From positions 192,001 to 256,000 of the forward strand of contig CAWBWI010000002.1 of the NCBI GenBank assembly GCA_963792585.1: DNA of 64,000 nucleotides, written 5' to 3'. Shown one piece after another: positions 1-64,000 of this stretch (within the stretch, counting starts at the first letter, position 1; each line of letters starts with the position of its first letter). The notes under the pieces were generated by a model. The model was not told the DNA's origin. It saw nothing but the letters and a program-made list of their open reading frames with translations, and did not search any database. The position numbers were made by a program, and so were the translations under genes. This DNA is from Candidatus Eiseniibacteriota bacterium. GTDB lineage: Bacteria > Eisenbacteria > RBG-16-71-46 > CAIMUX01 > VGJL01.

Positions 1-1
1 G

Positions 2-379
2 CGCTCACCGTGGTTCACGCTCGCCGGGAACGCGCTCACGGAGGCCGACCTCCGGACCGCCGCGGCGATCCCGTCGGATGCGTCGGGCTTTCCGTCAGCG
101 TCCAATGCGCTGCTCGGTCCGGGAACCCCCAACCCGTTCACGGACGGAATAGATATCATGTACACCCTGTCCGCGCGGGGGCACGTGCGGCTCGCGGCGC
201 ACGACGTTGCAGGGCGGCAGGTCGCCGTTCTCGCCGAAGGAGCGCGGGAAGCCGGGCGGCACGATCTGCGCTGGGATGGCCACGATTCCGCGGGCGATGC
301 CCTTCCCGCAGGCGTCTATCTGCTTCGTCTGGAGACCGCGGGTCGGGTGACGTCGCGGAAGCTCGTCATCGCCCGTTGA
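2..379 (+). CDS. 3' end of secreted protein with C-terminal FlgD-Ig/T9SS-type-A-like domain (5' end outside window)
   Basis: Frame is open from base 2: ...PGTPNPFTDGIDIMYTL...HDVAGRQVAVL...WDGHDSAGDALPAGVYLLRL...RKLVIAR, the typical PNPF...GR.V..L...WDG....G..LP.GVY signature. Confidence 0.85.
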   Translation, partial: RSPWFTLAGNALTEADLRTAAAIPSDASGFPSASNALLGPGTPNPFTDGIDIMYTLSARGHVRLAAHDVAGRQVAVLAEGAREAGRHDLRWDGHDSAGDALPAGVYLLRLETAGRVTSRKLVIAR

Positions 380-641
380 AAGAGCTCATCGAAGCCGACG
401 ACAAGGACCGTCACGCTCGGTGGGGGGGCACCGCCCTCGAGCGTGCGTCAGAGCCAGCCCCGCAGGACGGTCCAATCGGGCTTGATTGTGGCGATCGAGG
501 CCCCGAGCGCGGTTGATCTCAGCGCCGTGAGCGCTCTGCGAGCTCAACTGGACGCTTGGCAAGCCCGAACGGTCTCCGGTAACCTTCGCGGTTGCTGCGA
601 CGTGAGTGGCAACGGAACGGACCGGTTCAAAGGAGAGAATC

Positions 642-1232
642 ATGCGTATTCTTGCTGTAGCTCTGATGTGTGCCGCGCTGGTCGGCTCGGCGCTCGCGCA
701 GGGGGACAAGCCCGCCGAGATGAGCCCCGACGAGATGATGAAGATGTACGAAGCCGCGGCCAAGCCCGGGCCGGAGCACGCGATGCTTGCCAAGAGCGCC
801 GGCAGGTGGAATTGCACGGTCAAGTCCTGGACGGACCCGAAGGGAGCGCCCGAGGTCTCCGAAGGAACGGAAGAGTCTGAGATGGTCTTCGGCGGCCGGT
901 ACCTCAGAAGCCACTTCAAGGGAAGCATGATGGGAAGGCCGTACGAGGGGATGGGCACTTTCGCCTTCGACAACGTCAAGAAGAAGTATGTAGGGAACTG
1001 GATGGATTCGATGAGCACGGGAATCATGAACTTCGAGGGCGACTACAACGCTCAATCCAAGGAGCTGGTTTGTCGCGGATCCTATGCGGACGCAATGACC
1101 GGCAAGGACACGGCCTGCCGAATGGTCTCGCGATTCCTCGGCGACGACCAACACGTCTTCGAGATGTGGGGTCCGGATCCAACCGGAACAGAGGTCAAGT
1201 GGATGGAGATCACCTACAACCGCGCCAAGTAG
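642..1232 (+). CDS. DUF1579-family exported protein
   Basis: AAGGAG RBS; signal peptide MRILAVALMCAALVGSALA; motifs PGPEHAML..G.W, GGRYL, YEGMG..FDN.KKKY...WMDSMSTG. Confidence 0.8.
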   Translation: MRILAVALMCAALVGSALAQGDKPAEMSPDEMMKMYEAAAKPGPEHAMLAKSAGRWNCTVKSWTDPKGAPEVSEGTEESEMVFGGRYLRSHFKGSMMGRPYEGMGTFAFDNVKKKYVGNWMDSMSTGIMNFEGDYNAQSKELVCRGSYADAMTGKDTACRMVSRFLGDDQHVFEMWGPDPTGTEVKWMEITYNRAK

Positions 1233-1580
1233 CAGTCGCGCTTGCCGGACGCCATCCCGGCGTCCGGCTCGACCCCCGCGTCCTCGCGAGGGATGACCGC
1301 CGTTGAGTCGCCCGCCGTTACCCGAGCGGGCGCTTGCCACCGTGGAGCGTAGGTGGCCTTCCACCCGCAGCACGACGATTTGGGGACCTTGAGGTTGCGG
1401 CGGGCCACAAATGCGCCAGCTTTTCCTCAGGTGCAGTCCAGGGCCACCCGCAGCATCACTCTCGACGCGACCGTCGCCACGTACCTTGTGGTTGTGGTGA
1501 CGGTCGCGCGTTCCTAGTGCGGTCCGAGCCGTGATGCATTCCGCCTCCCGCCTCTCCGCCTCACCCGGCCGCGGCAGTCC

Positions 1581-3329
1581 CTACGGCTCGACACGGAAGC
1601 TGAACATCATCCCGCTCTCATGATGCTCGGCAATGTGGCAGTGCGCCATCCAAAGGCCGACGTTGGTGACGTCGAGGAGAATGTCGACGGTCTGGCCAGT
1701 CTGCACGAGGACCGTGTCCTTCCATACGAGGTTGGCTTCGACGATCCCGTCTCGGGCCAGGATCAGGAAGCGGCCCGCCCCATGGACATGGAATGGGTGG
1801 GGCATCGGATGATCGGAGTCCATCTCGTTGACCAATCGGATCTTCACCTGTTCGCCGACGCGGAACCGCCAGTCGATCGCCATCCCCTCGGCGCCTGTCG
1901 CGCGGTCAATCAGCTTCCAGCGTGTGTTCGCCGGAGTGGTCATGCGATTCACCTCGACCATGTCGTCTTCCCACTCAATGCCGCCTGCCTCCAGAGCATG
2001 CTCACCGCCGGCCTCATCACGGCGATGCTCGATTTCCTCCCCGTCCGGATGGCCGTGATGGTGCTCGCCGTTCGTCGCTTCGCGAGCCAGCTGCACCGGC
2101 ACCAGCTTCATGCCGCACTTTGGGCATCGGTCGGGTTGTTTGCTCGTGACCTCGGGGTGCATCGGGCAGGCGTAGGTGATCGGCGTGGCCTCGGTGACGA
2201 CCAACTTCATCCCGCATTTGGGACACCGGCCTGGTTCGTCGCTCACCACATCCGCGTGCATGGGACAGACGTACGCAACCGTAGCGCTGGGCGGCGACTC
2301 CGGCTTGCCCAAGTCCATCTGGGCGACCAGCGCGAGCGTCTTATCCGGCTTGGCATCCAACCAGGGGGCGATGCGGCGACGCTCGGTCGCCATGTCGGAG
2401 TTCGTGCGGAGGCTCTCGAACTGCGGTGCTACGGATGACTCCGCTCGGTCGTCGCTGACGGTGATCGTGGCTATCGTGTAACTCCGCTTCGGCGTGCGAT
2501 GCTCGAGTGACAGGCGACCCGGCTCGTCGAAGAGCACGTCAACTACGGCCCGCTCCGAGGGCGCAATCAGCACCTCGTCGACGAATTCCTCCCTCTCGTA
2601 ACGGCCGCTGTCGCCGCCGACGAGCTTCATCCGCGCTCCGCGCAGGCCGATGTTGAAGATGCGCGTGTTCGCCGTGTTGATCAGGAAGAAGCGCAAGATC
2701 TCGCCTCGCCGCGCCCCGATTGACAGCTCGGTTTCGCCGTTTACCAACAGGACATTGCCGAACCGGCCCATCGCTGTGTGCGTCGAAGTCGACCGGCGGA
2801 ATGGCGCAACCTTCCCGTCCTCGAGCAAGATGTCGTCAAGTGTAAGGGTGAGCTCGCGGTTGACGGCCGGCCAGTAGTCCGGCGCTGAGGGAACGACCAC
2901 GATGTTGCCGTACAGACCCATCTCTTGGCCGTAGTCTTCGCGGATGTGCGGATGATACCAGTAGACGCCAGGGTCAGGGAAGTCGAGGCGGTAGGCGAAG
3001 GCGCCGCCGACCGGTATCGGCCGCTGCGTCTGGGCTGTCCCGTCGTAGCGATTCGCCAAGCGCAATCCGTGCCAATGCACCGTCGTCTCGAGATCACCCT
3101 CATTGACGACATTGACCACCAACTCCGACCCTTGGCGCACCCGAAGCGTCGGGCCGGGAATCGAACGGTTGTAGGCGAGCATCCGCACGTTCGCATCCCC
3201 GAGTAGCTTCGCCACCGGCGCAATGCGAAGGTCGAACTGGTCCCCATCGTGGAGTTCGAACAACTCCGACGAACGTGCCTTTGATAAACCTGCGGCGTCT
3301 GTCGGGAATTGATCCGAAGATCGAGTCAT
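1581..3329 (-). CDS. Multicopper oxidase with two inserted heavy-metal-binding (YxCPMH...CPKCGMxL) domains
   Basis: All four MCO copper motifs present: HWHG, WYHPH, HPFHVHG, HCHIAEHHESGM; two CPMH..CPKCGMKL repeats and a His-rich linker; AGGAG RBS. Confidence 0.9.
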   Translation of the reverse strand: MTRSSDQFPTDAAGLSKARSSELFELHDGDQFDLRIAPVAKLLGDANVRMLAYNRSIPGPTLRVRQGSELVVNVVNEGDLETTVHWHGLRLANRYDGTAQTQRPIPVGGAFAYRLDFPDPGVYWYHPHIREDYGQEMGLYGNIVVVPSAPDYWPAVNRELTLTLDDILLEDGKVAPFRRSTSTHTAMGRFGNVLLVNGETELSIGARRGEILRFFLINTANTRIFNIGLRGARMKLVGGDSGRYEREEFVDEVLIAPSERAVVDVLFDEPGRLSLEHRTPKRSYTIATITVSDDRAESSVAPQFESLRTNSDMATERRRIAPWLDAKPDKTLALVAQMDLGKPESPPSATVAYVCPMHADVVSDEPGRCPKCGMKLVVTEATPITYACPMHPEVTSKQPDRCPKCGMKLVPVQLAREATNGEHHHGHPDGEEIEHRRDEAGGEHALEAGGIEWEDDMVEVNRMTTPANTRWKLIDRATGAEGMAIDWRFRVGEQVKIRLVNEMDSDHPMPHPFHVHGAGRFLILARDGIVEANLVWKDTVLVQTGQTVDILLDVTNVGLWMAHCHIAEHHESGMMFSFRVEP

Positions 3330-3950
3330 GTTGTTCTCCTGTTGGCGGCTTGATCTCGCCGCGTTGGTGTAGGACGCGGCCGCTCCCGTCGAGCACTCGC
3401 CTACGCAGGGCGACCGGTGACGCTAGCACACCCATCCGTCATGTGCGAAGTAGAGACACGTCGTCGCCAGTGCCGCGCACCAACGGCAGTTCCGGACGGA
3501 GATGCCGGACCCGATTGAGGATCGAGGGCGGTGGCCGGCACGACCGGCGTGCTCCGCTTTCACCTAGGGACGCACTCGCCGGCGAGTGATCCGTCGGATG
3601 TGTCGGGGACGGCATGGGCGCCTAAGCTACTGGACCAGCCCGGCCGCCTCCACATTGACTCCAGGACTTTGGGGGATTCGGGGAGACTCCAGGGGACGCG
3701 AGGTGAACAGGGAATGCCGTGCTAACCGATCGGAGCCGGTTGCAGGGGACCTATGCGTCTGCTACTCTCTTCGGTCCCTCTGCATGGGCTTCGCAGGCGG
3801 ATGGCTCGCGTGAGGGGCGGAGGGAACCCGGCGCGGATAGCCCCGGGACCAGGCGCCCCGATGATTGCGACAAGCACCAACGACCGGCTCACCGGTTCGT
3901 GAGCATCAGATAGGTTCCGGCCTCCGGGCCGGATGGGAGGAAGTTCGACA

Positions 3951-4229
3951 ATGTCAAGGTACCTGATCGAAGTCAAACACGAGGCTGGAGTGCTTGCGTG
4001 TGCCCGCGTCGTGAAGACGATCCTCGAGACGGGTTCCCACTTCCTGACGCACGCAGACTGGGGATGCATGGACGGCGAGCACACCGCATGGATCATCGTG
4101 GAGGTTGATAGCAAGGAAGAGGCGCGGTCCATCCTCCCTCCCGCCTACCGCTCGGAAGCAAGGATCGTGGCCCTGAACAGTTTCAGCATGGAGCAGATCA
4201 ACGAGCTGATCAGCCAGCATCAGTCCTAG
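3951..4229 (+). CDS. Small hypothetical protein (92 aa) with His/Cys cluster HFLTHADWGCMDGEH
   Basis: GGAGG RBS; coding-like composition; directly upstream of and co-oriented with the SQR-like gene. Confidence 0.7.
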   Translation: MSRYLIEVKHEAGVLACARVVKTILETGSHFLTHADWGCMDGEHTAWIIVEVDSKEEARSILPPAYRSEARIVALNSFSMEQINELISQHQS

Positions 4230-4415
4230 CGGGTCGCCCGCGCACGACGTGCGGGGCGGCCTTCCCTACTGGAGGTGATACGCGAGGGTGCGTGGCCTCG
4301 ACGCCCTGATTCGGGTGACGGCGGGCCGACCTCGTGACGTTTCAATGCCCGGAAGTCATCCCGGACACGTATGTCTTTTCACACCGCACACGATGGACTT
4401 GGTGGAGGTTGCGCC

Positions 4416-5540
4416 ATGAGGGTCGTGATCGTTGGAGCCGGCTTCGGGGGTCTGGAAACTGCCACCTGCCTAAGTGAGACGCTCGGCAGGGATGTCGACG
4501 TCACGCTGATCGACAAGAACGACAGCTTCGTCTTCGGATACGCCAAGCTCGACGTCATGTTCGGGCGCACCAAGCCCGAAGCGGTCCATTTCCCCTTTCA
4601 CTCGATCGACAAACCAGGCGTCGCCTTCCGGCAAGAGACCCTCACCTCGATTGACCCCTCTGCCAAACGCGTGACCACCGACAAGGGGATCCATGATGCC
4701 GACATTCTCGTCGTCGCGCTCGGCGCCGACTATGACGTCTCGGCGACGCCGGGGTTGGCCGAAGGCGGGCACGAGTTCTATTCCGTCGCCGGCGCGACCA
4801 AGGTGAGGAACATCTTGCCGACTTTCGACGGCGGAACGGTCGTTGTCGGTGTGATGACCCCACACTACAAGTGCCCGCCGGCACCGAGCGAGACCGCGAT
4901 GCTGATGCATGACTATCTTGCCGAACGGGGTCTGCGCGAGCGCTCCAGGATCATCATGACGACGCCCCTCCCCTCGCCACTCCCCGTCTCGAAGGAGACC
5001 GGGGACGCGCTCTTGGCCCGCTTCGCCCAACTCGGAATCGAGTTCATTCCAAGCGTGATGCCCACGCAGGTCGAGGGCGCCGCGAGCAAACTCCACCTCT
5101 CGAATGGCGCCGCCATCGACTACGACCTGCTACTCGCGGTACCGGTACACGTCGCGCCGAAGGTGGTCCTGGAATCCGGCTTGACCGAAGGTGGATGGAT
5201 ACCGGTCGACCCCGCGACGCTGCAGACCCGTTTCCCGGGGGTGTACGCCATCGGTGATGTCACCAGCGTCGGAACGCCGCGCGCCGGGACGTTTGCCGAA
5301 GGGGCGGGCAAGGTCGTCGCCGCCCAGATCATCGCCCGCAATCGCGGCGGTGCGGTCACCCGCTATCAGGGCGATGGCCACTGCTACATTGAGTTCGGGG
5401 AGCAGAAGATCGCCGAAATCTACGTCAACTTCCTTGGAGGCTCCAAGCCGTGGAGCGAATTCAAGGGGGTCACCCCCGGCGGTGTCGCCAACAAGCGGCT
5501 TTTCGGTTCAAGCCGTGCCCACCGCTGGTTTGGGATGTAG
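4416..5540 (+). CDS. sqr: Sulfide:quinone oxidoreductase / flavocytochrome-c-sulfide-dehydrogenase-like FAD oxidoreductase
   Basis: GAGFGG FAD motif, KCPPAPSE, VYAIGDVT, second Cys in GDGHCYIEFG; GGAGG RBS. Confidence 0.75.
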   Translation: MRVVIVGAGFGGLETATCLSETLGRDVDVTLIDKNDSFVFGYAKLDVMFGRTKPEAVHFPFHSIDKPGVAFRQETLTSIDPSAKRVTTDKGIHDADILVVALGADYDVSATPGLAEGGHEFYSVAGATKVRNILPTFDGGTVVVGVMTPHYKCPPAPSETAMLMHDYLAERGLRERSRIIMTTPLPSPLPVSKETGDALLARFAQLGIEFIPSVMPTQVEGAASKLHLSNGAAIDYDLLLAVPVHVAPKVVLESGLTEGGWIPVDPATLQTRFPGVYAIGDVTSVGTPRAGTFAEGAGKVVAAQIIARNRGGAVTRYQGDGHCYIEFGEQKIAEIYVNFLGGSKPWSEFKGVTPGGVANKRLFGSSRAHRWFGM

Positions 5541-5706
5541 GCACTTCCACCCCATGCACCGGCAAAGACTCACATCGGAGCGAGACCGTCTCCTCTGTCT
5601 CAGGCACGGAAGTCGCTATCCCTAAGGATCAACCGGGAGAGCAGGAGGAGCCTCTTGCCCCGCCGCCCTCCCGGTGAGTGAGTCTCCGAACGAGAGCGTG
5701 AAGACG

Positions 5707-7881
5707 CTATCGAACGAGTTGCAGCGCCCGCACCGCCGTCCGTCCGCTCGACTCCGCGCGGACGTAGTACACCCCCGGCGGCGCATCTCCGGCCGGCCAG
5801 CACAGCATGTGCTCACCGGCGGCCGCCGTGCCTTCGTGCAAGGTCGCGAGGCGACGCCCGGCCACGTCGTAGACCGCGACCGTCAGCGGTCCGGGGTGGT
5901 CGAGCTGGAGGCGGATCGCGCCATCGTCTCGCACCGGATTGGCCACGAGGAGCCGTAAGCTTTCTTGGAGAGTCCCCTCCGCCTCAACAGCCGCGGCAGA
6001 AGGTCCGAGGACGAGCATGGACCCTCCCCCGACCATGTACAGGAACGACCCGCGGATCGCGATGGCCCCGCCGACCGCATCGGCCAAGCCGACCTCGACC
6101 GGGTTGCCCGGACTCGAGACGTCATAGACCCGCACGCCGGGGTCCGCTGCCGCAAAGAGCCGGTCGCCGACGAGCTCGAGTTGATTGAGCCAGCCGGGAA
6201 GCTGGAGTTCGAGAACGGATCGAGGGATGTCCGGGTTCGTGACGTCGAAGACGCCGAGTCGGTTGTGTCCCAGGTTGGCGTAGACGAAGGACCCGTCCGT
6301 GACGACGTCGAACACCCAGTCGAATGTGTCGACGGAGCCGCGACGGAACGGGTATGCAGGATTGGAGATGTCGACGACGACGAGCCCCACGTTGCTGTTG
6401 CCGACGTAGGCGAGATCGCCGTGGACGCACACCTCCCAGGCCCAGAGTGGGACCGTGCAGCTGCCCAGGATGATCGGATGCGTCGGGTCGTGGATGTCGA
6501 TCGACGTGAAGCGATCGTCCTTGACGACATAGGCGCGTTCGCCCGCGATCGCCATCCCGCTGACCGGCAGGTCCATGTGCGCCACCAGCCTCGGATGCCC
6601 GAGATCGACGATATCGACGACGTCGAAGCCGTCCTCGCGACTCCCTAGGTAGACGAAATCACCGGAAACAAGCACCGTCCGCGGGTTCGCCGGCGTCTCG
6701 AGCAGGGAGATCTCCTCGGGCTGGAAAGGGTTCTGGATATCGACTACATGGAGCCCAAACATCCCGTCGGCGATGTAGGCCGCGCGGTCGTCCGCGGCGA
6801 TGCCGGAGGGATATCCCGCCTCCCAATACCTCCCCATGAGGATCGGCTCGCCCGGATCGCTTACATCCGCGGTCACGAGGCCGTTCCAGCCGTCGGCGAC
6901 ATAGACCACCTCGTCCTGGAACGCGAGATCGGCGGAGTTTCCGCCCGTGACCAGATTCCCAACAATGACGGGGTTCGACGGATCGGAGAAGTCGAGAATG
7001 GTCGCGGTCCCGGAACCGCTGGCGACATAGGCTAGCCCGCCATCGAAGTAGACGTCCCGCGACCACTCCGTCCCCTGGTACTCGCCGAGATAGGCCGGCT
7101 GCAGCGGGCTCGTGATGTCGTAGACGATCACGCCGCTCTCGTCTCGGAGCGACTGCGCATTGTGACGCTGCTTCTCTGGCAGTGTCCCGCGAGGATGATC
7201 CACGCCCTCACGCTTTTCCCCGCTGTTCCAGACGCAATACGCGCGAGACCCCTGCACCCGGATCGTGAAGAAGATGCCGATGTCCCAGCGGCCGGCCGGG
7301 ACCGGGTGCGCAGGCTGGGACACGTCGATCACCGCGACCCCGTCATGATAGGCGGCCAGGTAGGCATAGCCGCCGGCCAGCGCGATTCCGAGCCCGGCGG
7401 TGGGGCAGGAGCCGAGCAGCACCGGACTGGCCGGGTGGCTGAAGTCGACGATCTCGAGCCGCCCCTCGCTGGAGCCACAGACGATATAGGCCAGGTTCTC
7501 CCGGAACGCGAAGTCGATCAGCTCCCCATCCACCCCATAGGCGCCCACCGCGCGCGGAGTGCTCGGATCACTGACGTCGAAGACCAGAATGCCGGGTCCC
7601 CCGCCGACGAGAACATATGGCCAGGCGATCTCGAGACGCCCGCATGACCCACCGCAGTAGGACTTACCCAGCGGGAGCGGAGCGGACGGATCCGTGACGT
7701 CGAAGACAGCCAGACCTTGCGGATAGGCGACATAGGCGATTCCATCGAGAACGCGCACGCTGTTCGGGTTGCTCCAGAGCGTCGACGACAACAAGCTCGG
7801 CGCATCGGGAGGAACGGCGAACGCATTCGATGGAATCCAGAGGACAAGCAGAATCGATAACATACACAGCGGCCGGAGCAT
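5707..7881 (-). CDS. LVIVD-repeat secreted protein with C-terminal FlgD-Ig/T9SS-like domain
   Basis: Signal peptide MLRPLCMLSILLVLWIPSNAFA; many AYVA...GL.VVD(V/I)S.P..P repeats; ANPVR...YDVAGRRLATL...GVYYVR tail. The 5' extension in the ORF track is spurious. Confidence 0.85.
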   Translation of the reverse strand: MLRPLCMLSILLVLWIPSNAFAVPPDAPSLLSSTLWSNPNSVRVLDGIAYVAYPQGLAVFDVTDPSAPLPLGKSYCGGSCGRLEIAWPYVLVGGGPGILVFDVSDPSTPRAVGAYGVDGELIDFAFRENLAYIVCGSSEGRLEIVDFSHPASPVLLGSCPTAGLGIALAGGYAYLAAYHDGVAVIDVSQPAHPVPAGRWDIGIFFTIRVQGSRAYCVWNSGEKREGVDHPRGTLPEKQRHNAQSLRDESGVIVYDITSPLQPAYLGEYQGTEWSRDVYFDGGLAYVASGSGTATILDFSDPSNPVIVGNLVTGGNSADLAFQDEVVYVADGWNGLVTADVSDPGEPILMGRYWEAGYPSGIAADDRAAYIADGMFGLHVVDIQNPFQPEEISLLETPANPRTVLVSGDFVYLGSREDGFDVVDIVDLGHPRLVAHMDLPVSGMAIAGERAYVVKDDRFTSIDIHDPTHPIILGSCTVPLWAWEVCVHGDLAYVGNSNVGLVVVDISNPAYPFRRGSVDTFDWVFDVVTDGSFVYANLGHNRLGVFDVTNPDIPRSVLELQLPGWLNQLELVGDRLFAAADPGVRVYDVSSPGNPVEVGLADAVGGAIAIRGSFLYMVGGGSMLVLGPSAAAVEAEGTLQESLRLLVANPVRDDGAIRLQLDHPGPLTVAVYDVAGRRLATLHEGTAAAGEHMLCWPAGDAPPGVYYVRAESSGRTAVRALQLVR

Positions 7882-8162
7882 GATCTTTCCCTCCCTCTTG
7901 GCTCGTAAGAGCAGACCGAGAATAGGCTCTTCACGGTTCGGAATCAAGCGAGGTACTTCCGGCGCGGCGTGCTTCCGGGCTCGGCGCGGAGCCTGGGGCG
8001 AGCACTCCGGCGGGTCCACTCGGTCGATTTTCATGAACAGTGCATGGCGCGGGAGGCCCGCCGTCCTGGGGTCTTCCGCATCGCGAGACGCCCGCGAACG
8101 ACGAGATGGCCCGGATTGATCGGGCCACCCCACAGCTCGGGCGGAGGAGCGAACCGATGCTC

Positions 8163-9383
8163 CTATCTCACCGACACCATCTTCGTCGACTTCAGTTTCC
8201 TGTCTCCTACATGCAGGCTGTAGTAGTAGATGCTGGCGGCGGATCTCTCGCCGCGCGCCGCGTCGAAGTCGACGGAGTAGGTGCCGGCCGGGCGAGAGGC
8301 ATTGACCAGGCTTCGCACCTCCCGTCCCAGGATGTCGTAGACCTTGATGGCGACGTAGCCGGACGCGGATGTGGAGTAGGTGATCGTCGTCGAGGAACCG
8401 AACGGATTCGGCTCGTTGTGCAGGATCGACGGCCTGTTCATCCAGGTGCCGGAATCGTCCACTCCCGACTGCCCGGGGTCGAAGACGGCCCGGGCATCGA
8501 CCCACAAGATATCCGTCTGCTCAGTGGTGTACGGGGCTCTGCGGCGATTGAAGAAGAAGTACTTCCCATCGGGGGAAACGAACGGATTGTCTTCGATCTG
8601 GGGGGTGTTGATCGCGGGACCCAGATTCCTTGGTGCGGTCCAGACGCCGCTTTCGTTGTAGCTGACGTAGAGATCGGATTGACCGTATCCACCCGATCGC
8701 TGGGACTCGAAGATGATGTAGCTGCCGTCGCGGGCGGCATACACGGAGCCCTCGAGCTGTGGACCGTTGATGGTGGCGCCCAGGTTCTCGACCGTGACCT
8801 CTCCGCCGGGTGACGTGACCGCGCGATAGACATCCGCGCCCCCGAAACCGCCCGGCCGGGTCGAGCAGAAGTACAGAGTCCCCCCATTGGTCAGCGCTCC
8901 TGCCCATTCATTGGAGGAGGAATTGACGGGTGGATCTAACTTCAGGGGCGCGCTCCATCCGGTGCCATCACGGGAGGATCGCCAGAGGTTGGTTGGAGGG
9001 TAACTGGGACGGGAGGAAACGAAATAGATCCCATTGCCGTCGGGTGAGTAGAAAGGACCGGTGGCATCCCCGTTCCCCTGGAACGGGGCCGCGATCGGGT
9101 CGATCCAGGTGCTGTCACTCCCCATCTTCGTGTACATCAGATTGAATCCGCTCCAACCGGCGTTGGTGAGACCGAAGACGCATTCGTCGAGGTTCGGCGA
9201 GAAGACCAGGCAGTACTCGTACCTGCCGGGCTGGGAAACGATGCCCGGCGCAAAGACCACCGGCGTGAAGCCGGGGGGATTCTGTCCGAAGTAGAGTCCC
9301 CCCGGGATGGTTCGCCCCTCACAGATGCCCACACCTACCGCCGAAATCAGGATGACTGCGACCAAACCCATGAACCATTTCAT
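8163..9383 (-). CDS. PD40/TolB-like beta-propeller secreted protein with C-terminal T9SS-like domain
   Basis: AGGAGG RBS; signal peptide; SPDG..LYF.S.RPGG.G..D.Y and NLGP.INT repeats; NEPNPF...YDILGREVRSLV...YYYSL...KMVSVR tail. Confidence 0.85.
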   Translation of the reverse strand: MKWFMGLVAVILISAVGVGICEGRTIPGGLYFGQNPPGFTPVVFAPGIVSQPGRYEYCLVFSPNLDECVFGLTNAGWSGFNLMYTKMGSDSTWIDPIAAPFQGNGDATGPFYSPDGNGIYFVSSRPSYPPTNLWRSSRDGTGWSAPLKLDPPVNSSSNEWAGALTNGGTLYFCSTRPGGFGGADVYRAVTSPGGEVTVENLGATINGPQLEGSVYAARDGSYIIFESQRSGGYGQSDLYVSYNESGVWTAPRNLGPAINTPQIEDNPFVSPDGKYFFFNRRRAPYTTEQTDILWVDARAVFDPGQSGVDDSGTWMNRPSILHNEPNPFGSSTTITYSTSASGYVAIKVYDILGREVRSLVNASRPAGTYSVDFDAARGERSAASIYYYSLHVGDRKLKSTKMVSVR

Positions 9384-9496
9384 CACGGCACCTCCTAGCA
9401 ACCCCTGGACGCTCCGCGGGACCCGACGCTGGAGACGCGCCGATCCCGCGTGGTCTGCGAAACGACATCGAAATCGTAGGAAGATCCGTGTGGGAG

Positions 9497-9540
9497 AGCC
9501 TGAAGACGAGCTAAGGGAGTCCTAATGAAGTCCTGATTTC
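9497..9540 (-). promoter_or_regulatory. Four phased direct repeats (11-bp period), putative operator of the divergent wHTH regulator
   Basis: Plus strand CCTGA(9499) GCTAA(9510) CCTAA(9521) CCTGA(9532), i.e. T(C/T)AG(G/C) on the minus strand, spaced exactly 11 bp. Confidence 0.6.
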
Positions 9541-9710
9541 TTGCCATTGCAGGGAGCGGGCGGCCCCTCGGCGAGTTCCGTACAGGTAGATCCACGCGAT
9601 CCTCGTCTGGATGCCGAGCGAGGCGCTGGATAGAGGTGTTCGCCCTTGCGACCCGGTGCGGCGTTGATAGAATCGAGGCGCTGTGGCGGAGGAGGGGAGA
9701 TGAGGGTTCG

Positions 9711-11896
9711 ATGACGGAACAGGAGCGGTCCGACCTCCCGAATCCGGCGCATTCGTCCCCCTTCCGCATCGAGGACTGCCTCATCCTTCCCGCCCTGAAC
9801 CGCATCGAGTGCGGCCGGGAGACCCACCAGATCGAGCCCCGGGTCATGCAGGTCCTGGTCTGTCTCGCCTCCCGACCGAACGAAGTCCTTTCCCGGCAGA
9901 TGCTCTTCGACGCGGTCTGGACCGATTCCGTGGTCTGCGAAGAGGCGCTGACGAGGACGATCTCGGAGTTGCGACGGGTCTTTCGAGACGATACGAAGAC
10001 CCCCCGCGTCATCGAGACGATCCGGAAGGGGGGATACCGTCTCATCGCCCCGATCACGCCCGCATCCGCGCCGGAGCCGGGCAGGCAGGCGCTGCCGGCC
10101 CCGGACTCGGCGCCATCTCCGCCCCCGCCCCGGATCGAACCCTCGAAGCTGTCGATCCGCGGATGGCAGAGGACGGCCTGGCTACTCGGGATCGGCGGCA
10201 TGGCCGTCGTGACGGTGATCTTCATCTCCTCCTGGGGAGCGAAGCGCTTCACGCGGGCGAATCCATCGATTCCCGTTCTGACGGAACCGATCCCCCTCAC
10301 GAGCTTCCCCGGTCTGGAACTCTTCCCCGCCCTCTCGCCCGACGGTTCGATGGTCGCCTTCTCATGGGCGGGCGAGAGCTCGGGGGAGGGCAATCCCCTC
10401 GATATCTATGTCATGAAGACCAGGAACGGCTCGCCGGTCCGTCTGACCAATCTACCCGGGCCCGAGTGCTTCCCATCCTGGTCACCCGATGGCACGGAGA
10501 TTGTCTTCTCCAATGAAACGAAGGACGGATACGCGATCTGCACCATGCCGGTTCTCGGGGGAGAGGTCCGGCGGATGGCCACGGTCGAGTCCGAGATCGG
10601 CGGGCTGGATTGGTCGCCCGACGGTCAGACGATCGCCTATTCGGCCGCCGACACGTCGAGCGAGATCCCGCGGATCCGCCTTCTGACATTGGGGAGCCTG
10701 TCGCGGCGGGCTCTCACAACCCCGCTGCAACATTGCCGGGGGGACATCGAACCGGTCTTCTCCCCGGACGGGCGAAGTGTAGCCTTCGTCCGCATCAATC
10801 AACTTCAGGATCCGGACGCGTATGTTGTGCCGTTCGAGGGGGGCGAAGCGCGTGCACTCGACATCGGGGGCGGGCGGGTCTCCGGCGTTGCCTGGTGGTC
10901 GCAGCGGGAGCTGATCATCTCCGCGGCATCGAAGCTGGACTATGGCCTGTGGAAGGTCTCCGTCGATTCCGGCGAGCGATCGCGGCTCTCGATTCCAGGA
11001 GGGAGGATCCAGAGAGTATCCCTGGCGCGAACCAGCCGGCGTCTCGCGTACGAGAAGATCTCCTTCGCCCGCAACATATGGTGCGTCGACATTTCAAAGG
11101 CGGGGGAGTTCCATCGACGGCGGGAGCCCCTGATCGCATCGACGCAGCGGCAATCGGAACCGGTCCCTTCGCCCGACGGTCGATCGATAGCCTTTGTCTC
11201 GGACCGATCCGGATCGTCCGAGATCTGGATCGCCGACGCCTCCGGCGACCATCCGCGACGACTCACGGACCATCAGGCCACGCAGATGACCCGTCCCCGC
11301 TGGTCCCCGGACGGGACGCAGATCGCCTACTCATGCAATGCCGATGGGCCTTCCTCGATCTATGTAACGGAACTGCAATCACAGGTCGCCCGCAGGTTGG
11401 TCCCCGGCGGGCCGCAGATCCTCGCGGCGTGGTCGCGGCAGGGAGACGACCTCTACTACCAGGCCGATGCTCCCGGGGGTGGGAGGTATGGCGGGTCCAT
11501 CCCGATGGGACCGGCCGCAGGAAGGTCAGCGAGGCGGGTTACACGATCATCGATGAGGCTTCCGACGGTAGCGGCCTTCTGTGTGTCAAGTCGGGCGAGC
11601 CGGGGATCTGGCTCCTGCCGGTCGACGGCGGCCAGAAGTCGCTGGTGGTCCCGGGTGAATCGTGTCGAGACTGGCAGGAGACGATCGTCGCAGAGGGTGG
11701 GTTGTATTTCACGCGCCGCGGCAAGGAGACATCGACGCTGGGGTTCTACGATCTTGCCACCGGTCGGTCCGATTCGCTCGCCTCTCTGGAATGGTATGCC
11801 GCCTCGCTCGCGCTCTCCCCGGACCAATCGATGCTGCTCTACGATTGCATCGGAAAGATCGAAGCGGACCTGATGCTTTCCGAGGTCCGTGAATAG
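9711..11896 (+). CDS. CadC/ToxR-like winged-helix regulator + TM + extracytoplasmic TolB/PD40 propeller (one frameshift at about 11475-11479)
   Basis: IEPRVMQVLVCLA...LTRTISELRRVF.DD...IETIRKGGYRL (Trans_reg_C); TM helix; WSPDG repeats. Reading continues in another frame after the G5 run (YYQADAPGG / WEVWRVHPDG). Confidence 0.8.
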
Positions 11897-11926
11897 GGCG
11901 CGTCAGCAGGCGGATCTCGTGCTTCT

Positions 11927-12045
11927 TCAGGCGGGCCGTCGTCTCCACCGTCCCGGCGAGTCTCCGGTCCAGCGGCGGAATGCTCGGTTGAAGCTGCTCT
12001 GACCGCTGAATCCAAGCATGAACGCCACCTCCGCGATCGACACCC
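11927..12045 (-). pseudogene. 3' fragment of an AraC-family regulator (second HTH only)
   Basis: SIAEVAFMLGFSGQSSFNRAFRRWTGDSPGRWR is the AraC C-terminal signature; no upstream AraC sequence is present. Confidence 0.75.
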
Positions 12046-12329
12046 TCGGGGTGTACCGCCGCGGATGGTTCGCGGCCGGCGAGTTCGGTAAGGACAAGGC
12101 GATCGTCACGCACGTGACGCACAGCGACTGGTACCAGAAGAACTTCTATCCCGGCGCCAAGAACGGATGGTACCTCGATACGGGTGGAACCTTCCATTAC
12201 GGCCTGGCGGCCGGCCTCGCGCTGGGCAGGGCGGAGTTGGTCGGGCGCTTCGGCTGGGCTCGGACCGAGGACTTCAACGAACTGGTGCCGCCTTTGTACG
12301 GGAGCGCGGGGGTGGGGTTCGGGATGTGA
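12042..12329 (+). pseudogene. 3' fragment of a probable outer-membrane beta-barrel protein
   Basis: Amphipathic strands ending ...PLYGSAGVGFGM; no signal peptide or credible start; abuts the AraC fragment back-to-back. Confidence 0.5.
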
Positions 12330-12401
12330 TGCGAAGATGGCGTCGATGCCCCCGGGCGGTTTCCCAAGGGCTCGGCGCGACATGCCTACCGCGCGGTTGG
12401 G

Positions 12402-13871
12402 CTACCCCGTGATCCCGGTCGCGAGACGGTCGCGAAGGGTCTCGGTGAAGACCATGAACCGCCAGACGTCCGCGAAGTTGGATGCAAGTCCGAGTGAGAC
12501 ACGAATCGTGTTGGGGACTTTGCCGGATGCATCCTGGATGAGACGCTGGCAGTCAAGCAAGGTGACCGGAATCTCCGGCTCGGAAAAGCATTCGGCCATC
12601 TCGTCCCGGCTGATGTCGTGAGCCACTTCGCCGTCGCCGGGATTGCAGAAGCAGCCCGTGCGTACGGAGATGTGCTCGAGCCCGGCGAGTTCCTCGACGC
12701 GTTGCACGTCGTAAACGACGCCGCCCGGATCCAGAAGGTAGAAGGCGATGGTGGCGCCGCGGCGCTCCATCGTCTCAGGGCCGAACAGACGCACCATCGG
12801 AGCGCCGTTGGAGTGACGCATCGCGGACATTTCGTCGAGAAGCCAAGCAGCAAGGGAGACGACCCGCGCGTGCACGGTGTCGAGACCGATATCGGTCAGG
12901 TGGCGCAGACCGATTGTGAGCGCGGGCAGTCCCAGGTAGTCGACGGTGCCGTCCTCGAATCCGGCGTGGCCGGGCGCTAGGTGGTGCCAGCCCGCGCCCT
13001 GCACGGACGCGATGGTGATGGTGCCACCGGAGAACCACGGACGCCGCAGCGAGGCGAGCGCCTCGCGTCGAGCCAGCAGCGCGCCGGCTCCGGTGGGATA
13101 ACCGAACATCTTGTAGAACGAGAGGGTGACAAAGTCGGGTTGCACTTCGGAGAGGTCGAGCCGGTTGGTGGGTACAAAGGCCGCCGAGTCCAGCAAGACA
13201 TGCCAGCCTTCCGACCGCGCCAGGGCGACCCACTCGAGCGGATGCTGCACGCCGCTGAAGTTCGACTGCGCGGGATAGGCGAAGAGCCGGGGGTGTTCCC
13301 GGGCCGCAGTCTGCAGGTGATGGCGTACCAGATGCTCGTCCAGGCGCAGATCGGGGTTGCGCACCGGTACGTAGATGACCTGCGCGCCGTTCCGCCGCGC
13401 GTACTCACGAACGCCGTTGACGGAGTTGTGATTGTCGTAGGAAAGCAGATAGGTTCCGCCGGGTTCGAACGGGAACGCCTCTCCGATGAGCTTCAGCGCC
13501 CCACTCGCGTTCGAGGTGAATACAACATCGTATTCATCCGTGGAGGCATGAAAGAAGTCGAGCACGCTCGCCCTCGCCTCCTCGACGAGCTCCGTTGCGG
13601 CCAGCGAGGTCGGATTGCGCGAGTGCGGATTGCCAAAGACCCCGGTCGCGAGGAGGTCATGGTGGGCGCGAATCTGCGACTCGCCATAGAGGCCGCCGCC
13701 GGTGTAGTCGAGATAAGTATGGCCCTGGGCGTCGAGCCGGGCGTAGTCACGAGCCCGGTAGGTGTCGATCCGGCTGGTCGTGCCATAGCCGGGGTGCGCG
13801 AGGGTGAAGGCCGCAAACGCCTCTGCGTAGCGCCCGGAATGGTAACGCGTGTCGGACGAGGTTGGGGACAC
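12402..13871 (-). CDS. Class-V PLP aminotransferase, molybdenum-cofactor-sulfurase (MOCOS/ABA3)-like cysteine desulfurase domain
   Basis: YLDYTGGGLY, DNHNSVNGVRE, AYPAQSNFSG, VLLDSAAF, SFYKMFGYPTG (PLP Lys), RTGCFCNPG (persulfide Cys); GTG start after GAGGAG; no MOSC domain. Confidence 0.85.
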   Translation of the reverse strand: MSPTSSDTRYHSGRYAEAFAAFTLAHPGYGTTSRIDTYRARDYARLDAQGHTYLDYTGGGLYGESQIRAHHDLLATGVFGNPHSRNPTSLAATELVEEARASVLDFFHASTDEYDVVFTSNASGALKLIGEAFPFEPGGTYLLSYDNHNSVNGVREYARRNGAQVIYVPVRNPDLRLDEHLVRHHLQTAAREHPRLFAYPAQSNFSGVQHPLEWVALARSEGWHVLLDSAAFVPTNRLDLSEVQPDFVTLSFYKMFGYPTGAGALLARREALASLRRPWFSGGTITIASVQGAGWHHLAPGHAGFEDGTVDYLGLPALTIGLRHLTDIGLDTVHARVVSLAAWLLDEMSAMRHSNGAPMVRLFGPETMERRGATIAFYLLDPGGVVYDVQRVEELAGLEHISVRTGCFCNPGDGEVAHDISRDEMAECFSEPEIPVTLLDCQRLIQDASGKVPNTIRVSLGLASNFADVWRFMVFTETLRDRLATGITG

Positions 13872-14039
13872 GACGACTCCTCGGTTGGACTTCCTGACAG
13901 GCTCATCTGTGAGTCGAGAATCGACAGCCGAACCGTTCGGTACGGGCCCGATCCCGAATGACGGTAACCCATGGTGATCGGGGCGAAAAGACGGACGTGG
14001 GGGCTTTGCCACGACGATAGGGCGAGTCGGCCAGGCAGA

Positions 14040-15392
14040 TCAGCCGCACCCTCCCTTTGCAACCGCCCTTCTCTCAACCTTGACCTTCCTCACGTAGTCG
14101 CGCCTCGGTGGGTTTCCGCCGGTGAACGTCGGATCGGCCGAACCCCCCGGACCCGCCGTGGACGCCATCGCGCAGTCGGGGACATACTCCCGGCGTGCGA
14201 CTTCGGGATGAGCCGAAGGGCTCAGCTCGCCGACGGCGACGAGGAATCGGTAGTGGAGCATCTCGTCAACCCCGATCCCGTCGACGGTACTGACCTGCTC
14301 GCTCCCTTCGCTTCCGTCGACACGCAGCGCGACGCAGGGGCCGACGGGATAGGCCTCCAGCCAGTGGTTGATCCCTCCCTCGATCACGTAGAGGTTCAGC
14401 ACGCCCTGCGCCTTCAATCTCTTCCACGCCTCGACGGCGTCCCTTTCCCCGTTGCTGACCAGAAACACGATCGTGTTGTCGGCGTCGTCGAGGAGATTGC
14501 GGACCAGATCTGCGGCCGTCGTGGAACCCATGTCGATCCGCTCCGAGCCGGAGAGGTGGAAGAGGTTGTAGTCAGCCTCGGCGCGCACCTCCAGGATCCT
14601 GACGAGCAAGGTGAGATCCCGGCGTAAGTCGACGACCTCGGCAGGGTCCACGAAGATCTCGCGGCCCGCGATCTGACGATCACCATCCTTTGAGATCCAA
14701 TTCCAGCGATCCGCGACGCTCGGCTGTCCCTTGAGGATCAGGCCGAAACACAGCGCCACGAGCGACCCTGCGGCGATCAGGATGGTCCGGCGGCCCGGCA
14801 TCGATCGGCGGCCTCCGAACTTCGCCTCGGCGAGCTCCGCGAGGTAGAACATTCCGAGTGCCATCGAAACGAGAAGCAGAACGGTCACACCCGTCGGCAG
14901 TCCAAGCCAGGCCGGGAGCGTGAAGACTCCCATGGAGCTCGAATGCCACCACCTGTCGAAGAGGTGGACCGTCTCGCCGAAAGCCTGGACGCCAAAGAGG
15001 CCGCCCACCACAAACATGATTCCGTCCAGCTTCAGCGTGCCGGCGGCGACCAGTGAAGTGCCCGGACAGAATCCGCCGACGATGAACCCGACCCCCATGA
15101 TCAGCCCGCCGACGATCCCCGGCACGAGGTACGTTGGGTTGACCCAAACCCGGGCCAGATCCAGAAGCTGGAAGGCGGAGGCCAGGTGGATCAGGACAGC
15201 CGCCGTGATAATCCCGGTGAACATCACCTTGAGAACGGTCAGATCGCGCAGGTAGAACTGCGCCGCGAGCTTCCGCGAGTCCCCGAATCCGGACGACTCC
15301 AGCACGACCCCGAACCCGATCCCGAGGAGGAAGAAGGTCAGAAAGTAAGCGATTCCGCCGGCATGCAAGGCGAGATTGAAGGGAGCCATCAT
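14040..15392 (-). CDS. YeeE/YedE sulfur-compound transporter fused to a rhodanese-like domain, ending in GGCG
   Basis: GIGFGVVLE.SGF, GGLIMGVGF.VGGFCPGTS; rhodanese-like EVRAEADYNLFHL.GS...LYVIEGGINHW; C-terminus KVKVERRAVAKGGCG. Confidence 0.85.
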   Translation of the reverse strand: MMAPFNLALHAGGIAYFLTFFLLGIGFGVVLESSGFGDSRKLAAQFYLRDLTVLKVMFTGIITAAVLIHLASAFQLLDLARVWVNPTYLVPGIVGGLIMGVGFIVGGFCPGTSLVAAGTLKLDGIMFVVGGLFGVQAFGETVHLFDRWWHSSSMGVFTLPAWLGLPTGVTVLLLVSMALGMFYLAELAEAKFGGRRSMPGRRTILIAAGSLVALCFGLILKGQPSVADRWNWISKDGDRQIAGREIFVDPAEVVDLRRDLTLLVRILEVRAEADYNLFHLSGSERIDMGSTTAADLVRNLLDDADNTIVFLVSNGERDAVEAWKRLKAQGVLNLYVIEGGINHWLEAYPVGPCVALRVDGSEGSEQVSTVDGIGVDEMLHYRFLVAVGELSPSAHPEVARREYVPDCAMASTAGPGGSADPTFTGGNPPRRDYVRKVKVERRAVAKGGCG

Positions 15393-15400
15393 GCCCTCCC

Positions 15401-15949
15401 CTAGGTCCAGAGTCGCCGGAGCGACCAGGCAAGCGCATACGCGGCGATGAAGATCGAGAACATGAACGCGAAGCTGCCCACGGAGAGCACGGCCCCGCCA
15501 CTCAGAGCCTGGCCGGATGTGCAGCCCCGGGCCATGCGGGCGCCGTAGGCCATGATGACCCCACCCAGGAATGCGGTGGCCCAACGCGCCGGAATCGAGA
15601 TACGCGGCCCACGCCGTGTCTCCAGCTTCACCCGGCGATTGAGCAGCCCGGAGAGCGTCCCACCCAGGATCGTCCCGAGCAGCATGAGGACCGACGGGTG
15701 GCTGAGCGCGTTCCGATGTCCACCACCCATCTCGGACATGTAGCCGACACGGTCTACATGGCCGGCGTCGAGCACATCGAGGACCGCAACCTGCACTCTG
15801 TTGATCGCTGCGGAGGCGCCAAGACCGTTGCCGGTGATGTAGAAGGAGAGAAACAGGACGACCCCGAGCAAGGCCCCGCCGAGATAGGGGTTGATGTACC
15901 CTCGGGGCGAGCGGGGCTTCCGCGTAGGTGCCGTGCTGATCTCAGGCAT
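15401..15949 (-). CDS. YeeE/YedE family membrane protein
   Basis: NPYLGGALLG, GLGAS, GARMARGCTSGQALSGG motif; several TM helices. Confidence 0.85.
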   Translation of the reverse strand: MPEISTAPTRKPRSPRGYINPYLGGALLGVVLFLSFYITGNGLGASAAINRVQVAVLDVLDAGHVDRVGYMSEMGGGHRNALSHPSVLMLLGTILGGTLSGLLNRRVKLETRRGPRISIPARWATAFLGGVIMAYGARMARGCTSGQALSGGAVLSVGSFAFMFSIFIAAYALAWSLRRLWT

Positions 15950-18260
15950 TGGATCCTCCCGTCGCCGCGTGGCGTTTCAGTTCGATTTCCTCGTATCCAT
16001 GGACCATGGAGCCGACGTTTGACAGCACGGTGCGCCCGGTCGTGGTGAGGTACACGTGGAAGCAGAAGAACGCCAGGAAGAGCCAGGCACAGAGGCTATG
16101 CAATGGCGCCACCAGGGTAAGCCCCCCCGTGGCCTGCGCCAGCTGCGGCCACCGCGATGCGCCCCAGATCAGGATGCCCGTCACCACCTGGATGGGGAAG
16201 AGCACGTTCAGGAGTGCAAGATAGGTGATCTGCTGCAGCGGGTTCAGTTTCCGTTCCGGCGTCTTCGGCGAAGGATGTGGCTGTCCGAGGAAGATCCCGC
16301 GCGCATAGTACTGCGCCTGCGCGGTGACGTTGTCGATCAGGTCCTTCCGTGGCGGCAGGAATTGCCTGATCGCACTCGTTGTGAGGTGGTAGAAGAGCGA
16401 GAGGAAGGCGTTCACCGTCAGAACGACCGCGAAGAAGTTGTGGACGGTGACCGCCTTCGGCAACGCGATGAGGTTCCAGGCGCCCGCAAAGTGAACCTGA
16501 AGCCCCGTTAGCATCAACGCGAGGATGCTCAGGCCCATGAGCCAGTGCCAGAGCCTCTCGTAAGCGGAGTACAGGTACACCCGACGGGTAGCGGCCTGCG
16601 CCGCTTCACCCTTCGCACGTCGCGAGAGGACCCGGAAGAGGGTATGAGCCATGATACCCAGGAGCGAGACGACGAAGATGGTGAAGCCAAGGCGATCGGC
16701 CCATCCGCGTCGGGAGTGGCCGAGGACGTACAGGCCGGTGGCGGGCCTGGGCACGACGGACGCGCCCTCGCGGCCGAATTCGATCCGAGCTTGGAGGCTT
16801 GGGTCGACCGACGGATCCCGAGTGGACGGGTCGGCGCCGACCGGAACGTACGACGCGAGCTCGAGCCCGGCGCTCAAGCGGGACTGGCTCCCGTGACAGC
16901 TCAGGCAGTCCCGCTGAACCTGCTCGCCCCCTTGCACCCCGTGCGTGATCGGATGAAACGAGACCTCCCGGAGGATCCTCGGATCGCCGACGCCGAGCTC
17001 GTGAAGTCGCGACCGTATCAGGTCCGTCTTGGCGACTGTGTCGAGGCGTAACTCCGCCGGGCTCAGTCGGCCGTCTTGGTTCCCGTCAAAGGCCACGAGG
17101 ACCTCAGCGTCGTAGCGATCGTCCTCGAGGTACGCCCTGACGATCAGGCTTGCCGCAAGCGCGGAGCCGCCGGGGCCGTCGGACCAGAACCAGGTGTCGA
17201 CGACGTTGAATGGAGCCAACTTGGTTCCCCCGCGGGGGTCGCTGTGGGGCAGGAGCATTGGGGAGTATCCCCGGGTGTATGCCGTACTGAGGGACCCGCT
17301 CTCCAGGAGTTCCATTCCGCGATACTGCGCGAGGGCACGCCGATCCATCGTGATCACGGTCGCGTCGATCGTCCCGGCCGCCGGGCCCATGGGGTGCGGG
17401 ACATGGCAGGCCTGGCACTCCAGCGTGTCGAAGTGCCGGCGCTTGTACGGAAGGAAGTCGTGAACCTTCAGCGGATCGTGACATGACCGGCAAGTGGCGG
17501 CCGCGAGTCGATGATTCGGCTCGTGCAGGTACTCCGAGATCGGGATCCGTCGCGGATCCTCGACGAGGAAGTCCAGCCTCGCGTGCTTCATCTCGGCCTT
17601 GGCGGGGTTGTTCGGAGAGAAGTGGCAATCGACGCAAGCAACCAGCCTCCGCGCGTGGACGTCCCAAGGGTAGGTTCGCCCCTCCTTGCCCTGCAGGTTC
17701 AAGTACGAGCGGCTGACGTCCTGCGAGGAGATGATCGCGCCCGTGTTCAAGGTGAGGTCGCAGGCCACCATCGAAGCGGAATCGGCCCTTGGACCGAATC
17801 CGGCAGGAATTGAAAGGGGATCGTCTCCTTCGTGGACGATGCCGTGGCACGAGGCGCAGTTTTCGTCGCGGGGCGCGGAGATTCGAATCGCCTCGCGACG
17901 AAGCTTTCCAGTCTCATCGTAGGCCCCCGGATCACGCGGGAATTCTCCCCCATGCAAATGGCACTCGATGCAGGTCACCTGCACGCGGTCGCTCCAGTGA
18001 TCGCTGTGGGCGTGAATGTAGTCGGCATCGTGACATGCCCCGCAGGTGGTTTCCGAAGAGGCCGGCCGGCCGGATGCCCCGACCGGCGCCCCTGTCCCGT
18101 CCAGAACGACGAAGGCGGGATGCATCGGGTTCGCTCCTGGCCCCTGCGGCGCGATCGACGTCGAGGCCTGGAAGAACGCCGGCGTCTGGGGCGCCGCGGA
18201 AACCAGTGTGCCGATCGTGCCCAGCAGAGCGAGCCCATATGCCACGGTAATTCGGGTCAT
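15942..18260 (-). CDS. 7-heme c-type cytochrome (OTR-like) fused to a Ni-hydrogenase/Fdn-type cytochrome b
   Basis: Signal peptide; CxxCH x7 (CGACH, CIECH, CASCH, CVDCH, CRSCH, CQACH, CLSCH); cytochrome b part ERLWHW, VHNFF, KLNPLQQITY, LHSL..WLFLAFFCFHVY; ATGA overlap with the upstream gene. Confidence 0.85.
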   Translation of the reverse strand: MTRITVAYGLALLGTIGTLVSAAPQTPAFFQASTSIAPQGPGANPMHPAFVVLDGTGAPVGASGRPASSETTCGACHDADYIHAHSDHWSDRVQVTCIECHLHGGEFPRDPGAYDETGKLRREAIRISAPRDENCASCHGIVHEGDDPLSIPAGFGPRADSASMVACDLTLNTGAIISSQDVSRSYLNLQGKEGRTYPWDVHARRLVACVDCHFSPNNPAKAEMKHARLDFLVEDPRRIPISEYLHEPNHRLAAATCRSCHDPLKVHDFLPYKRRHFDTLECQACHVPHPMGPAAGTIDATVITMDRRALAQYRGMELLESGSLSTAYTRGYSPMLLPHSDPRGGTKLAPFNVVDTWFWSDGPGGSALAASLIVRAYLEDDRYDAEVLVAFDGNQDGRLSPAELRLDTVAKTDLIRSRLHELGVGDPRILREVSFHPITHGVQGGEQVQRDCLSCHGSQSRLSAGLELASYVPVGADPSTRDPSVDPSLQARIEFGREGASVVPRPATGLYVLGHSRRGWADRLGFTIFVVSLLGIMAHTLFRVLSRRAKGEAAQAATRRVYLYSAYERLWHWLMGLSILALMLTGLQVHFAGAWNLIALPKAVTVHNFFAVVLTVNAFLSLFYHLTTSAIRQFLPPRKDLIDNVTAQAQYYARGIFLGQPHPSPKTPERKLNPLQQITYLALLNVLFPIQVVTGILIWGASRWPQLAQATGGLTLVAPLHSLCAWLFLAFFCFHVYLTTTGRTVLSNVGSMVHGYEEIELKRHAATGGSNA

Positions 18261-19684
18261 GGTCGGCCTCCGGTGCGGATCGGATCTCCGCCGTACCCGA
18301 GCGCGGCCCAGTCCATCCGCGAGCGCTCTCCATGACAGTCGTTGCATTCGAGGGCCCTCTCCTTGGGTGAAACCATGTGCGAGAGGGGCCAGTACATCGC
18401 CGTCTTTGCGAATCCATAGGAGCCGCTGTACTCGATGTCCGAGGCCTGAGCGCCGAGTCTCATCGACTGGTCCCAATTGAACGTCTTCCAATATCCGCCT
18501 TCGCCTCCCGTGACCGGGGGCATGAGAATCTTGTACCTGCGGTCGAATGGTTGAAGCGCGCGATGCACCTTGAATGGCCAGATCTTCGCGGCGGGATCAT
18601 GGATATCACCCCGTGGTCTGTTGATGTCCGTGACCTGGGTCGAGTCGATCGCATCTCCGAGGAGGTAGCGATCGACGCTTTGGTTGAACCACATGTACTC
18701 CGGCACGATGTCTTGACCGTATACGAACTCGCCTTTGATCTTGAGATAGTGGTGGGCATCCTCTTCGCGATCGGGATCGCCCGCCTTGCTCCAGTCCCAG
18801 AAGGTCTTCGTTGGGAGCTTTCGCGCATAGGTGGGGATGTGGCAGGTCTGACAGGCCACGGAGCCGAGGTGAGCGTTGATCCGTTCATCGGCGTGAGGGG
18901 GCTTCCGGTGGCAATCCGTGCAGCCCACGCCGTTCGCATCCTCGACGCTTACCGAGAACGCCCGGCCCGAGACGTTGTGCTTGGTGGTGCGGTGGCAATC
19001 GATGCAGAGGAATCCATGCGCCCCCATGTGGACGTCGTCCTCGGCGGAGGGATTCTCCAGGCTGCTGTCTAGATCCCCGTGCTTCACCCCCTGGCCGCCG
19101 CCGCCGTAGCTGTGGCAGACGGAGCAGTTCTCCCGCCTCGGGAATCCCACCGATCGGGCGGCCGCCAGCAGATCGGATCCCGACGTCGGTATTCCCGAGT
19201 TGCCCTTGACGTAGGCTCCGGTTCGCTCGTGGCAGACGAGGCAGTCGATGTTCTCGGCGTTGCTGAAGTCGAACGTAGGGTCCGACCAACCGTAACCGGC
19301 ATGGCACTTCGTGCACGCGGCGTAGTTGCCGGTGACGGAGATGCAGAAGTTGTTGATGAGGTTCTTCTTCCCGATTCGTATCGGCCGGTCGTGACCCGGG
19401 ATCGTGACCTCGCCTCCCAGCCACTGCCAGTGCGCTGTCTTCATGAAATCGGTCGCCTCTTCGGGGTGACACTTCAGGCATGCCCGCGTGACCTCCTGGG
19501 GTGAGGCTAACGGACCGGTGAAGTACGGCGTGTGATCGAGGTGGCTGCGCTCCGCCCCTGTGAAGGTGACCTCGGCCCGGTCGCTTTCGTGATGGGTATG
19601 GCTCCTTGCGAGATAGATCCCGAGGGTTGTCAGGGTAAGGAGGACCGCGACCACCCAGGCCTGGAGAAATCGCGCGCGCCTCAT
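18257..19684 (-). CDS. otr: Octaheme tetrathionate-reductase (OTR)-family c-type cytochrome
   Basis: 8 CxxCH; family motifs HWQW, GKKNLINNFC, CTKCHAGYGW, GGGG.GVKHGDLD, DVHM, KIWPFKVH, WPLSHMVSPKE.AL.C. Confidence 0.88.
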   Translation of the reverse strand: MRRARFLQAWVVAVLLTLTTLGIYLARSHTHHESDRAEVTFTGAERSHLDHTPYFTGPLASPQEVTRACLKCHPEEATDFMKTAHWQWLGGEVTIPGHDRPIRIGKKNLINNFCISVTGNYAACTKCHAGYGWSDPTFDFSNAENIDCLVCHERTGAYVKGNSGIPTSGSDLLAAARSVGFPRRENCSVCHSYGGGGQGVKHGDLDSSLENPSAEDDVHMGAHGFLCIDCHRTTKHNVSGRAFSVSVEDANGVGCTDCHRKPPHADERINAHLGSVACQTCHIPTYARKLPTKTFWDWSKAGDPDREEDAHHYLKIKGEFVYGQDIVPEYMWFNQSVDRYLLGDAIDSTQVTDINRPRGDIHDPAAKIWPFKVHRALQPFDRRYKILMPPVTGGEGGYWKTFNWDQSMRLGAQASDIEYSGSYGFAKTAMYWPLSHMVSPKERALECNDCHGERSRMDWAALGYGGDPIRTGGRP

Positions 19685-20118
19685 CGAGAGTTCCCGATGG
19701 TGCATTGGGCCGCGACGGAGGAGAGGGTCGTATTCTTCAGATACCGAAGCACGTCTCTCTCGAAGCCCATGATCATGCGGCCGAAGACGCACTTCTTGTC
19801 ATGTCCTCCGACACAAGTGTGACTCTGGAAGAGGCAGGGCTTGAGGACGACGGGACCTTCGATCAGCGTGTAGATCTCGAGCAGCCGGATCTGCCCGGCG
19901 CTTCTTCCGAGTGTGAACCCGCCCGTGGCGCCCCGATGGGGGGTCAAGAGACCTCCTTGGGCAAGTCGCCTGCAGACCTTGATCATGTGCGCCTCGGATG
20001 CCCGGCAGTCTCTCGCCAGACTCTTCGCACTCAACACATCTCCCCCACCCGCCGCCACGCGGGCCATCGCGTGGAGGGCGAGCGCGGCCGCTTCCGAGAA
20101 TCTGAGCAGACTCGCCAA
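19681..20118 (-). CDS. Rrf2-family transcriptional regulator with three candidate Fe-S cysteines
   Basis: FSEAAALALHAM, RGATGGFTL, I.LLEIY..IEG, C-x5-C-x7-C; TTG start after AGGAGG. Confidence 0.88.
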   Translation of the reverse strand: MASLLRFSEAAALALHAMARVAAGGGDVLSAKSLARDCRASEAHMIKVCRRLAQGGLLTPHRGATGGFTLGRSAGQIRLLEIYTLIEGPVVLKPCLFQSHTCVGGHDKKCVFGRMIMGFERDVLRYLKNTTLSSVAAQCTIGNSR

Positions 20119-20172
20119 CGGAACCTCCTGAGGTTGGGCCGGGCCGGCGCGCCGAAAGAGCGCGGCTTCGTC

Positions 20173-20213
20173 ATTCAGGTAAATAAGTACCGCTTTACCT
20201 GTATCGGCGTCAA
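20173..20213 (-). promoter_or_regulatory. Palindromic operator CAGGTAAA-N10-TTTACCTG with adjacent -35 TTGACG, putative Rrf2 site
   Basis: Perfect 8-bp inverted repeat at 20176-20201 in an AT-rich patch; minus-strand TTGACG at 20208-20213. Confidence 0.7.
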
Positions 20214-20345
20214 CGCGCGAAGTCCTTATGGATGGATTAGGGCTGCTGATCCGGGTTCTTGGGAGTAGGTCGACTCCAGCCGGGACTTACCGCTGCAAGC
20301 GCGGCACGGTGCGTTCTGGACTTCAGCTCCGCCCTGTCGGGGCGC

Positions 20346-21554
20346 TCAATCCTGTGCGAGTGCCTGCTCGAGATCCTCGAGGAGATCGTCAGGGTCTTCG
20401 ATTCCGACCGAGTAGCGGACGAGACCGTCGGTGATTCCCGCCAGCAGCCGTTCCTGGGGGGGCAGTCCTGCATGGGTCATCGAGGCAGGGTGCTCGATCA
20501 AGGTCTCCACTCCGCCCAGGGACACGGCCAGCACCGCCAGCCGGACCCTGTTCATGAGGCGCTTTCCCGCCTCCAGGCCGCCCTTGAGCTCGAAGCTGAT
20601 CATCGACCCGGGGCCCTGCATTTGACGACGCGCCAGCTCGTACTGCGGATGGGAGGGCAGACCGGCGTAGCGAACCCAGGAGACCTCCTCGCGTGATTCG
20701 ATCCAGCGCGCGATCTTGCTCGCGCTCTCCTGCGCCCGGTCGATGCGAATGGCGAGTGTCTTGAGACCTCTGTGGACCAGGAAGGCCTGATGGGGGTCCA
20801 TGTTGCAGCCGGTGATGACCATGACATCCCGCAGCCTTCGATAGATCTCCTTGTCCCGGGCGACGAGGATTCCTCCGACGACGTCCGCGTGGCCGTTGAT
20901 GAACTTGGTGACCGAGTGCAGGACGACATCGGCATTCATCGTCAGGGGCTTCTGAAGATGGGGGGACGCGAAGGTGCTGTCGACGACCAGAAGCGCGCCG
21001 GCGGCATGTGCAATCTCGGCGACGGCGCGGATATCCGTGATCTGCATCATCGGGTTGGACGGCGTCTCGACAAAGACCATCCGCGTGTTCGTCCGGAGGG
21101 CAAGGCGCAGAGCCTCGATGTCGGAGGTGTCGACGAACGATGACGACACCCCGAATCTCCCGAGATGCCGCTCCATCAGCGTACGCGAGGGTCCGTAGAC
21201 CGAAGCGGTGCTGACCACGTGCGCATCGCGCTCGAGGAGCGCAAGGCAGACGGTGGAGACGGCACCCATTCCGGAACTGGTAGCGACACCGCCGACGCCC
21301 TCCTCCAGCTCCGCAACGCAATCCTCGAGTGCGCGGATGGTGGGATTGCCGATCCGGGTGTAGATGTACCCATCCGCCTTGCCGGCGAAGCGATCCGCAC
21401 CGACCTGGGTGTTCTCAAAGGCGAAGGTCGATGTTTGGTAGATGGGTGTGACGACGCTTCCGCACGGGTCCTTCGGTGCACCCGCATGGACGAGTTTCGT
21501 ATGAAATCCGGTGACCCTGCTCTTCGTTTGGTTGGTATCCGCGGCCTGACGCAA
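20346..21554 (-). CDS. Trans-sulfuration PLP lyase (methionine gamma-lyase / cystathionine gamma-lyase family)
   Basis: PIYQTSTF, YIYTRIGNPT, SSGMGA, ETPSNP, HSVTKFINGHADV, AVSLGGVETLIEHPASMTH, RYSVGIED; TTG start after AAGGAGG. Confidence 0.88.
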   Translation of the reverse strand: MRQAADTNQTKSRVTGFHTKLVHAGAPKDPCGSVVTPIYQTSTFAFENTQVGADRFAGKADGYIYTRIGNPTIRALEDCVAELEEGVGGVATSSGMGAVSTVCLALLERDAHVVSTASVYGPSRTLMERHLGRFGVSSSFVDTSDIEALRLALRTNTRMVFVETPSNPMMQITDIRAVAEIAHAAGALLVVDSTFASPHLQKPLTMNADVVLHSVTKFINGHADVVGGILVARDKEIYRRLRDVMVITGCNMDPHQAFLVHRGLKTLAIRIDRAQESASKIARWIESREEVSWVRYAGLPSHPQYELARRQMQGPGSMISFELKGGLEAGKRLMNRVRLAVLAVSLGGVETLIEHPASMTHAGLPPQERLLAGITDGLVRYSVGIEDPDDLLEDLEQALAQD

Positions 21555-21621
21555 GCGCCCCTCCTTTGATATTGGACTCACGAATGCAGCATGGATTCCA
21601 TCGCCGGCTCCGACCACGGCC

Positions 21622-22008
21622 TCACTGCCGGTCGTGGGTGTGATGCTGACCTTGGTGATGGCCACAAGCCGTTTCCGGGGTCACCGGGCGGAGCGTTCCC
21701 GCTCTGAGTGCCGCCATGGTCTCCACGATGGTCGGCTGCTCCGAGAGAAACACCTGGATCCCGGCGCTCACCAGTTTGCTCAGGGCGCCCATGCCGATAC
21801 CCCCGACTACCATGCCGTCGAATTGCTCGCCTTGAAGAGAAGCGAGCGGGGTGCACATGCCGTGCGCGTGATGTTGGTTGTTGTTCCGAATCGCCCGAAA
21901 GTCCCCCGAGTCCGCGTCGACGATCATGAAGAGCGGCGCGGATCCGAAGTGCGCGCAGACCGGGCTATTGAGCCCTTGGTCTTCATTGACGGGAATGCAG
22001 AGTTTCAT
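21622..22008 (-). CDS. NifB/NifX-family iron-molybdenum cluster-binding protein
   Basis: MKLCIPV, HFGSAPLFMIVD, GGIGMGA...L..AGI; His/Cys-rich segments; ATGA coupling to the DUF134 gene. Confidence 0.85.
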   Translation of the reverse strand: MKLCIPVNEDQGLNSPVCAHFGSAPLFMIVDADSGDFRAIRNNNQHHAHGMCTPLASLQGEQFDGMVVGGIGMGALSKLVSAGIQVFLSEQPTIVETMAALRAGTLRPVTPETACGHHQGQHHTHDRQ

Positions 22009-22388
22009 GACTGGTTCTCCTCCGGTGGTTTCTTGCCGCGACTGCCCGCGTCGGAACGCTTGGTATCCCGATCGTGCAGCCGACAGCATCGGTGGGCTCC
22101 CATGTGGATCGGACCACCCTCGATCCGGAGAGCCTTTCCGTGGACGAGGGCGTCAGCCACTTTCCGGTGCGCCGAATCGGCGATCCGGCTGAAAGTGGGC
22201 CTGGAAATCTTCATCTTCTCGGCCGCCTGCTCCTGATAGAGCCCATCGAGATCCGCGAGCCTCAGAGCCTCGAATTCGTCGAGGGTCATCACGATCTCCT
22301 CGAGCTCCGTAACGGGAATGCCAATCGGCTTGAAGATCGAAGCGGCGGGCTTTCCGGCGATGCTCCGGTTGCAGAAGGGTCTGGCCAC
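22005..22388 (-). CDS. DUF134-family DNA-binding protein
   Basis: FKPIGIP, LDEFEALRLADLDGLYQEQAAEKMKISRPTF, KVADALV.GKALRIEGG; GTG start after GGAGG. Confidence 0.88.
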   Translation of the reverse strand: MARPFCNRSIAGKPAASIFKPIGIPVTELEEIVMTLDEFEALRLADLDGLYQEQAAEKMKISRPTFSRIADSAHRKVADALVHGKALRIEGGPIHMGAHRCCRLHDRDTKRSDAGSRGKKPPEENQS

Positions 22389-22507
22389 TCCCGCACCTCC
22401 CGATTCCATTGGGTACCCACGTGAATTGCATGACAGGACCAGGACAGCGGCTCCGATCGACTCCCGAAGCGGGAGAAAGACGTGGACAGATTCGCGTCCT
22501 CAGATCT

Positions 22508-22537
22508 ATATTACGGACATAAGTTCATAACAGTCAA
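22508..22537 (-). promoter_or_regulatory. Sigma70-type promoter (TTGACT-N18-TAATAT) overlapped by an imperfect palindrome
   Basis: -35 at 22532-22537, -10 at 22508-22513; TTACGGACATAAGTTCATAA (22511-22530) is 14/20 self-complementary. Confidence 0.65.
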
Positions 22538-22589
22538 CCTCGAAAGTGCCGCCCTTGGCGCGACCGAGGCTGCACATCGGCAGGAGCTC

Positions 22590-23030
22590 ATGGAACCCGA
22601 GCGACGTAGCGCATCCTTGATCACCGGCTACGACCACGACGAGTGCCTGGTCTGCGGGTACAGGAACCCATGGTCGTGGGGCATGCGGTACGAGCAGGAG
22701 GAGAGCGCCGCAGTCTGCGGACGCTTCCAGGGGAACGCTCGGCTGCAGGGATACCAAGGCATTCTTCATGGGGGCGTGCTCGCGGCACTCCTCGATTCCG
22801 CGATGGCGCATTGCCTGTTTCATCGTGGTGTGCAGGGGGTGACCGGCGATCTCCACGTGCGGTTCGTGCAGCCTGTCTCCTGCGAGGCAACACTCGATGT
22901 CCGAGCGCATCTCGTATCCGCGGCGGCACCGCTGTACTACCTGAAGGCCGAACTCCTCGACGACGGACGGATCATGGCCTGGGCCGAAGCCACCTTCATG
23001 GAGCGCAGCCGCGCCAACGGGAATGCCTGA
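22590..23030 (+). CDS. PaaI-family hotdog thioesterase
   Basis: CLVCG..NP, QGY.GILHGGVLAALLDSAM, TGDLHVRFVQPV; AGGAG RBS. Confidence 0.85.
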   Translation: MEPERRSASLITGYDHDECLVCGYRNPWSWGMRYEQEESAAVCGRFQGNARLQGYQGILHGGVLAALLDSAMAHCLFHRGVQGVTGDLHVRFVQPVSCEATLDVRAHLVSAAAPLYYLKAELLDDGRIMAWAEATFMERSRANGNA

Positions 23031-23640
23031 GTCCGGACCTGTCGCGGAGGGGAAGAGGAACTCCTTCCTTCGCCGAACCCAGAAGTACCTGGACCACGGT
23101 TACGATCGCCATGCGGCCGCCGCGTACGTCGCGCGGCTGACCGGCCGGGCCACAAGTCCCGCCCTGGATATCGGAACCGGAAAGGGACTTCTCGCTATCG
23201 CCCTCGCCCGGAACGGGCTCCATGTCGTGTCCGGCGACGTGAGTACGACAGACTCCGATCTTGCGGCGCTGCTGGCCGAGGAGGCCGGGGTCACAACCCG
23301 AATCAAGTTCTCTATTCTGGATGCTTCGAGTCTTCCCTTTCGTGACGGTTGCTTCGGATGTATCGCGATGATGGATGTGCTGCATCATCTCGAGGAAGGG
23401 GAGCCGGTGTTCACGGAAGTCAGGCGGACACTCCGACGAGGCGGTACCCTCGTCGTCGCCGACTTCACCCGGGAGGGATTCGACCTCATCGCCCGTGTGC
23501 ACCGCGAGGACGGTGGAGAACATCCTGTCGGCTCGGTGACCCTGGACTGGGCATCCAACCGGCTTCAAGAAGGGGGCCTCATCCGAAGGTCCGATACGAC
23601 GGCTCACCTGCAGAGGGTCATCGTGTACTTCAATCCATGA
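23023..23640 (+). CDS. Class I SAM-dependent methyltransferase
   Basis: LDIGTGKG, DASSLPFRDGCF, VLHHL, LRRGGTLVVADF; overlaps the thioesterase stop. Confidence 0.85.
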   Translation: MPESGPVAEGKRNSFLRRTQKYLDHGYDRHAAAAYVARLTGRATSPALDIGTGKGLLAIALARNGLHVVSGDVSTTDSDLAALLAEEAGVTTRIKFSILDASSLPFRDGCFGCIAMMDVLHHLEEGEPVFTEVRRTLRRGGTLVVADFTREGFDLIARVHREDGGEHPVGSVTLDWASNRLQEGGLIRRSDTTAHLQRVIVYFNP

Positions 23641-23675
23641 ATGCACCAGGCGACGCCATCCCTGGGGGGAGATCG

Positions 23676-25373
23676 ATGACGGAGATCAAGAGGATCTTGA
23701 TTGTTGGCGGCGTCGCGGGAGGCGCATCCGCCGCGACCCGTGCTCGCCGGCTGTCCGAAGCCGCCGAGATCGTGCTGTTCGAGCGGGGGCCCTATGTGTC
23801 GTTCGCCAACTGCGGGCTACCCTATCACGTCGGCGGCGCGATCCAGGATCGCAAGCGGCTCCTCGTCCAGACCCCCGAAGGTCTCTATGCCCGGTACGAC
23901 ATCGACGTGCGGGTCAACACGGAAGTGGTGTCCATCGACCGCCGGGCGCAGGAGGTCGTGGTCAGGGATCTGCGAGATGGGCGGGAGTCCCGTGAGCCGT
24001 ACGATGCTTTGGTGCTGAGCCCGGGCGCGGAGCCGATCCGCCCGCAGATTCCGGGGACCGACGACCCTTGCGTGTTCACCTTCCGCAACATGCGCGACAT
24101 GGATGCAATCGTCCATGCCCTGGACGCGGCTACGCAGCGCAAGGCCCTCATCGTCGGCGCGGGCTACATCGGGTTGGAGATGGCCGAAGCCATGCGACAC
24201 CGGGGCATGGCGGTGGTGCTCGTGGAGAAGCTGGAACACGTGATGGGGGTGGCGGACCCGGAGATGGTGGCGCCTCTGCACGCGGAGTTGTTGCGTCAGG
24301 GAGTTGAATTGCGATTGGGCGCGTCCGTCGTCGCCTTCGAACGTCAAGGCGATCATCTGGAGGCCGTGTTGTCGGGTGACCAACGCATATCCTGCGGATT
24401 GGCCTTGCTCGCCGTGGGCGTCCGGCCGGAAACGACGCTGGCGAAGGATGCGGGTCTGGAGCTAGGGGTCACCGGCGGCATCTTGGTGAATGCGCGCATG
24501 AAGACCAGTGATTCGTGCATCTGGGCGGTGGGTGATGCAATCGAGGTTCGCGACCTGGTCGCGGATCAGCCCGCGCTCATTCCGCTTGCCGGGCCGGCCA
24601 ACCGCCAGGGACGCATCGCCGCCGATAACATCCTGGGACGGGACAGCCGTTACAGGGCAACGCAGGGCACGGCGATCTGCAAGGTCTTCGACCTTGCCTT
24701 TGCCATGACGGGCTTGACGGAGTCGAGCCTGCTCCGACTCGATCGGGGCTATAGCCGGATCTACGTACATCCCGCGGACCACGCGGCCTACTACCCCGGC
24801 GCCCATCCCATCTCGATGAAGTTGCTCTTCGATCCTGCGGATGGGCGGATCTTGGGGGCGCAGGCCGTCGGGGTCTCGGGCGTCGACAAACGGATCGACG
24901 TTCTTGCCGTTGCGATTCGTGCGGAGATGACGGTCTTCGATCTCGAGGATCTCGAACTCTGCTACGCGCCCCCATTCGGCAGCGCCAAGGACGCAGTGAA
25001 CATGGCCGGCTTTGTCGCTTCCAATGTCTTGCGCGCGGACGCGGCCTTGTGGGAACCCGAGGAGCTTGATGGCTTGGGGCCGGACCGGTTGCTGCTGGAT
25101 GTACGAACCTTCCAAGAGCACGCCGACGGGACGATCCCGGGAGCCGTATGCGCGCCATTGGATGAGCTGAGGGACCGACTGGACGACCTTCCGCGCGAGA
25201 AGGAGTTGCTGGTCTTCTGCCAGGTCGGGTTGAGAGGATACGTAGCCTCGCGGCTTCTCACGCAACGCGGATTCAGGGTTCGTAACCTCTCGGGAGGGTA
25301 CAAACGTTATCAGATGTGGAAAGGGGAGATCGCTATCCCGCTCTCCGCGGAAGTCGAGATCCGGGAGGAATGA
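23676..25373 (+). CDS. CoA-disulfide reductase-rhodanese fusion (CoADR-RHD / Npsr-like persulfide reductase)
   Basis: GGVAGGASAA, SFANCGLPY redox Cys, GAGYIGLE, LAGPANRQG, LCYAPPFGSAKD; rhodanese LDVRT...FCQVGLRG...NLSGGY. Confidence 0.9.
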   Translation: MTEIKRILIVGGVAGGASAATRARRLSEAAEIVLFERGPYVSFANCGLPYHVGGAIQDRKRLLVQTPEGLYARYDIDVRVNTEVVSIDRRAQEVVVRDLRDGRESREPYDALVLSPGAEPIRPQIPGTDDPCVFTFRNMRDMDAIVHALDAATQRKALIVGAGYIGLEMAEAMRHRGMAVVLVEKLEHVMGVADPEMVAPLHAELLRQGVELRLGASVVAFERQGDHLEAVLSGDQRISCGLALLAVGVRPETTLAKDAGLELGVTGGILVNARMKTSDSCIWAVGDAIEVRDLVADQPALIPLAGPANRQGRIAADNILGRDSRYRATQGTAICKVFDLAFAMTGLTESSLLRLDRGYSRIYVHPADHAAYYPGAHPISMKLLFDPADGRILGAQAVGVSGVDKRIDVLAVAIRAEMTVFDLEDLELCYAPPFGSAKDAVNMAGFVASNVLRADAALWEPEELDGLGPDRLLLDVRTFQEHADGTIPGAVCAPLDELRDRLDDLPREKELLVFCQVGLRGYVASRLLTQRGFRVRNLSGGYKRYQMWKGEIAIPLSAEVEIREE

Positions 25374-25465
25374 GGTCCTTTCCTCGCGCGGCACCCACGC
25401 GGGGCATTCCGTCCATCATACCGTCTACGCTGTTGCAGCAAAGCGCCTGAGGGGATCGCGTCTAG

Positions 25466-27180
25466 CCCGGATTTCTCACCAAGGGGAATAGCAACGGGCG
25501 GACAGATTCGTTAAAAGGGTGTTGTCTACGCACCTACAACGAATCATGAGGTCCGCCCGATGCAGACACACTGTAACTCCGCTCAACTCGCGTTCCAACC
25601 CCTTGGTCGTCGAATCGTAGAGGCCGCTTTCGACGCGGGTCATGTGACTAGCGACGCGGGCGGCCTCCTGCTTCGAGAGATCGCTTCCACCACGCGGATG
25701 ATGGAGCGGATCGCCTCCTGCTTCACCGACGCCCGTGATCCTGCCCGGGCTGAGCATTCCCTCGACGGTCTGATTGCCCAGAGGATTTATGGCCTGGCCC
25801 TCGGCTACGAGGACCTCAACGACCACGATCAGCTCCGTCGGGATCCCCTGCTTGCCGTTCTGGTGGGCAAGACCGACCCGGATGGCCAGGATCGGGTCCG
25901 AGAGCGGGACCGGGGCTGCGCCCTGGCCGGCAAGAGCACTCTGAATCGGTTGGAGCACACTCCTCCCACCGAGCGGGATCGTTATCACCGGATCGCCTAC
26001 GACTCTGGAAAGCTCGACCGATTGCTGGTGGATCTGTTCCTGGAGTCCTACGATCACGCCCCTCGACAGATCATTCTGGATCTGGACGCTACGGATGACC
26101 CGGTGCACGGATCCCAGGAGGAGCGGTTCTTCCACGGCTACTACGGGCACTACTGCTTTCTGCCGCTCTACGCTTTCTGCGGGGAGCACCTGCTCCTGGC
26201 CCGATTGCGGCCGTCGAACATCGATGCCTCTGCGGGGACTGTCAAGGAGTTGGCGCCCATCATTCATCAGATCTGGCAGCGGTGGCCGAGAACCCAGATC
26301 GTCTTGCGTGCGGATTCAGGCTTTGCACGGGAAGAGATCATGGTTTGGTGTGAGGAACAGGGCGTCGACTACGTCTTTGGGTTGGCGAAGAACTCTCGGT
26401 TGATCCGCAAGATTGCCCGGGAGTTGAAACGGGCCCTGAAACGCTATGGCCGGACAGGAAAGCCTGCCCGATTCTTCCGGGACTTCCTTTACCGGACCCG
26501 AGAGAGCTGGAGTCGATCTCGACGGGTGGTAGGGAAAGCGGAGCATCTGGAGAAGGGGAGCAATCCGAGATTCGTGGTGACCTCTCTTGAATCGGCACCA
26601 GCCCGGGATCTCTACGAAGCCATCTACTGCGCCCGCGGCGAGATGGAGAACCGGATCAAAGAACAACAGCTGGATCTGTTTGCCGACCGGACGAGCGCGA
26701 CCAGCATGCGGTCGAATCAGTTGCGACTCTATTTCTCGAGCTTTGCCTACGTCCTGCTGCAGTACCTGCGGCGCGTCGGACTGCGGGGAACGGAACTGGC
26801 GCGAGCTCAGTGCGGGACGATCCGTCTGAAACTCCTGAAGATCGGCGCCCTCATCGCGGTGAGTGTCCGCCGGATCCGTTTCCGGATGGCCAGCGGCTAT
26901 CCACATGCCGACCTGTTCCGCCAAGTGATGGAAAACCTACGACACGATCCGAGTCCAGGCTAATCCCCGAAGGTCCCCGAACACCAAAGATCCGCGTCGA
27001 TTACGGAGACAAGGGAGGAGTCTGCCTCGGGCGGACTGGCGCACCTCCCAGGACGCCAGATTCCGGTCTCATGATCGGGAATCGAACGGCGGATGCGCGA
27101 CGAGGGGCGCGAGAGAGGATCCATCGTCCTCCGGCACGCCCCTCGATCAGCTTCTTCCTACACCTGGTGAGAAATGCGGG
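25466..27180 (+). mobile_element. Complete IS1380-family insertion sequence (1715 bp)
   Basis: 16-bp terminal inverted repeats CCCGGATTTCTCACCA / CCCGCATTTCTCACCA (1 mismatch); CTAG duplicated at 25462-25465 and 27181-27184. Confidence 0.92.
25560..26963 (+). CDS. tnp: IS1380-family DDE transposase
   Basis: TSDAGGLLL, GYEDLNDHDQLRRDP, LDLDATDDPVHGSQE, LRADSGF, YCARGEMENRIKEQQ, TIRLKLLKIGA. Confidence 0.93.
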   Translation: MQTHCNSAQLAFQPLGRRIVEAAFDAGHVTSDAGGLLLREIASTTRMMERIASCFTDARDPARAEHSLDGLIAQRIYGLALGYEDLNDHDQLRRDPLLAVLVGKTDPDGQDRVRERDRGCALAGKSTLNRLEHTPPTERDRYHRIAYDSGKLDRLLVDLFLESYDHAPRQIILDLDATDDPVHGSQEERFFHGYYGHYCFLPLYAFCGEHLLLARLRPSNIDASAGTVKELAPIIHQIWQRWPRTQIVLRADSGFAREEIMVWCEEQGVDYVFGLAKNSRLIRKIARELKRALKRYGRTGKPARFFRDFLYRTRESWSRSRRVVGKAEHLEKGSNPRFVVTSLESAPARDLYEAIYCARGEMENRIKEQQLDLFADRTSATSMRSNQLRLYFSSFAYVLLQYLRRVGLRGTELARAQCGTIRLKLLKIGALIAVSVRRIRFRMASGYPHADLFRQVMENLRHDPSPG

Positions 27181-27636
27181 CTAGCGGCTCCGGTCTCGAG
27201 ATCCGTTGCGATTGAAACGACCGATACCCGACCGGCGCCCGCTGACTTCCTTCGATTCGGTGTTTACGGAAGAGTTGGATCGACCGCGACGGCCAGGCGG
27301 CTCGCGTGTGATGGCTCCATGCGGGCGTATGAGCCGTCCGAGCGAATCGGGGAGTCGATAGGTCCGGCGGGCATTCACAGCCGGCCGCGTAGGATGGGCT
27401 TGATCCAGCCGGAAAGGAAGGCGGCGACTTGTCGTGTAAACCATCCAAGAAGCCACTTCGTGCCTGACTGGCGGTGACCTGCCGATGGGCCAGCCCTGGG
27501 GGGCGCCCCCGCACAGCCATCTGGCGCCGGACCCCCGTCCCGTGGTTTCATCTGCGGTTGCTCGGCCCGGCACGCGCCGGGCCCGACGATGGCAAGCGGC
27601 TCGCAAGATTCCACTGCAGAAAGGAGTCTCACCGAC

Positions 27637-28502
27637 ATGAGACGGTCCCATATGATCCCAGCGGCTCTCCTTCTGGCCGTCGGCGTCCTCGCCGGCGCCT
27701 CCCACGGCGCCGAACTCAAGCTGCCTCGCCCCAGCCAGAAGGCTCAGGTCATGCAGACCGTGGGCCTCACCGATGTCACGATCACCTACAGCCGGCCCGG
27801 TGTGAAGGGGCGGGTGATCTGGGGCGAGCTCGTTCCCTACGACAAGGTGTGGCGTACGGGTGCGAACGAGGCCACCACCATCGTCTTCTCCACCGACGTG
27901 AAGGTGAACGGGCATGCCCTGAAGGCTGGAACCTACAGCCTGCACACCATTCCCACGAAGGACGAGTGGACGGTGATCTTCAACACCAAGGCCGACCAGT
28001 GGGGGAGCTACGCCTACAACGACAGCGCCGATGCGCTCCGGATCAAGGTCAAGACCCAGCCCCACGAGTTCACGGAGTGGATGCAGTTCAGCCTCCCGGC
28101 CATCGCGGTGGAGAAGGCCACGGTCGCTCTCGACTGGGAGAAGCTCCGGGTCCCGTTCGAGATCGAGGCGAACACGATCGAGGTGGGCCTCGCCAATGCC
28201 CGCGCCGCGATGGCGTCGCTGGCGCCGGAAGACCACCAGACCGCGTTCCGATGCGCCAGCTTCGCCTTCCAGAGCAATGTCGCCCTGGGCGAGGCCAAGC
28301 AGTGGGTCGACAAGTCGATCTCCATCAAGGAGACCTGGCTCAACCTGCGCTTGAAGGCGGACATGCTCGCGAAGGAAGGCAAGCCGGCGGAGGCCATCGC
28401 GTTCGCGGCAGCGCGCGATCGAGAAGGGCAAGCAGGACGCGCCGCCCGACGAGGTCACGAAGATCGAGAAGCAGGTCGTCGGAGTGGAAGGCGAAGATGT
28501 GA
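27637..28502 (+). CDS. DUF2911-domain exported protein with TPR-like tail (about 2 frameshifts near 28410 and 28480)
   Basis: PRPSQKA.V.QTVGLTD.TITYSRPGVKGR.IWGELVPY.KVWRTGANE; the true C-terminus ...RAIEKGKQ...KIEKQV.EWKAKM is split over frames. Confidence 0.8.
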
Positions 28503-30213
28503 TCTCGCGGGAGCGAGGGGCGGCCCCGCCGCCCGCCCGGAAGGAGATCACCAGGGCGATGGCGATGGTCACGAGGCAGCCGATCACGTTGTACCAGAGA
28601 AACGAGATCTTCGATGGCGGCGAAGCAGAGGATGACGGCGGCCTCGCCGACCAGCGCCCCGATGAAGACGGCCGTTCCCCGGACGCGTTTGAAGTAGAAC
28701 GCGAGCAGGAAGATGCCCGAGGATCGTGCCGTAGAAGAGCGATCCGAGGATGTTCACCGCCTCTACCAGCGATCCGAGCCGGTTGGCGTACTCCGCGAAC
28801 AGAATGGCCAGGCCGCCCCAGACGACGGTCGCGGCCTTCGAGACCGCGACGAGGTGCCGATCCGATCTCTCACGTTTCCCGAATCGACGGTAGAAGTCGA
28901 CGATCGTGGTCGAGGCGAGGGCGTTGAGTTCCGAGGCGGTGGACGACATGGAGGCGGCGAAGATCATGGCCAGCACGAGGCCGACGACGCCGACCGGGAG
29001 ATACCGGAGCACGAACGTTAGGAAGATGTAGTTCACGTCGTTCCCGTCCGAGCGCGGATTGACCTGGCGCACGATCTCCTTGGCCTGCTCGCGCACCTCC
29101 GAGGGCCTCGGCCTGGATGCCGGCGACCGACGTCGCGGCCGCCTTCTCGCCGGCCGCGTCGCCGGCGCGACGCGCCTCGAGCATGCGCCTGGATCTCCGC
29201 CTGCTTCGTCTCGGAGAGGACGTCGTATTTCTCTTGCAGCACGTGGAACTCGCCCGCGCGCGCGCTGGCCTCGACCCGCTTCGTCTCCACGGGATTGAAG
29301 TAGACCGGGGTCGGGTTGAACTGGTGGAAGACGAAGACCATGGCGCCGATGAAGAGGATCACGAACTGCATCGGCACCTTGACGATGCCGTTGAAGAGGA
29401 GCCCGATGCGGCTCTGGGCCACGGACTGCCCGGAGATGTAGCGGCCCACCTGCGATTGGTCGGTCCCGAAGTAGGAGAGGGCGAGGAAGAAGCCGCCGAT
29501 GAGACCGGACCAGAAGGTGTAGCGGTTGGTCCAGCTCGAAGGAGAAGTCGATCGCGTTGAGGCGGCCCATGCGGCCGGCTACGTGGACCGCGTCGCCGAA
29601 GGAGACGCTCTTGGGGAGAAGCGACAGCGCGATGACCAGGGTGGTGACCATGCCGCCCGAAGATGATGACCATCTGCCAGAAGTTGGTGTGCGCTACGGC
29701 CTTGGTGCCGCCGGAAGCGGTGTAGATGATGACCAGGACGCCGATGACCAGGTTGGTGACGTACAGATTCCAGCCCAGCAGCACCGAGAGGACGACGGCC
29801 GGCGCGTAGATGGTCAGCCCGCAGGCGAGCCCCCGCTGGACGAGGAAGAGGAGGGCGGCCAGGCTCCGCACCTTGACGTCGAAGCGGCGCTCGAGGAACT
29901 CGTAGGCGGTGTAGACCTTGAGCTTGCGGTAGAGCGGGACGACGGTCACCGAGAGCACGATCATGGCGAGCGGAAGGCCGAAGTAGAACTGCACGAAGCG
30001 CATGCCGTCCACGTAGGCCTGGCCGGGCGTGGAGATGAAGGTGATGGCGCTCGCCTGGGTCGCCATGATGGAGAAGGCGACCGTGTACCAGCGCATGCTG
30101 CGGTCGCCAAGGATGTAGCCGTCGAGGTCGCGGTTCCGGCGCCCCTTCCACACGCCGTAGGCGACGATGAAGACGAGCGAGGCGGCGAGAACCAGCCAGT
30201 CGAAACCTCTCAC
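28500..30213 (-). CDS. Sodium:solute symporter (multiply frameshifted in this assembly; 3' end approximate)
   Basis: SIMATQASAITFISTPGQAY, TAYEFLERRFD, LSYFGTDQSQV.RY, FAASMSSTASELNAL, VNILGSLFYG; segments lie in different frames. Confidence 0.8.
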
Positions 30214-30350
30214 GAGAAGGCCCTCGTGAAGGCGTAGAAGAGGAGAATCAGGAGCGCCAGGTTAAGCAGGACGACCGCGTAGAGGACGTTCCAGCTCCGG
30301 CCGAAGGGCGGCGGGTCCTCGTCCGCCGGTTGGCGCTGCCGCTCCCTCAT
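30210..30350 (-). CDS. Small single-TM protein (46 aa), probable SSS accessory subunit
   Basis: MRERQRQPADEDPPPFGRSWNVLYAVVLLNLALLILLFYAFTRAFS; ATGA/GTGA overlaps with both neighbours. Confidence 0.75.
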   Translation of the reverse strand: MRERQRQPADEDPPPFGRSWNVLYAVVLLNLALLILLFYAFTRAFS

Positions 30351-32862
30351 CCGCGCGCCGACACCAGGTTGACGAAGAGGCGATAGGCTCCCGGCACCCC
30401 GGCCGGCAGCTGTCGGAAGAACGCGTACCCCGTGTAGATGAAGATTCCCTTCCCGTGACGCGCCCACAGGAGCCCGCCCGCCGCCGGATTCTCTCCCGGA
30501 TCGGCGGAGGAGAGCACGGTCTTGTATTCGGGTCCCCACTCCGAGGCGAAGTAGAGTCCCCGTTCCTGCACCCAACCCTCGAAATCTCGCTCGGTGATTC
30601 GATTCGGCGTGGTCAGAAGCGGGCTCGCGGGATCGACGAACTCGACGGGCGCGTCCTCGACGGTGACCCGGTCTCGGCCGAGCTTGAGCGGGTAGGGCGC
30701 GAACGCCTGGTGGAGGGTCTGATCGGCCGTGTTGTACTGCACGACGAGCGTTCCTCCCTTCTCGACGTACTCGAGAAGTCGTTGTGAACTGCGCTTGAGC
30801 GCCGTCGCGGGAGTTGTAGGCGCGCACTCCCACCACGATGGCGTCGTACCCGGAGAGATCTCCCGGAGACGAGGGCATCGTCATCGAGGAGCGTGACTCG
30901 GTAGCCGGCCTGGGTCAGGGCGGCCGGGACGTCGTCGCCCGGGCCCATGATGTATCCGACCGAGTCGCCCACGCGCGAGAGTTCCAGCCTGCACGGCATG
31001 GGCGCGGGCTTCAGGGAAGAGGGTCTGGATGGGAATGTAGGGATAGATCGATCACGGTCATGCCGCGCGTGTAGGTCCGCTCTTCGGTCGAGAACTCCGC
31101 CTTGATCGTGCCCCCTTCCGGACCGGGGGTGACTTGGAAGACGACGTCACGGGCGTGTGCCCGGGGCCAGTTCGACCTCCTGTGTGACCGGATCGGACCG
31201 CCAGCCGGGTGGCAGGAGGAGACGGGCGCTTCCGTCGACGGTCTCGCTCGCCTCGAGGCGAAGCCGGACGGGTCGGACCGATGCGTCCGGGAAGAGATAG
31301 ACCTGCCTTCGTCCAACGCCAGCGTCACCTCGGGAGCGATGACCACCGGTCGGTAGAGTTCCCCGCGGACCCGATCGACCCATCGGTAGAGGACGGGGAT
31401 GGTGTAGTCGATCGACTGCCCCAGCGTCGCCACGGTGAACGTGACGCGGAGCGTGGGTTCGTTCTCGGGCGTTCCGATGAGCGCGGGATCCGCGACGTGG
31501 ATACAGGCCCCCCTCGACCGGTTCGCGCAGCCAGTAGGGCTGCGTCGCGCGCCAGTCGAGGTTCGTGGGCACGACGCTCCTGAGGGTCATCGTCACCGGC
31601 CGATTCTCCGCGAGCAGGGTGTCGACCTCGCTCTCGAGCCCGGCCGTCTCGGAGCGAACCGCCGTGAGCCGGAGCGCGCGCGCTGGAGCGGTTGATCGCG
31701 GTGACATCGACCTGGATGGAATCGCCGGGGGAGAGCGTGTGCCGCGTCGCCACCGCCTCGAGCCACAGGCCGGAGCAGGAGCGGATGACCTCGTCCAGTT
31801 CGCGTGCCTTGTGGCGGAGAAGGACGGCGTGGCTCCGCCCCGCCGGCGTGGCCAGCAGTCGCGCCAGAGCCTCCCGCGCCCTCACGAGCCCGGGCAGACT
31901 CGCCGCGGGATTGCTGGGATCGTGCATGCGGTGAACGGCTTGCAGGAGCTCGCCCACCTGCGCGCCCCCGGGGATCCGGTTCCAGGAAAGGTCGATGCCC
32001 TCGAACATGTCTGCGGCGGCCGGCTCCCCGGCGATGAGCTTGAAGTAGTTCGATCGAGGTGCCGCGGCGCTCGGCCGAGCCGAATCCCTGGCTCTTGTGC
32101 ATGCTCCGGCTCTCGCCGGCCAGTTCCGTGTAGGAGCGACCGAGGAGCGCGTTGTAGGCGCCGAGATCGATGGTGAGGAACTCCTTCGCGCTCTCCGCCG
32201 GGGGAGGCGCCGTCCAGTTGAAGTAGTTCCAGAGCAGGCGCTTCGACTTCCAGGGCGCGAGCGTCTGGAGCTGCTCCGGAAATCGCGCCGGATCGCCGGC
32301 CGCCTCGAACGCCTCGACCGCGAGAAGCGCCGACGCGGTGTGGTGGCCGTGACGGCCCTCGCCGGTGGTCGGGAACCGCATCACGATGACGTCGGGCTGG
32401 AAGGTACGGATGACGCGCACGACGTCGCCGAGGACCGCTTCGCGTCCCCACTTCTGCGAGCGTCTCGTCGGGTCCCTTGGAGTAGCCGAAATCGACCGCC
32501 CGGGTGAAGAACTGCTCGGCGCCGTCGATCCTGCGGGCGGCGAGGAGCTCCTGCGTGCGGATCACGCCGAGGAGATCGCCCTGTTCGTCGCCGATGAGGT
32601 TCTGCCCGCCGTCGCCTCGGGTGAGCGAGAGATAACCGGCGCGCACCAGCTTCTCGTTCTCGAGCCATGTGAGCATGGCCGTGTTCTCGTCGTCGGGATG
32701 CGCCGCCACGAAGAGCACCGAGCCCACGACGGTGAGCTTCTCCAGGGCCAGATGAAGTTCGGCGGCGTCGAGGGTGGCGGGGGGACTGTCGGAGGCGATC
32801 GCCCCCGGGACGAACGGCGCAAAGAGCATTTGAAGGACGGCCAGGCAGTACGCGACGCGCAC
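30347..32862 (-). CDS. PIG-L/LmbE-family deacetylase with C-terminal GATase-like domain (multiply frameshifted)
   Basis: AAHPDDEN, SLTRGDGGQNLIG.E, RAVDFGYSK, HGHHTAS, SRSMHKSQGFG, GYIMG.GD.V, GWVQERGLYF, FRQLPAGVPGAYRLFVNLVS. Confidence 0.8.
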
Positions 32863-33283
32863 GGATCCTCCTCCCGATCAAGTGAGGTCCCGGGCCCCGT
32901 TACCGAGCGTCACGGCGATGGCCCGTCTGACGAACCCAGGAGGCTAACCGGATCGGCGGGTGGGGCGCAACCTTCGACCCGAAGATGGCGACGCGGCCCC
33001 GGGCGCATGTCGCGTGCCACGTCGCTCGTACTCGGCGCGTCACCATCGGGCGGTTCCATCGACGGTTCGGGCGACCAGCCCTACACAATGGACGCCCTTC
33101 CCGACGATGTGGCCACTCCACCGAGGGAGGGCCTGGCCCGAGGGTCACCACGGGCCGTGTCCTTGGGTGGATGGCTTCCGCCGCCTGACCCCGCCACCGC
33201 CATCTCGCCCGCGCGCTCGCCCTGCGGGGAGGAGTGCCGCCATTGCCTCCGATCGTCCTTCCCCCCCGTCGCGCTCCGCTTCT

Positions 33284-33332
33284 TCAGAAACTCTTAGGGA
33301 TCTTTAGGGTCCTGTAAGGGACCATTTAGGAA
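33284..33332 (+). promoter_or_regulatory. Phased direct-repeat array T(T/A)AGG(G/A), 10-11 bp period
   Basis: TTAGGGA(33294), TTAGGGT(33304), TAAGGGA(33315), TTAGGAA(33326), plus degenerate TCAGAAA(33284); about 50 bp upstream of the hemerythrin start. Confidence 0.7.
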
Positions 33333-33384
33333 CAGGTTGCGGCCCGTTACCGTTATCTTCTGGCTAACCGAAGGAGGTTACGCC

Positions 33385-33993
33385 ATGGAACGAATGGATC
33401 TGTTCACAACGGTACACAAGGGTCTGCGTGCGACGATGTTCGAGGCTACGGAGCTGGTCGCCCGAACGGACTTCAGCGAGCCCAGCGCAATCGAGCAAGC
33501 GGCGGCGGCGGTGCGCCGATGCCTGTCCCTTCTCGAGGAGCATGCCCATCTCGAGGATCTCGTGGTCTTTCCGGAGATCGCGCAGATCGGTCCGGCCGTG
33601 TTCGCAGACCTCAATGCAGAGCACACCCGAGTCGGGGGACTACAGACGGAGATCGCCCAGCTCTTGGACCGTCTCCTCGCCGCCCCGCCCGCGGAGCGCC
33701 TGACGCTCGGCAGGCGGTTGCACGAGCGGATGGGTCGGCTGGTGGCCGCGCACCTGCAGCACATGGATGGTGAGGAGACGACGGCCACCCGTCTCCTGTG
33801 GGCTCACCGCACCGATGATGAGCTCCGGGCGCTCCACGGCAGGGTCCTCGGGTCGATCCCGCCGGAGCGGATGCGGATCTGGGCGGAGATTCTGCTGCGG
33901 GCGATCAATCCCGCGGAGCGGGCAGTCCTCCTGGCGGGCCTCCAGGCGAAGTTGCCCGCCGAGGCGTTCGAGCGTTTGTCGAGCGCGGTGTAG
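33385..33993 (+). CDS. Hemerythrin-like (HHE) domain protein
   Basis: HKGLR, HAHLED...FP, EH, HMDGEE di-iron ligand pattern; AAGGAGG RBS. Confidence 0.85.
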   Translation: MERMDLFTTVHKGLRATMFEATELVARTDFSEPSAIEQAAAAVRRCLSLLEEHAHLEDLVVFPEIAQIGPAVFADLNAEHTRVGGLQTEIAQLLDRLLAAPPAERLTLGRRLHERMGRLVAAHLQHMDGEETTATRLLWAHRTDDELRALHGRVLGSIPPERMRIWAEILLRAINPAERAVLLAGLQAKLPAEAFERLSSAV

Positions 33994-34079
33994 GCGCTCG
34001 CGCACGGGTCGGCGGTGACGGGCGGCGCACCGACCTACCCCGACGGCGAACGGAAGCAATGGCCGAGGAGATCGGAGTG

Positions 34080-35261
34080 ATGAAGCGAACTCGCAGCGGG
34101 ATGGAACGCAGCAGGACCGGAGGGGCGCGACGGCTGGGCCTGGCCGGCCTTGCGCTCGCGGCCGTCACTCTTGGCGTTCTACTCGCAGGGACGTCCACGC
34201 GTGCAGCCCTGCCCATACAGCCATCGTCGTTGCGGCCGCCCGAGAGGCTCAGCCAAACCGGTCTCTACGCCGATGTTGCATCCGGACGGGTGGCTCCGGA
34301 CAATCTGCCCTTCGAACCCCAGTATCCACTCTGGAGCGATGGTGCGGGGAAGCGACGCTGGATCCACCTTCCTCCCGGGGCGACGATCGATGCCTCGGAT
34401 CCCGACGAATGGGTATTTCCCGCGGGGACAAAGCTCTGGAAGGAGTTCTCGTTCGGCCGGCGCGTGGAGACCCGATACATGGAATACGTTGGCGAAGGGC
34501 GGTGGACCTACGCAACCTACGTCTGGAATCAGGATGAAACGGATGCGGTCCTCGCGCCCGAGCGTGGCGTACCGGGTGCGCATGAGATCCGCCCCGGGGT
34601 TCGGCACGACATTCCCGGTTACTACGATTGTCTCGCCTGTCACGAGGGGCGGCCGAGTCGGGTCCTCGGCTTCAGCGCCCTGCAACTCTCCTCGGACCGT
34701 GATCGGTTGGCGCCGCACGCACAGGCCCCCGGTCCCGACGCGATCAACCTCGACGTGCTGATCGAACGCGGACTGCTCCGCGGATACCCGAGCGCGCCGG
34801 CGGGGCGCGCGCCCCGGATCAATGCCAAGAGCCCGAGGGCGCGTGCGGCGCTCGGCTACCTCCACGCGAACTGCGGCTCCTGCCACAACGACCGGGGCCC
34901 GCTCGCGAATCTCGGGATGTTCCTCGATGCAAAGCTGGTAGGGAAGGACGGGACCACCCGTTCCCGAGAACTCGTGACGGCCGTCGATCGTCCGAGTCGC
35001 TACCGGCCGCCCGCGCAGTCTGAAGCCGACACGCCCGGCGCAGGCGACTCCCTGAGGATCGCTGCCGGCCATCCCGAGCGCAGCGTCCTGATCGCGCGGA
35101 TGTCCTCGCGCGTCGCCGTGCTCCAGATGCCGCCTCTGGGCACACACATCGTCGACGAAGAGGCCGTAGCACTCATAGATTCCTGGATCCGCAACGACCT
35201 GCATCCGCGGGGCGCTGCAATAGCTGTGAACCACAAACATGTTCCGGAGGAACGGAAATGA
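34080..35261 (+). CDS. Exported diheme c-type cytochrome (SO2930/HNE_0200-like)
   Basis: Signal/TM segment; PQYPLWSDGAGKRRW, FPAGTKLWKEF, CLACH, YLHANCGSCH, QMPPLG; start could instead be 34059 or 34101. Confidence 0.75.
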   Translation: MKRTRSGMERSRTGGARRLGLAGLALAAVTLGVLLAGTSTRAALPIQPSSLRPPERLSQTGLYADVASGRVAPDNLPFEPQYPLWSDGAGKRRWIHLPPGATIDASDPDEWVFPAGTKLWKEFSFGRRVETRYMEYVGEGRWTYATYVWNQDETDAVLAPERGVPGAHEIRPGVRHDIPGYYDCLACHEGRPSRVLGFSALQLSSDRDRLAPHAQAPGPDAINLDVLIERGLLRGYPSAPAGRAPRINAKSPRARAALGYLHANCGSCHNDRGPLANLGMFLDAKLVGKDGTTRSRELVTAVDRPSRYRPPAQSEADTPGAGDSLRIAAGHPERSVLIARMSSRVAVLQMPPLGTHIVDEEAVALIDSWIRNDLHPRGAAIAVNHKHVPEERK

Positions 35262-35905
35262 ACATCCATAAGAAGTCCCATAGGGCGGATCGCCGGTTTG
35301 CCGCCCCGTCGTCGTTCATCTTTCTCTTTGCATTCTCGGCCTTGGCGATCGTGACCGGCGGGCTCGTCCTCGGATCGCTGCCACGCCCCGCGGCCGCCGC
35401 CGATCCCGTAAGCGCCGCCTCCGGCAGCGGCTCCACGCCGGTGGAGCGCGGTCGTTATCTGGTCTCCGCGATGGGGTGTAACGACTGCCACACCCCCTGG
35501 AAGATGGGCGCGAACGGTCCCGAGATGGATATGAGCCGCATGCTCTCGGGGCATCCCGAAGGGCTGAAGATGCCGCCCGCCCCCGCGGTCCCGATGCCCT
35601 GGGGGTTCGCCGGGGCCGCGACGATGACCGCTTGGTCCGGCCCCTGGGGAACGTCCTTCACGGCGAACCTGACGCCCGATGCCGAGACGGGCCTCGGCCG
35701 GTGGACGGAACAGGAGTTCGCCGCCACGATGCACTCGGGCCGGCACCAGGGCCGGGGAAGGCCACTTCTTCCGCCAATGCCGTACTTCAACCTGGGGGGG
35801 CTGACGGACGAGGATCTTCATTCCGTGTTCGCGTATCTCCAGAGCATCCCCGCCATCCAGAACCGCGTTCCGGAGCCCCTGCCTCCTCCCGCCGCGAAGC
35901 CGTAG
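35258..35905 (+). CDS. Membrane-anchored c-type cytochrome (one CxxCH)
   Basis: VERGRYLV...GCNDCHTP, GPWGTSFTANLTPD.ETGLG.W, LLPPMP (distal Met); ATGA overlap. Confidence 0.85.
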   Translation: MNIHKKSHRADRRFAAPSSFIFLFAFSALAIVTGGLVLGSLPRPAAAADPVSAASGSGSTPVERGRYLVSAMGCNDCHTPWKMGANGPEMDMSRMLSGHPEGLKMPPAPAVPMPWGFAGAATMTAWSGPWGTSFTANLTPDAETGLGRWTEQEFAATMHSGRHQGRGRPLLPPMPYFNLGGLTDEDLHSVFAYLQSIPAIQNRVPEPLPPPAAKP

Positions 35906-36022
35906 GGGCCGGCGTCGATAGACCTCGATGTGGAGCCGCCATCCCCCTTGGGGGCTGGCGGCTCTCCCACGATTGCGGTTAGCGCCCCGCGAGAGCTATG
36001 ATCTCCCGATGGAGAATTTCAC

Positions 36023-36508
36023 GTGAGTCCGCCCGAACTACGGGAGTTCTTGGAATCCGGCGTCTCGATCTTGCTCGGGACGCGGTCCGATCGTCTATTG
36101 CCGGATTGCTGCCGTATTGTCGGTGCCCGACTCGAGGCCGACGGATCCGCGCTGACCGTCTTTCTCCCGGCCGCGACGGCGGAGCGGAGCATCGCCAATC
36201 TCCGGGACAACGGCTGGGCAGCCGTCTGCTTCGCCCGCGCGAGTGACCATCGATCCGTCCAGATCAAGGGCAGAATGCTGACCATCCATGATGCCGATGA
36301 GGAGGATCGGGAGCGGATCGTGCGGTACCGATCCGCCTTGGCCGAAGCATGGGGTGTCATCGGGATTCCACCGAGAATCACCCTGCGCATGGCCCACTGG
36401 CCCTGCCACGCGCTCACGATCCGCGTGGAGTCGGTGTTCGACCAGACTCCAGGTCCCGGAGCGGGGGACGCCTTCGGCGCGCCGCACCCGCTGACGGGGA
36501 CAAAATGA
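36023..36508 (+). CDS. Pyridoxamine-5'-phosphate-oxidase-like split-barrel protein
   Basis: SIANLRDNG.AAVCF...SVQIKG, VESVFDQTPGPGAG; ATGA coupling to the next gene. Confidence 0.7.
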   Translation: MSPPELREFLESGVSILLGTRSDRLLPDCCRIVGARLEADGSALTVFLPAATAERSIANLRDNGWAAVCFARASDHRSVQIKGRMLTIHDADEEDRERIVRYRSALAEAWGVIGIPPRITLRMAHWPCHALTIRVESVFDQTPGPGAGDAFGAPHPLTGTK

Positions 36509-37917
36509 CGCCGCGCCTTCGAGATCTGAACATCTGCTTTCAGGGGATCATCCCATCGGTCATCGCCACCTGCTCGTTGGACGGCGAGCCCAACGTGACC
36601 TATCTCTCGCAGGTCTACTACGTGGACGATCGTCACGTCGCGCTCTCCTGCCAGTTCTTCAACAAGACGCGGCGGAACGTGGACGAGAACCCATACGCCG
36701 CCGTCCTTCTCTACCACCCGGTCACCTTCGAGGCGTGGCGCCTCCTGCTGCAATTCGTCCGTGCCGAGTTCGAGGGGCCAATGTTCGATACGATGGCGAT
36801 GCGTATCCAGGTCATCGCCTCGCACACCGGGATGGCCGGTGTCTTCCGTTTGCTCTCGGCCGACGTCTACGAGGTCCTCTCGATCGATCCCGTCGAGGGT
36901 TTTCTCCTCCCCCCGGATCCGGTGCTGGACGCCGCGCCCGCTCTCCTCCCCTCCGGCCCGCTGACGGAACTGCGCGGCGTGCAGGTCGTCTCCGAACGGA
37001 TCGCGCGGGCGAATGACCTGGAGGGACTCCTGGCCGGGGCCCTCGCCGCCCTTGATGAACTGCTCGGGTTCTCGCACTCGATGGTCCTCGTTCACGAGGA
37101 GTCCTGCAGGCGGCTCGTCGCGATCGCAACCCGCGGCTATGGGACGAATGGCATCGGTGGAGAGGTCCTGGTCGGGGATGGGATCATCGGCACCGTGGCG
37201 GAGCATCGCAGGATGATCCGCGTGGCGGGCATGCGCGATGACCTACGCTATGGCCGCGCGATCCGAGGGCGTGTGGAGAAGAGCGGCGATGCAGAGCGCC
37301 TGGTCCCCGAGATTCCGCTCCCCGGCCTTCCCGATGCACAGGCCCAGCTCGTTCTCCCCATGCTCGTGGGGGAGAGGCTCGTGGGAGTGCTCGCCGTCGA
37401 GAGCCGCGATCCGCTCTGTTTCGACGAGTGGGACGAGGCCTTCCTGCAGATCATCGGAAACCAGATCGCGATGGGGCTCGATCGGATGCAATCCGCGGAG
37501 GATGAGCCCACCGACGGCGCTCCAGAGCCCTCGCCTCGGCGGAGTGCCACGGAACCGCCGGCTTCCCGGCGCGCGGCGCCGGGGCGAGCGACGAGATGCT
37601 TCCTCTACTACCCGCACGATGATTCCGTCTTCGTGGACGGCGAGTACTTGATCCGAAACCTCCCCGGCAAGATCCTCTGGAAGGTCCTGAAGCTCAACGA
37701 GGGTGAAGGGCGGATCGAGTTCACGAATCGTGAGTTGCGGCTGGATCCTTCCCTCGGGCTGCCGCCGATCAAGGACAACCTCGAGAGCCGTCTCATCCTC
37801 CTTCGGAAGCGCCTCGCGGAGAAGTGCCCCGATGTCCGGCTCCTCCCGCTTCGGAGGGGCTGCTTCGCGCTCGAGATGGACTGTGCTGTCGAGCTGACCG
37901 AGAAGAAGGCGGGCTGA
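36505..37917 (+). CDS. PNPOx-like FMN-binding + GAF + C-terminal winged-helix one-component regulator
   Basis: FQGIIPSVIATCS.DGEPNVTYLSQV...FFNKTRRNV.ENP; GAF GDGIIGTVA...PMLVGERLVGVLAVES; DDSVFVDGEYLIRNLPGKILW...LESRLILLRKRL...RRGCFAL. Confidence 0.8.
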   Translation: MTPRLRDLNICFQGIIPSVIATCSLDGEPNVTYLSQVYYVDDRHVALSCQFFNKTRRNVDENPYAAVLLYHPVTFEAWRLLLQFVRAEFEGPMFDTMAMRIQVIASHTGMAGVFRLLSADVYEVLSIDPVEGFLLPPDPVLDAAPALLPSGPLTELRGVQVVSERIARANDLEGLLAGALAALDELLGFSHSMVLVHEESCRRLVAIATRGYGTNGIGGEVLVGDGIIGTVAEHRRMIRVAGMRDDLRYGRAIRGRVEKSGDAERLVPEIPLPGLPDAQAQLVLPMLVGERLVGVLAVESRDPLCFDEWDEAFLQIIGNQIAMGLDRMQSAEDEPTDGAPEPSPRRSATEPPASRRAAPGRATRCFLYYPHDDSVFVDGEYLIRNLPGKILWKVLKLNEGEGRIEFTNRELRLDPSLGLPPIKDNLESRLILLRKRLAEKCPDVRLLPLRRGCFALEMDCAVELTEKKAG

Positions 37918-38075
37918 GGCGACCGAGCGCTGCGCCGTTGATTCGCGAGGGATCGAGCGGCGCACGGCCTCTAACCTCCGGCAGGGCCGGATCGGGCCAC
38001 CTCAGCCAGCCGAACGATTGTACGTGACAGTTTATGAGTTTGCATTGCGTATCCGTAGCCGATAATCTTATGGAG

Positions 38076-38372
38076 ATGCGGTTCCTTCTTCTGGTTCTCC
38101 TCGTATTCCTCCTGGTCGGCCAGCATGCCGTCTTGGCCCTGGTCCCCGTTGCCGACTGCTGCGAGTCCGACGAGGCTGCATCTCCAGTAGGGTGCGACGC
38201 ATCCTGTCCGCTCTGTACCTGCTGCATGGAGCGGAGCCCGGTCGATCTGCCGACGCTTGGCGCCCCGGCTCTGAGTCTCGCGCCCGAGGGAGTTCTGGCC
38301 GCGAGCCTCGGTCTGCCGCCATCCCCCGAACCTGCGGAAATCCTCCACGTTCCGAAGTCCGTTCCCGCCTAG
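38076..38372 (+). CDS. Small Cys-rich leader protein (CzcI/DUF2946-like)
   Basis: Hydrophobic N-terminus; DCC...GCDASCPLCTCC; Pro-rich tail ending EILHVPK; precedes the RND operon. Confidence 0.7.
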   Translation: MRFLLLVLLVFLLVGQHAVLALVPVADCCESDEAASPVGCDASCPLCTCCMERSPVDLPTLGAPALSLAPEGVLAASLGLPPSPEPAEILHVPKSVPA

Positions 38373-38559
38373 TTAGCTCCGCGGAATCCCGCCGTCCATG
38401 GCGGTCCAGTCCCTCGATCCAACCGAGGGGGTGCCGCGGAATCGCTCGTAATGCGCCCGGCGCGGATGCCGACGGTCTGCTCAACGCGACAGCTGCGGTA
38501 TCGAGCGAGTCGGACCCGTGGTGCGTCGCCAACAAACCAAGAAACTGGAGGATCGACTC

Positions 38560-38886
38560 ATGAGCAGAATTCTTCTCTCGGCCCTAGTCCTGACCGTGAG
38601 CCTCGCGGGGTGTGGCAGGGAGGCGAAGCAGGAGGGGCCATCGGAAGGGAACCCACCGCCTTCCGCGCTCCACGCCTCATCGACGGTAGTGCCCGGTTCT
38701 TATGAGGATTGGTGCGGTGAGCACAAGGTCCCGGAATCGTCATGTACTCGATGCGACCCGTCGCTCATTCCGGCGTTCAAGGCCACGAATGACTGGTGCG
38801 CGGAACACGGGCTGCCGGAGTCTCAGTGTCTGACCTGCAATCCGGATCTGAAGATCGTTCGGCCGCCGCAGCCGGAGGGCAGATAG
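38560..38886 (+). CDS. Lipoprotein with two C-x-E-H-x6-CxxC-x-P metal-binding repeats
   Basis: GGAGG RBS; lipobox LAGC; WCGEHKVPESSCTRCDP and WCAEHGLPESQCLTCNP. Confidence 0.8.
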   Translation: MSRILLSALVLTVSLAGCGREAKQEGPSEGNPPPSALHASSTVVPGSYEDWCGEHKVPESSCTRCDPSLIPAFKATNDWCAEHGLPESQCLTCNPDLKIVRPPQPEGR

Positions 38887-40272
38887 ATGCGCGCTATCCT
38901 ATTCGGTCTGATCCTCGCGCTGATCACCTTTTGCACTTCCTGTCAACGCACGGGCAGCTCCTCGGATGCCGAATCCCGAGGTTCCGACTCAGCTGTCCAG
39001 CCCGCTCAGATCGCTTCGAATGCTGAGGGCATGTGTGCTGAGCACGGCGTGCTGGAGGCGGTCTGCACGAAGTGCAATCCGAAGCTCATCCCGATCTTCC
39101 AGGCGAAGGGCGACTGGTGCGCGGAACACGATTTCCCCGAGCCCTTCTGTCCGGTTTGCCATCCTGAGCGGGGTGGAAAGCCCTCAGCAGACGTTGCCAC
39201 GGACGATGCACCGCCCAACGGGCTGCGCGTCGTCCTCCAGTCGAGTGAAGTCGTGGCGGAGGCGGGGATCCGGACGGCGCAGGCCGTCTCCGGAGGGGAG
39301 GCAGGCACCATCATCGCCACCGCGACGATCGTTGCGGACAATGCCAAGAGCGCGCAGGTCAACGCTCGGGCGCCGGGTGTGATCCGCTCATTCAAAGTCG
39401 AACTCGGTTCGCTGGTGGCGAAGGGCGCGCCCCTAGCGGTCATCGCGAGCGCGTCCGTGGCGGATTCGCGCGCCCGACTCAGAGCAGCGCGCGCCCGGGA
39501 GACCGTCGCCGAGGCAAGCCGTGGACGTGAAAGTGGCCTGTACGACCGCGGGATTTCAGCCCAGAAGGAAGTCCAGTCCGCGGAGCAGGCGTATGAAGAG
39601 GCAAAGGCCGAAGTCGCTGCCGCTCTGGCCGCGCTCGAAATGGTGGGTGCCGACGATGGGGAATCGGGAGCGTATGAGCTCCGGGCGCCCATCGGTGGCG
39701 TCATCACGAAGCGTAACTTCACCGTCGGGACGCTGGTCGGCGAAGAGGAGCCCATCTTCGAGATCATCGACACCTCCTCCTTGTGGGCCGACATCGACAT
39801 CCCTGAATCCCAAGCGGGTCAAGTTACGGTCGGCCAGCGGGTCGTTCTGAAGGTGGACGCGCTCGGTGATCGGGAGTTCATAGGGTCCATCCGCTATCTC
39901 GCCCCGCTCATCGATCCTCATACGCGGACGATCCGGGCTCGGGCGGCCCTCGCGAATCCGGATGGGATGCTACGGGCCAACATGTATGCGCGAGCCCACA
40001 TCTTCGCGAGCGCCGGCACCTCTGCCGTTCTCGTGCCGCGCTCGGCCGTCCAGGAAGCGAAAGGGGTTCAGGTCGTCTTTGTCCCCGTCTCCGACCACGA
40101 GTTCGAAACGAGACGCGTGCGGACCAGTCCGTCCGACGGCGAGCTTCTCGCCGTCACGGAGGGTCTCCGCCCGGGGGAAACCGTCGTCACTGATGGGAGC
40201 TTCCTTCTGAAAACAGAGACCCTGAAAGAAAGCATCGGCGCAGGGTGCTGTGATGCCGTCGAGTCCAGATAG
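38887..40272 (+). CDS. czcB: RND efflux periplasmic adaptor (CzcB/CusB-like) with N-terminal Cys/His repeats and GCC tail
   Basis: LRAPIGGVI, LWADIDIPE, IDPHTRTIRARA.L.NPDGMLRANM, VPRSAVQ, GLRPGETVVTDGSFLLK. Confidence 0.8.
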   Translation: MRAILFGLILALITFCTSCQRTGSSSDAESRGSDSAVQPAQIASNAEGMCAEHGVLEAVCTKCNPKLIPIFQAKGDWCAEHDFPEPFCPVCHPERGGKPSADVATDDAPPNGLRVVLQSSEVVAEAGIRTAQAVSGGEAGTIIATATIVADNAKSAQVNARAPGVIRSFKVELGSLVAKGAPLAVIASASVADSRARLRAARARETVAEASRGRESGLYDRGISAQKEVQSAEQAYEEAKAEVAAALAALEMVGADDGESGAYELRAPIGGVITKRNFTVGTLVGEEEPIFEIIDTSSLWADIDIPESQAGQVTVGQRVVLKVDALGDREFIGSIRYLAPLIDPHTRTIRARAALANPDGMLRANMYARAHIFASAGTSAVLVPRSAVQEAKGVQVVFVPVSDHEFETRRVRTSPSDGELLAVTEGLRPGETVVTDGSFLLKTETLKESIGAGCCDAVESR

Positions 40273-40284
40273 GAGAGCCGTACC

Positions 40285-43200
40285 ATGCTAGACAGCATCA
40301 TCAGCTGGTCGATCCGTCACCGGATTGCGGTCATCGTCGGAGGGACCATACTGGCCGCCATCGGAGTCGTCGCCTTGTTGCATCTTCCCATCGATGCCTT
40401 CCCCGACACTACGCCGGTGCAGGTCCAGATCAACACCGTGGCCCCGGCCCTCTCTCCGCTCGAGATCGAGCGTCAGATCACCTCCCCGATCGAGCAGGCG
40501 ATCTCGGGTCTGCCGAAGCTCCACGAGGTTCGTTCGCTCTCGAAGTTCGGCCTGTCACAGGTGACCGTCATCTTCGAGGAGGGCTCCGAGATCTACCTCG
40601 GACGGCAGGTGGTGATGGAGCGCCTGCAATCGGTGGAGCTTCCTCAGGGGATCGCGCGTCCCCAGCTCGGTCCCGTCGCCACTGGCTTGGGCGAGGTCTT
40701 CCACTACCTCGTGACCGGCAAGGGAAAGAGCCTGAGCGAACTCCGAACGGTGCAAGATTGGATCATCAAGCCTCAACTTCGATCCGTTCCGGGGGTCGCC
40801 GAGGTCAACACCTGGGGAGGAGACGAGCGGCAGATCCACGTTCTCGTCGATCCCGTGAACCTGGCGAACTACGGACTCACACTCTCCGATCTCGCGACGG
40901 CTCTGGAACAGAACAACGCGAACGTCGGCGGCGGGTCGCTCGATCAGGCGGGCCAATCCGCCCTCATCCAGGGGATCGGCATCATCACCTCGCTAACGGA
41001 TGTGGAGAACATCATCATATCCTCTCGGGACGGCATCCCGACCCGCGTCCGCGACGTCGCGACCGTGGTCGATGGGCGGGAAATCCGGCGTGGAGCCGTG
41101 ACCGCGGACGGAACGGGAGAAGTCGTTCTGGGCCTTGGCTTCATGCTGATGGGTGAGAACAGCCACGATGTCGCTCGAGGACTCCAGGTGCGTCTCGAGG
41201 AGATCAAGAAGAGCCTTCCTCAAGGCGTCGACGTCACCACCGTGTACAACCGTACCGAGCTTGTCGACCACGTCTTGCGCACGGTGAAGGCGAATCTCTT
41301 CGAGGGGGCGTTGCTCGTCATTGCGGTGCTCTTCGTCTTCATGGGCAACGTGCGGGCAGGGCTCATCGTGGCTTCGGCGATTCCGCTCTCCATGCTGTTC
41401 GCGTTCGACCTCATGGTCCGCGCCGGAATCGCCGGCACCTTGATGAGCCTTGGTGCGATCGACTTCGGATTGATCGTCGATAGCTCGGTCATCATGGTGG
41501 AGAACACGGCCCGGCGCCTCTCGGAGGACCGAACGGCACGGTCCAAGACGGACGTCGTGCGGGAGGCCGCGATCGAGGTACGTCGGCCGACAATGTTCGG
41601 TGAACTGATCATCATGATCGTCTATCTGCCGATCCTGGCTCTCGAGGGAGTGGAGGGGAAGCTGTTTCAACCGATGGCGTTGACCGTCATCTTCGCCCTG
41701 ATGGGATCCCTCATCCTCTCCGTCACCCTCATGCCCGCTTTGTGCGCGACGTTTCTTCCCCGCCGGATGCCCGAGAAGGAGAACGCTGTTGTCGCGGGGG
41801 CAAAACGGCTCTACCGGCCTGCCCTGCGCGCTGCAGTGTCGCGGCCCAAGCTCGTTGTGACGGCCGTCGCGTTGCTGGTCGTTGGCGCCGGGGGCTTGGC
41901 GACGCGGCTCGGGTCCGAGTTCGTGCCCCGACTCAGGGAAGGCGCACTCGTGATCAACACGATACGGCTTGCCGGCGTGTCCGTCGATGAATCGGTGCGA
42001 TACGGGCTCCAGATCGAGCGAACCCTCGAGCAGGCGTTTCCTGATGAAATCGAGCGCGTCTGGACCCGCACGGGCACCGCGGAGGTCGCTACGGATCCAA
42101 TGGGCCTGGAGCTATCGGACATCTTCATCACGCTGAAGGACCGGGACCGCTGGCGGCGGGCGAAGACGCAGGACGATCTGGTGCGAGCGATGCAGGAGAG
42201 GCTGTCCGGCCTTCCCGGGATGCGGATGGTCTTCACTCAGCCGATCGAGATGCGTGTGAACGAGATGATTGCGGGAGTCCGCGCGGACGTCGGTGTGAAG
42301 CTGTTCGGGGATGACTTCGAGGTGCTGAAGAGCCGGGCGCGCGAGATCGAGGGTGTGATGAAGCGAATCCCCGGCGCGGCGGACGTCTTCGTGGAGCAGC
42401 TCACCGGGCAACCCGTGCTCGAGATCGCGGTCGACCGCGACGCGATTGCCCGACACGGCATCCCGGCGCACGAAGTGCTCGAGGCGATTGCATCACTCGG
42501 GACTCGCGAGGTCGGTGTGCTCCAGGAAGGCGAGCGTCGTTTTCCCATTGCGATATCGATCGACACGCGATATCGAACGGACGCCGGCGCGGTAGGCCGG
42601 ATTCTGGTGACGGCGACCAACGGCGACCGGGTCCCGCTGGAACGGCTGACCAAGATCCGCATGACGGAAGGGCCGTCCTCGATCAATCGGGAGTGGGGCA
42701 AGCGGCGGGTGGTGATTCAGGCGAATGTTCGGGGGCGCGACGTCGGGAGCTTCGTCTCCGACCTGAAGAGGGAATTGGATACGAAAGTCCCGCTTCCCCC
42801 TGGCTACTACGTACGTTTTGGCGGGCAGTTCGAGCACCTGGAGCGTGCCCGTGCGCGACTCATGCTCGTGGTGCCCCTCGCGCTCCTTCTGATTCTGATT
42901 CTCCTCTACCTCTCGTTTCGAAACCTGTCGGACGCGGCCACCGTCTTTACCGGAGTGCCCTTTGCGGCGGTCGGTGGCATTCTGGCGCTATGGATGAGGG
43001 GAATTCCATTCAGCATCTCGGCGGCCGTGGGATTCGTCGCGCTTTTCGGTGTGGCTGTCTTGAATGGGCTCGTGCTGGTTTCGACCATCCGGGACTCGCT
43101 GGCCCGGAAGGAATCGATGGACGATGCGATCGAGCATGCAGCGGAGCGGCGGCTTCGGCCGGTGTTGATGACCGCTCTCGTTGCGAGCTTGGGTTTCATC

Positions 43201-43350
43201 CCCATGGCGCTCAACACAGGAATCGGCGCTGAGGTGCAGAAGCCCCTCGCCACGGTCGTCATTGGCGGTTTGGTCTCATCAACCATCCTGACGCTCCTCG
43301 TCCTTCCGGTGCTCTACGGGATCCGCGGGAGGATGCGGCGGGCCACATAG
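40285..43350 (+). CDS. czcA: CusA/CzcA heavy-metal RND efflux permease
   Basis: LPIDAFPD, MSLGAIDFGLIVDSSVIMVEN, EGKLFQPMA, RLRPVLMTALVASLGFIPMA, GAEVQKPLATVVIGGL. Confidence 0.92.
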   Translation: MLDSIISWSIRHRIAVIVGGTILAAIGVVALLHLPIDAFPDTTPVQVQINTVAPALSPLEIERQITSPIEQAISGLPKLHEVRSLSKFGLSQVTVIFEEGSEIYLGRQVVMERLQSVELPQGIARPQLGPVATGLGEVFHYLVTGKGKSLSELRTVQDWIIKPQLRSVPGVAEVNTWGGDERQIHVLVDPVNLANYGLTLSDLATALEQNNANVGGGSLDQAGQSALIQGIGIITSLTDVENIIISSRDGIPTRVRDVATVVDGREIRRGAVTADGTGEVVLGLGFMLMGENSHDVARGLQVRLEEIKKSLPQGVDVTTVYNRTELVDHVLRTVKANLFEGALLVIAVLFVFMGNVRAGLIVASAIPLSMLFAFDLMVRAGIAGTLMSLGAIDFGLIVDSSVIMVENTARRLSEDRTARSKTDVVREAAIEVRRPTMFGELIIMIVYLPILALEGVEGKLFQPMALTVIFALMGSLILSVTLMPALCATFLPRRMPEKENAVVAGAKRLYRPALRAAVSRPKLVVTAVALLVVGAGGLATRLGSEFVPRLREGALVINTIRLAGVSVDESVRYGLQIERTLEQAFPDEIERVWTRTGTAEVATDPMGLELSDIFITLKDRDRWRRAKTQDDLVRAMQERLSGLPGMRMVFTQPIEMRVNEMIAGVRADVGVKLFGDDFEVLKSRAREIEGVMKRIPGAADVFVEQLTGQPVLEIAVDRDAIARHGIPAHEVLEAIASLGTREVGVLQEGERRFPIAISIDTRYRTDAGAVGRILVTATNGDRVPLERLTKIRMTEGPSSINREWGKRRVVIQANVRGRDVGSFVSDLKRELDTKVPLPPGYYVRFGGQFEHLERARARLMLVVPLALLLILILLYLSFRNLSDAATVFTGVPFAAVGGILALWMRGIPFSISAAVGFVALFGVAVLNGLVLVSTIRDSLARKESMDDAIEHAAERRLRPVLMTALVASLGFIPMALNTGIGAEVQKPLATVVIGGLVSSTILTLLVLPVLYGIRGRMRRAT

Positions 43351-43616
43351 AAGGGGAAATCATGGCGAGCCGGGTTCGCGTTTGCCGGACCCAGCCTCCG
43401 CCGCCCTCCTGCCGACGCGTACCGGAAACGGAGAAATCCACGGGATTGGCAATCCAACCCACCGGGAACCTCGTATTCCCTGGTGACGGGCGCGGGACCA
43501 TGCGGCTGCGCCCGCGAATCAATTCACATTTCGGGTGGGGCCCCGGCGTTGCGAATTCCGTCATCCATGCGAAGGCGGATTGGCAGTTCGCATGTCTCGA
43601 AGGGAGAGGACGGACG

Positions 43617-44888
43617 ATGATCGGTCACCGGGAGTTGGACCTTCACCTGACACCAGAGCAGCGGGCCCTCAAGGAGGGTGTGCACCAGTTCGCCGCGCAG
43701 GTATTGCGTCCCACTGCGACGGCCCTCGATCGGTTGAGCGATCCGCAGCAGGTGATCGATCCGGCATCCCCTCTGTGGACAGCGCTGAAGGCGGCATACG
43801 CGGAGGGGTTCCATACGGCGCTCATTCCGACGCAGTGCGGTGGGCTCGGCCTGCAGGGCCTGAGCCTGCATATTGCGCTCGAGGAACTGGGCTGGGGCAG
43901 TGCGGAGTTTGCCGCGAGTCTCGCCGTGGCCGGATTTCCGTTCGCCTCCGTGGCTGCGAGCGGTCGCCCGGAACTGATCGAGGAGTTCGTCGTGCCCTTC
44001 GTAGCCGACAAGGAAGCCCGCATCGTGGGCTGCTGGGCGATCACCGAACCGAACCATGGCTCCGATCAGTTCATGACCGGAATGCCGCAGTTTCACGACG
44101 CAGCGATCGCGGCCCAGGTCCGTGCGCAGCCGGACGGAGACCACTACGTCGTCAACGGCCAGAAGGCCAGCTGGGTGTCCAACGGGACGATCGCCACGCA
44201 TGCGATCACATATCTCGCCCTCGATGCAGCGAAGGGATTGGCCGGCGGGGGTGTGGCGATGATTCCGTTGAATCTGCCCGGTGTGTCCAAAGGGCCGCCG
44301 CTGGACAAGATGGGTCAGCGCGCCCTGAACCAGGGCAGCATCACCTTCACGAACGCGCGGATTCCCAGGCGGTACGTGCTGGCAGAAGCGGACGCGTACG
44401 AAGCGGTCCTCCAGCAGACGCTGGTGTTGACCAACGGGGCCATGGGGGCCGTATTCACCGGCGTTGCCCGGGCCGCTTATGAAGCGGCTCTGGCCTATGC
44501 CAAGACCCGAGTGCAGGGGGGCAAGCCGATCTGCGAGCACCAGCTGGTCCAGAAGCACCTGTTCGAGATGTTCACAAAGGTCGAGACCTGCCGAGCCCTG
44601 TCGCGGGCCGTGATGGTTTACAACGCCGCCGCGCAGCCCCCTTCCCTCGAGCACGCGATTGCGGCCAAGGTCTACTGCACGCAGGCGTGCCTGGAGGTTA
44701 CCGACACGGCGCTCCAGCTATTCGGGGGCAACGGCCTCAGCCGGGAGTACCCGATCGAGAAGCTCTACCGAGACGCGCGCGCCTCGCTGATCGAGGACGG
44801 CGCGAATGACGTTCTGATGCTGGTGGGCGCGCGGCGGCTGCTGGCGGCGAAGGGAGATGCAACGCCGGCCGAGGTTTTGAGTGCGTGA
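43617..44888 (+). CDS. Acyl-CoA dehydrogenase family protein
   Basis: CWAITEPNHGSD, NGQKASWVSNG, KMGQRA, RVQGGKPICEHQLV, QLFGGNGLSREYPIEKLYRDAR...IEDG. Confidence 0.9.
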   Translation: MIGHRELDLHLTPEQRALKEGVHQFAAQVLRPTATALDRLSDPQQVIDPASPLWTALKAAYAEGFHTALIPTQCGGLGLQGLSLHIALEELGWGSAEFAASLAVAGFPFASVAASGRPELIEEFVVPFVADKEARIVGCWAITEPNHGSDQFMTGMPQFHDAAIAAQVRAQPDGDHYVVNGQKASWVSNGTIATHAITYLALDAAKGLAGGGVAMIPLNLPGVSKGPPLDKMGQRALNQGSITFTNARIPRRYVLAEADAYEAVLQQTLVLTNGAMGAVFTGVARAAYEAALAYAKTRVQGGKPICEHQLVQKHLFEMFTKVETCRALSRAVMVYNAAAQPPSLEHAIAAKVYCTQACLEVTDTALQLFGGNGLSREYPIEKLYRDARASLIEDGANDVLMLVGARRLLAAKGDATPAEVLSA

Positions 44889-45136
44889 CCAGCAGATGAG
44901 GGCGATCTCGCGATAGGCCGGGCGCCCGCCAGCGTGGACGAGATCGACATGCATCGCAGGGAGCCGCGGAGCATCGAGCGGGTCCTGACGTCCGGAGTTC
45001 TCCACGAGGATCATAGCCGTGCCCCGATCGGGGAGAGCGTATCAACCTCCACCGGATGGCGACTTCTCACCAGTCGATCCGGCGTCCAGATACGCACGTC
45101 CCTTGCATCGGCATCCACGATTTGGAGGCAGAACCC

Positions 45137-46108
45137 ATGCTCAATCTCGTTTCAGCCCCCAGTCCTGCCGCACGTTCCTTTCTCTGCGAATTCGTCGGTT
45201 TTCTCATAGCGTCCTTGTTTCTCGCGGTTTCCTCAGCAGGCGCCACCGTGACCTTCGCGTCTCAGTTCCGCGACGTCACCACCTTTGCGACCGTGGATCG
45301 TGTCCAGGGCGAGGATCCCTTCTGCACGAGCGACGAATCATCGGATCAGGGCGGAGGATTCGATCAGACGGTCAGCTGCCAGGCCGGCGAGGGTGGGAAT
45401 CGGGCCCTCGGCACCGCGTCGCAACTTTCCTATGTCCAACTCCCGACCCTCATCGCGGAGGGATCCTTCCAGGCGACCGCCGAGATCGACGGCGAAGCGA
45501 CGTTTGCCGAGGGCTTCGGCGGGAGCCGGTTAATCTCCGAGTTCTCTGTCGACGAGCCGATCGAGATCCGCCTCATGGCGACGATCTTCGCCGACGGCAA
45601 CGGGACGGCGAACCTGGTCTTCCGCGTCAAGGACGGAACGCTCTTCGTCTACCGGTCGATTCATGACACCAGCGATTCGATCGATGAGCGGATCACGCTC
45701 CCCCCGGGAGTGTACGAGTTGACGGCCACCGTCGGCGGCTACGGCCAGGCGCTTCAAGGCGGGGGAGGCGAGCCGGCCCGCGGGAGCTTCGCGCTTTCGA
45801 TGCACTTCCCCGACGCGGCGGATGTGGAACCGCCAACCGCCTTTGCCTCGGCCCGCTCGATCCCGGGGATCGTCCCGAATCCCGTGCGCTCCCAAGCGCG
45901 AATCCTCCCCGTTGCCGGATCGGGGCCCTTGGGCGGTGACGTCGACATCCTCAACCTCGCGGGACGGGCGGTGCGACGCCTGCAGGACCTGCCACCGCAG
46001 GGATTGGACTGGGACGTCACGGATGATGCGGGCCGTCCCTTGCCTGCCGGGATCTACTTCGTGCGCGACGCCATGGGCCGATCGAGCAAGGCGATCGTTC
46101 TGCGGTAG
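45137..46108 (+). CDS. Secreted hypothetical protein with C-terminal FlgD-Ig/T9SS-like domain
   Basis: GGAGG RBS; signal peptide; VPNPVR...NLAGRAVRRL...WDVTDDAGRPLPAGIYFVR...IVLR. Confidence 0.8.
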   Translation: MLNLVSAPSPAARSFLCEFVGFLIASLFLAVSSAGATVTFASQFRDVTTFATVDRVQGEDPFCTSDESSDQGGGFDQTVSCQAGEGGNRALGTASQLSYVQLPTLIAEGSFQATAEIDGEATFAEGFGGSRLISEFSVDEPIEIRLMATIFADGNGTANLVFRVKDGTLFVYRSIHDTSDSIDERITLPPGVYELTATVGGYGQALQGGGGEPARGSFALSMHFPDAADVEPPTAFASARSIPGIVPNPVRSQARILPVAGSGPLGGDVDILNLAGRAVRRLQDLPPQGLDWDVTDDAGRPLPAGIYFVRDAMGRSSKAIVLR

Positions 46109-46277
46109 AGCGATCCCGAACACGAGGTCGACCGCCCGGGACCGACCGAATCTCGATCCGCCCGATGCGCCGGAACCCCTGTCTCGGGTTCCGGCGCCGC
46201 CGCGTTTCTCGAGACCCCGGTTCGGATCCAAATGACCTGGAAATCACCTTCCCGTAGAATGACACCCGGAATCACGT

Positions 46278-48326
46278 GTGGGAAGGAGGACCGTTCAGCC
46301 AAGTGCAGGGGTCCCGGCCGTGAAGAGATCGGAGGCTCCACTTCGCCGCATTCATGAAGAGCGACGCAAATCGCCCGGCCCCCGTCGACCGAGCGCTCCA
46401 GGCCCGACCCCTTTGATCCGCATTCGGAGCACGGGGCTTCGGGCCGCACGCGCGCTTCTCGGCCGCATCCTCTTGGCGTCGGCCATCGCCGCGCTCGCCG
46501 CTGGCAAGGTCGTTACCGCTCCAGCCGTGCCCTCAATGTCGACCGATATCCTTCAGCAGCCCTCCCCGCGCGTCTTGGTGCTCTTCTCGGGCGACCGTCT
46601 GTCCCCGGCCAACATCCTTTTCGACGAGGCGTTTCGCCGCGCCCTCTCCGCCGGCCCCGGGGAGCCGGTCGAGTCCTCCGAGGAATTTCTCGACGAGGTG
46701 GATTTCCCCGTGCGTTACCAGGACCGCATGGCGGGCCTCCTCCGCGAGAAGTACGGGGAGCATCCGCCCGATGTCATCGTCACTCTTGGTTCGTCGAGTT
46801 TCGACCTCGCCCTCCGGATCCGTCCGCCGCTCTTCCCGAATGCTCCGATTGTCTTTGCGGGCCTGAGTCATGACCCCGCGGGAGGAGCGAGAGAGCCCGG
46901 CGTGACCGGGGCGTTCTCGAGCGTCGACCTGCCGGCGACCCTACGCCTCGCGATGCGCCTCCATCCTCGCACCCAGCGGGTGTTCGTGATCTCGGGGAAG
47001 ACTGGGCCCGCCACACCGGATTCTGTACGGGCGCAGTTCCTAGGTGCGGACTCCGGGGTCTCTCTCCACGTTCTCCAGGCGTTGTCCCTCCCCGATCTCC
47101 AGCGAGCATTGTCGAGTCTGCCCGAGCACAGCTTGGTCATCGATCTGTCCGACCTGGGAGGTGATTCCGCGAGTTGGGCTCACCGGGAGGAGTCGACGCG
47201 ACGCATGGCGGCGGCCACGAATGCGCCGATCTACGGGGTCTCGGATCCGCTGGTCGGATGGGGTCTCGTAGGAGCCGTCGTGACGCCGGTCGACTCGATC
47301 GGACAGGCGGCGGCGGCCATGACCCGCGAGATCCTTTCGCGTTCGTTCGAGGATCAACTACCCGTGGTGCGGAGATTGGAGGCGGCGCCGCTGGTCGATT
47401 GGCGCCAGGCGCGCCGCTGGCACGTGCACAAGAACCAGATCCCCGCGGGGAGTATCCTGCGAAACGAGTCCCGCTCCTTCTGGCAGCAGTACCGCTTGCT
47501 GGTGACCACATGGGGCGGGCTCTTCCTGCTGCAGAGCGGTCTCATCATCGCCCTCGTTCTCCAGAGTCGTCGCCGTCGCCGCGCGGAGCTGGAAGCCCGC
47601 AGACGGCGCGAGGAACTCGCACACATGACCCGCGTGGCGACCATGGGGGAGCTCACAGCGTCGCTGGCCCACGAGATCAACCAACCGCTGGCCGCGATTC
47701 TGAGCAACGCGCAGGCGGGCACCCGACTCCTCGCGAACGACGATTTCAACCTGGACGAGATCCGCGAAATCCTCTCCGATATCGCAGCGGACGACCTGCG
47801 CGCAGGTGAAGTCATCCGCCGCATGCGCACCTTGCTCCGCAAGGGGGAGTTCCGTCCGACGGAGCTGGACGTGAACGATCTGGTCGAAGAAGTCGTAGGG
47901 CTCGTTCGGGGAGAGCTGATCCTGCAGAATGTCGTCCTCACGCTCGATCTCACTCCCAGGCTGCGTCCCGTCCACGGCGACCGGGTTCAGTTGCAGCAGG
48001 TGCTCCTGAACCTCATGATGAACGCACTGGATGCGATGAAGGAAGTCCCCGATGGAAGTCGCCGGGTCCTGGTCCGTTCCACACTATCCGACGCGAACTT
48101 CGTCCAGGTCTCCGTCGATGACACAGGCGCCGGCATTCCCGCGGGCGATCTCGAGAAGTGCTTCGAGCCGTTCGTCACGACCAAGGCGCACGGATTGGGG
48201 TTGGGGCTTTCGATCTGCCGCTCGATCATCCAGGCCCACGGCGGGCGTATCGGATCGAAGAACAATTCCGGCCGGGGAGCAACCTTCTGGTTTACGCTGC
48301 CGGCCGTGGACGAGAAGAAGCCATGA
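46278..48326 (+). CDS. Membrane sensor histidine kinase (ABC-substrate-binding-like periplasmic domain; FixL/NodV-type core); start uncertain
   Basis: GELTASLAHEINQPL (H-box), DRVQLQQVLLNLMMNA, DTGAGIP, FEPFVTTK..GLGLGLSIC. Confidence 0.88.
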   Translation: MGRRTVQPSAGVPAVKRSEAPLRRIHEERRKSPGPRRPSAPGPTPLIRIRSTGLRAARALLGRILLASAIAALAAGKVVTAPAVPSMSTDILQQPSPRVLVLFSGDRLSPANILFDEAFRRALSAGPGEPVESSEEFLDEVDFPVRYQDRMAGLLREKYGEHPPDVIVTLGSSSFDLALRIRPPLFPNAPIVFAGLSHDPAGGAREPGVTGAFSSVDLPATLRLAMRLHPRTQRVFVISGKTGPATPDSVRAQFLGADSGVSLHVLQALSLPDLQRALSSLPEHSLVIDLSDLGGDSASWAHREESTRRMAAATNAPIYGVSDPLVGWGLVGAVVTPVDSIGQAAAAMTREILSRSFEDQLPVVRRLEAAPLVDWRQARRWHVHKNQIPAGSILRNESRSFWQQYRLLVTTWGGLFLLQSGLIIALVLQSRRRRRAELEARRRREELAHMTRVATMGELTASLAHEINQPLAAILSNAQAGTRLLANDDFNLDEIREILSDIAADDLRAGEVIRRMRTLLRKGEFRPTELDVNDLVEEVVGLVRGELILQNVVLTLDLTPRLRPVHGDRVQLQQVLLNLMMNALDAMKEVPDGSRRVLVRSTLSDANFVQVSVDDTGAGIPAGDLEKCFEPFVTTKAHGLGLGLSICRSIIQAHGGRIGSKNNSGRGATFWFTLPAVDEKKP

Positions 48327-48943
48327 ATGCCTCTGGATCGATCGTATTCGTAGTCGACGACGAGCCGTCCGTCCGCAAGAGCCTGGGAAGGCTTCTGAAA
48401 GCGGCCGGCTACAGGACCGAGGCATACGCGTCGGCGCGCGAGTTCCTGCAGCGTTGGAAGGGGGACGAGGTCGCGTGTCTGGTGCTCGACGTCCAGATGC
48501 CCGACCTGAACGGGATGGAGCTGCAGCAGGTTCTGGCGAGGTCGGACCATCCCGTCTCGATCGTATTCATCACGGGCCACGGGGACATCCCCACGAGCGT
48601 GCGGGCCATGAAGGCCGGAGCGACCGATTTTCTGTCCAAGCCCTTCGACGAGAAGGACCTGCTCGACGCCATCGAACGGGCGCTGCAAAAGGCGGCCTCC
48701 GAGCTCGATGACCAGGCGGCCGGCCGCGAGGCGCACCGGCGTCTGGCGACCCTGACGCCGCGCGAGCATGAGGTGCTGCTGCACGTGCTCGCGGGCGAGT
48801 TGAACAAGCAGATCGCCACGGCGCTTGGCGCTTCCGAGAAGACGATCAAGGTGCACCGGGGTCGGGTCATGCACAAGATGGGCGTTCGCTCCGTCGCCGA
48901 CCTGGTCCGCCTCTGCGAGAAGGCAGGCATTCGACTGGCCTGA
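48323..48943 (+). CDS. FixJ/NodW-type response regulator (REC + LuxR HTH)
   Basis: VVDDE, LDVQMP, FITGHGDIP, KPF, LTPREHEV...NKQIA..LGASEKTIKVHRGRVM.KM; ATGA overlap. Confidence 0.92.
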   Translation: MNASGSIVFVVDDEPSVRKSLGRLLKAAGYRTEAYASAREFLQRWKGDEVACLVLDVQMPDLNGMELQQVLARSDHPVSIVFITGHGDIPTSVRAMKAGATDFLSKPFDEKDLLDAIERALQKAASELDDQAAGREAHRRLATLTPREHEVLLHVLAGELNKQIATALGASEKTIKVHRGRVMHKMGVRSVADLVRLCEKAGIRLA

Positions 48944-48976
48944 GAGCCTCACGCGACGCGATCCTCCGCCCCGCGC

Positions 48977-48993
48977 GGACCAAGGTCCCATAG
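48977..48993 (+). promoter_or_regulatory. Putative response-regulator box, copy 1 (GGACCAAGGTCCCATAG)
   Basis: 14/17 identical to the copy at 49439; intergenic, just upstream of the REC-only gene. Confidence 0.6.
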
Positions 48994-49025
48994 CACGGAT
49001 TGCCTCCAGGGGCCAGAGTCCAGAC

Positions 49026-49394
49026 ATGGCCTCTCGTCTCTTCACGGTCGTCGTTGATGACGATCTCTCCGTATGTCGCGCCCTCCGCCGCCTCCTGCAA
49101 TCCGCAGGAATGTGGGTGGAGACCAACATATCCGGCGAGAGCTTCCTGCAGACCCCTCTGGAGCGAGAGCCGGATTGCCTCATCCTGGACGTCCGCATGC
49201 CGGGGATGTCGGGACCGCAGCTTCGCGACCGGATCCGCGACTTGGGCTGTCAAACCCCGGTGGTCTTCATCACGGCGCATGCGGAGGACGAGAGCGGTCT
49301 GGACGGAATGGATGAGGAAGTCCTCCGAAAGCCATTCGGCGACCAAGCTCTGATCGACGCCATCCATCGCGCCGTGGACCGGCGAGGAACCTGA
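49026..49394 (+). CDS. Single-domain response regulator
   Basis: VVDDD, ILDVRMPGMSG, VFITAH, LRKPF. Confidence 0.88.
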   Translation: MASRLFTVVVDDDLSVCRALRRLLQSAGMWVETNISGESFLQTPLEREPDCLILDVRMPGMSGPQLRDRIRDLGCQTPVVFITAHAEDESGLDGMDEEVLRKPFGDQALIDAIHRAVDRRGT

Positions 49395-49438
49395 ATGCGG
49401 CTCCACCCGTTCCCAAGACCGCCGGAGGGTCCGATGTT

Positions 49439-49455
49439 GGACCAAAGGCCCATAT
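49439..49455 (+). promoter_or_regulatory. Putative response-regulator box, copy 2 (GGACCAAAGGCCCATAT)
   Basis: Repeat of the 48977 motif, upstream of the radical SAM gene. Confidence 0.6.
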
Positions 49456-49603
49456 TCCACCGGTTGTCCGCCCTGTAATTGTGGGTCGAGGCCGGATTGG
49501 CATGCCTCTCGTTTGCGGCGCGCCGGTTGGCCTTGCCGACGGCGAAGCGGGTACGCCCGCTTCGCCCGACGGCATCTCAGACGAAGAAGTTCGAGGAGAC
49601 CCG

Positions 49604-51238
49604 ATGCGCATCCTGTTCATCTGTCCGCGCTTTCCCGATTCGTTGTGGAACTTCCGAGGCATCGAGAAACTCGTTGGCGTGCAGTCCTCGCAGGCGCCGA
49701 TCGGGCTGGCGACGGTCGCCGCCCTCACTCCGCCTGAGTTCGATGTCTCGCTGGTGGACGAGAACCTGGATCCGATCGACTTCGAGGCGGCATGCGACGT
49801 CGTCGCAATCTCGTGCTTCAACGTCCAGTGGTCGCGCGCGCTCGAGATCGCCGGCGAGTTTCGGAAGCGCGGGCGCCTGATCGTGATCGGCGGTCCCTAC
49901 CCGACCCTCTGCCCCGAACGCTTCGTGGGCGTCGCCGACGCCCTCTTCGTGGGAGAGGCTGAGTACACCTGGCCGAGATTCTGCCGGGACCTGCTCGAGG
50001 GCAGGACGCCGGACTCCACCTATGAACAGGAGCGGGGGAAGGTCAAGATGACCGACTCTCCCATCCCACGTTACGAGCTGTTGTCAGCGGAGAGATATCT
50101 CTATCACTATGTCCAGACCACGCGGGGCTGCCCCTTCCAGTGCGAGTTCTGCGACATCATCGTGACCGACGGCCGCGTCCCCAGGACCAAGACCGTGGAG
50201 CAGGTGATGAACGAGGTGGAGACGATCCGCCGGCTCGGGGCCCGGTACATCTCCTTCTCCGACGCCAACCTGATCGCCAACCCGAAATACGCCGAGCGAT
50301 TGCTCACCGCGCTGAGGGATTTCGGCGCCGCCAACGGCTACCCGATCCGCTTCTCGGGGGAGTTGACGCTGAACGTCGCGGAGTTCCCGAAGATCCTCGA
50401 ACTTCTGCGTGACAGCAATTTCGAGAGCGTCTTCATCGGTGTGGAGTCGCCGCGGTCGGAAAGCCTCCTTGAAGCGGGAAAGGGACAGAATGTTCGCGGA
50501 TCGCTGATCGATCGCATCCGAACGGTTCAGTCCCACAACCTGCTCGTGATCGCCGGGATGATCGTCGGCTTCGACACCGACGACGTCGGGATCTTCCAGG
50601 ACACCTTCGACTTCCTGCAGGATGCCGGCATCGCCTTTACGACCGCCGGGGTGCTCTTCGCCATCGAACACACACCGCTGCACACGCGCCTGCAGAACGA
50701 GGGCCGCCTCCGGGAGTTCGATATCAGCAAGGCGCAGGTTCACGGGAGCGCCGATCTCAACTTCGTGCCCAAGGGAATGACGGCCGAGGAGTTGCTGCAC
50801 GGATACCGATGGATGATCCGCGCCCTGTACCGGTACGAAGCCTACGCGGAGAGGCTGGTGCGCGGGTTGGAGGCGTACGGCCCGACTCCGGCCGCCGCCC
50901 GGGGATCCGCAAAGCAGCCGGGAACAAAGCAACTTGGCGCGGTCGGGCGGATCCTTTCCTACTTCTTGTGGACGCGGGACGCGGCCAGGCGGCGGTTCTT
51001 CTTGAGAACCGTGTGGCGGGTCATGCGGCGGCGTCCCTCCATGCAGAAGCTCGTCATCGCCGTGACCTACATGACGGTCCACAAGCACTTCCATGAGTAC
51101 GTAGAGCGCATCCACGGCGAACCGGAGACCTCGGACCGCCAATCCCCGTTTTCGGTGGCCGGGGGAGCAAAGCTCCCGGTCCGAGCGGTTGCACGCTTGC
51201 GCGCCTCTCGGGCGCCGGCCGACACCGTGAGCGTGTAG
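49604..51238 (+). CDS. B12-binding radical SAM protein (DUF4070-type C-terminus)
   Basis: PIGLATVAALTP, VDEN, IGGPYPT, GEAE, TRGCPFQCEFC (CxxxCxxC), VFIGVES, MIVGFDTD; GAGGAG RBS. Confidence 0.88.
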   Translation: MRILFICPRFPDSLWNFRGIEKLVGVQSSQAPIGLATVAALTPPEFDVSLVDENLDPIDFEAACDVVAISCFNVQWSRALEIAGEFRKRGRLIVIGGPYPTLCPERFVGVADALFVGEAEYTWPRFCRDLLEGRTPDSTYEQERGKVKMTDSPIPRYELLSAERYLYHYVQTTRGCPFQCEFCDIIVTDGRVPRTKTVEQVMNEVETIRRLGARYISFSDANLIANPKYAERLLTALRDFGAANGYPIRFSGELTLNVAEFPKILELLRDSNFESVFIGVESPRSESLLEAGKGQNVRGSLIDRIRTVQSHNLLVIAGMIVGFDTDDVGIFQDTFDFLQDAGIAFTTAGVLFAIEHTPLHTRLQNEGRLREFDISKAQVHGSADLNFVPKGMTAEELLHGYRWMIRALYRYEAYAERLVRGLEAYGPTPAAARGSAKQPGTKQLGAVGRILSYFLWTRDAARRRFFLRTVWRVMRRRPSMQKLVIAVTYMTVHKHFHEYVERIHGEPETSDRQSPFSVAGGAKLPVRAVARLRASRAPADTVSV

Positions 51239-51275
51239 TCCGCGCACCGGCGACGGTTCCGGCGCCGCGCGAATC

Positions 51276-53138
51276 TCAGTTCATCAGAGACGCGATCTTC
51301 GCCTCGGCATCCGCGTGCAGGGTCGGCGGCGCCCCGAAGAAGGTGGCCGTCGAGCGGCCTTCGCGATCGAAGAGAAGCAGGGTCGGCAGAGCGCTCACGT
51401 CGCCAAAGGAGCGCGCTGCCTCCGGAGTGCCCATCGCCCAACGGAGGTCTTGTCCGAGCCCGCCGACGAATGCGCGAACTTTTCCTGGATCCGACTGGAC
51501 CGCCAGCGCGAGCACGACGAGGCGGTCTCCGTATTGCCGCTTCAACCCCCCGAGCCAGCGGAGCGTGGTTCGACATGGGGGGCACCACGGAGCCCAGAAA
51601 TCCACGATGACCACCCGCCCACGGAGTTCCTCACGGGTGATCGGCACGCCCTCGAGATCCGTCAGGCTGAAGTCGGGGAGATCGGTGATTCGGGCGTCGG
51701 CGGCCGGTCTCGCCTCGCGTCTGGCCTCTTCCTGTCGACCTTCGAGAATCAGGCCGATCGTACGGGAGAGATCGCCACGGAAGCGGGCATGGCTCTCCGG
51801 CGTCTGGAGCGGGGCGTATCGACCCCCCGACTCCGACTCGCCCTTGCCGTAGAAGCCGAAGTCGTTCGGCGTGGCGACCAGCACGTCGTCCACGAAGATC
51901 GCGGGGTAGCGGGTCACCCCGAATCGCTTGGCCAGCTCCGAGTCGCCGTAGTTCTCCTCGACGAACCGCGCTTCTCCGCCGAACTCCTTCACCACGCCCT
52001 GAGCCAGCAGACCTGCCGGATCGGAGAGGTTTCAGGTGTAGGGCCAGCGAACGAGCGTGACGGTCACCCGCGGTGTCGGCTTCCCGTCTGGTGGTGGCGC
52101 CGGCTCGAACAGGGCGAGGTAGCGGGGCAGGACATCGGTGTCGACGGCAATCGCGACGGCAGATGCCGTGTCGGCCGTCGAACCCGCGAGGTCCGCCTGC
52201 GCGATCTCCAGGAAGAGCCGACCGAGCGTGTGATCCACCTCGCCGGGCGACAGACGCCGATCCCACTCCACCAGGCGCGCCCTCATCTCATTCGCGTCGA
52301 CCCCCGCCCCGTTTCCGCGGATGGGAGCGAAGCGGAGGGCCGCCTGCAGGTAGCGGAGCGCCGCGCCATGGCGAAGCCCGGCAGCATTCAGTTCTCGGGC
52401 TTCCTTGAGGCTCGAGCCGAGCGTGATGAACTCGGCATGGCGGTCGATCGAAGCCGGTGGACGATAGGCGCGGAGCACCGCGTCCTCGAGGGCGTCGAGC
52501 TCGGGGTCGAGCGGCCGCAGTTCCCGGACGGTCGGTCCGGGGGGGATCGAGAGGGTGCGGCAGAAGGCCGCGAGATCGCGTTGCGCGCGCGCATAGCCCA
52601 GGTAGAAGAAGCCGGAAGCCGGGTCCGTGGCCCGTTCGAAATCGACGCTCGCCTCATAGTAGACCTTCACCTGGGGGAGGGCCGTCTCCAACAGCGCGCG
52701 CACTGCGGCCGGATGCACATCAACCTCGGCATCGGGCGAGATCGTCGTGAGCTCTGCCGCCAAGTCCGACCCCATCCGCTTCCACTCGGCAAGGAATGCG
52801 GTCGAATCCCGGCTCTCCGCGGCCGGGATCCCCTCCACGTACTTCGTTGCCGCGAGGTTCCCCTGCGCTGCAACCAGGCGGGAAAGGGCGAGCCAGCGGC
52901 GCCCGTCGTGAAGCGCCTCCGCCGCACGCTCCAGCACCGGCCCGCTGACCTGCTTGACCTGAGTCCACATCTCGTCTGTAGACGGATTGTCCTGGATGTA
53001 GGAACTCCAGCGCGCAATCTCCGCCTCGATGGGGTCGCGCACGGGCGCCCCGTCACCGCCCGCCGAGATGGCGGGGATCGGCAGAAGGCAGGCCACTAGG
53101 GTCGCGCCGGACAGGAACCTCCTTCGCACAAAGCGCAT
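51276..53138 (-). CDS. Probable exported selenoprotein, 620 aa: helical domain + thioredoxin-like UxxS domain + TlpA/ResA-like WCPPC domain (Sec369, UGA at 52034-52032)
   Basis: Track ORFs 52032..53138 and 51276..51995 are in the same frame with a single TGA between them. Read-through gives VTVTLVRWPYT-U-NLSDPAGLLAQGVVKEFGG...FGVTRYPAIFVDD; a SECIS-like hairpin follows; GAGGTG RBS at the start. Confidence 0.85.
52004..52034 (-). promoter_or_regulatory. Bacterial SECIS element
   Basis: UGA-AACCUCUCCGAU-CCGGCA[GGUC]UGCUGG hairpin; apical GCAGGUCUGC (52016-52007) starts 15 nt after UGA, as recalled for the E. coli fdhF SECIS. Confidence 0.8.
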
Positions 53139-53197
53139 CGGTCACCTCGGCGCGATCGCCGATCCCCGGTGCCCGCGGGCCGGCCGGCATCCGGGCG

Positions 53198-55252
53198 TCA
53201 CCAGATGCTCACCCGCTTCGACTCCTCGCGATACATCTTGTCCCCCGGCTTCACGCCGAAGGTCGTGTAGAACTCCGGGATGTTTGGAAGGGGACCGTTG
53301 ACGCGCAGGAAGTCAGGGGAGTGCACGTCGGTCATGATGAGTTGGGCGAGCATCTCGGGGCGCATGTGTCCCAGCCAGGAAAGGGAATAGCCGAGGAAGA
53401 AGCGCTGGTCCGGGGTGAGGCCGTTGATCACCTCGCCGGTCTTCCACTGATCGGTCTTCTTGAAGGCGTCATAGGCGATCACGACCCCGCCGAGGTCGGC
53501 GATGTTCTCGCCAAGGGTGGCGAGCCCGCGCACGTGCAGGTCGCCTACGACGAATTCGTTGAATTGCTCCACCAGCATCTGCGCCCGTTGGGCGAACTGC
53601 GAGGAATCGGCGGACGTCCACCATGGGCGCATGTTCCCATACGCGTCGTACTGCCGCCCCTCGTCATCGAAACCGTGGGTCAATTCGTGACCGATCGTGG
53701 ACGCTCCCGCGTATCCGTAGAGGATCGCATCGTCCAGGAGCGAATCGGGAACCCCCGGCACGAAGAAGATCGCCGCGGGGAGCACGATCTCGACCTTCGA
53801 ACCGTCGTAGTAGGCGTTGTATGTCTGCGGCGTCATCGACCACTCGGTCAGATCGACCGGTTTGCCCAGCTTGTTGGCCCCATAGCGGAACCACCACTCG
53901 TTGACCCGCAGCTGATTGCGAACGTACGAGTCGGTCTCGATCGAGAGGGCGGAATAGTCCCGCCAGCGATCCGGATAGGCAACCTTCCGCCCGACGCGGC
54001 CGAGCTTCTCGAGGGCCTTCTCCTTTGTCGGCTGGCTCATCCATGTCAGTCTCCGGATCCGGTCGCCGTAGGCGGTCACGATCTCTGCCTCGAGTTTCTC
54101 GTAGCGCGCCTTCGTGGCGGGCGAACAATACTTCCCGACCCAGACCTGGCCCAGGAGTTCCCCAACCGATCCCTCCGTGGCCTCGAGAACCCGCTTCCAC
54201 CGGGGGCGCTGCTCCGTCGTGCCGGTCATGAGGGTGCCGTAGAACCGGAAGTCCTGCCTGTCAAAGGGAGTGCTCAAGTGGTCGGCGAGGGTGTTGATGA
54301 CGCTCCAACGGAGGTAGTCCTTCCACGCCGCGAGCGGAAACGCGTTGAGCGTCGAGTCTGCGCGCGTGAAGAATTCGGGCTGGCCGATCACGAGCGAGTC
54401 GAGGGGTGGGATCCCCATCAGCCCGAGCTGCTCCCTCCAATCGATCGAAGGGGTGAGCTGCGACAGTTGATCCATCGACATCTTGTTGTAGTTCGCGTAT
54501 GGATCGCGCCTTTCCTCCATCGTGCGGGACGCTTCCGCGAGCGAGGTCTCGATCGAGAGGATCGAACGGGCGGCCTCGCGCGCGCGCGCTTCGTCGTCGC
54601 CGAGAAGGCGGAACATCGCCGCGACATGGTCCGGATACGCCTCGCGGATCTTCTTCGTCGTGGGATCGTCGGCGAAATAATAGTCCCGGTCGGGCAGCCC
54701 GAGACCGCCCTGATGGAGGAACACGACGTGGGCGGCGCTGTTCTTGTCGTCCTGTCCGATGTAGAAGCCATAGAGGCTGCGAATGCCAATCACACGCAAA
54801 GCCGCGACGGTCCGAAGCAACTCGTCGCGGGATTGGATGGCGGCGATCCGGTCGAGCTCGGGCCGGATCGGGGCAATGCCTTGCGATTCGATCGAGGCGG
54901 AGTCCATGCCCGCAGTCCAGAAGTCGCCGACCTTCTGTTCGTTGCTCCCCTTCACGGCCCGCTTGGCGGCTGCCGCCTCGCAGATCTCCCGGAGCTGAAG
55001 GTAGATCTCCCTCTGGATCTCTTTTCCGATGCCCCAGTACCGCTCGCTGGGAGGTATCGGGTGGTCCTTGATCCACGCGCCGTTGGCATGGAGGAAGAAG
55101 TCGTCGCCCGGTTTGACGGTGGGATCCATGTTGCGAACGAGCGGGTCGATCGCCGGCGGCAACTTCGGTCCGGCTCCGACGGGCGCGACGACGGCGAATG
55201 CGGCGAACAGAACCAGACCTGACGTGACCCAAGCGGACCAGCGGCAACCCAT
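53198..55252 (-). CDS. pepO: M13-family zinc metallopeptidase (PepO/neprilysin-like), exported
   Basis: Signal peptide; DDFF.HANG.W, QGGLGLPDRDYY, NAYY, GHELTHGFDDEG, GENIADLGG, TDVHSP. Confidence 0.9.
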   Translation of the reverse strand: MGCRWSAWVTSGLVLFAAFAVVAPVGAGPKLPPAIDPLVRNMDPTVKPGDDFFLHANGAWIKDHPIPPSERYWGIGKEIQREIYLQLREICEAAAAKRAVKGSNEQKVGDFWTAGMDSASIESQGIAPIRPELDRIAAIQSRDELLRTVAALRVIGIRSLYGFYIGQDDKNSAAHVVFLHQGGLGLPDRDYYFADDPTTKKIREAYPDHVAAMFRLLGDDEARAREAARSILSIETSLAEASRTMEERRDPYANYNKMSMDQLSQLTPSIDWREQLGLMGIPPLDSLVIGQPEFFTRADSTLNAFPLAAWKDYLRWSVINTLADHLSTPFDRQDFRFYGTLMTGTTEQRPRWKRVLEATEGSVGELLGQVWVGKYCSPATKARYEKLEAEIVTAYGDRIRRLTWMSQPTKEKALEKLGRVGRKVAYPDRWRDYSALSIETDSYVRNQLRVNEWWFRYGANKLGKPVDLTEWSMTPQTYNAYYDGSKVEIVLPAAIFFVPGVPDSLLDDAILYGYAGASTIGHELTHGFDDEGRQYDAYGNMRPWWTSADSSQFAQRAQMLVEQFNEFVVGDLHVRGLATLGENIADLGGVVIAYDAFKKTDQWKTGEVINGLTPDQRFFLGYSLSWLGHMRPEMLAQLIMTDVHSPDFLRVNGPLPNIPEFYTTFGVKPGDKMYREESKRVSIW

Positions 55253-55586
55253 CTTCTCCTCCATTCCGCGCAAAGACAGCACTCTTCGCACAGAATAGGG
55301 AACCGAACGTCACGGGGCCAGAGAGCGTGTTTGCGAACTGCGGATTCGGACGACAATATCCGTAAGGCCTTTCCTAATCGCTCGGCGACCTCGGGGCCGG
55401 ACCGACAGGCGCCGAACCCGTAATTGCTGCATCTGTTTCGAGTTATCGGCCGGGCGGGCCGAGATTGCTGTCCCCCCGCGCAGGCGGGGGAGGGGCCGAT
55501 CGAAGCCCGAGTTGGCGAACCCGCTGGACAGAATGCCGGACTCGGGAGCGTTTCCTCCCGGATGCGCCCCGGATATACTGCCGGCC

Positions 55587-57185
55587 GTGACGTCAAAACC
55601 GCAGGCGGGCGGCGCGACCCGGTCCGGGCGCTACGCGGCCCTCGTGGCCGCAGGAATCTTTCTGAGCCGGATCGCGGGACTCGTTCGCGAGCGAATCTTC
55701 TCCCACTACTTCGGGCTGTCGGACGCGGGCGACGTGTTCAAGGCCGCATTCAAGATCCCGAATTTCCTGCAGAATCTCTTCGGCGAGGGTGTTCTCTCCG
55801 CGTCCTTCATTCCCGTCTACGCGCGACTGCTCGCCGAGGACGATGAGGTGGCCGCGAAGAGGGTCGCCGGAGCCGTCTTCTCGTTGCTCGCCCTGCTGAT
55901 CTCGATCCTGGTCTTGGTCGGGATCCTGGCGGCGCCCTGGCTGGTCGATGCGATCGCCCCCGGGTTCCCGGAAGAGAAGCGGGCCTTCCTCGTCAAGCTG
56001 GTCAAGATCATCTTCCCGGGCACTGGGTTTCTGGTCCTCTCGGCTTGGTGCCTCGGCGTGCTGAACAGCCATCGCCGCTTCTTTCTCTCCTACTCCGCGC
56101 CGCTTGCATGGAACGCGGTCATGATCGCGGCCCTTCTGGGGTTCGGCAGGCGCATGGGCCCCTTCCCGCTCGCCGAGACGACGGCATGGGCTTCTGTGGC
56201 GGGGAGCGCTCTGCAGTTTCTGGTGCAACTGCCGACGGTCTTGCGTCTGGCGGGCGGTCTCGACCTCGGGTTGCGCCTTCGTTCGGCGCCCGTTCGAAGG
56301 ATTGTGGGCAATTTCGGCCCCGTCTTCCTGAGCCGGGGCGTGGTGCAGATCAGCGCCTACATCGACAACCTGCTGGCCAGCTTCCTTTCAACGGGCGCGG
56401 TGACTGCCCTCTACAACGCCCAGACCCTCTATCTCCTCCCCGTGAGCCTCTTCGGAATGTCGGTTTCTGCCGCGGAACTTCCCCTCATGTCCAGGACCAT
56501 CGGGAGCGACGATGAGGTCCACGCCGCGCTCAGGGGCCGCCTCGAGTCGGGGCTACGACGGATCGCGTTCTTCGTGATTCCCTCGGCCATGGCCTTTCTG
56601 GCCCTCGGTGACATCGTCACGGGTATCGTCTACCAGACGGGGCGGTTCGGCCGCGCGGACTCGGTCTATGTTTGGGGAGTTCTGGTCGGGCCGGCGATCG
56701 GCCTATTGGCGACGACCTCGGCTCGCCTCTACTCCTCGACCTTCTACGCACTGGGGGATACGAGGACGCCGCTGCGCTACGCACTCGTGAGGGTGGTCCT
56801 GTCCACGGGCCTTGGCTACCTGATGGCCTTTCACGTCATCCGCTGGCTTGGACTCGCGCCGCGGTGGGGAGTTGCCGGCCTCACGATCGCTTCCGGGCTG
56901 GTGGGCTGGGTGGAGTACGTCCTGCTGCGGGGAGCGCTCCTGCGCAGGATCGGTCGCATCGATGCTCCCGTACGGGCTCTCGCCGTCCTGTGGGGCATTG
57001 CGATCGTCGGCGCGGCGGCCGCGTGGTGCGTGAAGCTCGGGCTGAGGAACCAGTCGCCGCTCGCGATGGGCGTCATCGCCCTACTGCTCCATGGCGGCGT
57101 CTATCTGACCTTGGCCTACGTTCTGCGCATTCCCGAGGCGAGGGCTATCCTTGCGCGGCTGCGCCGCCGGCCCCGCAACGCCTGA
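55587..57185 (+). CDS. murJ: Lipid II flippase MurJ (start approximate)
   Basis: LSRIAGLVRE, AFKIPNFLQNLFGEGVLSASFIPV, LPVSLFG, FYALGDTRTP; many TM helices. Confidence 0.92.
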   Translation: MTSKPQAGGATRSGRYAALVAAGIFLSRIAGLVRERIFSHYFGLSDAGDVFKAAFKIPNFLQNLFGEGVLSASFIPVYARLLAEDDEVAAKRVAGAVFSLLALLISILVLVGILAAPWLVDAIAPGFPEEKRAFLVKLVKIIFPGTGFLVLSAWCLGVLNSHRRFFLSYSAPLAWNAVMIAALLGFGRRMGPFPLAETTAWASVAGSALQFLVQLPTVLRLAGGLDLGLRLRSAPVRRIVGNFGPVFLSRGVVQISAYIDNLLASFLSTGAVTALYNAQTLYLLPVSLFGMSVSAAELPLMSRTIGSDDEVHAALRGRLESGLRRIAFFVIPSAMAFLALGDIVTGIVYQTGRFGRADSVYVWGVLVGPAIGLLATTSARLYSSTFYALGDTRTPLRYALVRVVLSTGLGYLMAFHVIRWLGLAPRWGVAGLTIASGLVGWVEYVLLRGALLRRIGRIDAPVRALAVLWGIAIVGAAAAWCVKLGLRNQSPLAMGVIALLLHGGVYLTLAYVLRIPEARAILARLRRRPRNA

Positions 57186-57243
57186 TCGCGAGCGACCCCG
57201 CTTGTAGCGCGCCGCGAGGTCCTGATAACGTCTCCGCAGGACG

Positions 57244-58002
57244 ATGTCCAACTCTTCCCCAACGGTCGCCGGGTTTACCCGCACCGAGTCCCGTGAGCGT
57301 TCCCATGCGCAACTGCTGCGGCGGGCTTTTCTCTACGCCGGCGCGGCGCACCTGCTCCTCGCCCTCGCGATCAACCCGAATTTCATCCTTCGGCTCCTGC
57401 GCCCGGACGTGACGATCGGCTATCCGGGCGAGCCTCGAAGGGGCGAGCTGGCTCCTCAGGGCCTCCAAGGGAAGGACAAGTTCACCTACTTCCGCGTTCG
57501 CAGGTACACGGGGCCTGTGACGCTGACCAGCTACGAGCCGGTCGGCACGAGGCCGGCCGACGACGCGACGAACCCCACGAAGGGTCTGCCCATCGCCGGC
57601 AGTGTCGGAGAGAGCGGCCCGCTCGAGAACAAAGTGGCGGGTCGGTCGGGAGGAACGGGCGGGCCTCTCGTCATCGAGTTGGGCGAGGACTTCGCGGTCC
57701 TCAAGGAAACCGGCCCGCTCGCGCAGTCGGAGAAATTCCAGGCCCTGAAGATCGTCCGCCCCGAGTATCCGAGGTCAGCGGTGGCCAGAGGGATCGAGGG
57801 ACTGGTACGGCTTCGGGTCGAGGTGGACGTGAGCGGTTCGGTCCTCGAAGTGGATGCGATCGAGAACACGTCGCAGGACAGCACCCTCGTGCAGGCGGCG
57901 ATCGAGGCGATGTTCCACTGGAAATTCAAACCCTACAGGATCAAGTCCGAGTTCGTTCCGTTCACCCTGATCGTGCCGTTTCGCTACCGACTGGTCGATT
58001 GA
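57244..58002 (+). CDS. TonB-family energy transducer
   Basis: N-terminal TM with His (AAHLLLAL); C-terminal PEYPRSAVARGIEGLV.LRVEVD..G.V...WKFKP. Confidence 0.8.
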   Translation: MSNSSPTVAGFTRTESRERSHAQLLRRAFLYAGAAHLLLALAINPNFILRLLRPDVTIGYPGEPRRGELAPQGLQGKDKFTYFRVRRYTGPVTLTSYEPVGTRPADDATNPTKGLPIAGSVGESGPLENKVAGRSGGTGGPLVIELGEDFAVLKETGPLAQSEKFQALKIVRPEYPRSAVARGIEGLVRLRVEVDVSGSVLEVDAIENTSQDSTLVQAAIEAMFHWKFKPYRIKSEFVPFTLIVPFRYRLVD

Positions 58003-58009
58003 GGGAATC

Positions 58010-59827
58010 TTACCGGAGCAGCAGGACTCTCGTGCACGCCGTCTCGCCCCCCGATCGCAACCTTGCGAAATAGACGCCGCTCGGCAGATGCCGGCCCGCG
58101 GAGTCCCGGCCAAGCCATCGGACTTGGTGACTTCCCGCCGGCATCGAGCCGTGCGCGAGCGTTGCGATCACGCGACCGTCGACCGCCAGGATCGAAAGAT
58201 CTGCCGTTGCGGCGTGCTCGAGCACGTACTGGAGAGTCGGGCCCGCCGGCCCCGGGGTGCGGTCCAGGATGCCGAGGGACAGCCGGCGTCTTTCGTTTCC
58301 GTCCAACGCTCCCGCAGCCGGGTAGCTGAGCATGATCCCCATCCGATCGGCGGCGGCATGCGTGGCATGGGCGGAGATCGCGGAGAAGGAGAAGGAATTG
58401 AATTCGAAAGTCTCGAGATCGTACCCGAGTCCGATCGATCGCTGCTCCCATCCATACGTCGAGCCCGCGAGCGGGGCGTGTGGGGCCGATGCGGGAAGTG
58501 TGGGCGGCATGAAGGCGTGATCGTCGCCAGGCAGCATGAACTCCCAAAGGACCGAGTCTCCGGCGGCGTTTCGCAGGAGCGCCTGCTGGAGATGGACCGC
58601 CGGGCTGCCGTTGGCCAGGTTCGCGGCGTCGTTCCAGGAGAAGCCCCCATCCGTGTACGCCAGGTCCAGCTGCTTGAAGAAACTGCCCATCGACTCCGTG
58701 TAGGTCTGCGGATGTGGACCCCGACTCAGGAGCACCAGCAAGTCGTCACTTGACGACATGCTCACGGTAGCGGCCGGGAAGTACCCCATCCCGGAAAACT
58801 CACCGGCCGCCGGCGTGGTCGTCAGGGAAACCGCTCCGGCGCAGGGGCCCGACCCGGCGGGGCAGGTGAGTGAGTTCAGGCCGAGAGGCACCAGACGGCC
58901 CAGGCCGGTCTGGTCGTCGAGGTCGCCGATGGAGAGGCAGTAGGCCGTCCCACCGTCGGGCACGTTCTCGAGATTCAACGTGACCGTCGTTTGAAGATCG
59001 GGGTCGACGTTCAAATCGGCCGTGGCCATGTCTCCCGTCACCACCAGATTCAACATGTCGGTCTCTCGCCACTGAACGTAGGGGAGCAGCTCCTCCATCG
59101 GCGCCCCCGAGAGGATCGCGTCGGTCGGGATCCTGCCCGAAATCGCCGCGAGCGTGGCCTCGCCGGCGGGCAACCGCAGGACGTAATGGTCCTTGACGAT
59201 CTCGATGAACAACTCCCACTGCTGCGGGATGAAACAATTGGAGGGAACCTCGACCGGCTGCCCCATGACATCGATCGTCTCGGGAGGGCCGAAGAAGTGG
59301 CCAGCGTCGAAGCCAAGCAGGTCATCCATCCGCATCGACGGGACGACGATGGCCATGTCGAGATTGCCGTCCCCCACGTGGAATGAGCCGTTGTTGACGT
59401 CGATCCCGGAGACGGCGTCGCCGACGTTGTAGAGAGGGCCGACCGGGGCGATGGGTGAAAGGGGGATGACGGAGTCGTTCGCATCGACCGAGACGAGCGT
59501 GAAGAAACGGAAGCCCTCGGCCCCGGCGGTGATCATCAGGGGGCCCTGAAGCGCAGGGTTCGTGAAGGTGATTTCTCCGGTGGCCGACGTGAGCCCGTAG
59601 TTGCCCGGATAGAAGGCGCCCGGCATCGTGCCGACCATGACGAATGCGCCCGCCACGGGACTGGTCGTCCCGGCCTGGACGACGCGGACGTGAACCTGCC
59701 CGGCGATGGGGCCTCCTCCCGTGCCGCCCAGCGAGTCCGGCGGCGCCTCGCGAAGCGCCTGTGCTTGACCAAGGCAAGTCACGCTGAGAACCAGAATTGC
59801 ACAAAGTGGGGCGGCGAGCGGTTTCAT
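58010..59827 (-). CDS. Secreted hypothetical protein with C-terminal FlgD-Ig/T9SS-like domain
   Basis: Signal peptide MKPLAAPLCAILVLSVTCLGQAQA; carboxypeptidase-regulatory-like PVAGAFV..G...T...G; tail VDGRVIATL...WLGRDSAGRHLPSGVYFARL. Confidence 0.8.
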   Translation of the reverse strand: MKPLAAPLCAILVLSVTCLGQAQALREAPPDSLGGTGGGPIAGQVHVRVVQAGTTSPVAGAFVMVGTMPGAFYPGNYGLTSATGEITFTNPALQGPLMITAGAEGFRFFTLVSVDANDSVIPLSPIAPVGPLYNVGDAVSGIDVNNGSFHVGDGNLDMAIVVPSMRMDDLLGFDAGHFFGPPETIDVMGQPVEVPSNCFIPQQWELFIEIVKDHYVLRLPAGEATLAAISGRIPTDAILSGAPMEELLPYVQWRETDMLNLVVTGDMATADLNVDPDLQTTVTLNLENVPDGGTAYCLSIGDLDDQTGLGRLVPLGLNSLTCPAGSGPCAGAVSLTTTPAAGEFSGMGYFPAATVSMSSSDDLLVLLSRGPHPQTYTESMGSFFKQLDLAYTDGGFSWNDAANLANGSPAVHLQQALLRNAAGDSVLWEFMLPGDDHAFMPPTLPASAPHAPLAGSTYGWEQRSIGLGYDLETFEFNSFSFSAISAHATHAAADRMGIMLSYPAAGALDGNERRRLSLGILDRTPGPAGPTLQYVLEHAATADLSILAVDGRVIATLAHGSMPAGSHQVRWLGRDSAGRHLPSGVYFARLRSGGETACTRVLLLR

Positions 59828-59984
59828 GGGGGTCCTTTCCGGCGGTGTCGTGCTCCTCGGCCGAGCGGACCGGGCCCGTCGACCGCGATCGATGCCGGAT
59901 GATTCTACCACGAAACCGGTGGCGTGGGTCGCGGGCAAGTCCCGGCTCCCCTCACCCCTGGAGCCGCGACCGGGCTCGGCCCGG

Positions 59985-62651
59985 TCAGATCGGCATCCAG
60001 TAGGTGATCTTCGCGAGGAAGACGTTCTCCGGCTCGTTCTTGAAGAGCGACTCGGTGTTCATCCCGTTGCGAAAACCAGTGGGGTCAGCAGAGAACCGGC
60101 GCTCGACGTACGACGCGCGACCGTGGGTCCAGACCAGGAAGAAGGTGCTCCCCGGACGGTACTCCCAACGGTAGACCGTATTGAGATTCATGGATGCATA
60201 GCGGAAGTCATAGCCTCGGACATCGAATCCGGCAGGCTCGTAGGGGATGAGATGGTATGTGTCCGGTTGGGCGAGTTCCCTTGGCCGCTGATAGCTCCCG
60301 ATCGTGAGGAAGGGTTGGGCGTAGATCTCCAGCGATTGGCTTCGGCTGAACAGCAGGCTGGTCCGTAGGGTCCCATCGAGCGTCTTCTGATCGATCTCGC
60401 CGAAGACGTAGCTCACGCCGCCGATCCCTCCGCCCGGGTTCTCGAAGTTGTCGAGGTGCTGGGTGTCATCCCGGCGCGTCTCGAAGTGGATCTCGAAATC
60501 GTGACGCACGGCTCCGGTCTGGTTCCAGCCGAGCCCGGCGGCGATCTCGCGAACCAGATTCTTCGCCCGGTCGACGGAGTAGGTTCCGTTCATGGAGACG
60601 ATCCAGGGCTTCCGCGTGTCGGTGCTGACCCCGAGCCATGAAGTGTAGGTGGCCGGCTCGCCGATCAGGGGACCTCCGCCGGGAATCGCCGCCTGGCCAC
60701 CCGCCTGGAGGCGGACCGAGTTGCGGGTCTCATAGCGCTGCGTCCCTTCGAACTGGTAGGAGAATCCGCTATCCAACTCCCAGAAGTTGCGGAGTTGTGT
60801 CCACCCGTTCACGTTCGTGGAGGAGAGGCCCCGGTGCCCGCGGCCATACGACCAGGTCCGCTCTCCCGACTGCAGGTCGAGGCCCGTGCGACCCGCGTAC
60901 ATCCAACTCGGATTGGCATTGAAGTTGAGGTTTGCGCGCTTGAACAAGCCGTCCTTGCCGTTCGGGTTGTAGCGCCACTGCACCCAGGCCGATGCGCCGA
61001 TGTCGTCGGATGCTCGCAGATAGCCTGCGTCGTTGAGATTGAGGTGCGTCGAGGTCCAGCGACCGCTCAACGATCCCGACCAGACCGCGCCGCTTCGTTG
61101 GGCGCCCACGTGCCCTCCCGTTCCGTACGAACGGGCCGGCCGGAAGCTCGGATCGGCGGAGCGTCCTTCCGGGGAGATCACCGAACCGACGAACGAACCG
61201 TCGATGCGATAGAGGCGATCCTTGAACAGGACCGAGGCGTCCGCGCCCGTCGTATAGGCTTCCCGGGATCCCAGGTCACCGAATCGATCCCGGCTGCCCG
61301 GCCGCACGACTGCGGTCTGCATGATGTTGAAACGCTGCTTCCCGCCCTGGAATTCCTTCCCGAACCGCCCGACGAAGTAGTTCGCCTGCGGCGAGCCTCC
61401 CATGAACGGGTTGTGCGTCTGGCCGCGTCCCGTGACATCGGTGGTCGCCATGAGGGCGCCGATCGACACCCCGTCTTGCGTCTTTCCGGTTAGTTTTGCG
61501 GCGCCCCGGATGCGCGAGGTCTCGTCCCCGGTACCGATCCGGCGGGAATAGAAGAGATCGAAGGCCTGTTGGTCGAAGTAGCGACTTCCCTCGGTGAAGA
61601 ACGGCCTCTTCTCCTGCAGGAATACTTCGAATGGCGACAGGTTCAAGACGGCCGGGTCCGCCTCGACCTGCCCGAAGTCGGGCTGAATCGTCGCGTTCAG
61701 CGCGAGGTTGGAGGTGATTCCGTACATCAGGTCGGCCCCGACGTTCTGGGACCGGTCGATCTCATCGGTACCGGGGGCGGAGGGATCCGTGCCCCGGGTC
61801 ACGACGTAGGGGAGCAGGGCGAGTTGCCGTGGAGAGCGAACGTCGTGGATGCCCTCCAGGTGGCCGAACCGGCTGACGAATCCCGGCGTCTGTCTGTCCC
61901 AAACGACCCAAGCGTCCATCTCGCCGCGCGCGTGGATCTTCCGAAAGACGTTGAGCCCCCACGACGAAATGTCCGACCGGTAGCGGATGGAGGAGAAGGG
62001 TATCCGCATCTCCGCATACCACCCGTCCTCGTCCTGGGACGCTTCCGCCTGCCAAACGGCGTCCCAGTCCGTATTCTCCTGGCCGTCATCGAACACGGTG
62101 CCGTCCTGCTGGACCCCCGCCGGGTTGACGAAGAAGAAGTACCCCGTCGTCAGGTCGTGGTAGGGATCGATGTAGATGCCGACTCCGTCGGACTCGCTCT
62201 CGCGGTCGCGCCGGGCGAGCTTCTTGGTGATCATCTGCGCATCCGGCTCCACGCAGGAGAAGGCGAAGTAAACCGCATCCTCATCATAGGCGGTCTTGAA
62301 CACGGTGCTCTGGTAGCCTGCGGCGCCGCGCTCCGGATCCCAGGTCCTGAATCCGGTCCCGCCGTCGGCGCTCGCCCACACCGGATCATCGAGCTTTCCG
62401 TCGACCACGATCGTCCCGCCGTTGTCCAGGCGGAGGGCCTGAATCGAGGGAACCTCGATCCCCGGCCCGGCCCCGGCCGGGGGAGGCGCTTGCGCCTCCT
62501 CGGGAGAGAAGGAGCTGAAGGAAGCCCCTGCGGGCGAGGGGAGGGTGAGAACGGCCAGGCAGAGGAGGAGGGGGAGACGCAGGACGCGCAGTTCACGCCG
62601 TGGCGCTCCTCTCCCGATCACCGCCGCCGAGAACATCCTGGCTCTATTCAT
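59985..62651 (-). CDS. CBM9-like + DUF5916 outer-membrane protein
   Basis: VDGKLDDPVW, F.VNPAGVQQD, WDAVW, EMRIPFSSIRY, QPDFGQVEADPAVLNLSPFE..LQEKRPFF.EG, FYSRRIG, LRWEYRPGS-like, terminal KITYW. Confidence 0.85.
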   Translation of the reverse strand: MNRARMFSAAVIGRGAPRRELRVLRLPLLLCLAVLTLPSPAGASFSSFSPEEAQAPPPAGAGPGIEVPSIQALRLDNGGTIVVDGKLDDPVWASADGGTGFRTWDPERGAAGYQSTVFKTAYDEDAVYFAFSCVEPDAQMITKKLARRDRESESDGVGIYIDPYHDLTTGYFFFVNPAGVQQDGTVFDDGQENTDWDAVWQAEASQDEDGWYAEMRIPFSSIRYRSDISSWGLNVFRKIHARGEMDAWVVWDRQTPGFVSRFGHLEGIHDVRSPRQLALLPYVVTRGTDPSAPGTDEIDRSQNVGADLMYGITSNLALNATIQPDFGQVEADPAVLNLSPFEVFLQEKRPFFTEGSRYFDQQAFDLFYSRRIGTGDETSRIRGAAKLTGKTQDGVSIGALMATTDVTGRGQTHNPFMGGSPQANYFVGRFGKEFQGGKQRFNIMQTAVVRPGSRDRFGDLGSREAYTTGADASVLFKDRLYRIDGSFVGSVISPEGRSADPSFRPARSYGTGGHVGAQRSGAVWSGSLSGRWTSTHLNLNDAGYLRASDDIGASAWVQWRYNPNGKDGLFKRANLNFNANPSWMYAGRTGLDLQSGERTWSYGRGHRGLSSTNVNGWTQLRNFWELDSGFSYQFEGTQRYETRNSVRLQAGGQAAIPGGGPLIGEPATYTSWLGVSTDTRKPWIVSMNGTYSVDRAKNLVREIAAGLGWNQTGAVRHDFEIHFETRRDDTQHLDNFENPGGGIGGVSYVFGEIDQKTLDGTLRTSLLFSRSQSLEIYAQPFLTIGSYQRPRELAQPDTYHLIPYEPAGFDVRGYDFRYASMNLNTVYRWEYRPGSTFFLVWTHGRASYVERRFSADPTGFRNGMNTESLFKNEPENVFLAKITYWMPI

Positions 62652-62842
62652 CGGTCCATCTCCTTCGACGTGAGGTTCGCTGCGCCTCCGGGTGCGCGGT
62701 CGAGGTCATAGACGGATCCCGCGGCCGCGGCGTTCATCGGAAACGGAGATTGCATCCCGGGAGAAGAATTTCACCTGCGGTGCGCTGCACGTCCGCGCGT
62801 CGAGAGATAGACTCTCCCCGGGGCGGCGGTCGCCCTGAGGGG

Positions 62843-63412
62843 ATGAAGATTCCAATGGACGCGATCGAACTGATCCTCAGCCGCCGAAGCGTGCGGGCAT
62901 ATACGGACGAGCTTCTGGATGACGGACAGATCAACATGCTCCTTCGGGCGGCAATGGCCGCTCCGACCGCGATCAATCAGAAGCCGTGGGAGTTCGTGGT
63001 CGTGACCGACCCCGAAATCCTCGCGCGGCTTCGGGAGCGACTCGTCTTCGGGCGCTACCACGCGCCGTGCGCGATCGCGGTCTGCGGAAACCGGCGCTTC
63101 GCGCATCCGGCCAACGGCTGGTCGTACTGGGAACAGGATTGCAGCGCCGCGACGGAGAATCTGTTGATCGCCGCGGCCGGCCTCGGTCTCGGGACCGTGT
63201 GGATCGGAGTGCATCCGCTGCCAAGCGTGGTTCGATCGGTCTCCTCGATCCTGAACCTGCCCGAGGAAGTCGTTCCCCTGAACGTGGTCTATGTGGGACA
63301 TCCCGCGGAAACGCCGGAACCCCGGACGCAGTTCGACCCTCGGCGCGTTCACCTGCAGGTGTACGAGCCCCGCAAGCCGCGGGCGCGCGAGAAGAACCCT
63401 AAGAAGGGGTGA
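62843..63412 (+). CDS. Nitroreductase family protein
   Basis: RRSVRAY, AAMAAPTAINQKPWEF, QDCSAATENLLIAA..LGLGTVWIG. Confidence 0.9.
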   Translation: MKIPMDAIELILSRRSVRAYTDELLDDGQINMLLRAAMAAPTAINQKPWEFVVVTDPEILARLRERLVFGRYHAPCAIAVCGNRRFAHPANGWSYWEQDCSAATENLLIAAAGLGLGTVWIGVHPLPSVVRSVSSILNLPEEVVPLNVVYVGHPAETPEPRTQFDPRRVHLQVYEPRKPRAREKNPKKG

Positions 63413-63417
63413 TCGTC

Positions 63418-63446
63418 GACGGGGGGCGCATCGAACGACCCCCGTC
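63418..63446. terminator. GC-rich hairpin between convergent genes
   Basis: GACGGGGG-N13-CCCCCGTC; poly-U tail weak. Confidence 0.45.
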
Positions 63447-63457
63447 TTACGGGATGT

Positions 63458-63952
63458 TCAGTCCTTCCAGCGCTCCACCTGCCGCCGATGACGAAGGAGG
63501 TGGACGATTCCGTGTTCCAGGATCATCTCCGGGTCGTAGGTCGGTCCCCAGCGCACGGTGAAGGTGAGGCGGGCGACCTCCTCATCCGGTGCATCGTAGA
63601 GCCCTTCCAGGGCGCCCTCGGTGTACCGGAGCGCCTCGACCAGGAGAGGCCGGACGTCGAGAGGCGAGGCCACGCGAGCGGGATCCAACTGGAAGCGGTC
63701 GACGAAGGGGAGCCCGCGCGCCTGCCGGATGTAGTCGGCGTACCGGTGGGCGGCCCCGATCGCATGAATGCAGATCGCGCGGATTGAAATCGTGTCGGGA
63801 TCATCACTCGGACGTTCCCGCAGGAACCGTTCCGATGGGAGCGACCCGATCAGGCGGCAGAACTCCTCTGCCGCGCGGGCCGTTTCGTCCATCAGGGCGC
63901 CCAGAGCGCCGGATAGACCTGGGTGCGCGAGAAACGGATCGGGAGCGGACAT
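63458..63952 (-). CDS. DinB/YfiT-like protein
   Basis: SIRAICIH, EMILEHGIVHLLRHRRQ metal-binding His pattern; AGGAGG RBS. Confidence 0.75.
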   Translation of the reverse strand: MSAPDPFLAHPGLSGALGALMDETARAAEEFCRLIGSLPSERFLRERPSDDPDTISIRAICIHAIGAAHRYADYIRQARGLPFVDRFQLDPARVASPLDVRPLLVEALRYTEGALEGLYDAPDEEVARLTFTVRWGPTYDPEMILEHGIVHLLRHRRQVERWKD

Positions 63953-64000
63953 GACACCTCCTGGTTGGCACGTCATGCAAACCTCGGCCGGGACCGGTCA

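Follow-up and report, generated by a model that had tools for sequence, protein, structure and literature searches.

The 64,000-nucleotide stretch of DNA analysed here (the window) contains a unit that, as judged by comparison with related loci, consists of four conserved genes: an octaheme cytochrome c gene of the OTR family (otr), a gene for a heptaheme cytochrome fused to cytochrome b (mhcB) and a YeeE pair made of two half-proteins, the second extended by a rhodanese fold and a cysteine-tipped arm (the YeeE pair with rhodanese and arm being referred to as the cassette). Combined with the cassette, otr and mhcB probably specify a counterpart of polysulfide/thiosulfate reductase that needs no molybdenum and would act on arm-held sulfur. 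If so, many genomes without Psr, Phs or Ttr would have a molybdenum-free means of reducing polysulfide or thiosulfate. The sulfur-cycling potential of metagenomes would then be read differently, with cassette-bearing OTRs counted as sulfur enzymes. No published description of the otr-mhcB-YeeE-arm module was found in the literature, and a search for plasmid carriage returned 4 partial matches, each covering ≤37% of the query. The features of the locus are as follows.

12402..13871, minus strand: class-V PLP enzyme, desulfurase-like, 489 aa, accessory (PF00266 only)
14040..14090, minus strand: Gly-Gly-Cys-Gly arm (Cys449) of YeeE-rhodanese, predicted periplasmic sulfur carrier
14040..15392, minus strand: yeeE-rhodanese, PmpB-like YeeE N-terminal half with rhodanese fold and arm, 450 aa (PF04143 model positions 10-156, PF00581)
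15401..15949, minus strand: yeeE, YeeE C-terminal half, PmpA-like, 182 aa (PF04143 model positions 174-309)
15942..18260, minus strand: mhcB, heptaheme OTR paralogue fused to a PhsC/FdnI-like cytochrome b
18257..19684, minus strand: otr, OTR-family octaheme cytochrome c, 475 aa (8 CxxCH; TIGR04315, 548.7 bits, cut-off 375)
19681..20118, minus strand: rrf2, Rrf2-family regulator, 145 aa (PF02082; TIGR00738, 74.9 bits, cut-off 73.3)
20176..20201, no strand: palindromic operator 8-10-8, putative Rrf2 site, unique in the window
20185..20213, minus strand: likely sigma-70 promoter (sequence reading)
20346..22409, minus strand: DUF134 protein, NifB/NifX-like protein and methionine gamma-lyase-like enzyme, upstream on the same strand and loosely associated
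22482..25373, plus strand: hotdog thioesterase, methyltransferase and CoA-disulfide reductase-rhodanese fusion (divergent genes)

The gene order given in the first-pass annotation was confirmed, with six co-oriented minus-strand genes from rrf2 to the class-V PLP enzyme, overlaps of 4 bp (rrf2/otr), 4 bp (otr/mhcB) and 8 bp (mhcB/yeeE) and a gap of 8 bp between yeeE and yeeE-rhodanese; its family assignments were upheld as well, including that of OTR (548.7 bits on TIGR04315). At least one of the upstream DUF134, NifB/NifX-like and methionine gamma-lyase-like genes recurred near the module in loci L002-L005, L013 and L027, and at least one was also found near the desulfurase gene in L092 and L096. 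The divergent thioesterase, methyltransferase and CoA-disulfide reductase genes lay outside the conserved module when OTR loci were compared.

Gene neighbourhoods were surveyed at 51 OTR loci and in 151 genomes of the phylum. OTR-YeeE linkage, as initially proposed, was conserved in 29 of the 51 loci from several phyla, and the close OTR loci retained the cassette in 23 of 26 cases spanning four phyla. An ORF with the cysteine tail was present at 26/51 OTR loci, compared with 0.044 per 20 kb in the host genome. The YeeE pair was absent from 22/51 loci (3 cut short and 19 in other contexts, 11 of the latter Hmc-like), so the sulfur reading is not extendable to the whole OTR family. Within the phylum, the cassette was detected in 25 of the 151 genomes, where it was located directly behind otr-mhcB in 8 and behind psrA-psrB(-psrC) in 17 cases (the placement in G100 by coordinates only), never behind both. 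OTR was found at E 1e-60 in none of the 17 psr-cassette genomes, and PsrA had no match in the host genome (84% complete). Because psrABC and otr-mhcB alternate before the same cassette, OTR and its partner are likely a replacement of Psr/Phs without molybdenum. The surveyed genomes are kin, and the swap may reflect very few events.

The module resembles PsrABC/PhsABC in its operon slot in relatives, in its proposed use of a quinol-linked periplasmic enzyme and in its rhodanese-fold partner and PhsC-like cytochrome b, but it has c-type hemes only and its rhodanese would use a terminal rather than an active-site cysteine. Neither a molybdopterin catalytic subunit nor an Fe-S subunit is encoded in the operon, which is thus not a member of PsrABC/PhsABC; the molybdenum-free character and probable quinol linkage suggested earlier are supported. 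Sud serves as a periplasmic sulfur transferase with Psr. Among the Psr-linked rhodaneses, 13 of 17 lacked the catalytic cysteine and carried the cysteine tail (3 were cut by contig ends and 1 was not found). The cassette-linked Psr-type enzyme has a twin-arginine leader and matched PDB 2VPW/2VPZ (E 3e-222, against 3e-61 for the match ranked after them), with a PsrA score below the PhsA cut-off (511 vs 694), Psr and Phs specificity being unreadable from sequence (PMC13047784).

The OTR protein matched PDB 1SP3 with an E value of 2e-144 over residues 51-471 and begins with a membrane anchor or signal. It possesses the eight CxxCH motifs, heme-2 lysine ligand and catalytic-site cysteine that are listed as features of the family (10.1101/2023.04.20.537704), and Lys106, Cys114 and Lys201 were invariant in 30/30 aligned sequences. 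At 8 of the 51 loci, the position of Cys114 was taken by an in-frame TGA (selenocysteine) followed by a 7-bp hairpin, which was gone in two Cys-coded relatives, and selA was found in 5/5 tested genomes; the occurrence of selenocysteine suggests that this position behaves like a catalytic thiol. The selenocysteine forms fall in a clade without the YeeE cassette. While collinear with the known OTR (1SP3) over residues 51-471 and sharing its eight heme motifs, heme-2 lysine and conserved cysteine, the host protein differs in its membrane anchor or signal, its dedicated heptaheme/cytochrome b partner, the YeeE-arm cassette and its proposed protein-bound substrate.

The native function of OTR has been described as cryptic, and in genome papers the enzyme is assigned variously to tetrathionate, nitrite or iron reduction. 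In vitro, tetrathionate activity was reported and, in a sediment study, otr transcripts rose 36-fold with tetrathionate (p 0.049; PMC8528874), whereas Caldithrix, despite possessing both Otr and Psr, showed no growth by respiration of sulfur, thiosulfate or tetrathionate (PMC5317091). Nitrite and hydroxylamine reduction in vitro is cited in several papers, among them 10.1101/2023.04.20.537704. This activity, together with the three-cysteine Rrf2 protein and the failure to find NrfA in the host genome (84% complete), would suit a nitrite/hydroxylamine reductase under an NO-sensing Rrf2 regulator with the YeeE genes as passengers; the retention of the cassette across four phyla, the low score of Rrf2 on the NsrR model (30 bits vs 182), the lack of nitrogen-cycle families among 44 recurrent and 79 single OTR neighbours and the slot shared with psrABC make that arrangement very improbable. 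The earlier preference for a sulfur over a nitrogen role is favoured by the genomic context, for which the psrABC/otr slot swap is stronger evidence than was then at hand, and the OTR of this locus likely reduces sulfur on the arm rather than nitrite. With NrfA not found, OTR could in addition double as a nitrite reductase.

The mhcB product carried 7 CxxCH motifs in 19/19 sequences, gave a 98.6% profile match to OTR and lacks the Lys/Cys catalytic segment of OTR. Its cytochrome b part matched the PhsC model at E 4.6e-35 (121 bits, below the cut-off of 204), with His572, 607, 721 and 735 invariant, and the predicted model aligned with FdnI (1KQF_C; Z 13.9, rmsd 4.9, 194 aligned) and with 1SP3 (Z 6.9, rmsd 4.5, 183 aligned). 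Alignment with hhalign paired mhcB hemes 1-6 with OTR hemes 2-7; around its first heme, the mhcB sequence is also similar to that at OTR heme 1, a trait shared with MmcA, and the mhcB model is weak at 200-261. The heptaheme form constituted one clade in a quick version of the tree. Like MmcA of Methanosarcina, mhcB has seven hemes, is related to OTR and lacks the catalytic lysine (weak TIGR04314 match), but it differs in its fusion to cytochrome b and its pairing with an intact OTR. It is predicted to be the wire from quinol to OTR.

The two YeeE halves contain equivalents of TsuA Cys91 (Cys109) and Cys293 (Cys143), as in TsuA/YeeE (6LEO) and the split PmpA/PmpB proteins. Cys143 was kept wherever the alignment covered its position; the match of yeeE to 6LEO residues 242-327 was a weak alignment (E 0.03). 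In contrast to TsuA, a single nine-helix chain with three cysteines and a TsuB partner, the channel is split, has two cysteines, lacks a Cys22 equivalent (as does PmpAB) and carries two extra helices and the fused rhodanese-arm. The TsuA model score was 37 bits (cut-off 400), the proteins being PmpAB-like instead, and no TsuB/YeeD or TusA-family gene is part of the module. YeeE-rhodanese combines a PmpB-like half and two more helices with a rhodanese fold (model match of Z about 10.5, rmsd 2.1, 100 aligned) and a flexible basic arm, whose residues 421-450 were without secondary structure in the predicted model. The membrane region of this model was of low confidence (pLDDT 40-70), and matches to the rhodanese domain took up the fold-search lists, in which TsuA did not appear.

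Cys109 and Cys449 were the only invariant cysteines of YeeE-rhodanese (23/23 sequences), and the catalytic cysteine was absent from the rhodanese active-site loop in 23/23. Gly447, Gly448 and Cys449 were invariant at the C-terminus; this Gly-Gly-Cys-Gly tail had gone unmentioned in the first-pass annotation. Based on the N-out topology of TsuA, the Lys/Arg bias and the co-occurring cysteine pair, arm and rhodanese are predicted to lie outside the membrane, in the periplasm, and the rhodanese is likely an external scaffold rather than a cytoplasmic sulfurtransferase. With no catalytic cysteine in the rhodanese and an external position predicted for it, the cytoplasmic handling of sulfane sulfur once assigned to the operon does not belong to the core.

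In the proposed mechanism, the cytochrome b of mhcB would take electrons from quinol, and seven hemes would relay them to OTR. The arm may pick up sulfane sulfur or thiosulfate and move back and forth between OTR, at its heme-2 site (Lys106, Cys114), and the external opening of the split YeeE channel (Cys143 followed by Cys109). The membrane-tethered arm would present sulfur on its terminal cysteine, and OTR would cleave an S-S bond in it, the net reaction being reduction to sulfide as an electron sink or respiration. Some of the sulfur is most likely conducted inward by the channel. Tetrathionate would then imitate, as a small molecule, the S-S bond present on the arm. A complex prediction with OTR 45-475 and rhodanese-arm 225-450 gave scores of 0.00 and 0.01 and hence no answer. 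More tentatively, the natural substrate of OTR in this widespread operon could be a sulfur-loaded protein arm and not a free anion, with the heme-Lys/Cys site having replaced the molybdenum site of Psr and the split YeeE with its dead-rhodanese arm serving as a general plug-in carrier for two unrelated catalysts. This would amount to a hitherto unknown way for uncultured anaerobes to reduce sulfur without molybdenum, and Psr would gain an undescribed tethered carrier.

OTR might instead reduce free periplasmic tetrathionate or polysulfide, the arm serving the channel only and the product thiosulfate being imported through YeeE for assimilation, which comes nearest to the earlier interpretation. 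The tetrathionate activity and induction (PMC8528874), the import of thiosulfate by TsuA (PMC7449682) and the neighbouring genes for a desulfurase, a lyase and a CoA-disulfide reductase fit this scheme, which is nevertheless quite unlikely: no YeeD/TusA gene is found in the module, the desulfurase occurs in 1/51 loci, and two gammaproteobacterial loci (L042 and L044) have a GGCG carrier behind otr but lack a YeeE gene, so that the arm goes with the enzyme and not just with the channel. In these two loci, an OTR-cytochrome b fusion precedes SoxY and SoxZ family genes with the GGCG end, in agreement with PMC11237559.

The arm shares with SoxYZ/SoxT a C-terminal Gly-Gly-Cys on a flexible arm (a SoxY motif; PMC11237559) and a YeeE-family channel in the same unit, but it is attached to a membrane-tethered rhodanese scaffold without a SoxY fold, has a lysine-rich tail in place of VTIGGC and lacks a SoxZ partner; PF13501 (SoxY) matched neither YeeE-rhodanese nor any other protein of the host genome (84% complete). 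Such likeness, the SoxYZ genes behind otr in sulfur-oxidising symbionts, sulfur import for oxidation by the YeeE-type SoxT1A (PMC11582611) and the FdnI-like anchor of mhcB, which suits quinone reduction, are consistent with the reverse direction: a SoxAX-like OTR would oxidatively load sulfide or thiosulfate on the arm, with electrons passing to menaquinone and sulfur moving inward via YeeE, as proposed for SoxY-bound sulfur via SoxT. This direction is unlikely, given that the enzyme which takes the place of OTR in other genomes is of the Psr type, normally a reductase, and that SoxY and DsrA, which could finish the oxidation, were not found in the host genome (84% complete).

Selenite reductases lie near the Psr/Phs clade. 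The same arm chemistry could handle selenium or tellurium oxyanions, and both YeeE and OTR have selenoprotein forms (PMC13188914), while an ExtM-like cytochrome in L096 and an UshA-like (seleno)protein domain in L013 were noted below cut-off. No selenium genes recur beside the module, however, and an enzyme that uses selenocysteine for catalysis need not act on selenium, leaving this option very improbable compared with reduction of arm-held sulfur.

The most likely start of the desulfurase gene is GTG 13871, which has a ribosome site and is matched by the start in L013; it lies 168 bp after yeeE-rhodanese, and because of this gap the inclusion of the gene in the operon transcript is putative. 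A terminator-like hairpin in between (14013-13996) was not significant (11 found vs 6.0 expected; z 0.45). The protein scored below all NCBIfam cut-offs, with SufS-type enzymes as best solved matches, and conserved Lys254, His148 and Cys409 in 80/80 and Cys407 in 77/80 homologues. Like MOCOS, it has a NifS-like domain with the PLP lysine and a catalytic cysteine. Its PLP lysine and conserved RTGCFCN cysteine motif resemble those of SufS-type desulfurases and, putatively, those of the MOCOS/ABA3 N-terminal domain. Unlike MOCOS it has no MOSC domain (three MOSC genes are located elsewhere in the genome), and a client of the xanthine-dehydrogenase family (PF02738) had no match in the genome (84% complete). 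A core role was rejected, and the linkage once regarded as a general feature was not borne out, with the gene beside otr in 1/51 loci and the YeeE pair near 3/80 desulfurase loci. As far as sequence comparison goes, the enzyme is an occasional accessory, and in the host lineage it would be an appended, optional cytoplasmic partner.

The Rrf2 protein exceeded the cut-off of the generic Rrf2 model, whereas its identification as NsrR was rejected (30 bits, cut-off 182), and its scores also fell far short of the IscR (33/208 bits) and CymR (32/195 bits) cut-offs. His16, Cys49, Cys95, Cys102 and Cys110 were invariant in 7/7 aligned sequences. The best solved-structure match was 6Y45/6HSD, and His16, Cys95 and Cys110 align with 6HSD positions His12, Cys90 and Cys110, the presumed ligands of the [2Fe-2S] redox sensor RsrR. 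The protein is likely an Fe-S redox sensor. The palindrome heading the operon, described earlier as an operator, is real: a scan of the window that allowed ≤3 mismatches hit this site alone, against 0.01 chance hits expected, and it was conserved 5' of rrf2 in relatives, being identical in L003, near-identical in L005, L013 and L078 and degenerate in L077 and L024. At 54 loci without rrf2, it was absent upstream of otr at ≤3 mismatches, and a search for a wider Rrf2 regulon gave just two other genomic sites, at 3 mismatches. The promoter, which was not listed by the consensus scan, comprises a -35 hexamer (20213-20208), a 17-bp spacer and a weak -10 element (20190-20185), with the -35 element and spacing kept in L003, L005, L013 and L078. 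The palindrome covers the spacer and -10 element and is likely a site of Rrf2 autorepression, and in the host lineage Rrf2 would likely repress the operon from it. Regulator and operator are both present in this operon but are confined to its lineage and no general feature, as rrf2 heads only 5/51 OTR loci; MarR or ArsR was found in its place at others.

The six-gene run on the minus strand of the window was recovered at the positions given by the first-pass annotation, with overlaps of 4, 4 and 8 bp and a gap of 8 bp. Family scans backed its assignments to Rrf2, octaheme cytochrome c (OTR, gene otr), a multiheme/cytochrome b fusion (mhcB), two YeeE halves (PF04143) and a rhodanese domain; the sixth gene, the desulfurase, matched the class-V PLP enzymes and probably starts at 13871, 168 bp beyond the preceding stop. 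The OTR is an ordinary member of its family, scoring 548.7 bits on TIGR04315 (cut-off 375) and collinear with PDB 1SP3 (E 2e-144). Its residues Lys106, Cys114 and Lys201 were kept in 30/30 aligned sequences, and its nearest match (83%) came from Candidatus Eisenbacteria.

Neighbourhoods were surveyed at 51 OTR loci (designated L), obtained from a species-genome scan with the window OTR and thus biased to close relatives. The proposed otr-YeeE linkage recurs: the YeeE pair, or its first gene, adjoined otr in 29/51 loci (28 downstream in line, 1 divergent), covering Myxococcota, Eisenbacteria, Spirochaetota, Thermodesulfobacteriota, Bacteroidota and Ignavibacteriota. At ≥55% OTR identity (n = 26), YeeE was present in 23 loci, and the remaining three ended ≤1.2 kb from otr; 19 more distant loci were devoid of YeeE, 11 of them with an Hmc-like context. 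OTR is reported to reduce nitrite in vitro (10.1101/2023.04.20.537704). No nitrogen-cycle families were detected among 44 recurrent and 79 single otr neighbours (about half of the singles without a Pfam match at 1e-12, and some likely spurious frames), and NrfA was not found in G000, the genome of the window (84% complete).

The second YeeE half is fused to a rhodanese fold with a C-terminal Gly-Gly-Cys arm. Alignment of 23 YeeE-rhodanese proteins, which omitted 10/32 homologues (4 near-duplicates, all tailed, 2 cut, 3 frameshifted and 1 split), revealed only two invariant cysteines, Cys109, equivalent to TsuA Cys91, and Cys449 in the terminal Gly-Gly-Cys; the rhodanese loop cysteine was absent in 23/23. 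Since the N-terminus of TsuA is described as lying outside (PMC7449682) and six helices precede the rhodanese domain, this domain is predicted to lie outside. The Lys+Arg counts fit this placement: loop 1 has 2.9 and loop 5 has 5.0, compared with 0.7 in loop 2 and 1.4 in loop 4, and loop 3 (1.0) is neutral. Cys353 and Cys407 occurred together in 15 proteins and were jointly missing from 8 (kin rather than independent cases), as would be expected of a structural disulfide. In the predicted structure, the rhodanese fold was confident and residues 421-450 were unstructured. An ORF ending in the arm motif occurred in 26/51 OTR loci, compared with 0.044 per 20 kb in G000. The tail is read as SoxY-like and predicted to be periplasmic.

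The arm-bearing YeeE pair (the cassette) was then traced by searching 151 genomes of the phylum with a YeeE-rhodanese profile and TIGR04315, which identified the cassette in 25 and OTR in 12. Twenty cassette regions were fetched (17 without and 3 with OTR) and examined together with the loci of G000, G006, G017 and G022; placement in G100 was taken from coordinates. The cassette lay directly 3' of otr-mhcB in 8/25 genomes and directly 3' of psrA and psrB in the other 17, of which 16 also had a psrC match. The TIGR04315 search detected no OTR in these 17 genomes, and no PsrA match was obtained in G000. Of the four genomes with OTR but no match to the cassette, two were interrupted by contig ends and two carried an OTR of another clade. 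The same psr-yeeE-yeeE-arm order was found in L047 (Bacteroidales) and L092, and a FadL-type outer-membrane channel gene was added in several psr-cassette and some otr loci. The heptaheme form represented one clade in a quick tree, so that the swap may reflect few events. The arrangements concerned are:

L172-L188, L047:1097-8509, L092:10266-16072: psrABC, then split YeeE halves and a catalytically dead rhodanese (GGC/EGC end) with a membrane anchor, often together with a FadL-type gene
L042:3908-6939, L044:8582-12870 (gammaproteobacteria): rhodanese, OTR-cytochrome b fusion, SoxY-like and SoxZ genes in a single run

The Psr-type enzyme of the cassette loci has a twin-arginine leader and matched 2VPW/2VPZ at E 3e-222 (next family 3e-61); PhsA was its top-scoring model, yet below the PhsA cut-off, and Psr and Phs specificities are described as indistinguishable from sequence (PMC13047784). 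The Psr-linked rhodanese, fused or separate, lacked the catalytic cysteine and ended in GGC, GGCS or EGC in 13/17 cases (3 cut, 1 not found). In L042 and L044, the SoxY C-terminus was GGCG, and no YeeE match was obtained within either locus; soxY downstream of otr is reported for such symbionts (PMC11237559).

The Cys114 codon was an in-frame TGA in 8/51 OTR loci (L026, L028-L031, L033, L034 and L049; Desulfobacterales), with a conserved 7-bp hairpin 16 bases further on that was gone in two Cys-coded relatives. These OTRs have additional N-terminal hemes and are encoded behind HmcB/HmcC-like genes; selA was found in 5/5 genomes tested, one of them Cys-coded, and a selenoprotein OTR is already listed in PMC13188914. 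Because these loci lack the cassette, they support a thiol chemistry at Cys114 but do not bear on the arm. Separately, a rhodanese match with one in-frame TGA (G000 contig C4:299662-299931) is a possible selenoprotein.

The mhcB product is homologous to OTR (98.6%, profile match), with seven heme motifs in 19/19 sequences and no Lys/Cys catalytic segment, paralleling MmcA, a heptaheme relative of OTR that lacks the catalytic heme (10.1101/2023.04.20.537704). Its modelled C-terminal part resembles the FdnI/PhsC cytochromes b (Z 13.9, rmsd 4.9, 194 aligned) and has four invariant, suitably placed histidines. The protein is the predicted electron wire from quinol to OTR. In PhsC-type two-heme anchors, the membrane potential can drive quinol electrons to low-potential acceptors. 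For such an anchor, tetrathionate (+198 mV) would be a less fitting acceptor than polysulfide or thiosulfate. Large multiheme cytochrome clusters (≤30 CxxCH per frame) were also observed in G000 at C2:337138-343880, C6:583247-588752, C6:879840-889293 and C3:860013-861878.

The module is real and conserved. Judged from comparative analysis, it probably functions like PsrABC, with a SoxY-style arm. Caldithrix, which has Otr and Psr, is described in PMC5317091 as not growing by sulfur respiration and as reducing sulfur and thiosulfate while fermenting; the latter would fit an electron sink. The module is apparently undescribed in print, as the full-text literature searched (main text, mostly of open papers) yielded no account of operons of the otr-YeeE-arm or psr-YeeE-arm type, including the psr-YeeE-rhodanese-arm form of the Psr operon.

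The palindrome noted as an operator was confirmed as an 8-10-8 element at 20176-20201, single-copy in the window (0.01 expected by chance) and overlying a -35/-10 arrangement. The L003 copy was identical, those of L005, L013 and L078 nearly so, and those of L077 and L024 degenerate; in 54 loci lacking rrf2, the region upstream of otr gave no match at ≤3 mismatches. The palindrome is a credible putative Rrf2 autorepression site. Rrf2 headed 5/51 otr loci; elsewhere its place was taken by MarR (8 loci) or, among relatives, ArsR (2 loci), and otherwise by different genes. His16, Cys95, Cys102 and Cys110 were invariant in the Rrf2 alignment, and the best solved-structure match was 6Y45/6HSD, which we take to be the redox sensor RsrR. 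Scores lay far under the NsrR, IscR and CymR subfamily cut-offs, and an NsrR identity was rejected.

The MOCOS-like desulfurase did not hold up as a core part of the module, being found 3' of the otr module in just 1/51 OTR loci. Lys254 (PLP) and Cys409 were conserved in 80/80 homologues; the protein lacks a MOSC domain, and no xanthine-dehydrogenase-family gene was found in G000. A YeeE pair lay ≤8 kb away in 3/80 homologue loci (≥1.5 kb of upstream sequence in 45/80). In L107 the gene order of the window recurs, with a distant OTR, whereas the desulfurase of G006 and of G017 lies on a contig other than that of the module. The desulfurase is a recurrent yet optional neighbour.

Gene sets at L092:4292-10141 and L096:3303-10099 (DUF134, NifB/X-like, CGGC-domain, gamma-lyase, two class-V PLP enzymes and methyltransferase) resemble the window flanks and converge on a YeeE cassette. 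In the window, a 467-aa ORF (25560-26963), presumably resembling an IS1380-type transposase, forms the right-hand boundary of the sulfur gene cluster. Converging on the desulfurase from the plus strand is a 3' gene fragment (11899-12329) that is outer-membrane beta-barrel-like and has no clear start. The winged-helix/PD40 beta-propeller gene at 9636-11896 has an apparent frameshift near 11500, and several genes at 27500-32900 also seem frameshifted, possibly through long-read errors. By eye, 36349-37917 encodes a single protein with a pyridoxamine-oxidase-like N-terminus, GAF-like middle and winged-helix-like end.

Follow-up and report, generated by a model that had tools for sequence, protein, structure and literature searches.

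The window analysed is a stretch of 64,000 nucleotides from Candidatus Eiseniibacteriota bacterium, and at 51276..53138 on its minus strand is a single frame of 620 codons that runs from an ATG at 53138 to a final TGA at 51278-51276. Its sole in-frame break is another TGA, at 52034-52032, the position of residue 369, and 33 related loci, most of which match the gene at full length with 50-60% identity, are the comparative background for it. A mechanical ORF caller makes two genes of this frame, 53138-52032 (368 aa) and 51995-51276 (239 aa), in the same frame and with a gap of 12 sense codons, and the public protein collection likewise has both pieces as separate proteins, P0002 and P0122. Re-reading of the window sequence showed that the coordinates, frame and quoted text in an earlier note on this DNA were correct, with 620 residues for the fused product. 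That note had also considered the downstream ORF to be without a good ribosome-binding site, and here too it was right: GAGGT, a candidate ribosome-binding site, is 5 nt before the ATG (53144..53148, minus strand), whereas on inspection no GGAG or GAGG precedes the GTG at 51993..51995 (minus strand) that the ORF list and the protein collection take as the start of the downstream piece, and which in the structure model is inside the first helix of a thioredoxin-like domain. Both the gene itself and its neighbour terminate in TGA as well, so the codon has no general sense meaning here. The upstream neighbour, on the same strand and 59 nt away, encodes an M13 metallopeptidase (window 53198-55291, minus) and the convergent one is a B12-binding radical SAM gene with DUF4070 (window 49481-51238, plus). 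Neither is common to the 33 related loci, across which there is no conserved gene neighbourhood or operon, neighbours being shared among close kin only. Further away in the window are genes for two predicted exported proteins, one with a C-terminal FlgD Ig-like domain (58010-59938, minus) and one with no Pfam match (45056-46108, plus). An ORF adjoining seven of the loci studied (L032, L035, L037, L039, L054, L056 and L060) resembles the PF10026 part of P0061, a protein in which that part is fused ahead of the helical domain described below. A promoter and terminator scan gave nothing beyond chance level.

What would the product of the whole frame be? The predicted architecture is a signal peptide, a helical domain, a thioredoxin-like UxxS domain (U being selenocysteine, Sec) and a TlpA-like CPPC domain. 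A structure model of the whole chain, made from a 30-row alignment, has a mean pLDDT of 84.3 and a pTM of 0.82, with helices across 36-342, a beta/alpha domain across 358-476 and the TlpA-like domain across 485-619. The predicted signal peptide, about residues 1-27 (53058..53138, minus), is the only strongly hydrophobic segment, and pLDDT is low over residues 1-32. An N-terminal hydrophobic stretch is present in all 101 intact homologs among the 120 listed, and since the strict twin-arginine motif RRxFL is in just two of these (one being this protein; 11 of 101 have a loose form), export is probably by the general route, with a cleavable general-secretory signal peptide, as judged from these N-termini. 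The earlier note had pointed to a twin-arginine signal, and while an export signal is indeed predicted and RRxFL is present in this N-terminus, the Tat route did not stand; homologs 86-89% identical to this protein are without the FL, and Tat export as a family trait is rejected on the 2/101 against 101/101. The next domain, residues 35-346 or about 310 residues (52101..53036, minus), is predicted to be all-alpha. It was described earlier as matching nothing recognised, and it has indeed no Pfam or NCBIfam family and no PDB sequence match; at 0.9 or more Atlas gave only ‘hypothetical’ clusters for it, and no internal repeat was detected within it (hhalign probability 0.15).

The C-terminal domain, residues 485-620 (51279..51686, minus), scores above cut-off with Pfam Redoxin and AhpC-TSA, and a whole-chain fold search matched DsbE, ResA and TlpA structures, with Z 20.9, rmsd 1.7 and 137 aligned residues to 3gl3, though such whole-chain searches, taken up by matches to this domain, probed only residues 480-620. 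Its CPPC dithiol, Cys519 and Cys522 (51573..51584, minus), has both Cys in 28 of 28 TGA forms, and so the TlpA-like CPPC domain that had been proposed is borne out. It is below the NCBIfam family cut-offs for ResA (53 bits with 170 needed), TlpA (47 of 230) and DsbE (20.5 of 123).

Ahead of it is the domain with the in-frame TGA, residues 357-476 (51711..52070, minus), with the motif W-P-Y-T-U-N-L-S-D-P. It has no Pfam match and no NCBIfam model at E 0.1, PDB sequence searches with it gave nothing significant, and Atlas gave glutaredoxin/Thioredoxin_3 at 0.85, to be taken as a lead only. Alignment by hhalign to a profile of thioredoxins of related genomes gave a probability of 87.5 and a pairwise E of 3.6e-6, that profile having 15 rows, which a script selected from 30 loci and two of which are spurious, with both profiles trimmed 12 residues before the site. 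In the resulting register U369 is at the first Cys, S372 is at the second and Y411-P412 is the cis-Pro loop. Profile alignment and model thus agree on the thioredoxin-like fold put forward in the earlier note, with U at the first and Ser at the second Cys position and a later cis-Pro, the core being beta-alpha-beta-alpha-beta-beta-alpha with the first Cys position and a predicted cis-Pro at 412. However, U falls at the second Cys instead, with a gap, when an HMM is aligned weakly to 3tco (E 0.27), and in the model the helix begins three residues past U369, compared with one past Cys519. Because of that other register and that late helix start UxxS, though the better reading, is not a certain one, and the site is not canonical.

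How is the TGA behaving in relatives? A scan of genome contigs gave the 33 loci, at 50-60% identity; their titles name Acidobacteriota or Thermoanaerobaculia in 32 cases and Binatia in one. TGA is in frame at the aligned site in all 33. To these were added 12 loci from the window's own phylum (own locus excluded) and the best 10 of 80 metagenome loci found with a permuted relative as query, making 55. The site is visible in 53 of them (L073 and L078 are cut, and L063, at a contig edge, is counted as TGA; one genome has two copies, L066 and L074): it is TGA in 52, CGA in one (52032..52034 being the minus-strand position of the codon in the window), and TAA or TAG in none. The CGA case, L009/L071 (G013:C101:56-709), is a decayed remnant in a same-order genome with selA; its helical part is gone, CPPY replaces CPPC, and the hairpin considered below is still intact. 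A sequencing error or a pseudogene as the source of the TGA is rejected on this conservation across related loci. In read runs, the best, as contigs, gave only relatives about 92% identical. At the protein level, 118 of 120 listed homologs, out of 839 found, stop precisely at RWP[YF]T, and two continue through the site with Cys. Searching 1.84 billion representatives with a profile yielded 133 clusters, of which 124 match only downstream of the site, just as a cut at the TGA predicts, and nine span it: six with Cys, one with Arg, one with Asp and one garbled, the Arg and Asp being in two distant proteins, P0296 and P0331. In all there are nine Cys forms (P0005, P0006, P0124, P0272, P0279, P0288, P0289, P0297 and P0300). 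In a tree of 42 rows, from which frameshifted or cut loci were excluded, P0005 and P0006 are in two separate, well-supported groups of TGA forms, a placement that suggests separate Sec-to-Cys changes for the two. The expectation that homologs would have TGA or Cys at residue 369 with conservation on both sides was borne out in these counts, and the flanks of the TGA are actually the most conserved part of the protein, with a mean column identity among the 28 TGA forms of 0.88-0.91, the values for the helical and TlpA domains being 0.67 and 0.76.

The strongest local evidence for reading of the codon as selenocysteine is a SECIS-like hairpin within the coding sequence (52004..52019, minus strand), one that the earlier note had not singled out. 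It has covariation in relatives, and 10 of 10 bases are identical, with an equal offset, to those of E. coli fdhF. Codons 5-9 past the TGA are frozen at the DNA level in the 33 loci: GCA is the hairpin Ala codon in 33 of 33, as against 95 of 2766 Ala codons elsewhere in the same genes, and the Leu codon TTG is in the hairpin in 20 of 33, as against 58 of 1854 Leu codons elsewhere. For the hairpin of seven pairs, 224 of 224 cells are paired, 13 of them with a change on both sides, a result that none of 500 shuffles equalled, though the covariation counts are inflated by related rows and the double change may correspond to few events; controls with the hairpin slid to other positions were only 3-50% paired. 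One of the pairs occurs as G-C in 13 distinct rows and as A-U in 19, the amino acid changing from Gly to Ser. In a count of 52 sites (51 with TGA and the CGA remnant, L063 aside), the pattern is present in 51 (one is cut), with a mismatch at the outermost pair in three. The bacterial SECIS model, as given in the 2026 review (PMC13188914), is a stem-loop with a G in a small loop, 16-37 nt past the UGA, and the present hairpin, at 19 nt downstream of the TGA, has both the small-loop G and a spacing within that range. Folding energy of the single sequence gives no significant support: the 75 nt from the UGA fold no better than shuffles (z 0.54), and their lowest-energy structure is not the SECIS hairpin, another pairing being preferred.

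Selenocysteine insertion needs its own machinery, and a check of the genome for it, as had been advised, found selA, selB, selD and tRNA-Sec (selC), all four above cut-off. Across the 33 host genomes selA is in 30 (above cut-off in 27), selB in 30 and selD in 31, each genome having at least two of the three. SelD of the genome itself (G000:C6:192013-192939, L004) likewise shows a TGA, in frame, where its active-site residue would be. Outside the window, a crude motif scan turned up another four TGA codons that lie in frame within thioredoxin-like surroundings, FWHYT*GPC, FGATW*TYC, FGHVL*GYC and FYAT*GAC, at G000:C3:1081711 (minus), C6:972719 (minus), C6:900851 (minus) and C1:58578 (plus) respectively, and from their motifs these are likely to be further selenoproteins. 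A search for an FdhF-like protein in the same genome, which is 84% complete, gave no match at E 1e-20.

Could the TGA nevertheless be a true stop between two translationally coupled genes, or be an error, or specify some other residue? The division of the gene in two by public annotation is in keeping with a stop, and as recoding of fdhF is just 30-40% efficient in E. coli (PMC4513850, on the figure given there), some truncated product is to be expected even from a read-through gene. Against it, neither TAA nor TAG is ever seen at the 53 sites, contrary to the consistent pair of genes ending in TAA/TAG that the earlier note had named as the outcome counting against its proposal; continuous homologs carry Cys; the split severs a beta strand from its fold; and the permuted forms L075-L077 would retain little beyond a signal peptide. 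A different sense reading is countered by the use of TGA to end this gene and its neighbour. We consider these alternatives, taken together, to be very improbable. With TGA at nearly every visible site, Cys in homologs, an fdhF-like covarying hairpin and Sec machinery in the genome, the two ORFs are very likely one gene in which UGA 369 is read through as selenocysteine, as had been proposed, and on the comparative evidence the protein is very likely a selenoprotein.

The Sec domain, or its Cys counterpart, is not confined to one arrangement. It also occurs with the helical domain and without TlpA, alone after a signal peptide, and in the order Sec domain, TlpA, helical. In the last of these, the permuted L075-L077, the signal peptide is followed by the TGA-bearing Sec domain and the TlpA domain and then by the helical domain (whole in L075/P0315), the TGA, accompanied by the same hairpin, coming about 10 residues past the signal peptide. 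Where present, TlpA is directly after the Sec domain, permuted forms included; the Cys forms P0272, P0297, P0288 and P0289 are without it. Two single cases are of another kind: P0300, one of the 133 representatives, has an ECF sigma factor and a hydrophobic stretch ahead of the Cys form, and P0298, which may be a chimera, has a fragment of the Sec domain followed by a PfkB kinase domain. Because such variant and permuted architectures exist, the Sec domain is the core of the family, with TlpA optional, and a truncated helical product cannot be needed by every member. Clusters at 90% identity passing E 0.001 number 839 for the helical domain and 1417 for the Sec domain, nearly all annotated as two pieces. 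In the window's phylum the domain is in 12 of 206 genomes, and in none of five in the same family; the rows from the phylum need three changes on the tree, which fits patchy loss or transfer there, direction left aside.

What such a protein does has to be approached from its parts. There is about an even chance that it is an exported thiol-disulfide reductase or isomerase of the envelope with an internal relay from CPPC to Sec. SelB would direct Sec insertion at UGA 369, and the general-secretory signal peptide would export the protein and then be cleaved. U369, predicted to be at the attacking-Cys position of the thioredoxin fold, where Ser372 replaces the resolving Cys, would attack a disulfide or an oxidised thiol and be left as a mixed selenenylsulfide or an oxidised selenol. 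As the UxxS site has no resolving Cys an outside reductant would be needed, and the fused CPPC domain, the nearest candidate for it, would resolve or re-reduce the Sec centre acting on oxidised envelope substrates. A DsbD_TM match over cut-off is present elsewhere in the genome, and DsbD is described as feeding periplasmic reductases (PMC13628048); it is on the nearness of CPPC and on this DsbD-type domain that the preference for the relay is based. That the adjacent CPPC domain resolves U369 and is itself fed by the DsbD/CcdA-type membrane protein may be so or not with similar chances. The helical domain might, as a weak suggestion, bind the client or scaffold the two redox domains. Because TlpA is optional and domain order varies, the internal selenol-dithiol relay, which the earlier note had already proposed, is plausible and no more, and since there are Cys forms without TlpA it is not obligatory.

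Two other functions deserve weighing. The protein may instead be an extracytoplasmic peroxidase or a reductase of small molecules (peroxides, metalloid oxides or organohalides) with TlpA as reductant and the helical domain as part of the substrate pocket, and the invariant polar residues of the latter (R81, R87, R147, E151, Y161, H234 and D302, among others) would suit such a pocket. Forms with just a signal peptide and the Sec or Cys domain exist as well, and the catalogue (PMC13188914) lists UxxS for three families, of arsenate reductase, peroxiredoxin-like and rhodanese type. The Sec domain, however, has no Pfam or NCBIfam match to those families, its closest profile match being thioredoxin-like, and we regard this function as unlikely. 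Slightly less likely still is a U/CxxS domain that serves as redox sensor or as a chaperone-like, client-holding module which traps partners as mixed selenenylsulfides, while TlpA serves separate clients and there is no relay. The missing resolving Cys is compatible with trapping, CxxS variants are reported in disulfide isomerases (PMC13628048), and the domain is also seen by itself, in permuted order and, in one protein, after an ECF sigma factor, but that sigma fusion is just one of the 133 representatives, and in both domain orders the Sec domain and TlpA are adjacent. The reductase or isomerase with its relay is the function we prefer. A broader proposal, to be taken tentatively, is of a widespread exported family whose mobile UxxS module takes its fdhF-type SECIS along when domains are shuffled, whose helical domain may have a new fold, and whose fused dithiol domain is an internal relay for an undescribed envelope redox task.

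If true, a large family is added to the roughly 119 prokaryotic selenoprotein families whose number is stated in the 2026 review (PMC13188914), and it is a sign that uncultured Acidobacteriota, among other lineages, put selenium to use beyond the cytoplasm. New thioredoxin-fold selenoprotein families appear regularly and the kind is no surprise, unlike the architecture and its helical domain. To the picture of the family the analysis adds the patchy occurrence in a small phylum, the TGA-bearing permuted forms and the separately placed Cys forms. As the hairpin matches that of E. coli fdhF, E. coli may be able to recode the native gene; if so, Sec insertion and the relay are directly testable there. 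The earlier note did not recognise the architecture among described selenoprotein families, and the comparison agrees: no NCBIfam model, in a library that included those of Haft and Tolstoy 2025, is above cut-off for the fused protein, for its Sec domain or for the Sec domain of the Cys homologs, and in the 2026 catalogue table no row compared has this motif or architecture, the comparison being one of domain and motif descriptions (PMC13188914). In the portions covered, no description of the family is present in the papers on BSepDB (PMC13326102), SelCysML (PMC13745706) and deep-Sep (PMC12013277), whose supplements may bear on novelty, or in the GOS and Olavius papers (PMC2398784, PMC1976440); literature searches by full-text motif and by taxa found nothing describing it. 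The feature is thus a real one, very likely a thioredoxin-fold Sec protein, with an architecture missing from the selenoprotein lists checked.

Its nearest counterparts show what is shared and what is not. The thioredoxin-fold selenoproteins of the 2026 catalogue (Trx/Grx UxxC, WAxxUGC NF041054, TsoB NF045694, SaoT, VPGUxxT and HUIPC) likewise have Sec at the first Cys position and Cys homologs, whereas the motif WP[YF]xUxxSDP and the helical partner are absent from the catalogue rows compared (PMC13188914); NF041054 and NF045694 match nothing but the TlpA domain, scoring 21.7 and 12.5 bits where the cut-offs are 300 and 805. The UxxS selenoproteins (arsenate reductase TIGR00014, the cd02970 peroxiredoxin-like family and rhodanese form 1) have that motif in common with the present protein, but there is no sequence match to its Sec domain and their architecture is other. 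The extracytoplasmic dithiol reductases TlpA, ResA, CcmG and DsbE have the same fold and WCxxC as the C-terminal domain, which here comes third in a longer chain, after the Sec domain, and is far under cut-off in NCBIfam scores. By analogy only, we take the Neisseria PilB Trx-MsrA-MsrB fusion to follow the same logic, a TlpA-like domain that recycles the catalytic Cys domain fused to it, though with Msr domains, of which there are none here. In RNA there is a likeness to E. coli fdhF, the gene for formate dehydrogenase H with its Sec-UGA140, where the same 10 bases are at an offset of 18 from the first base of the UGA. The proteins are unrelated and the lower stems are not alike, and this family also departs from fdhF in its covarying G-C/A-U pair, by which Gly and Ser are exchanged.
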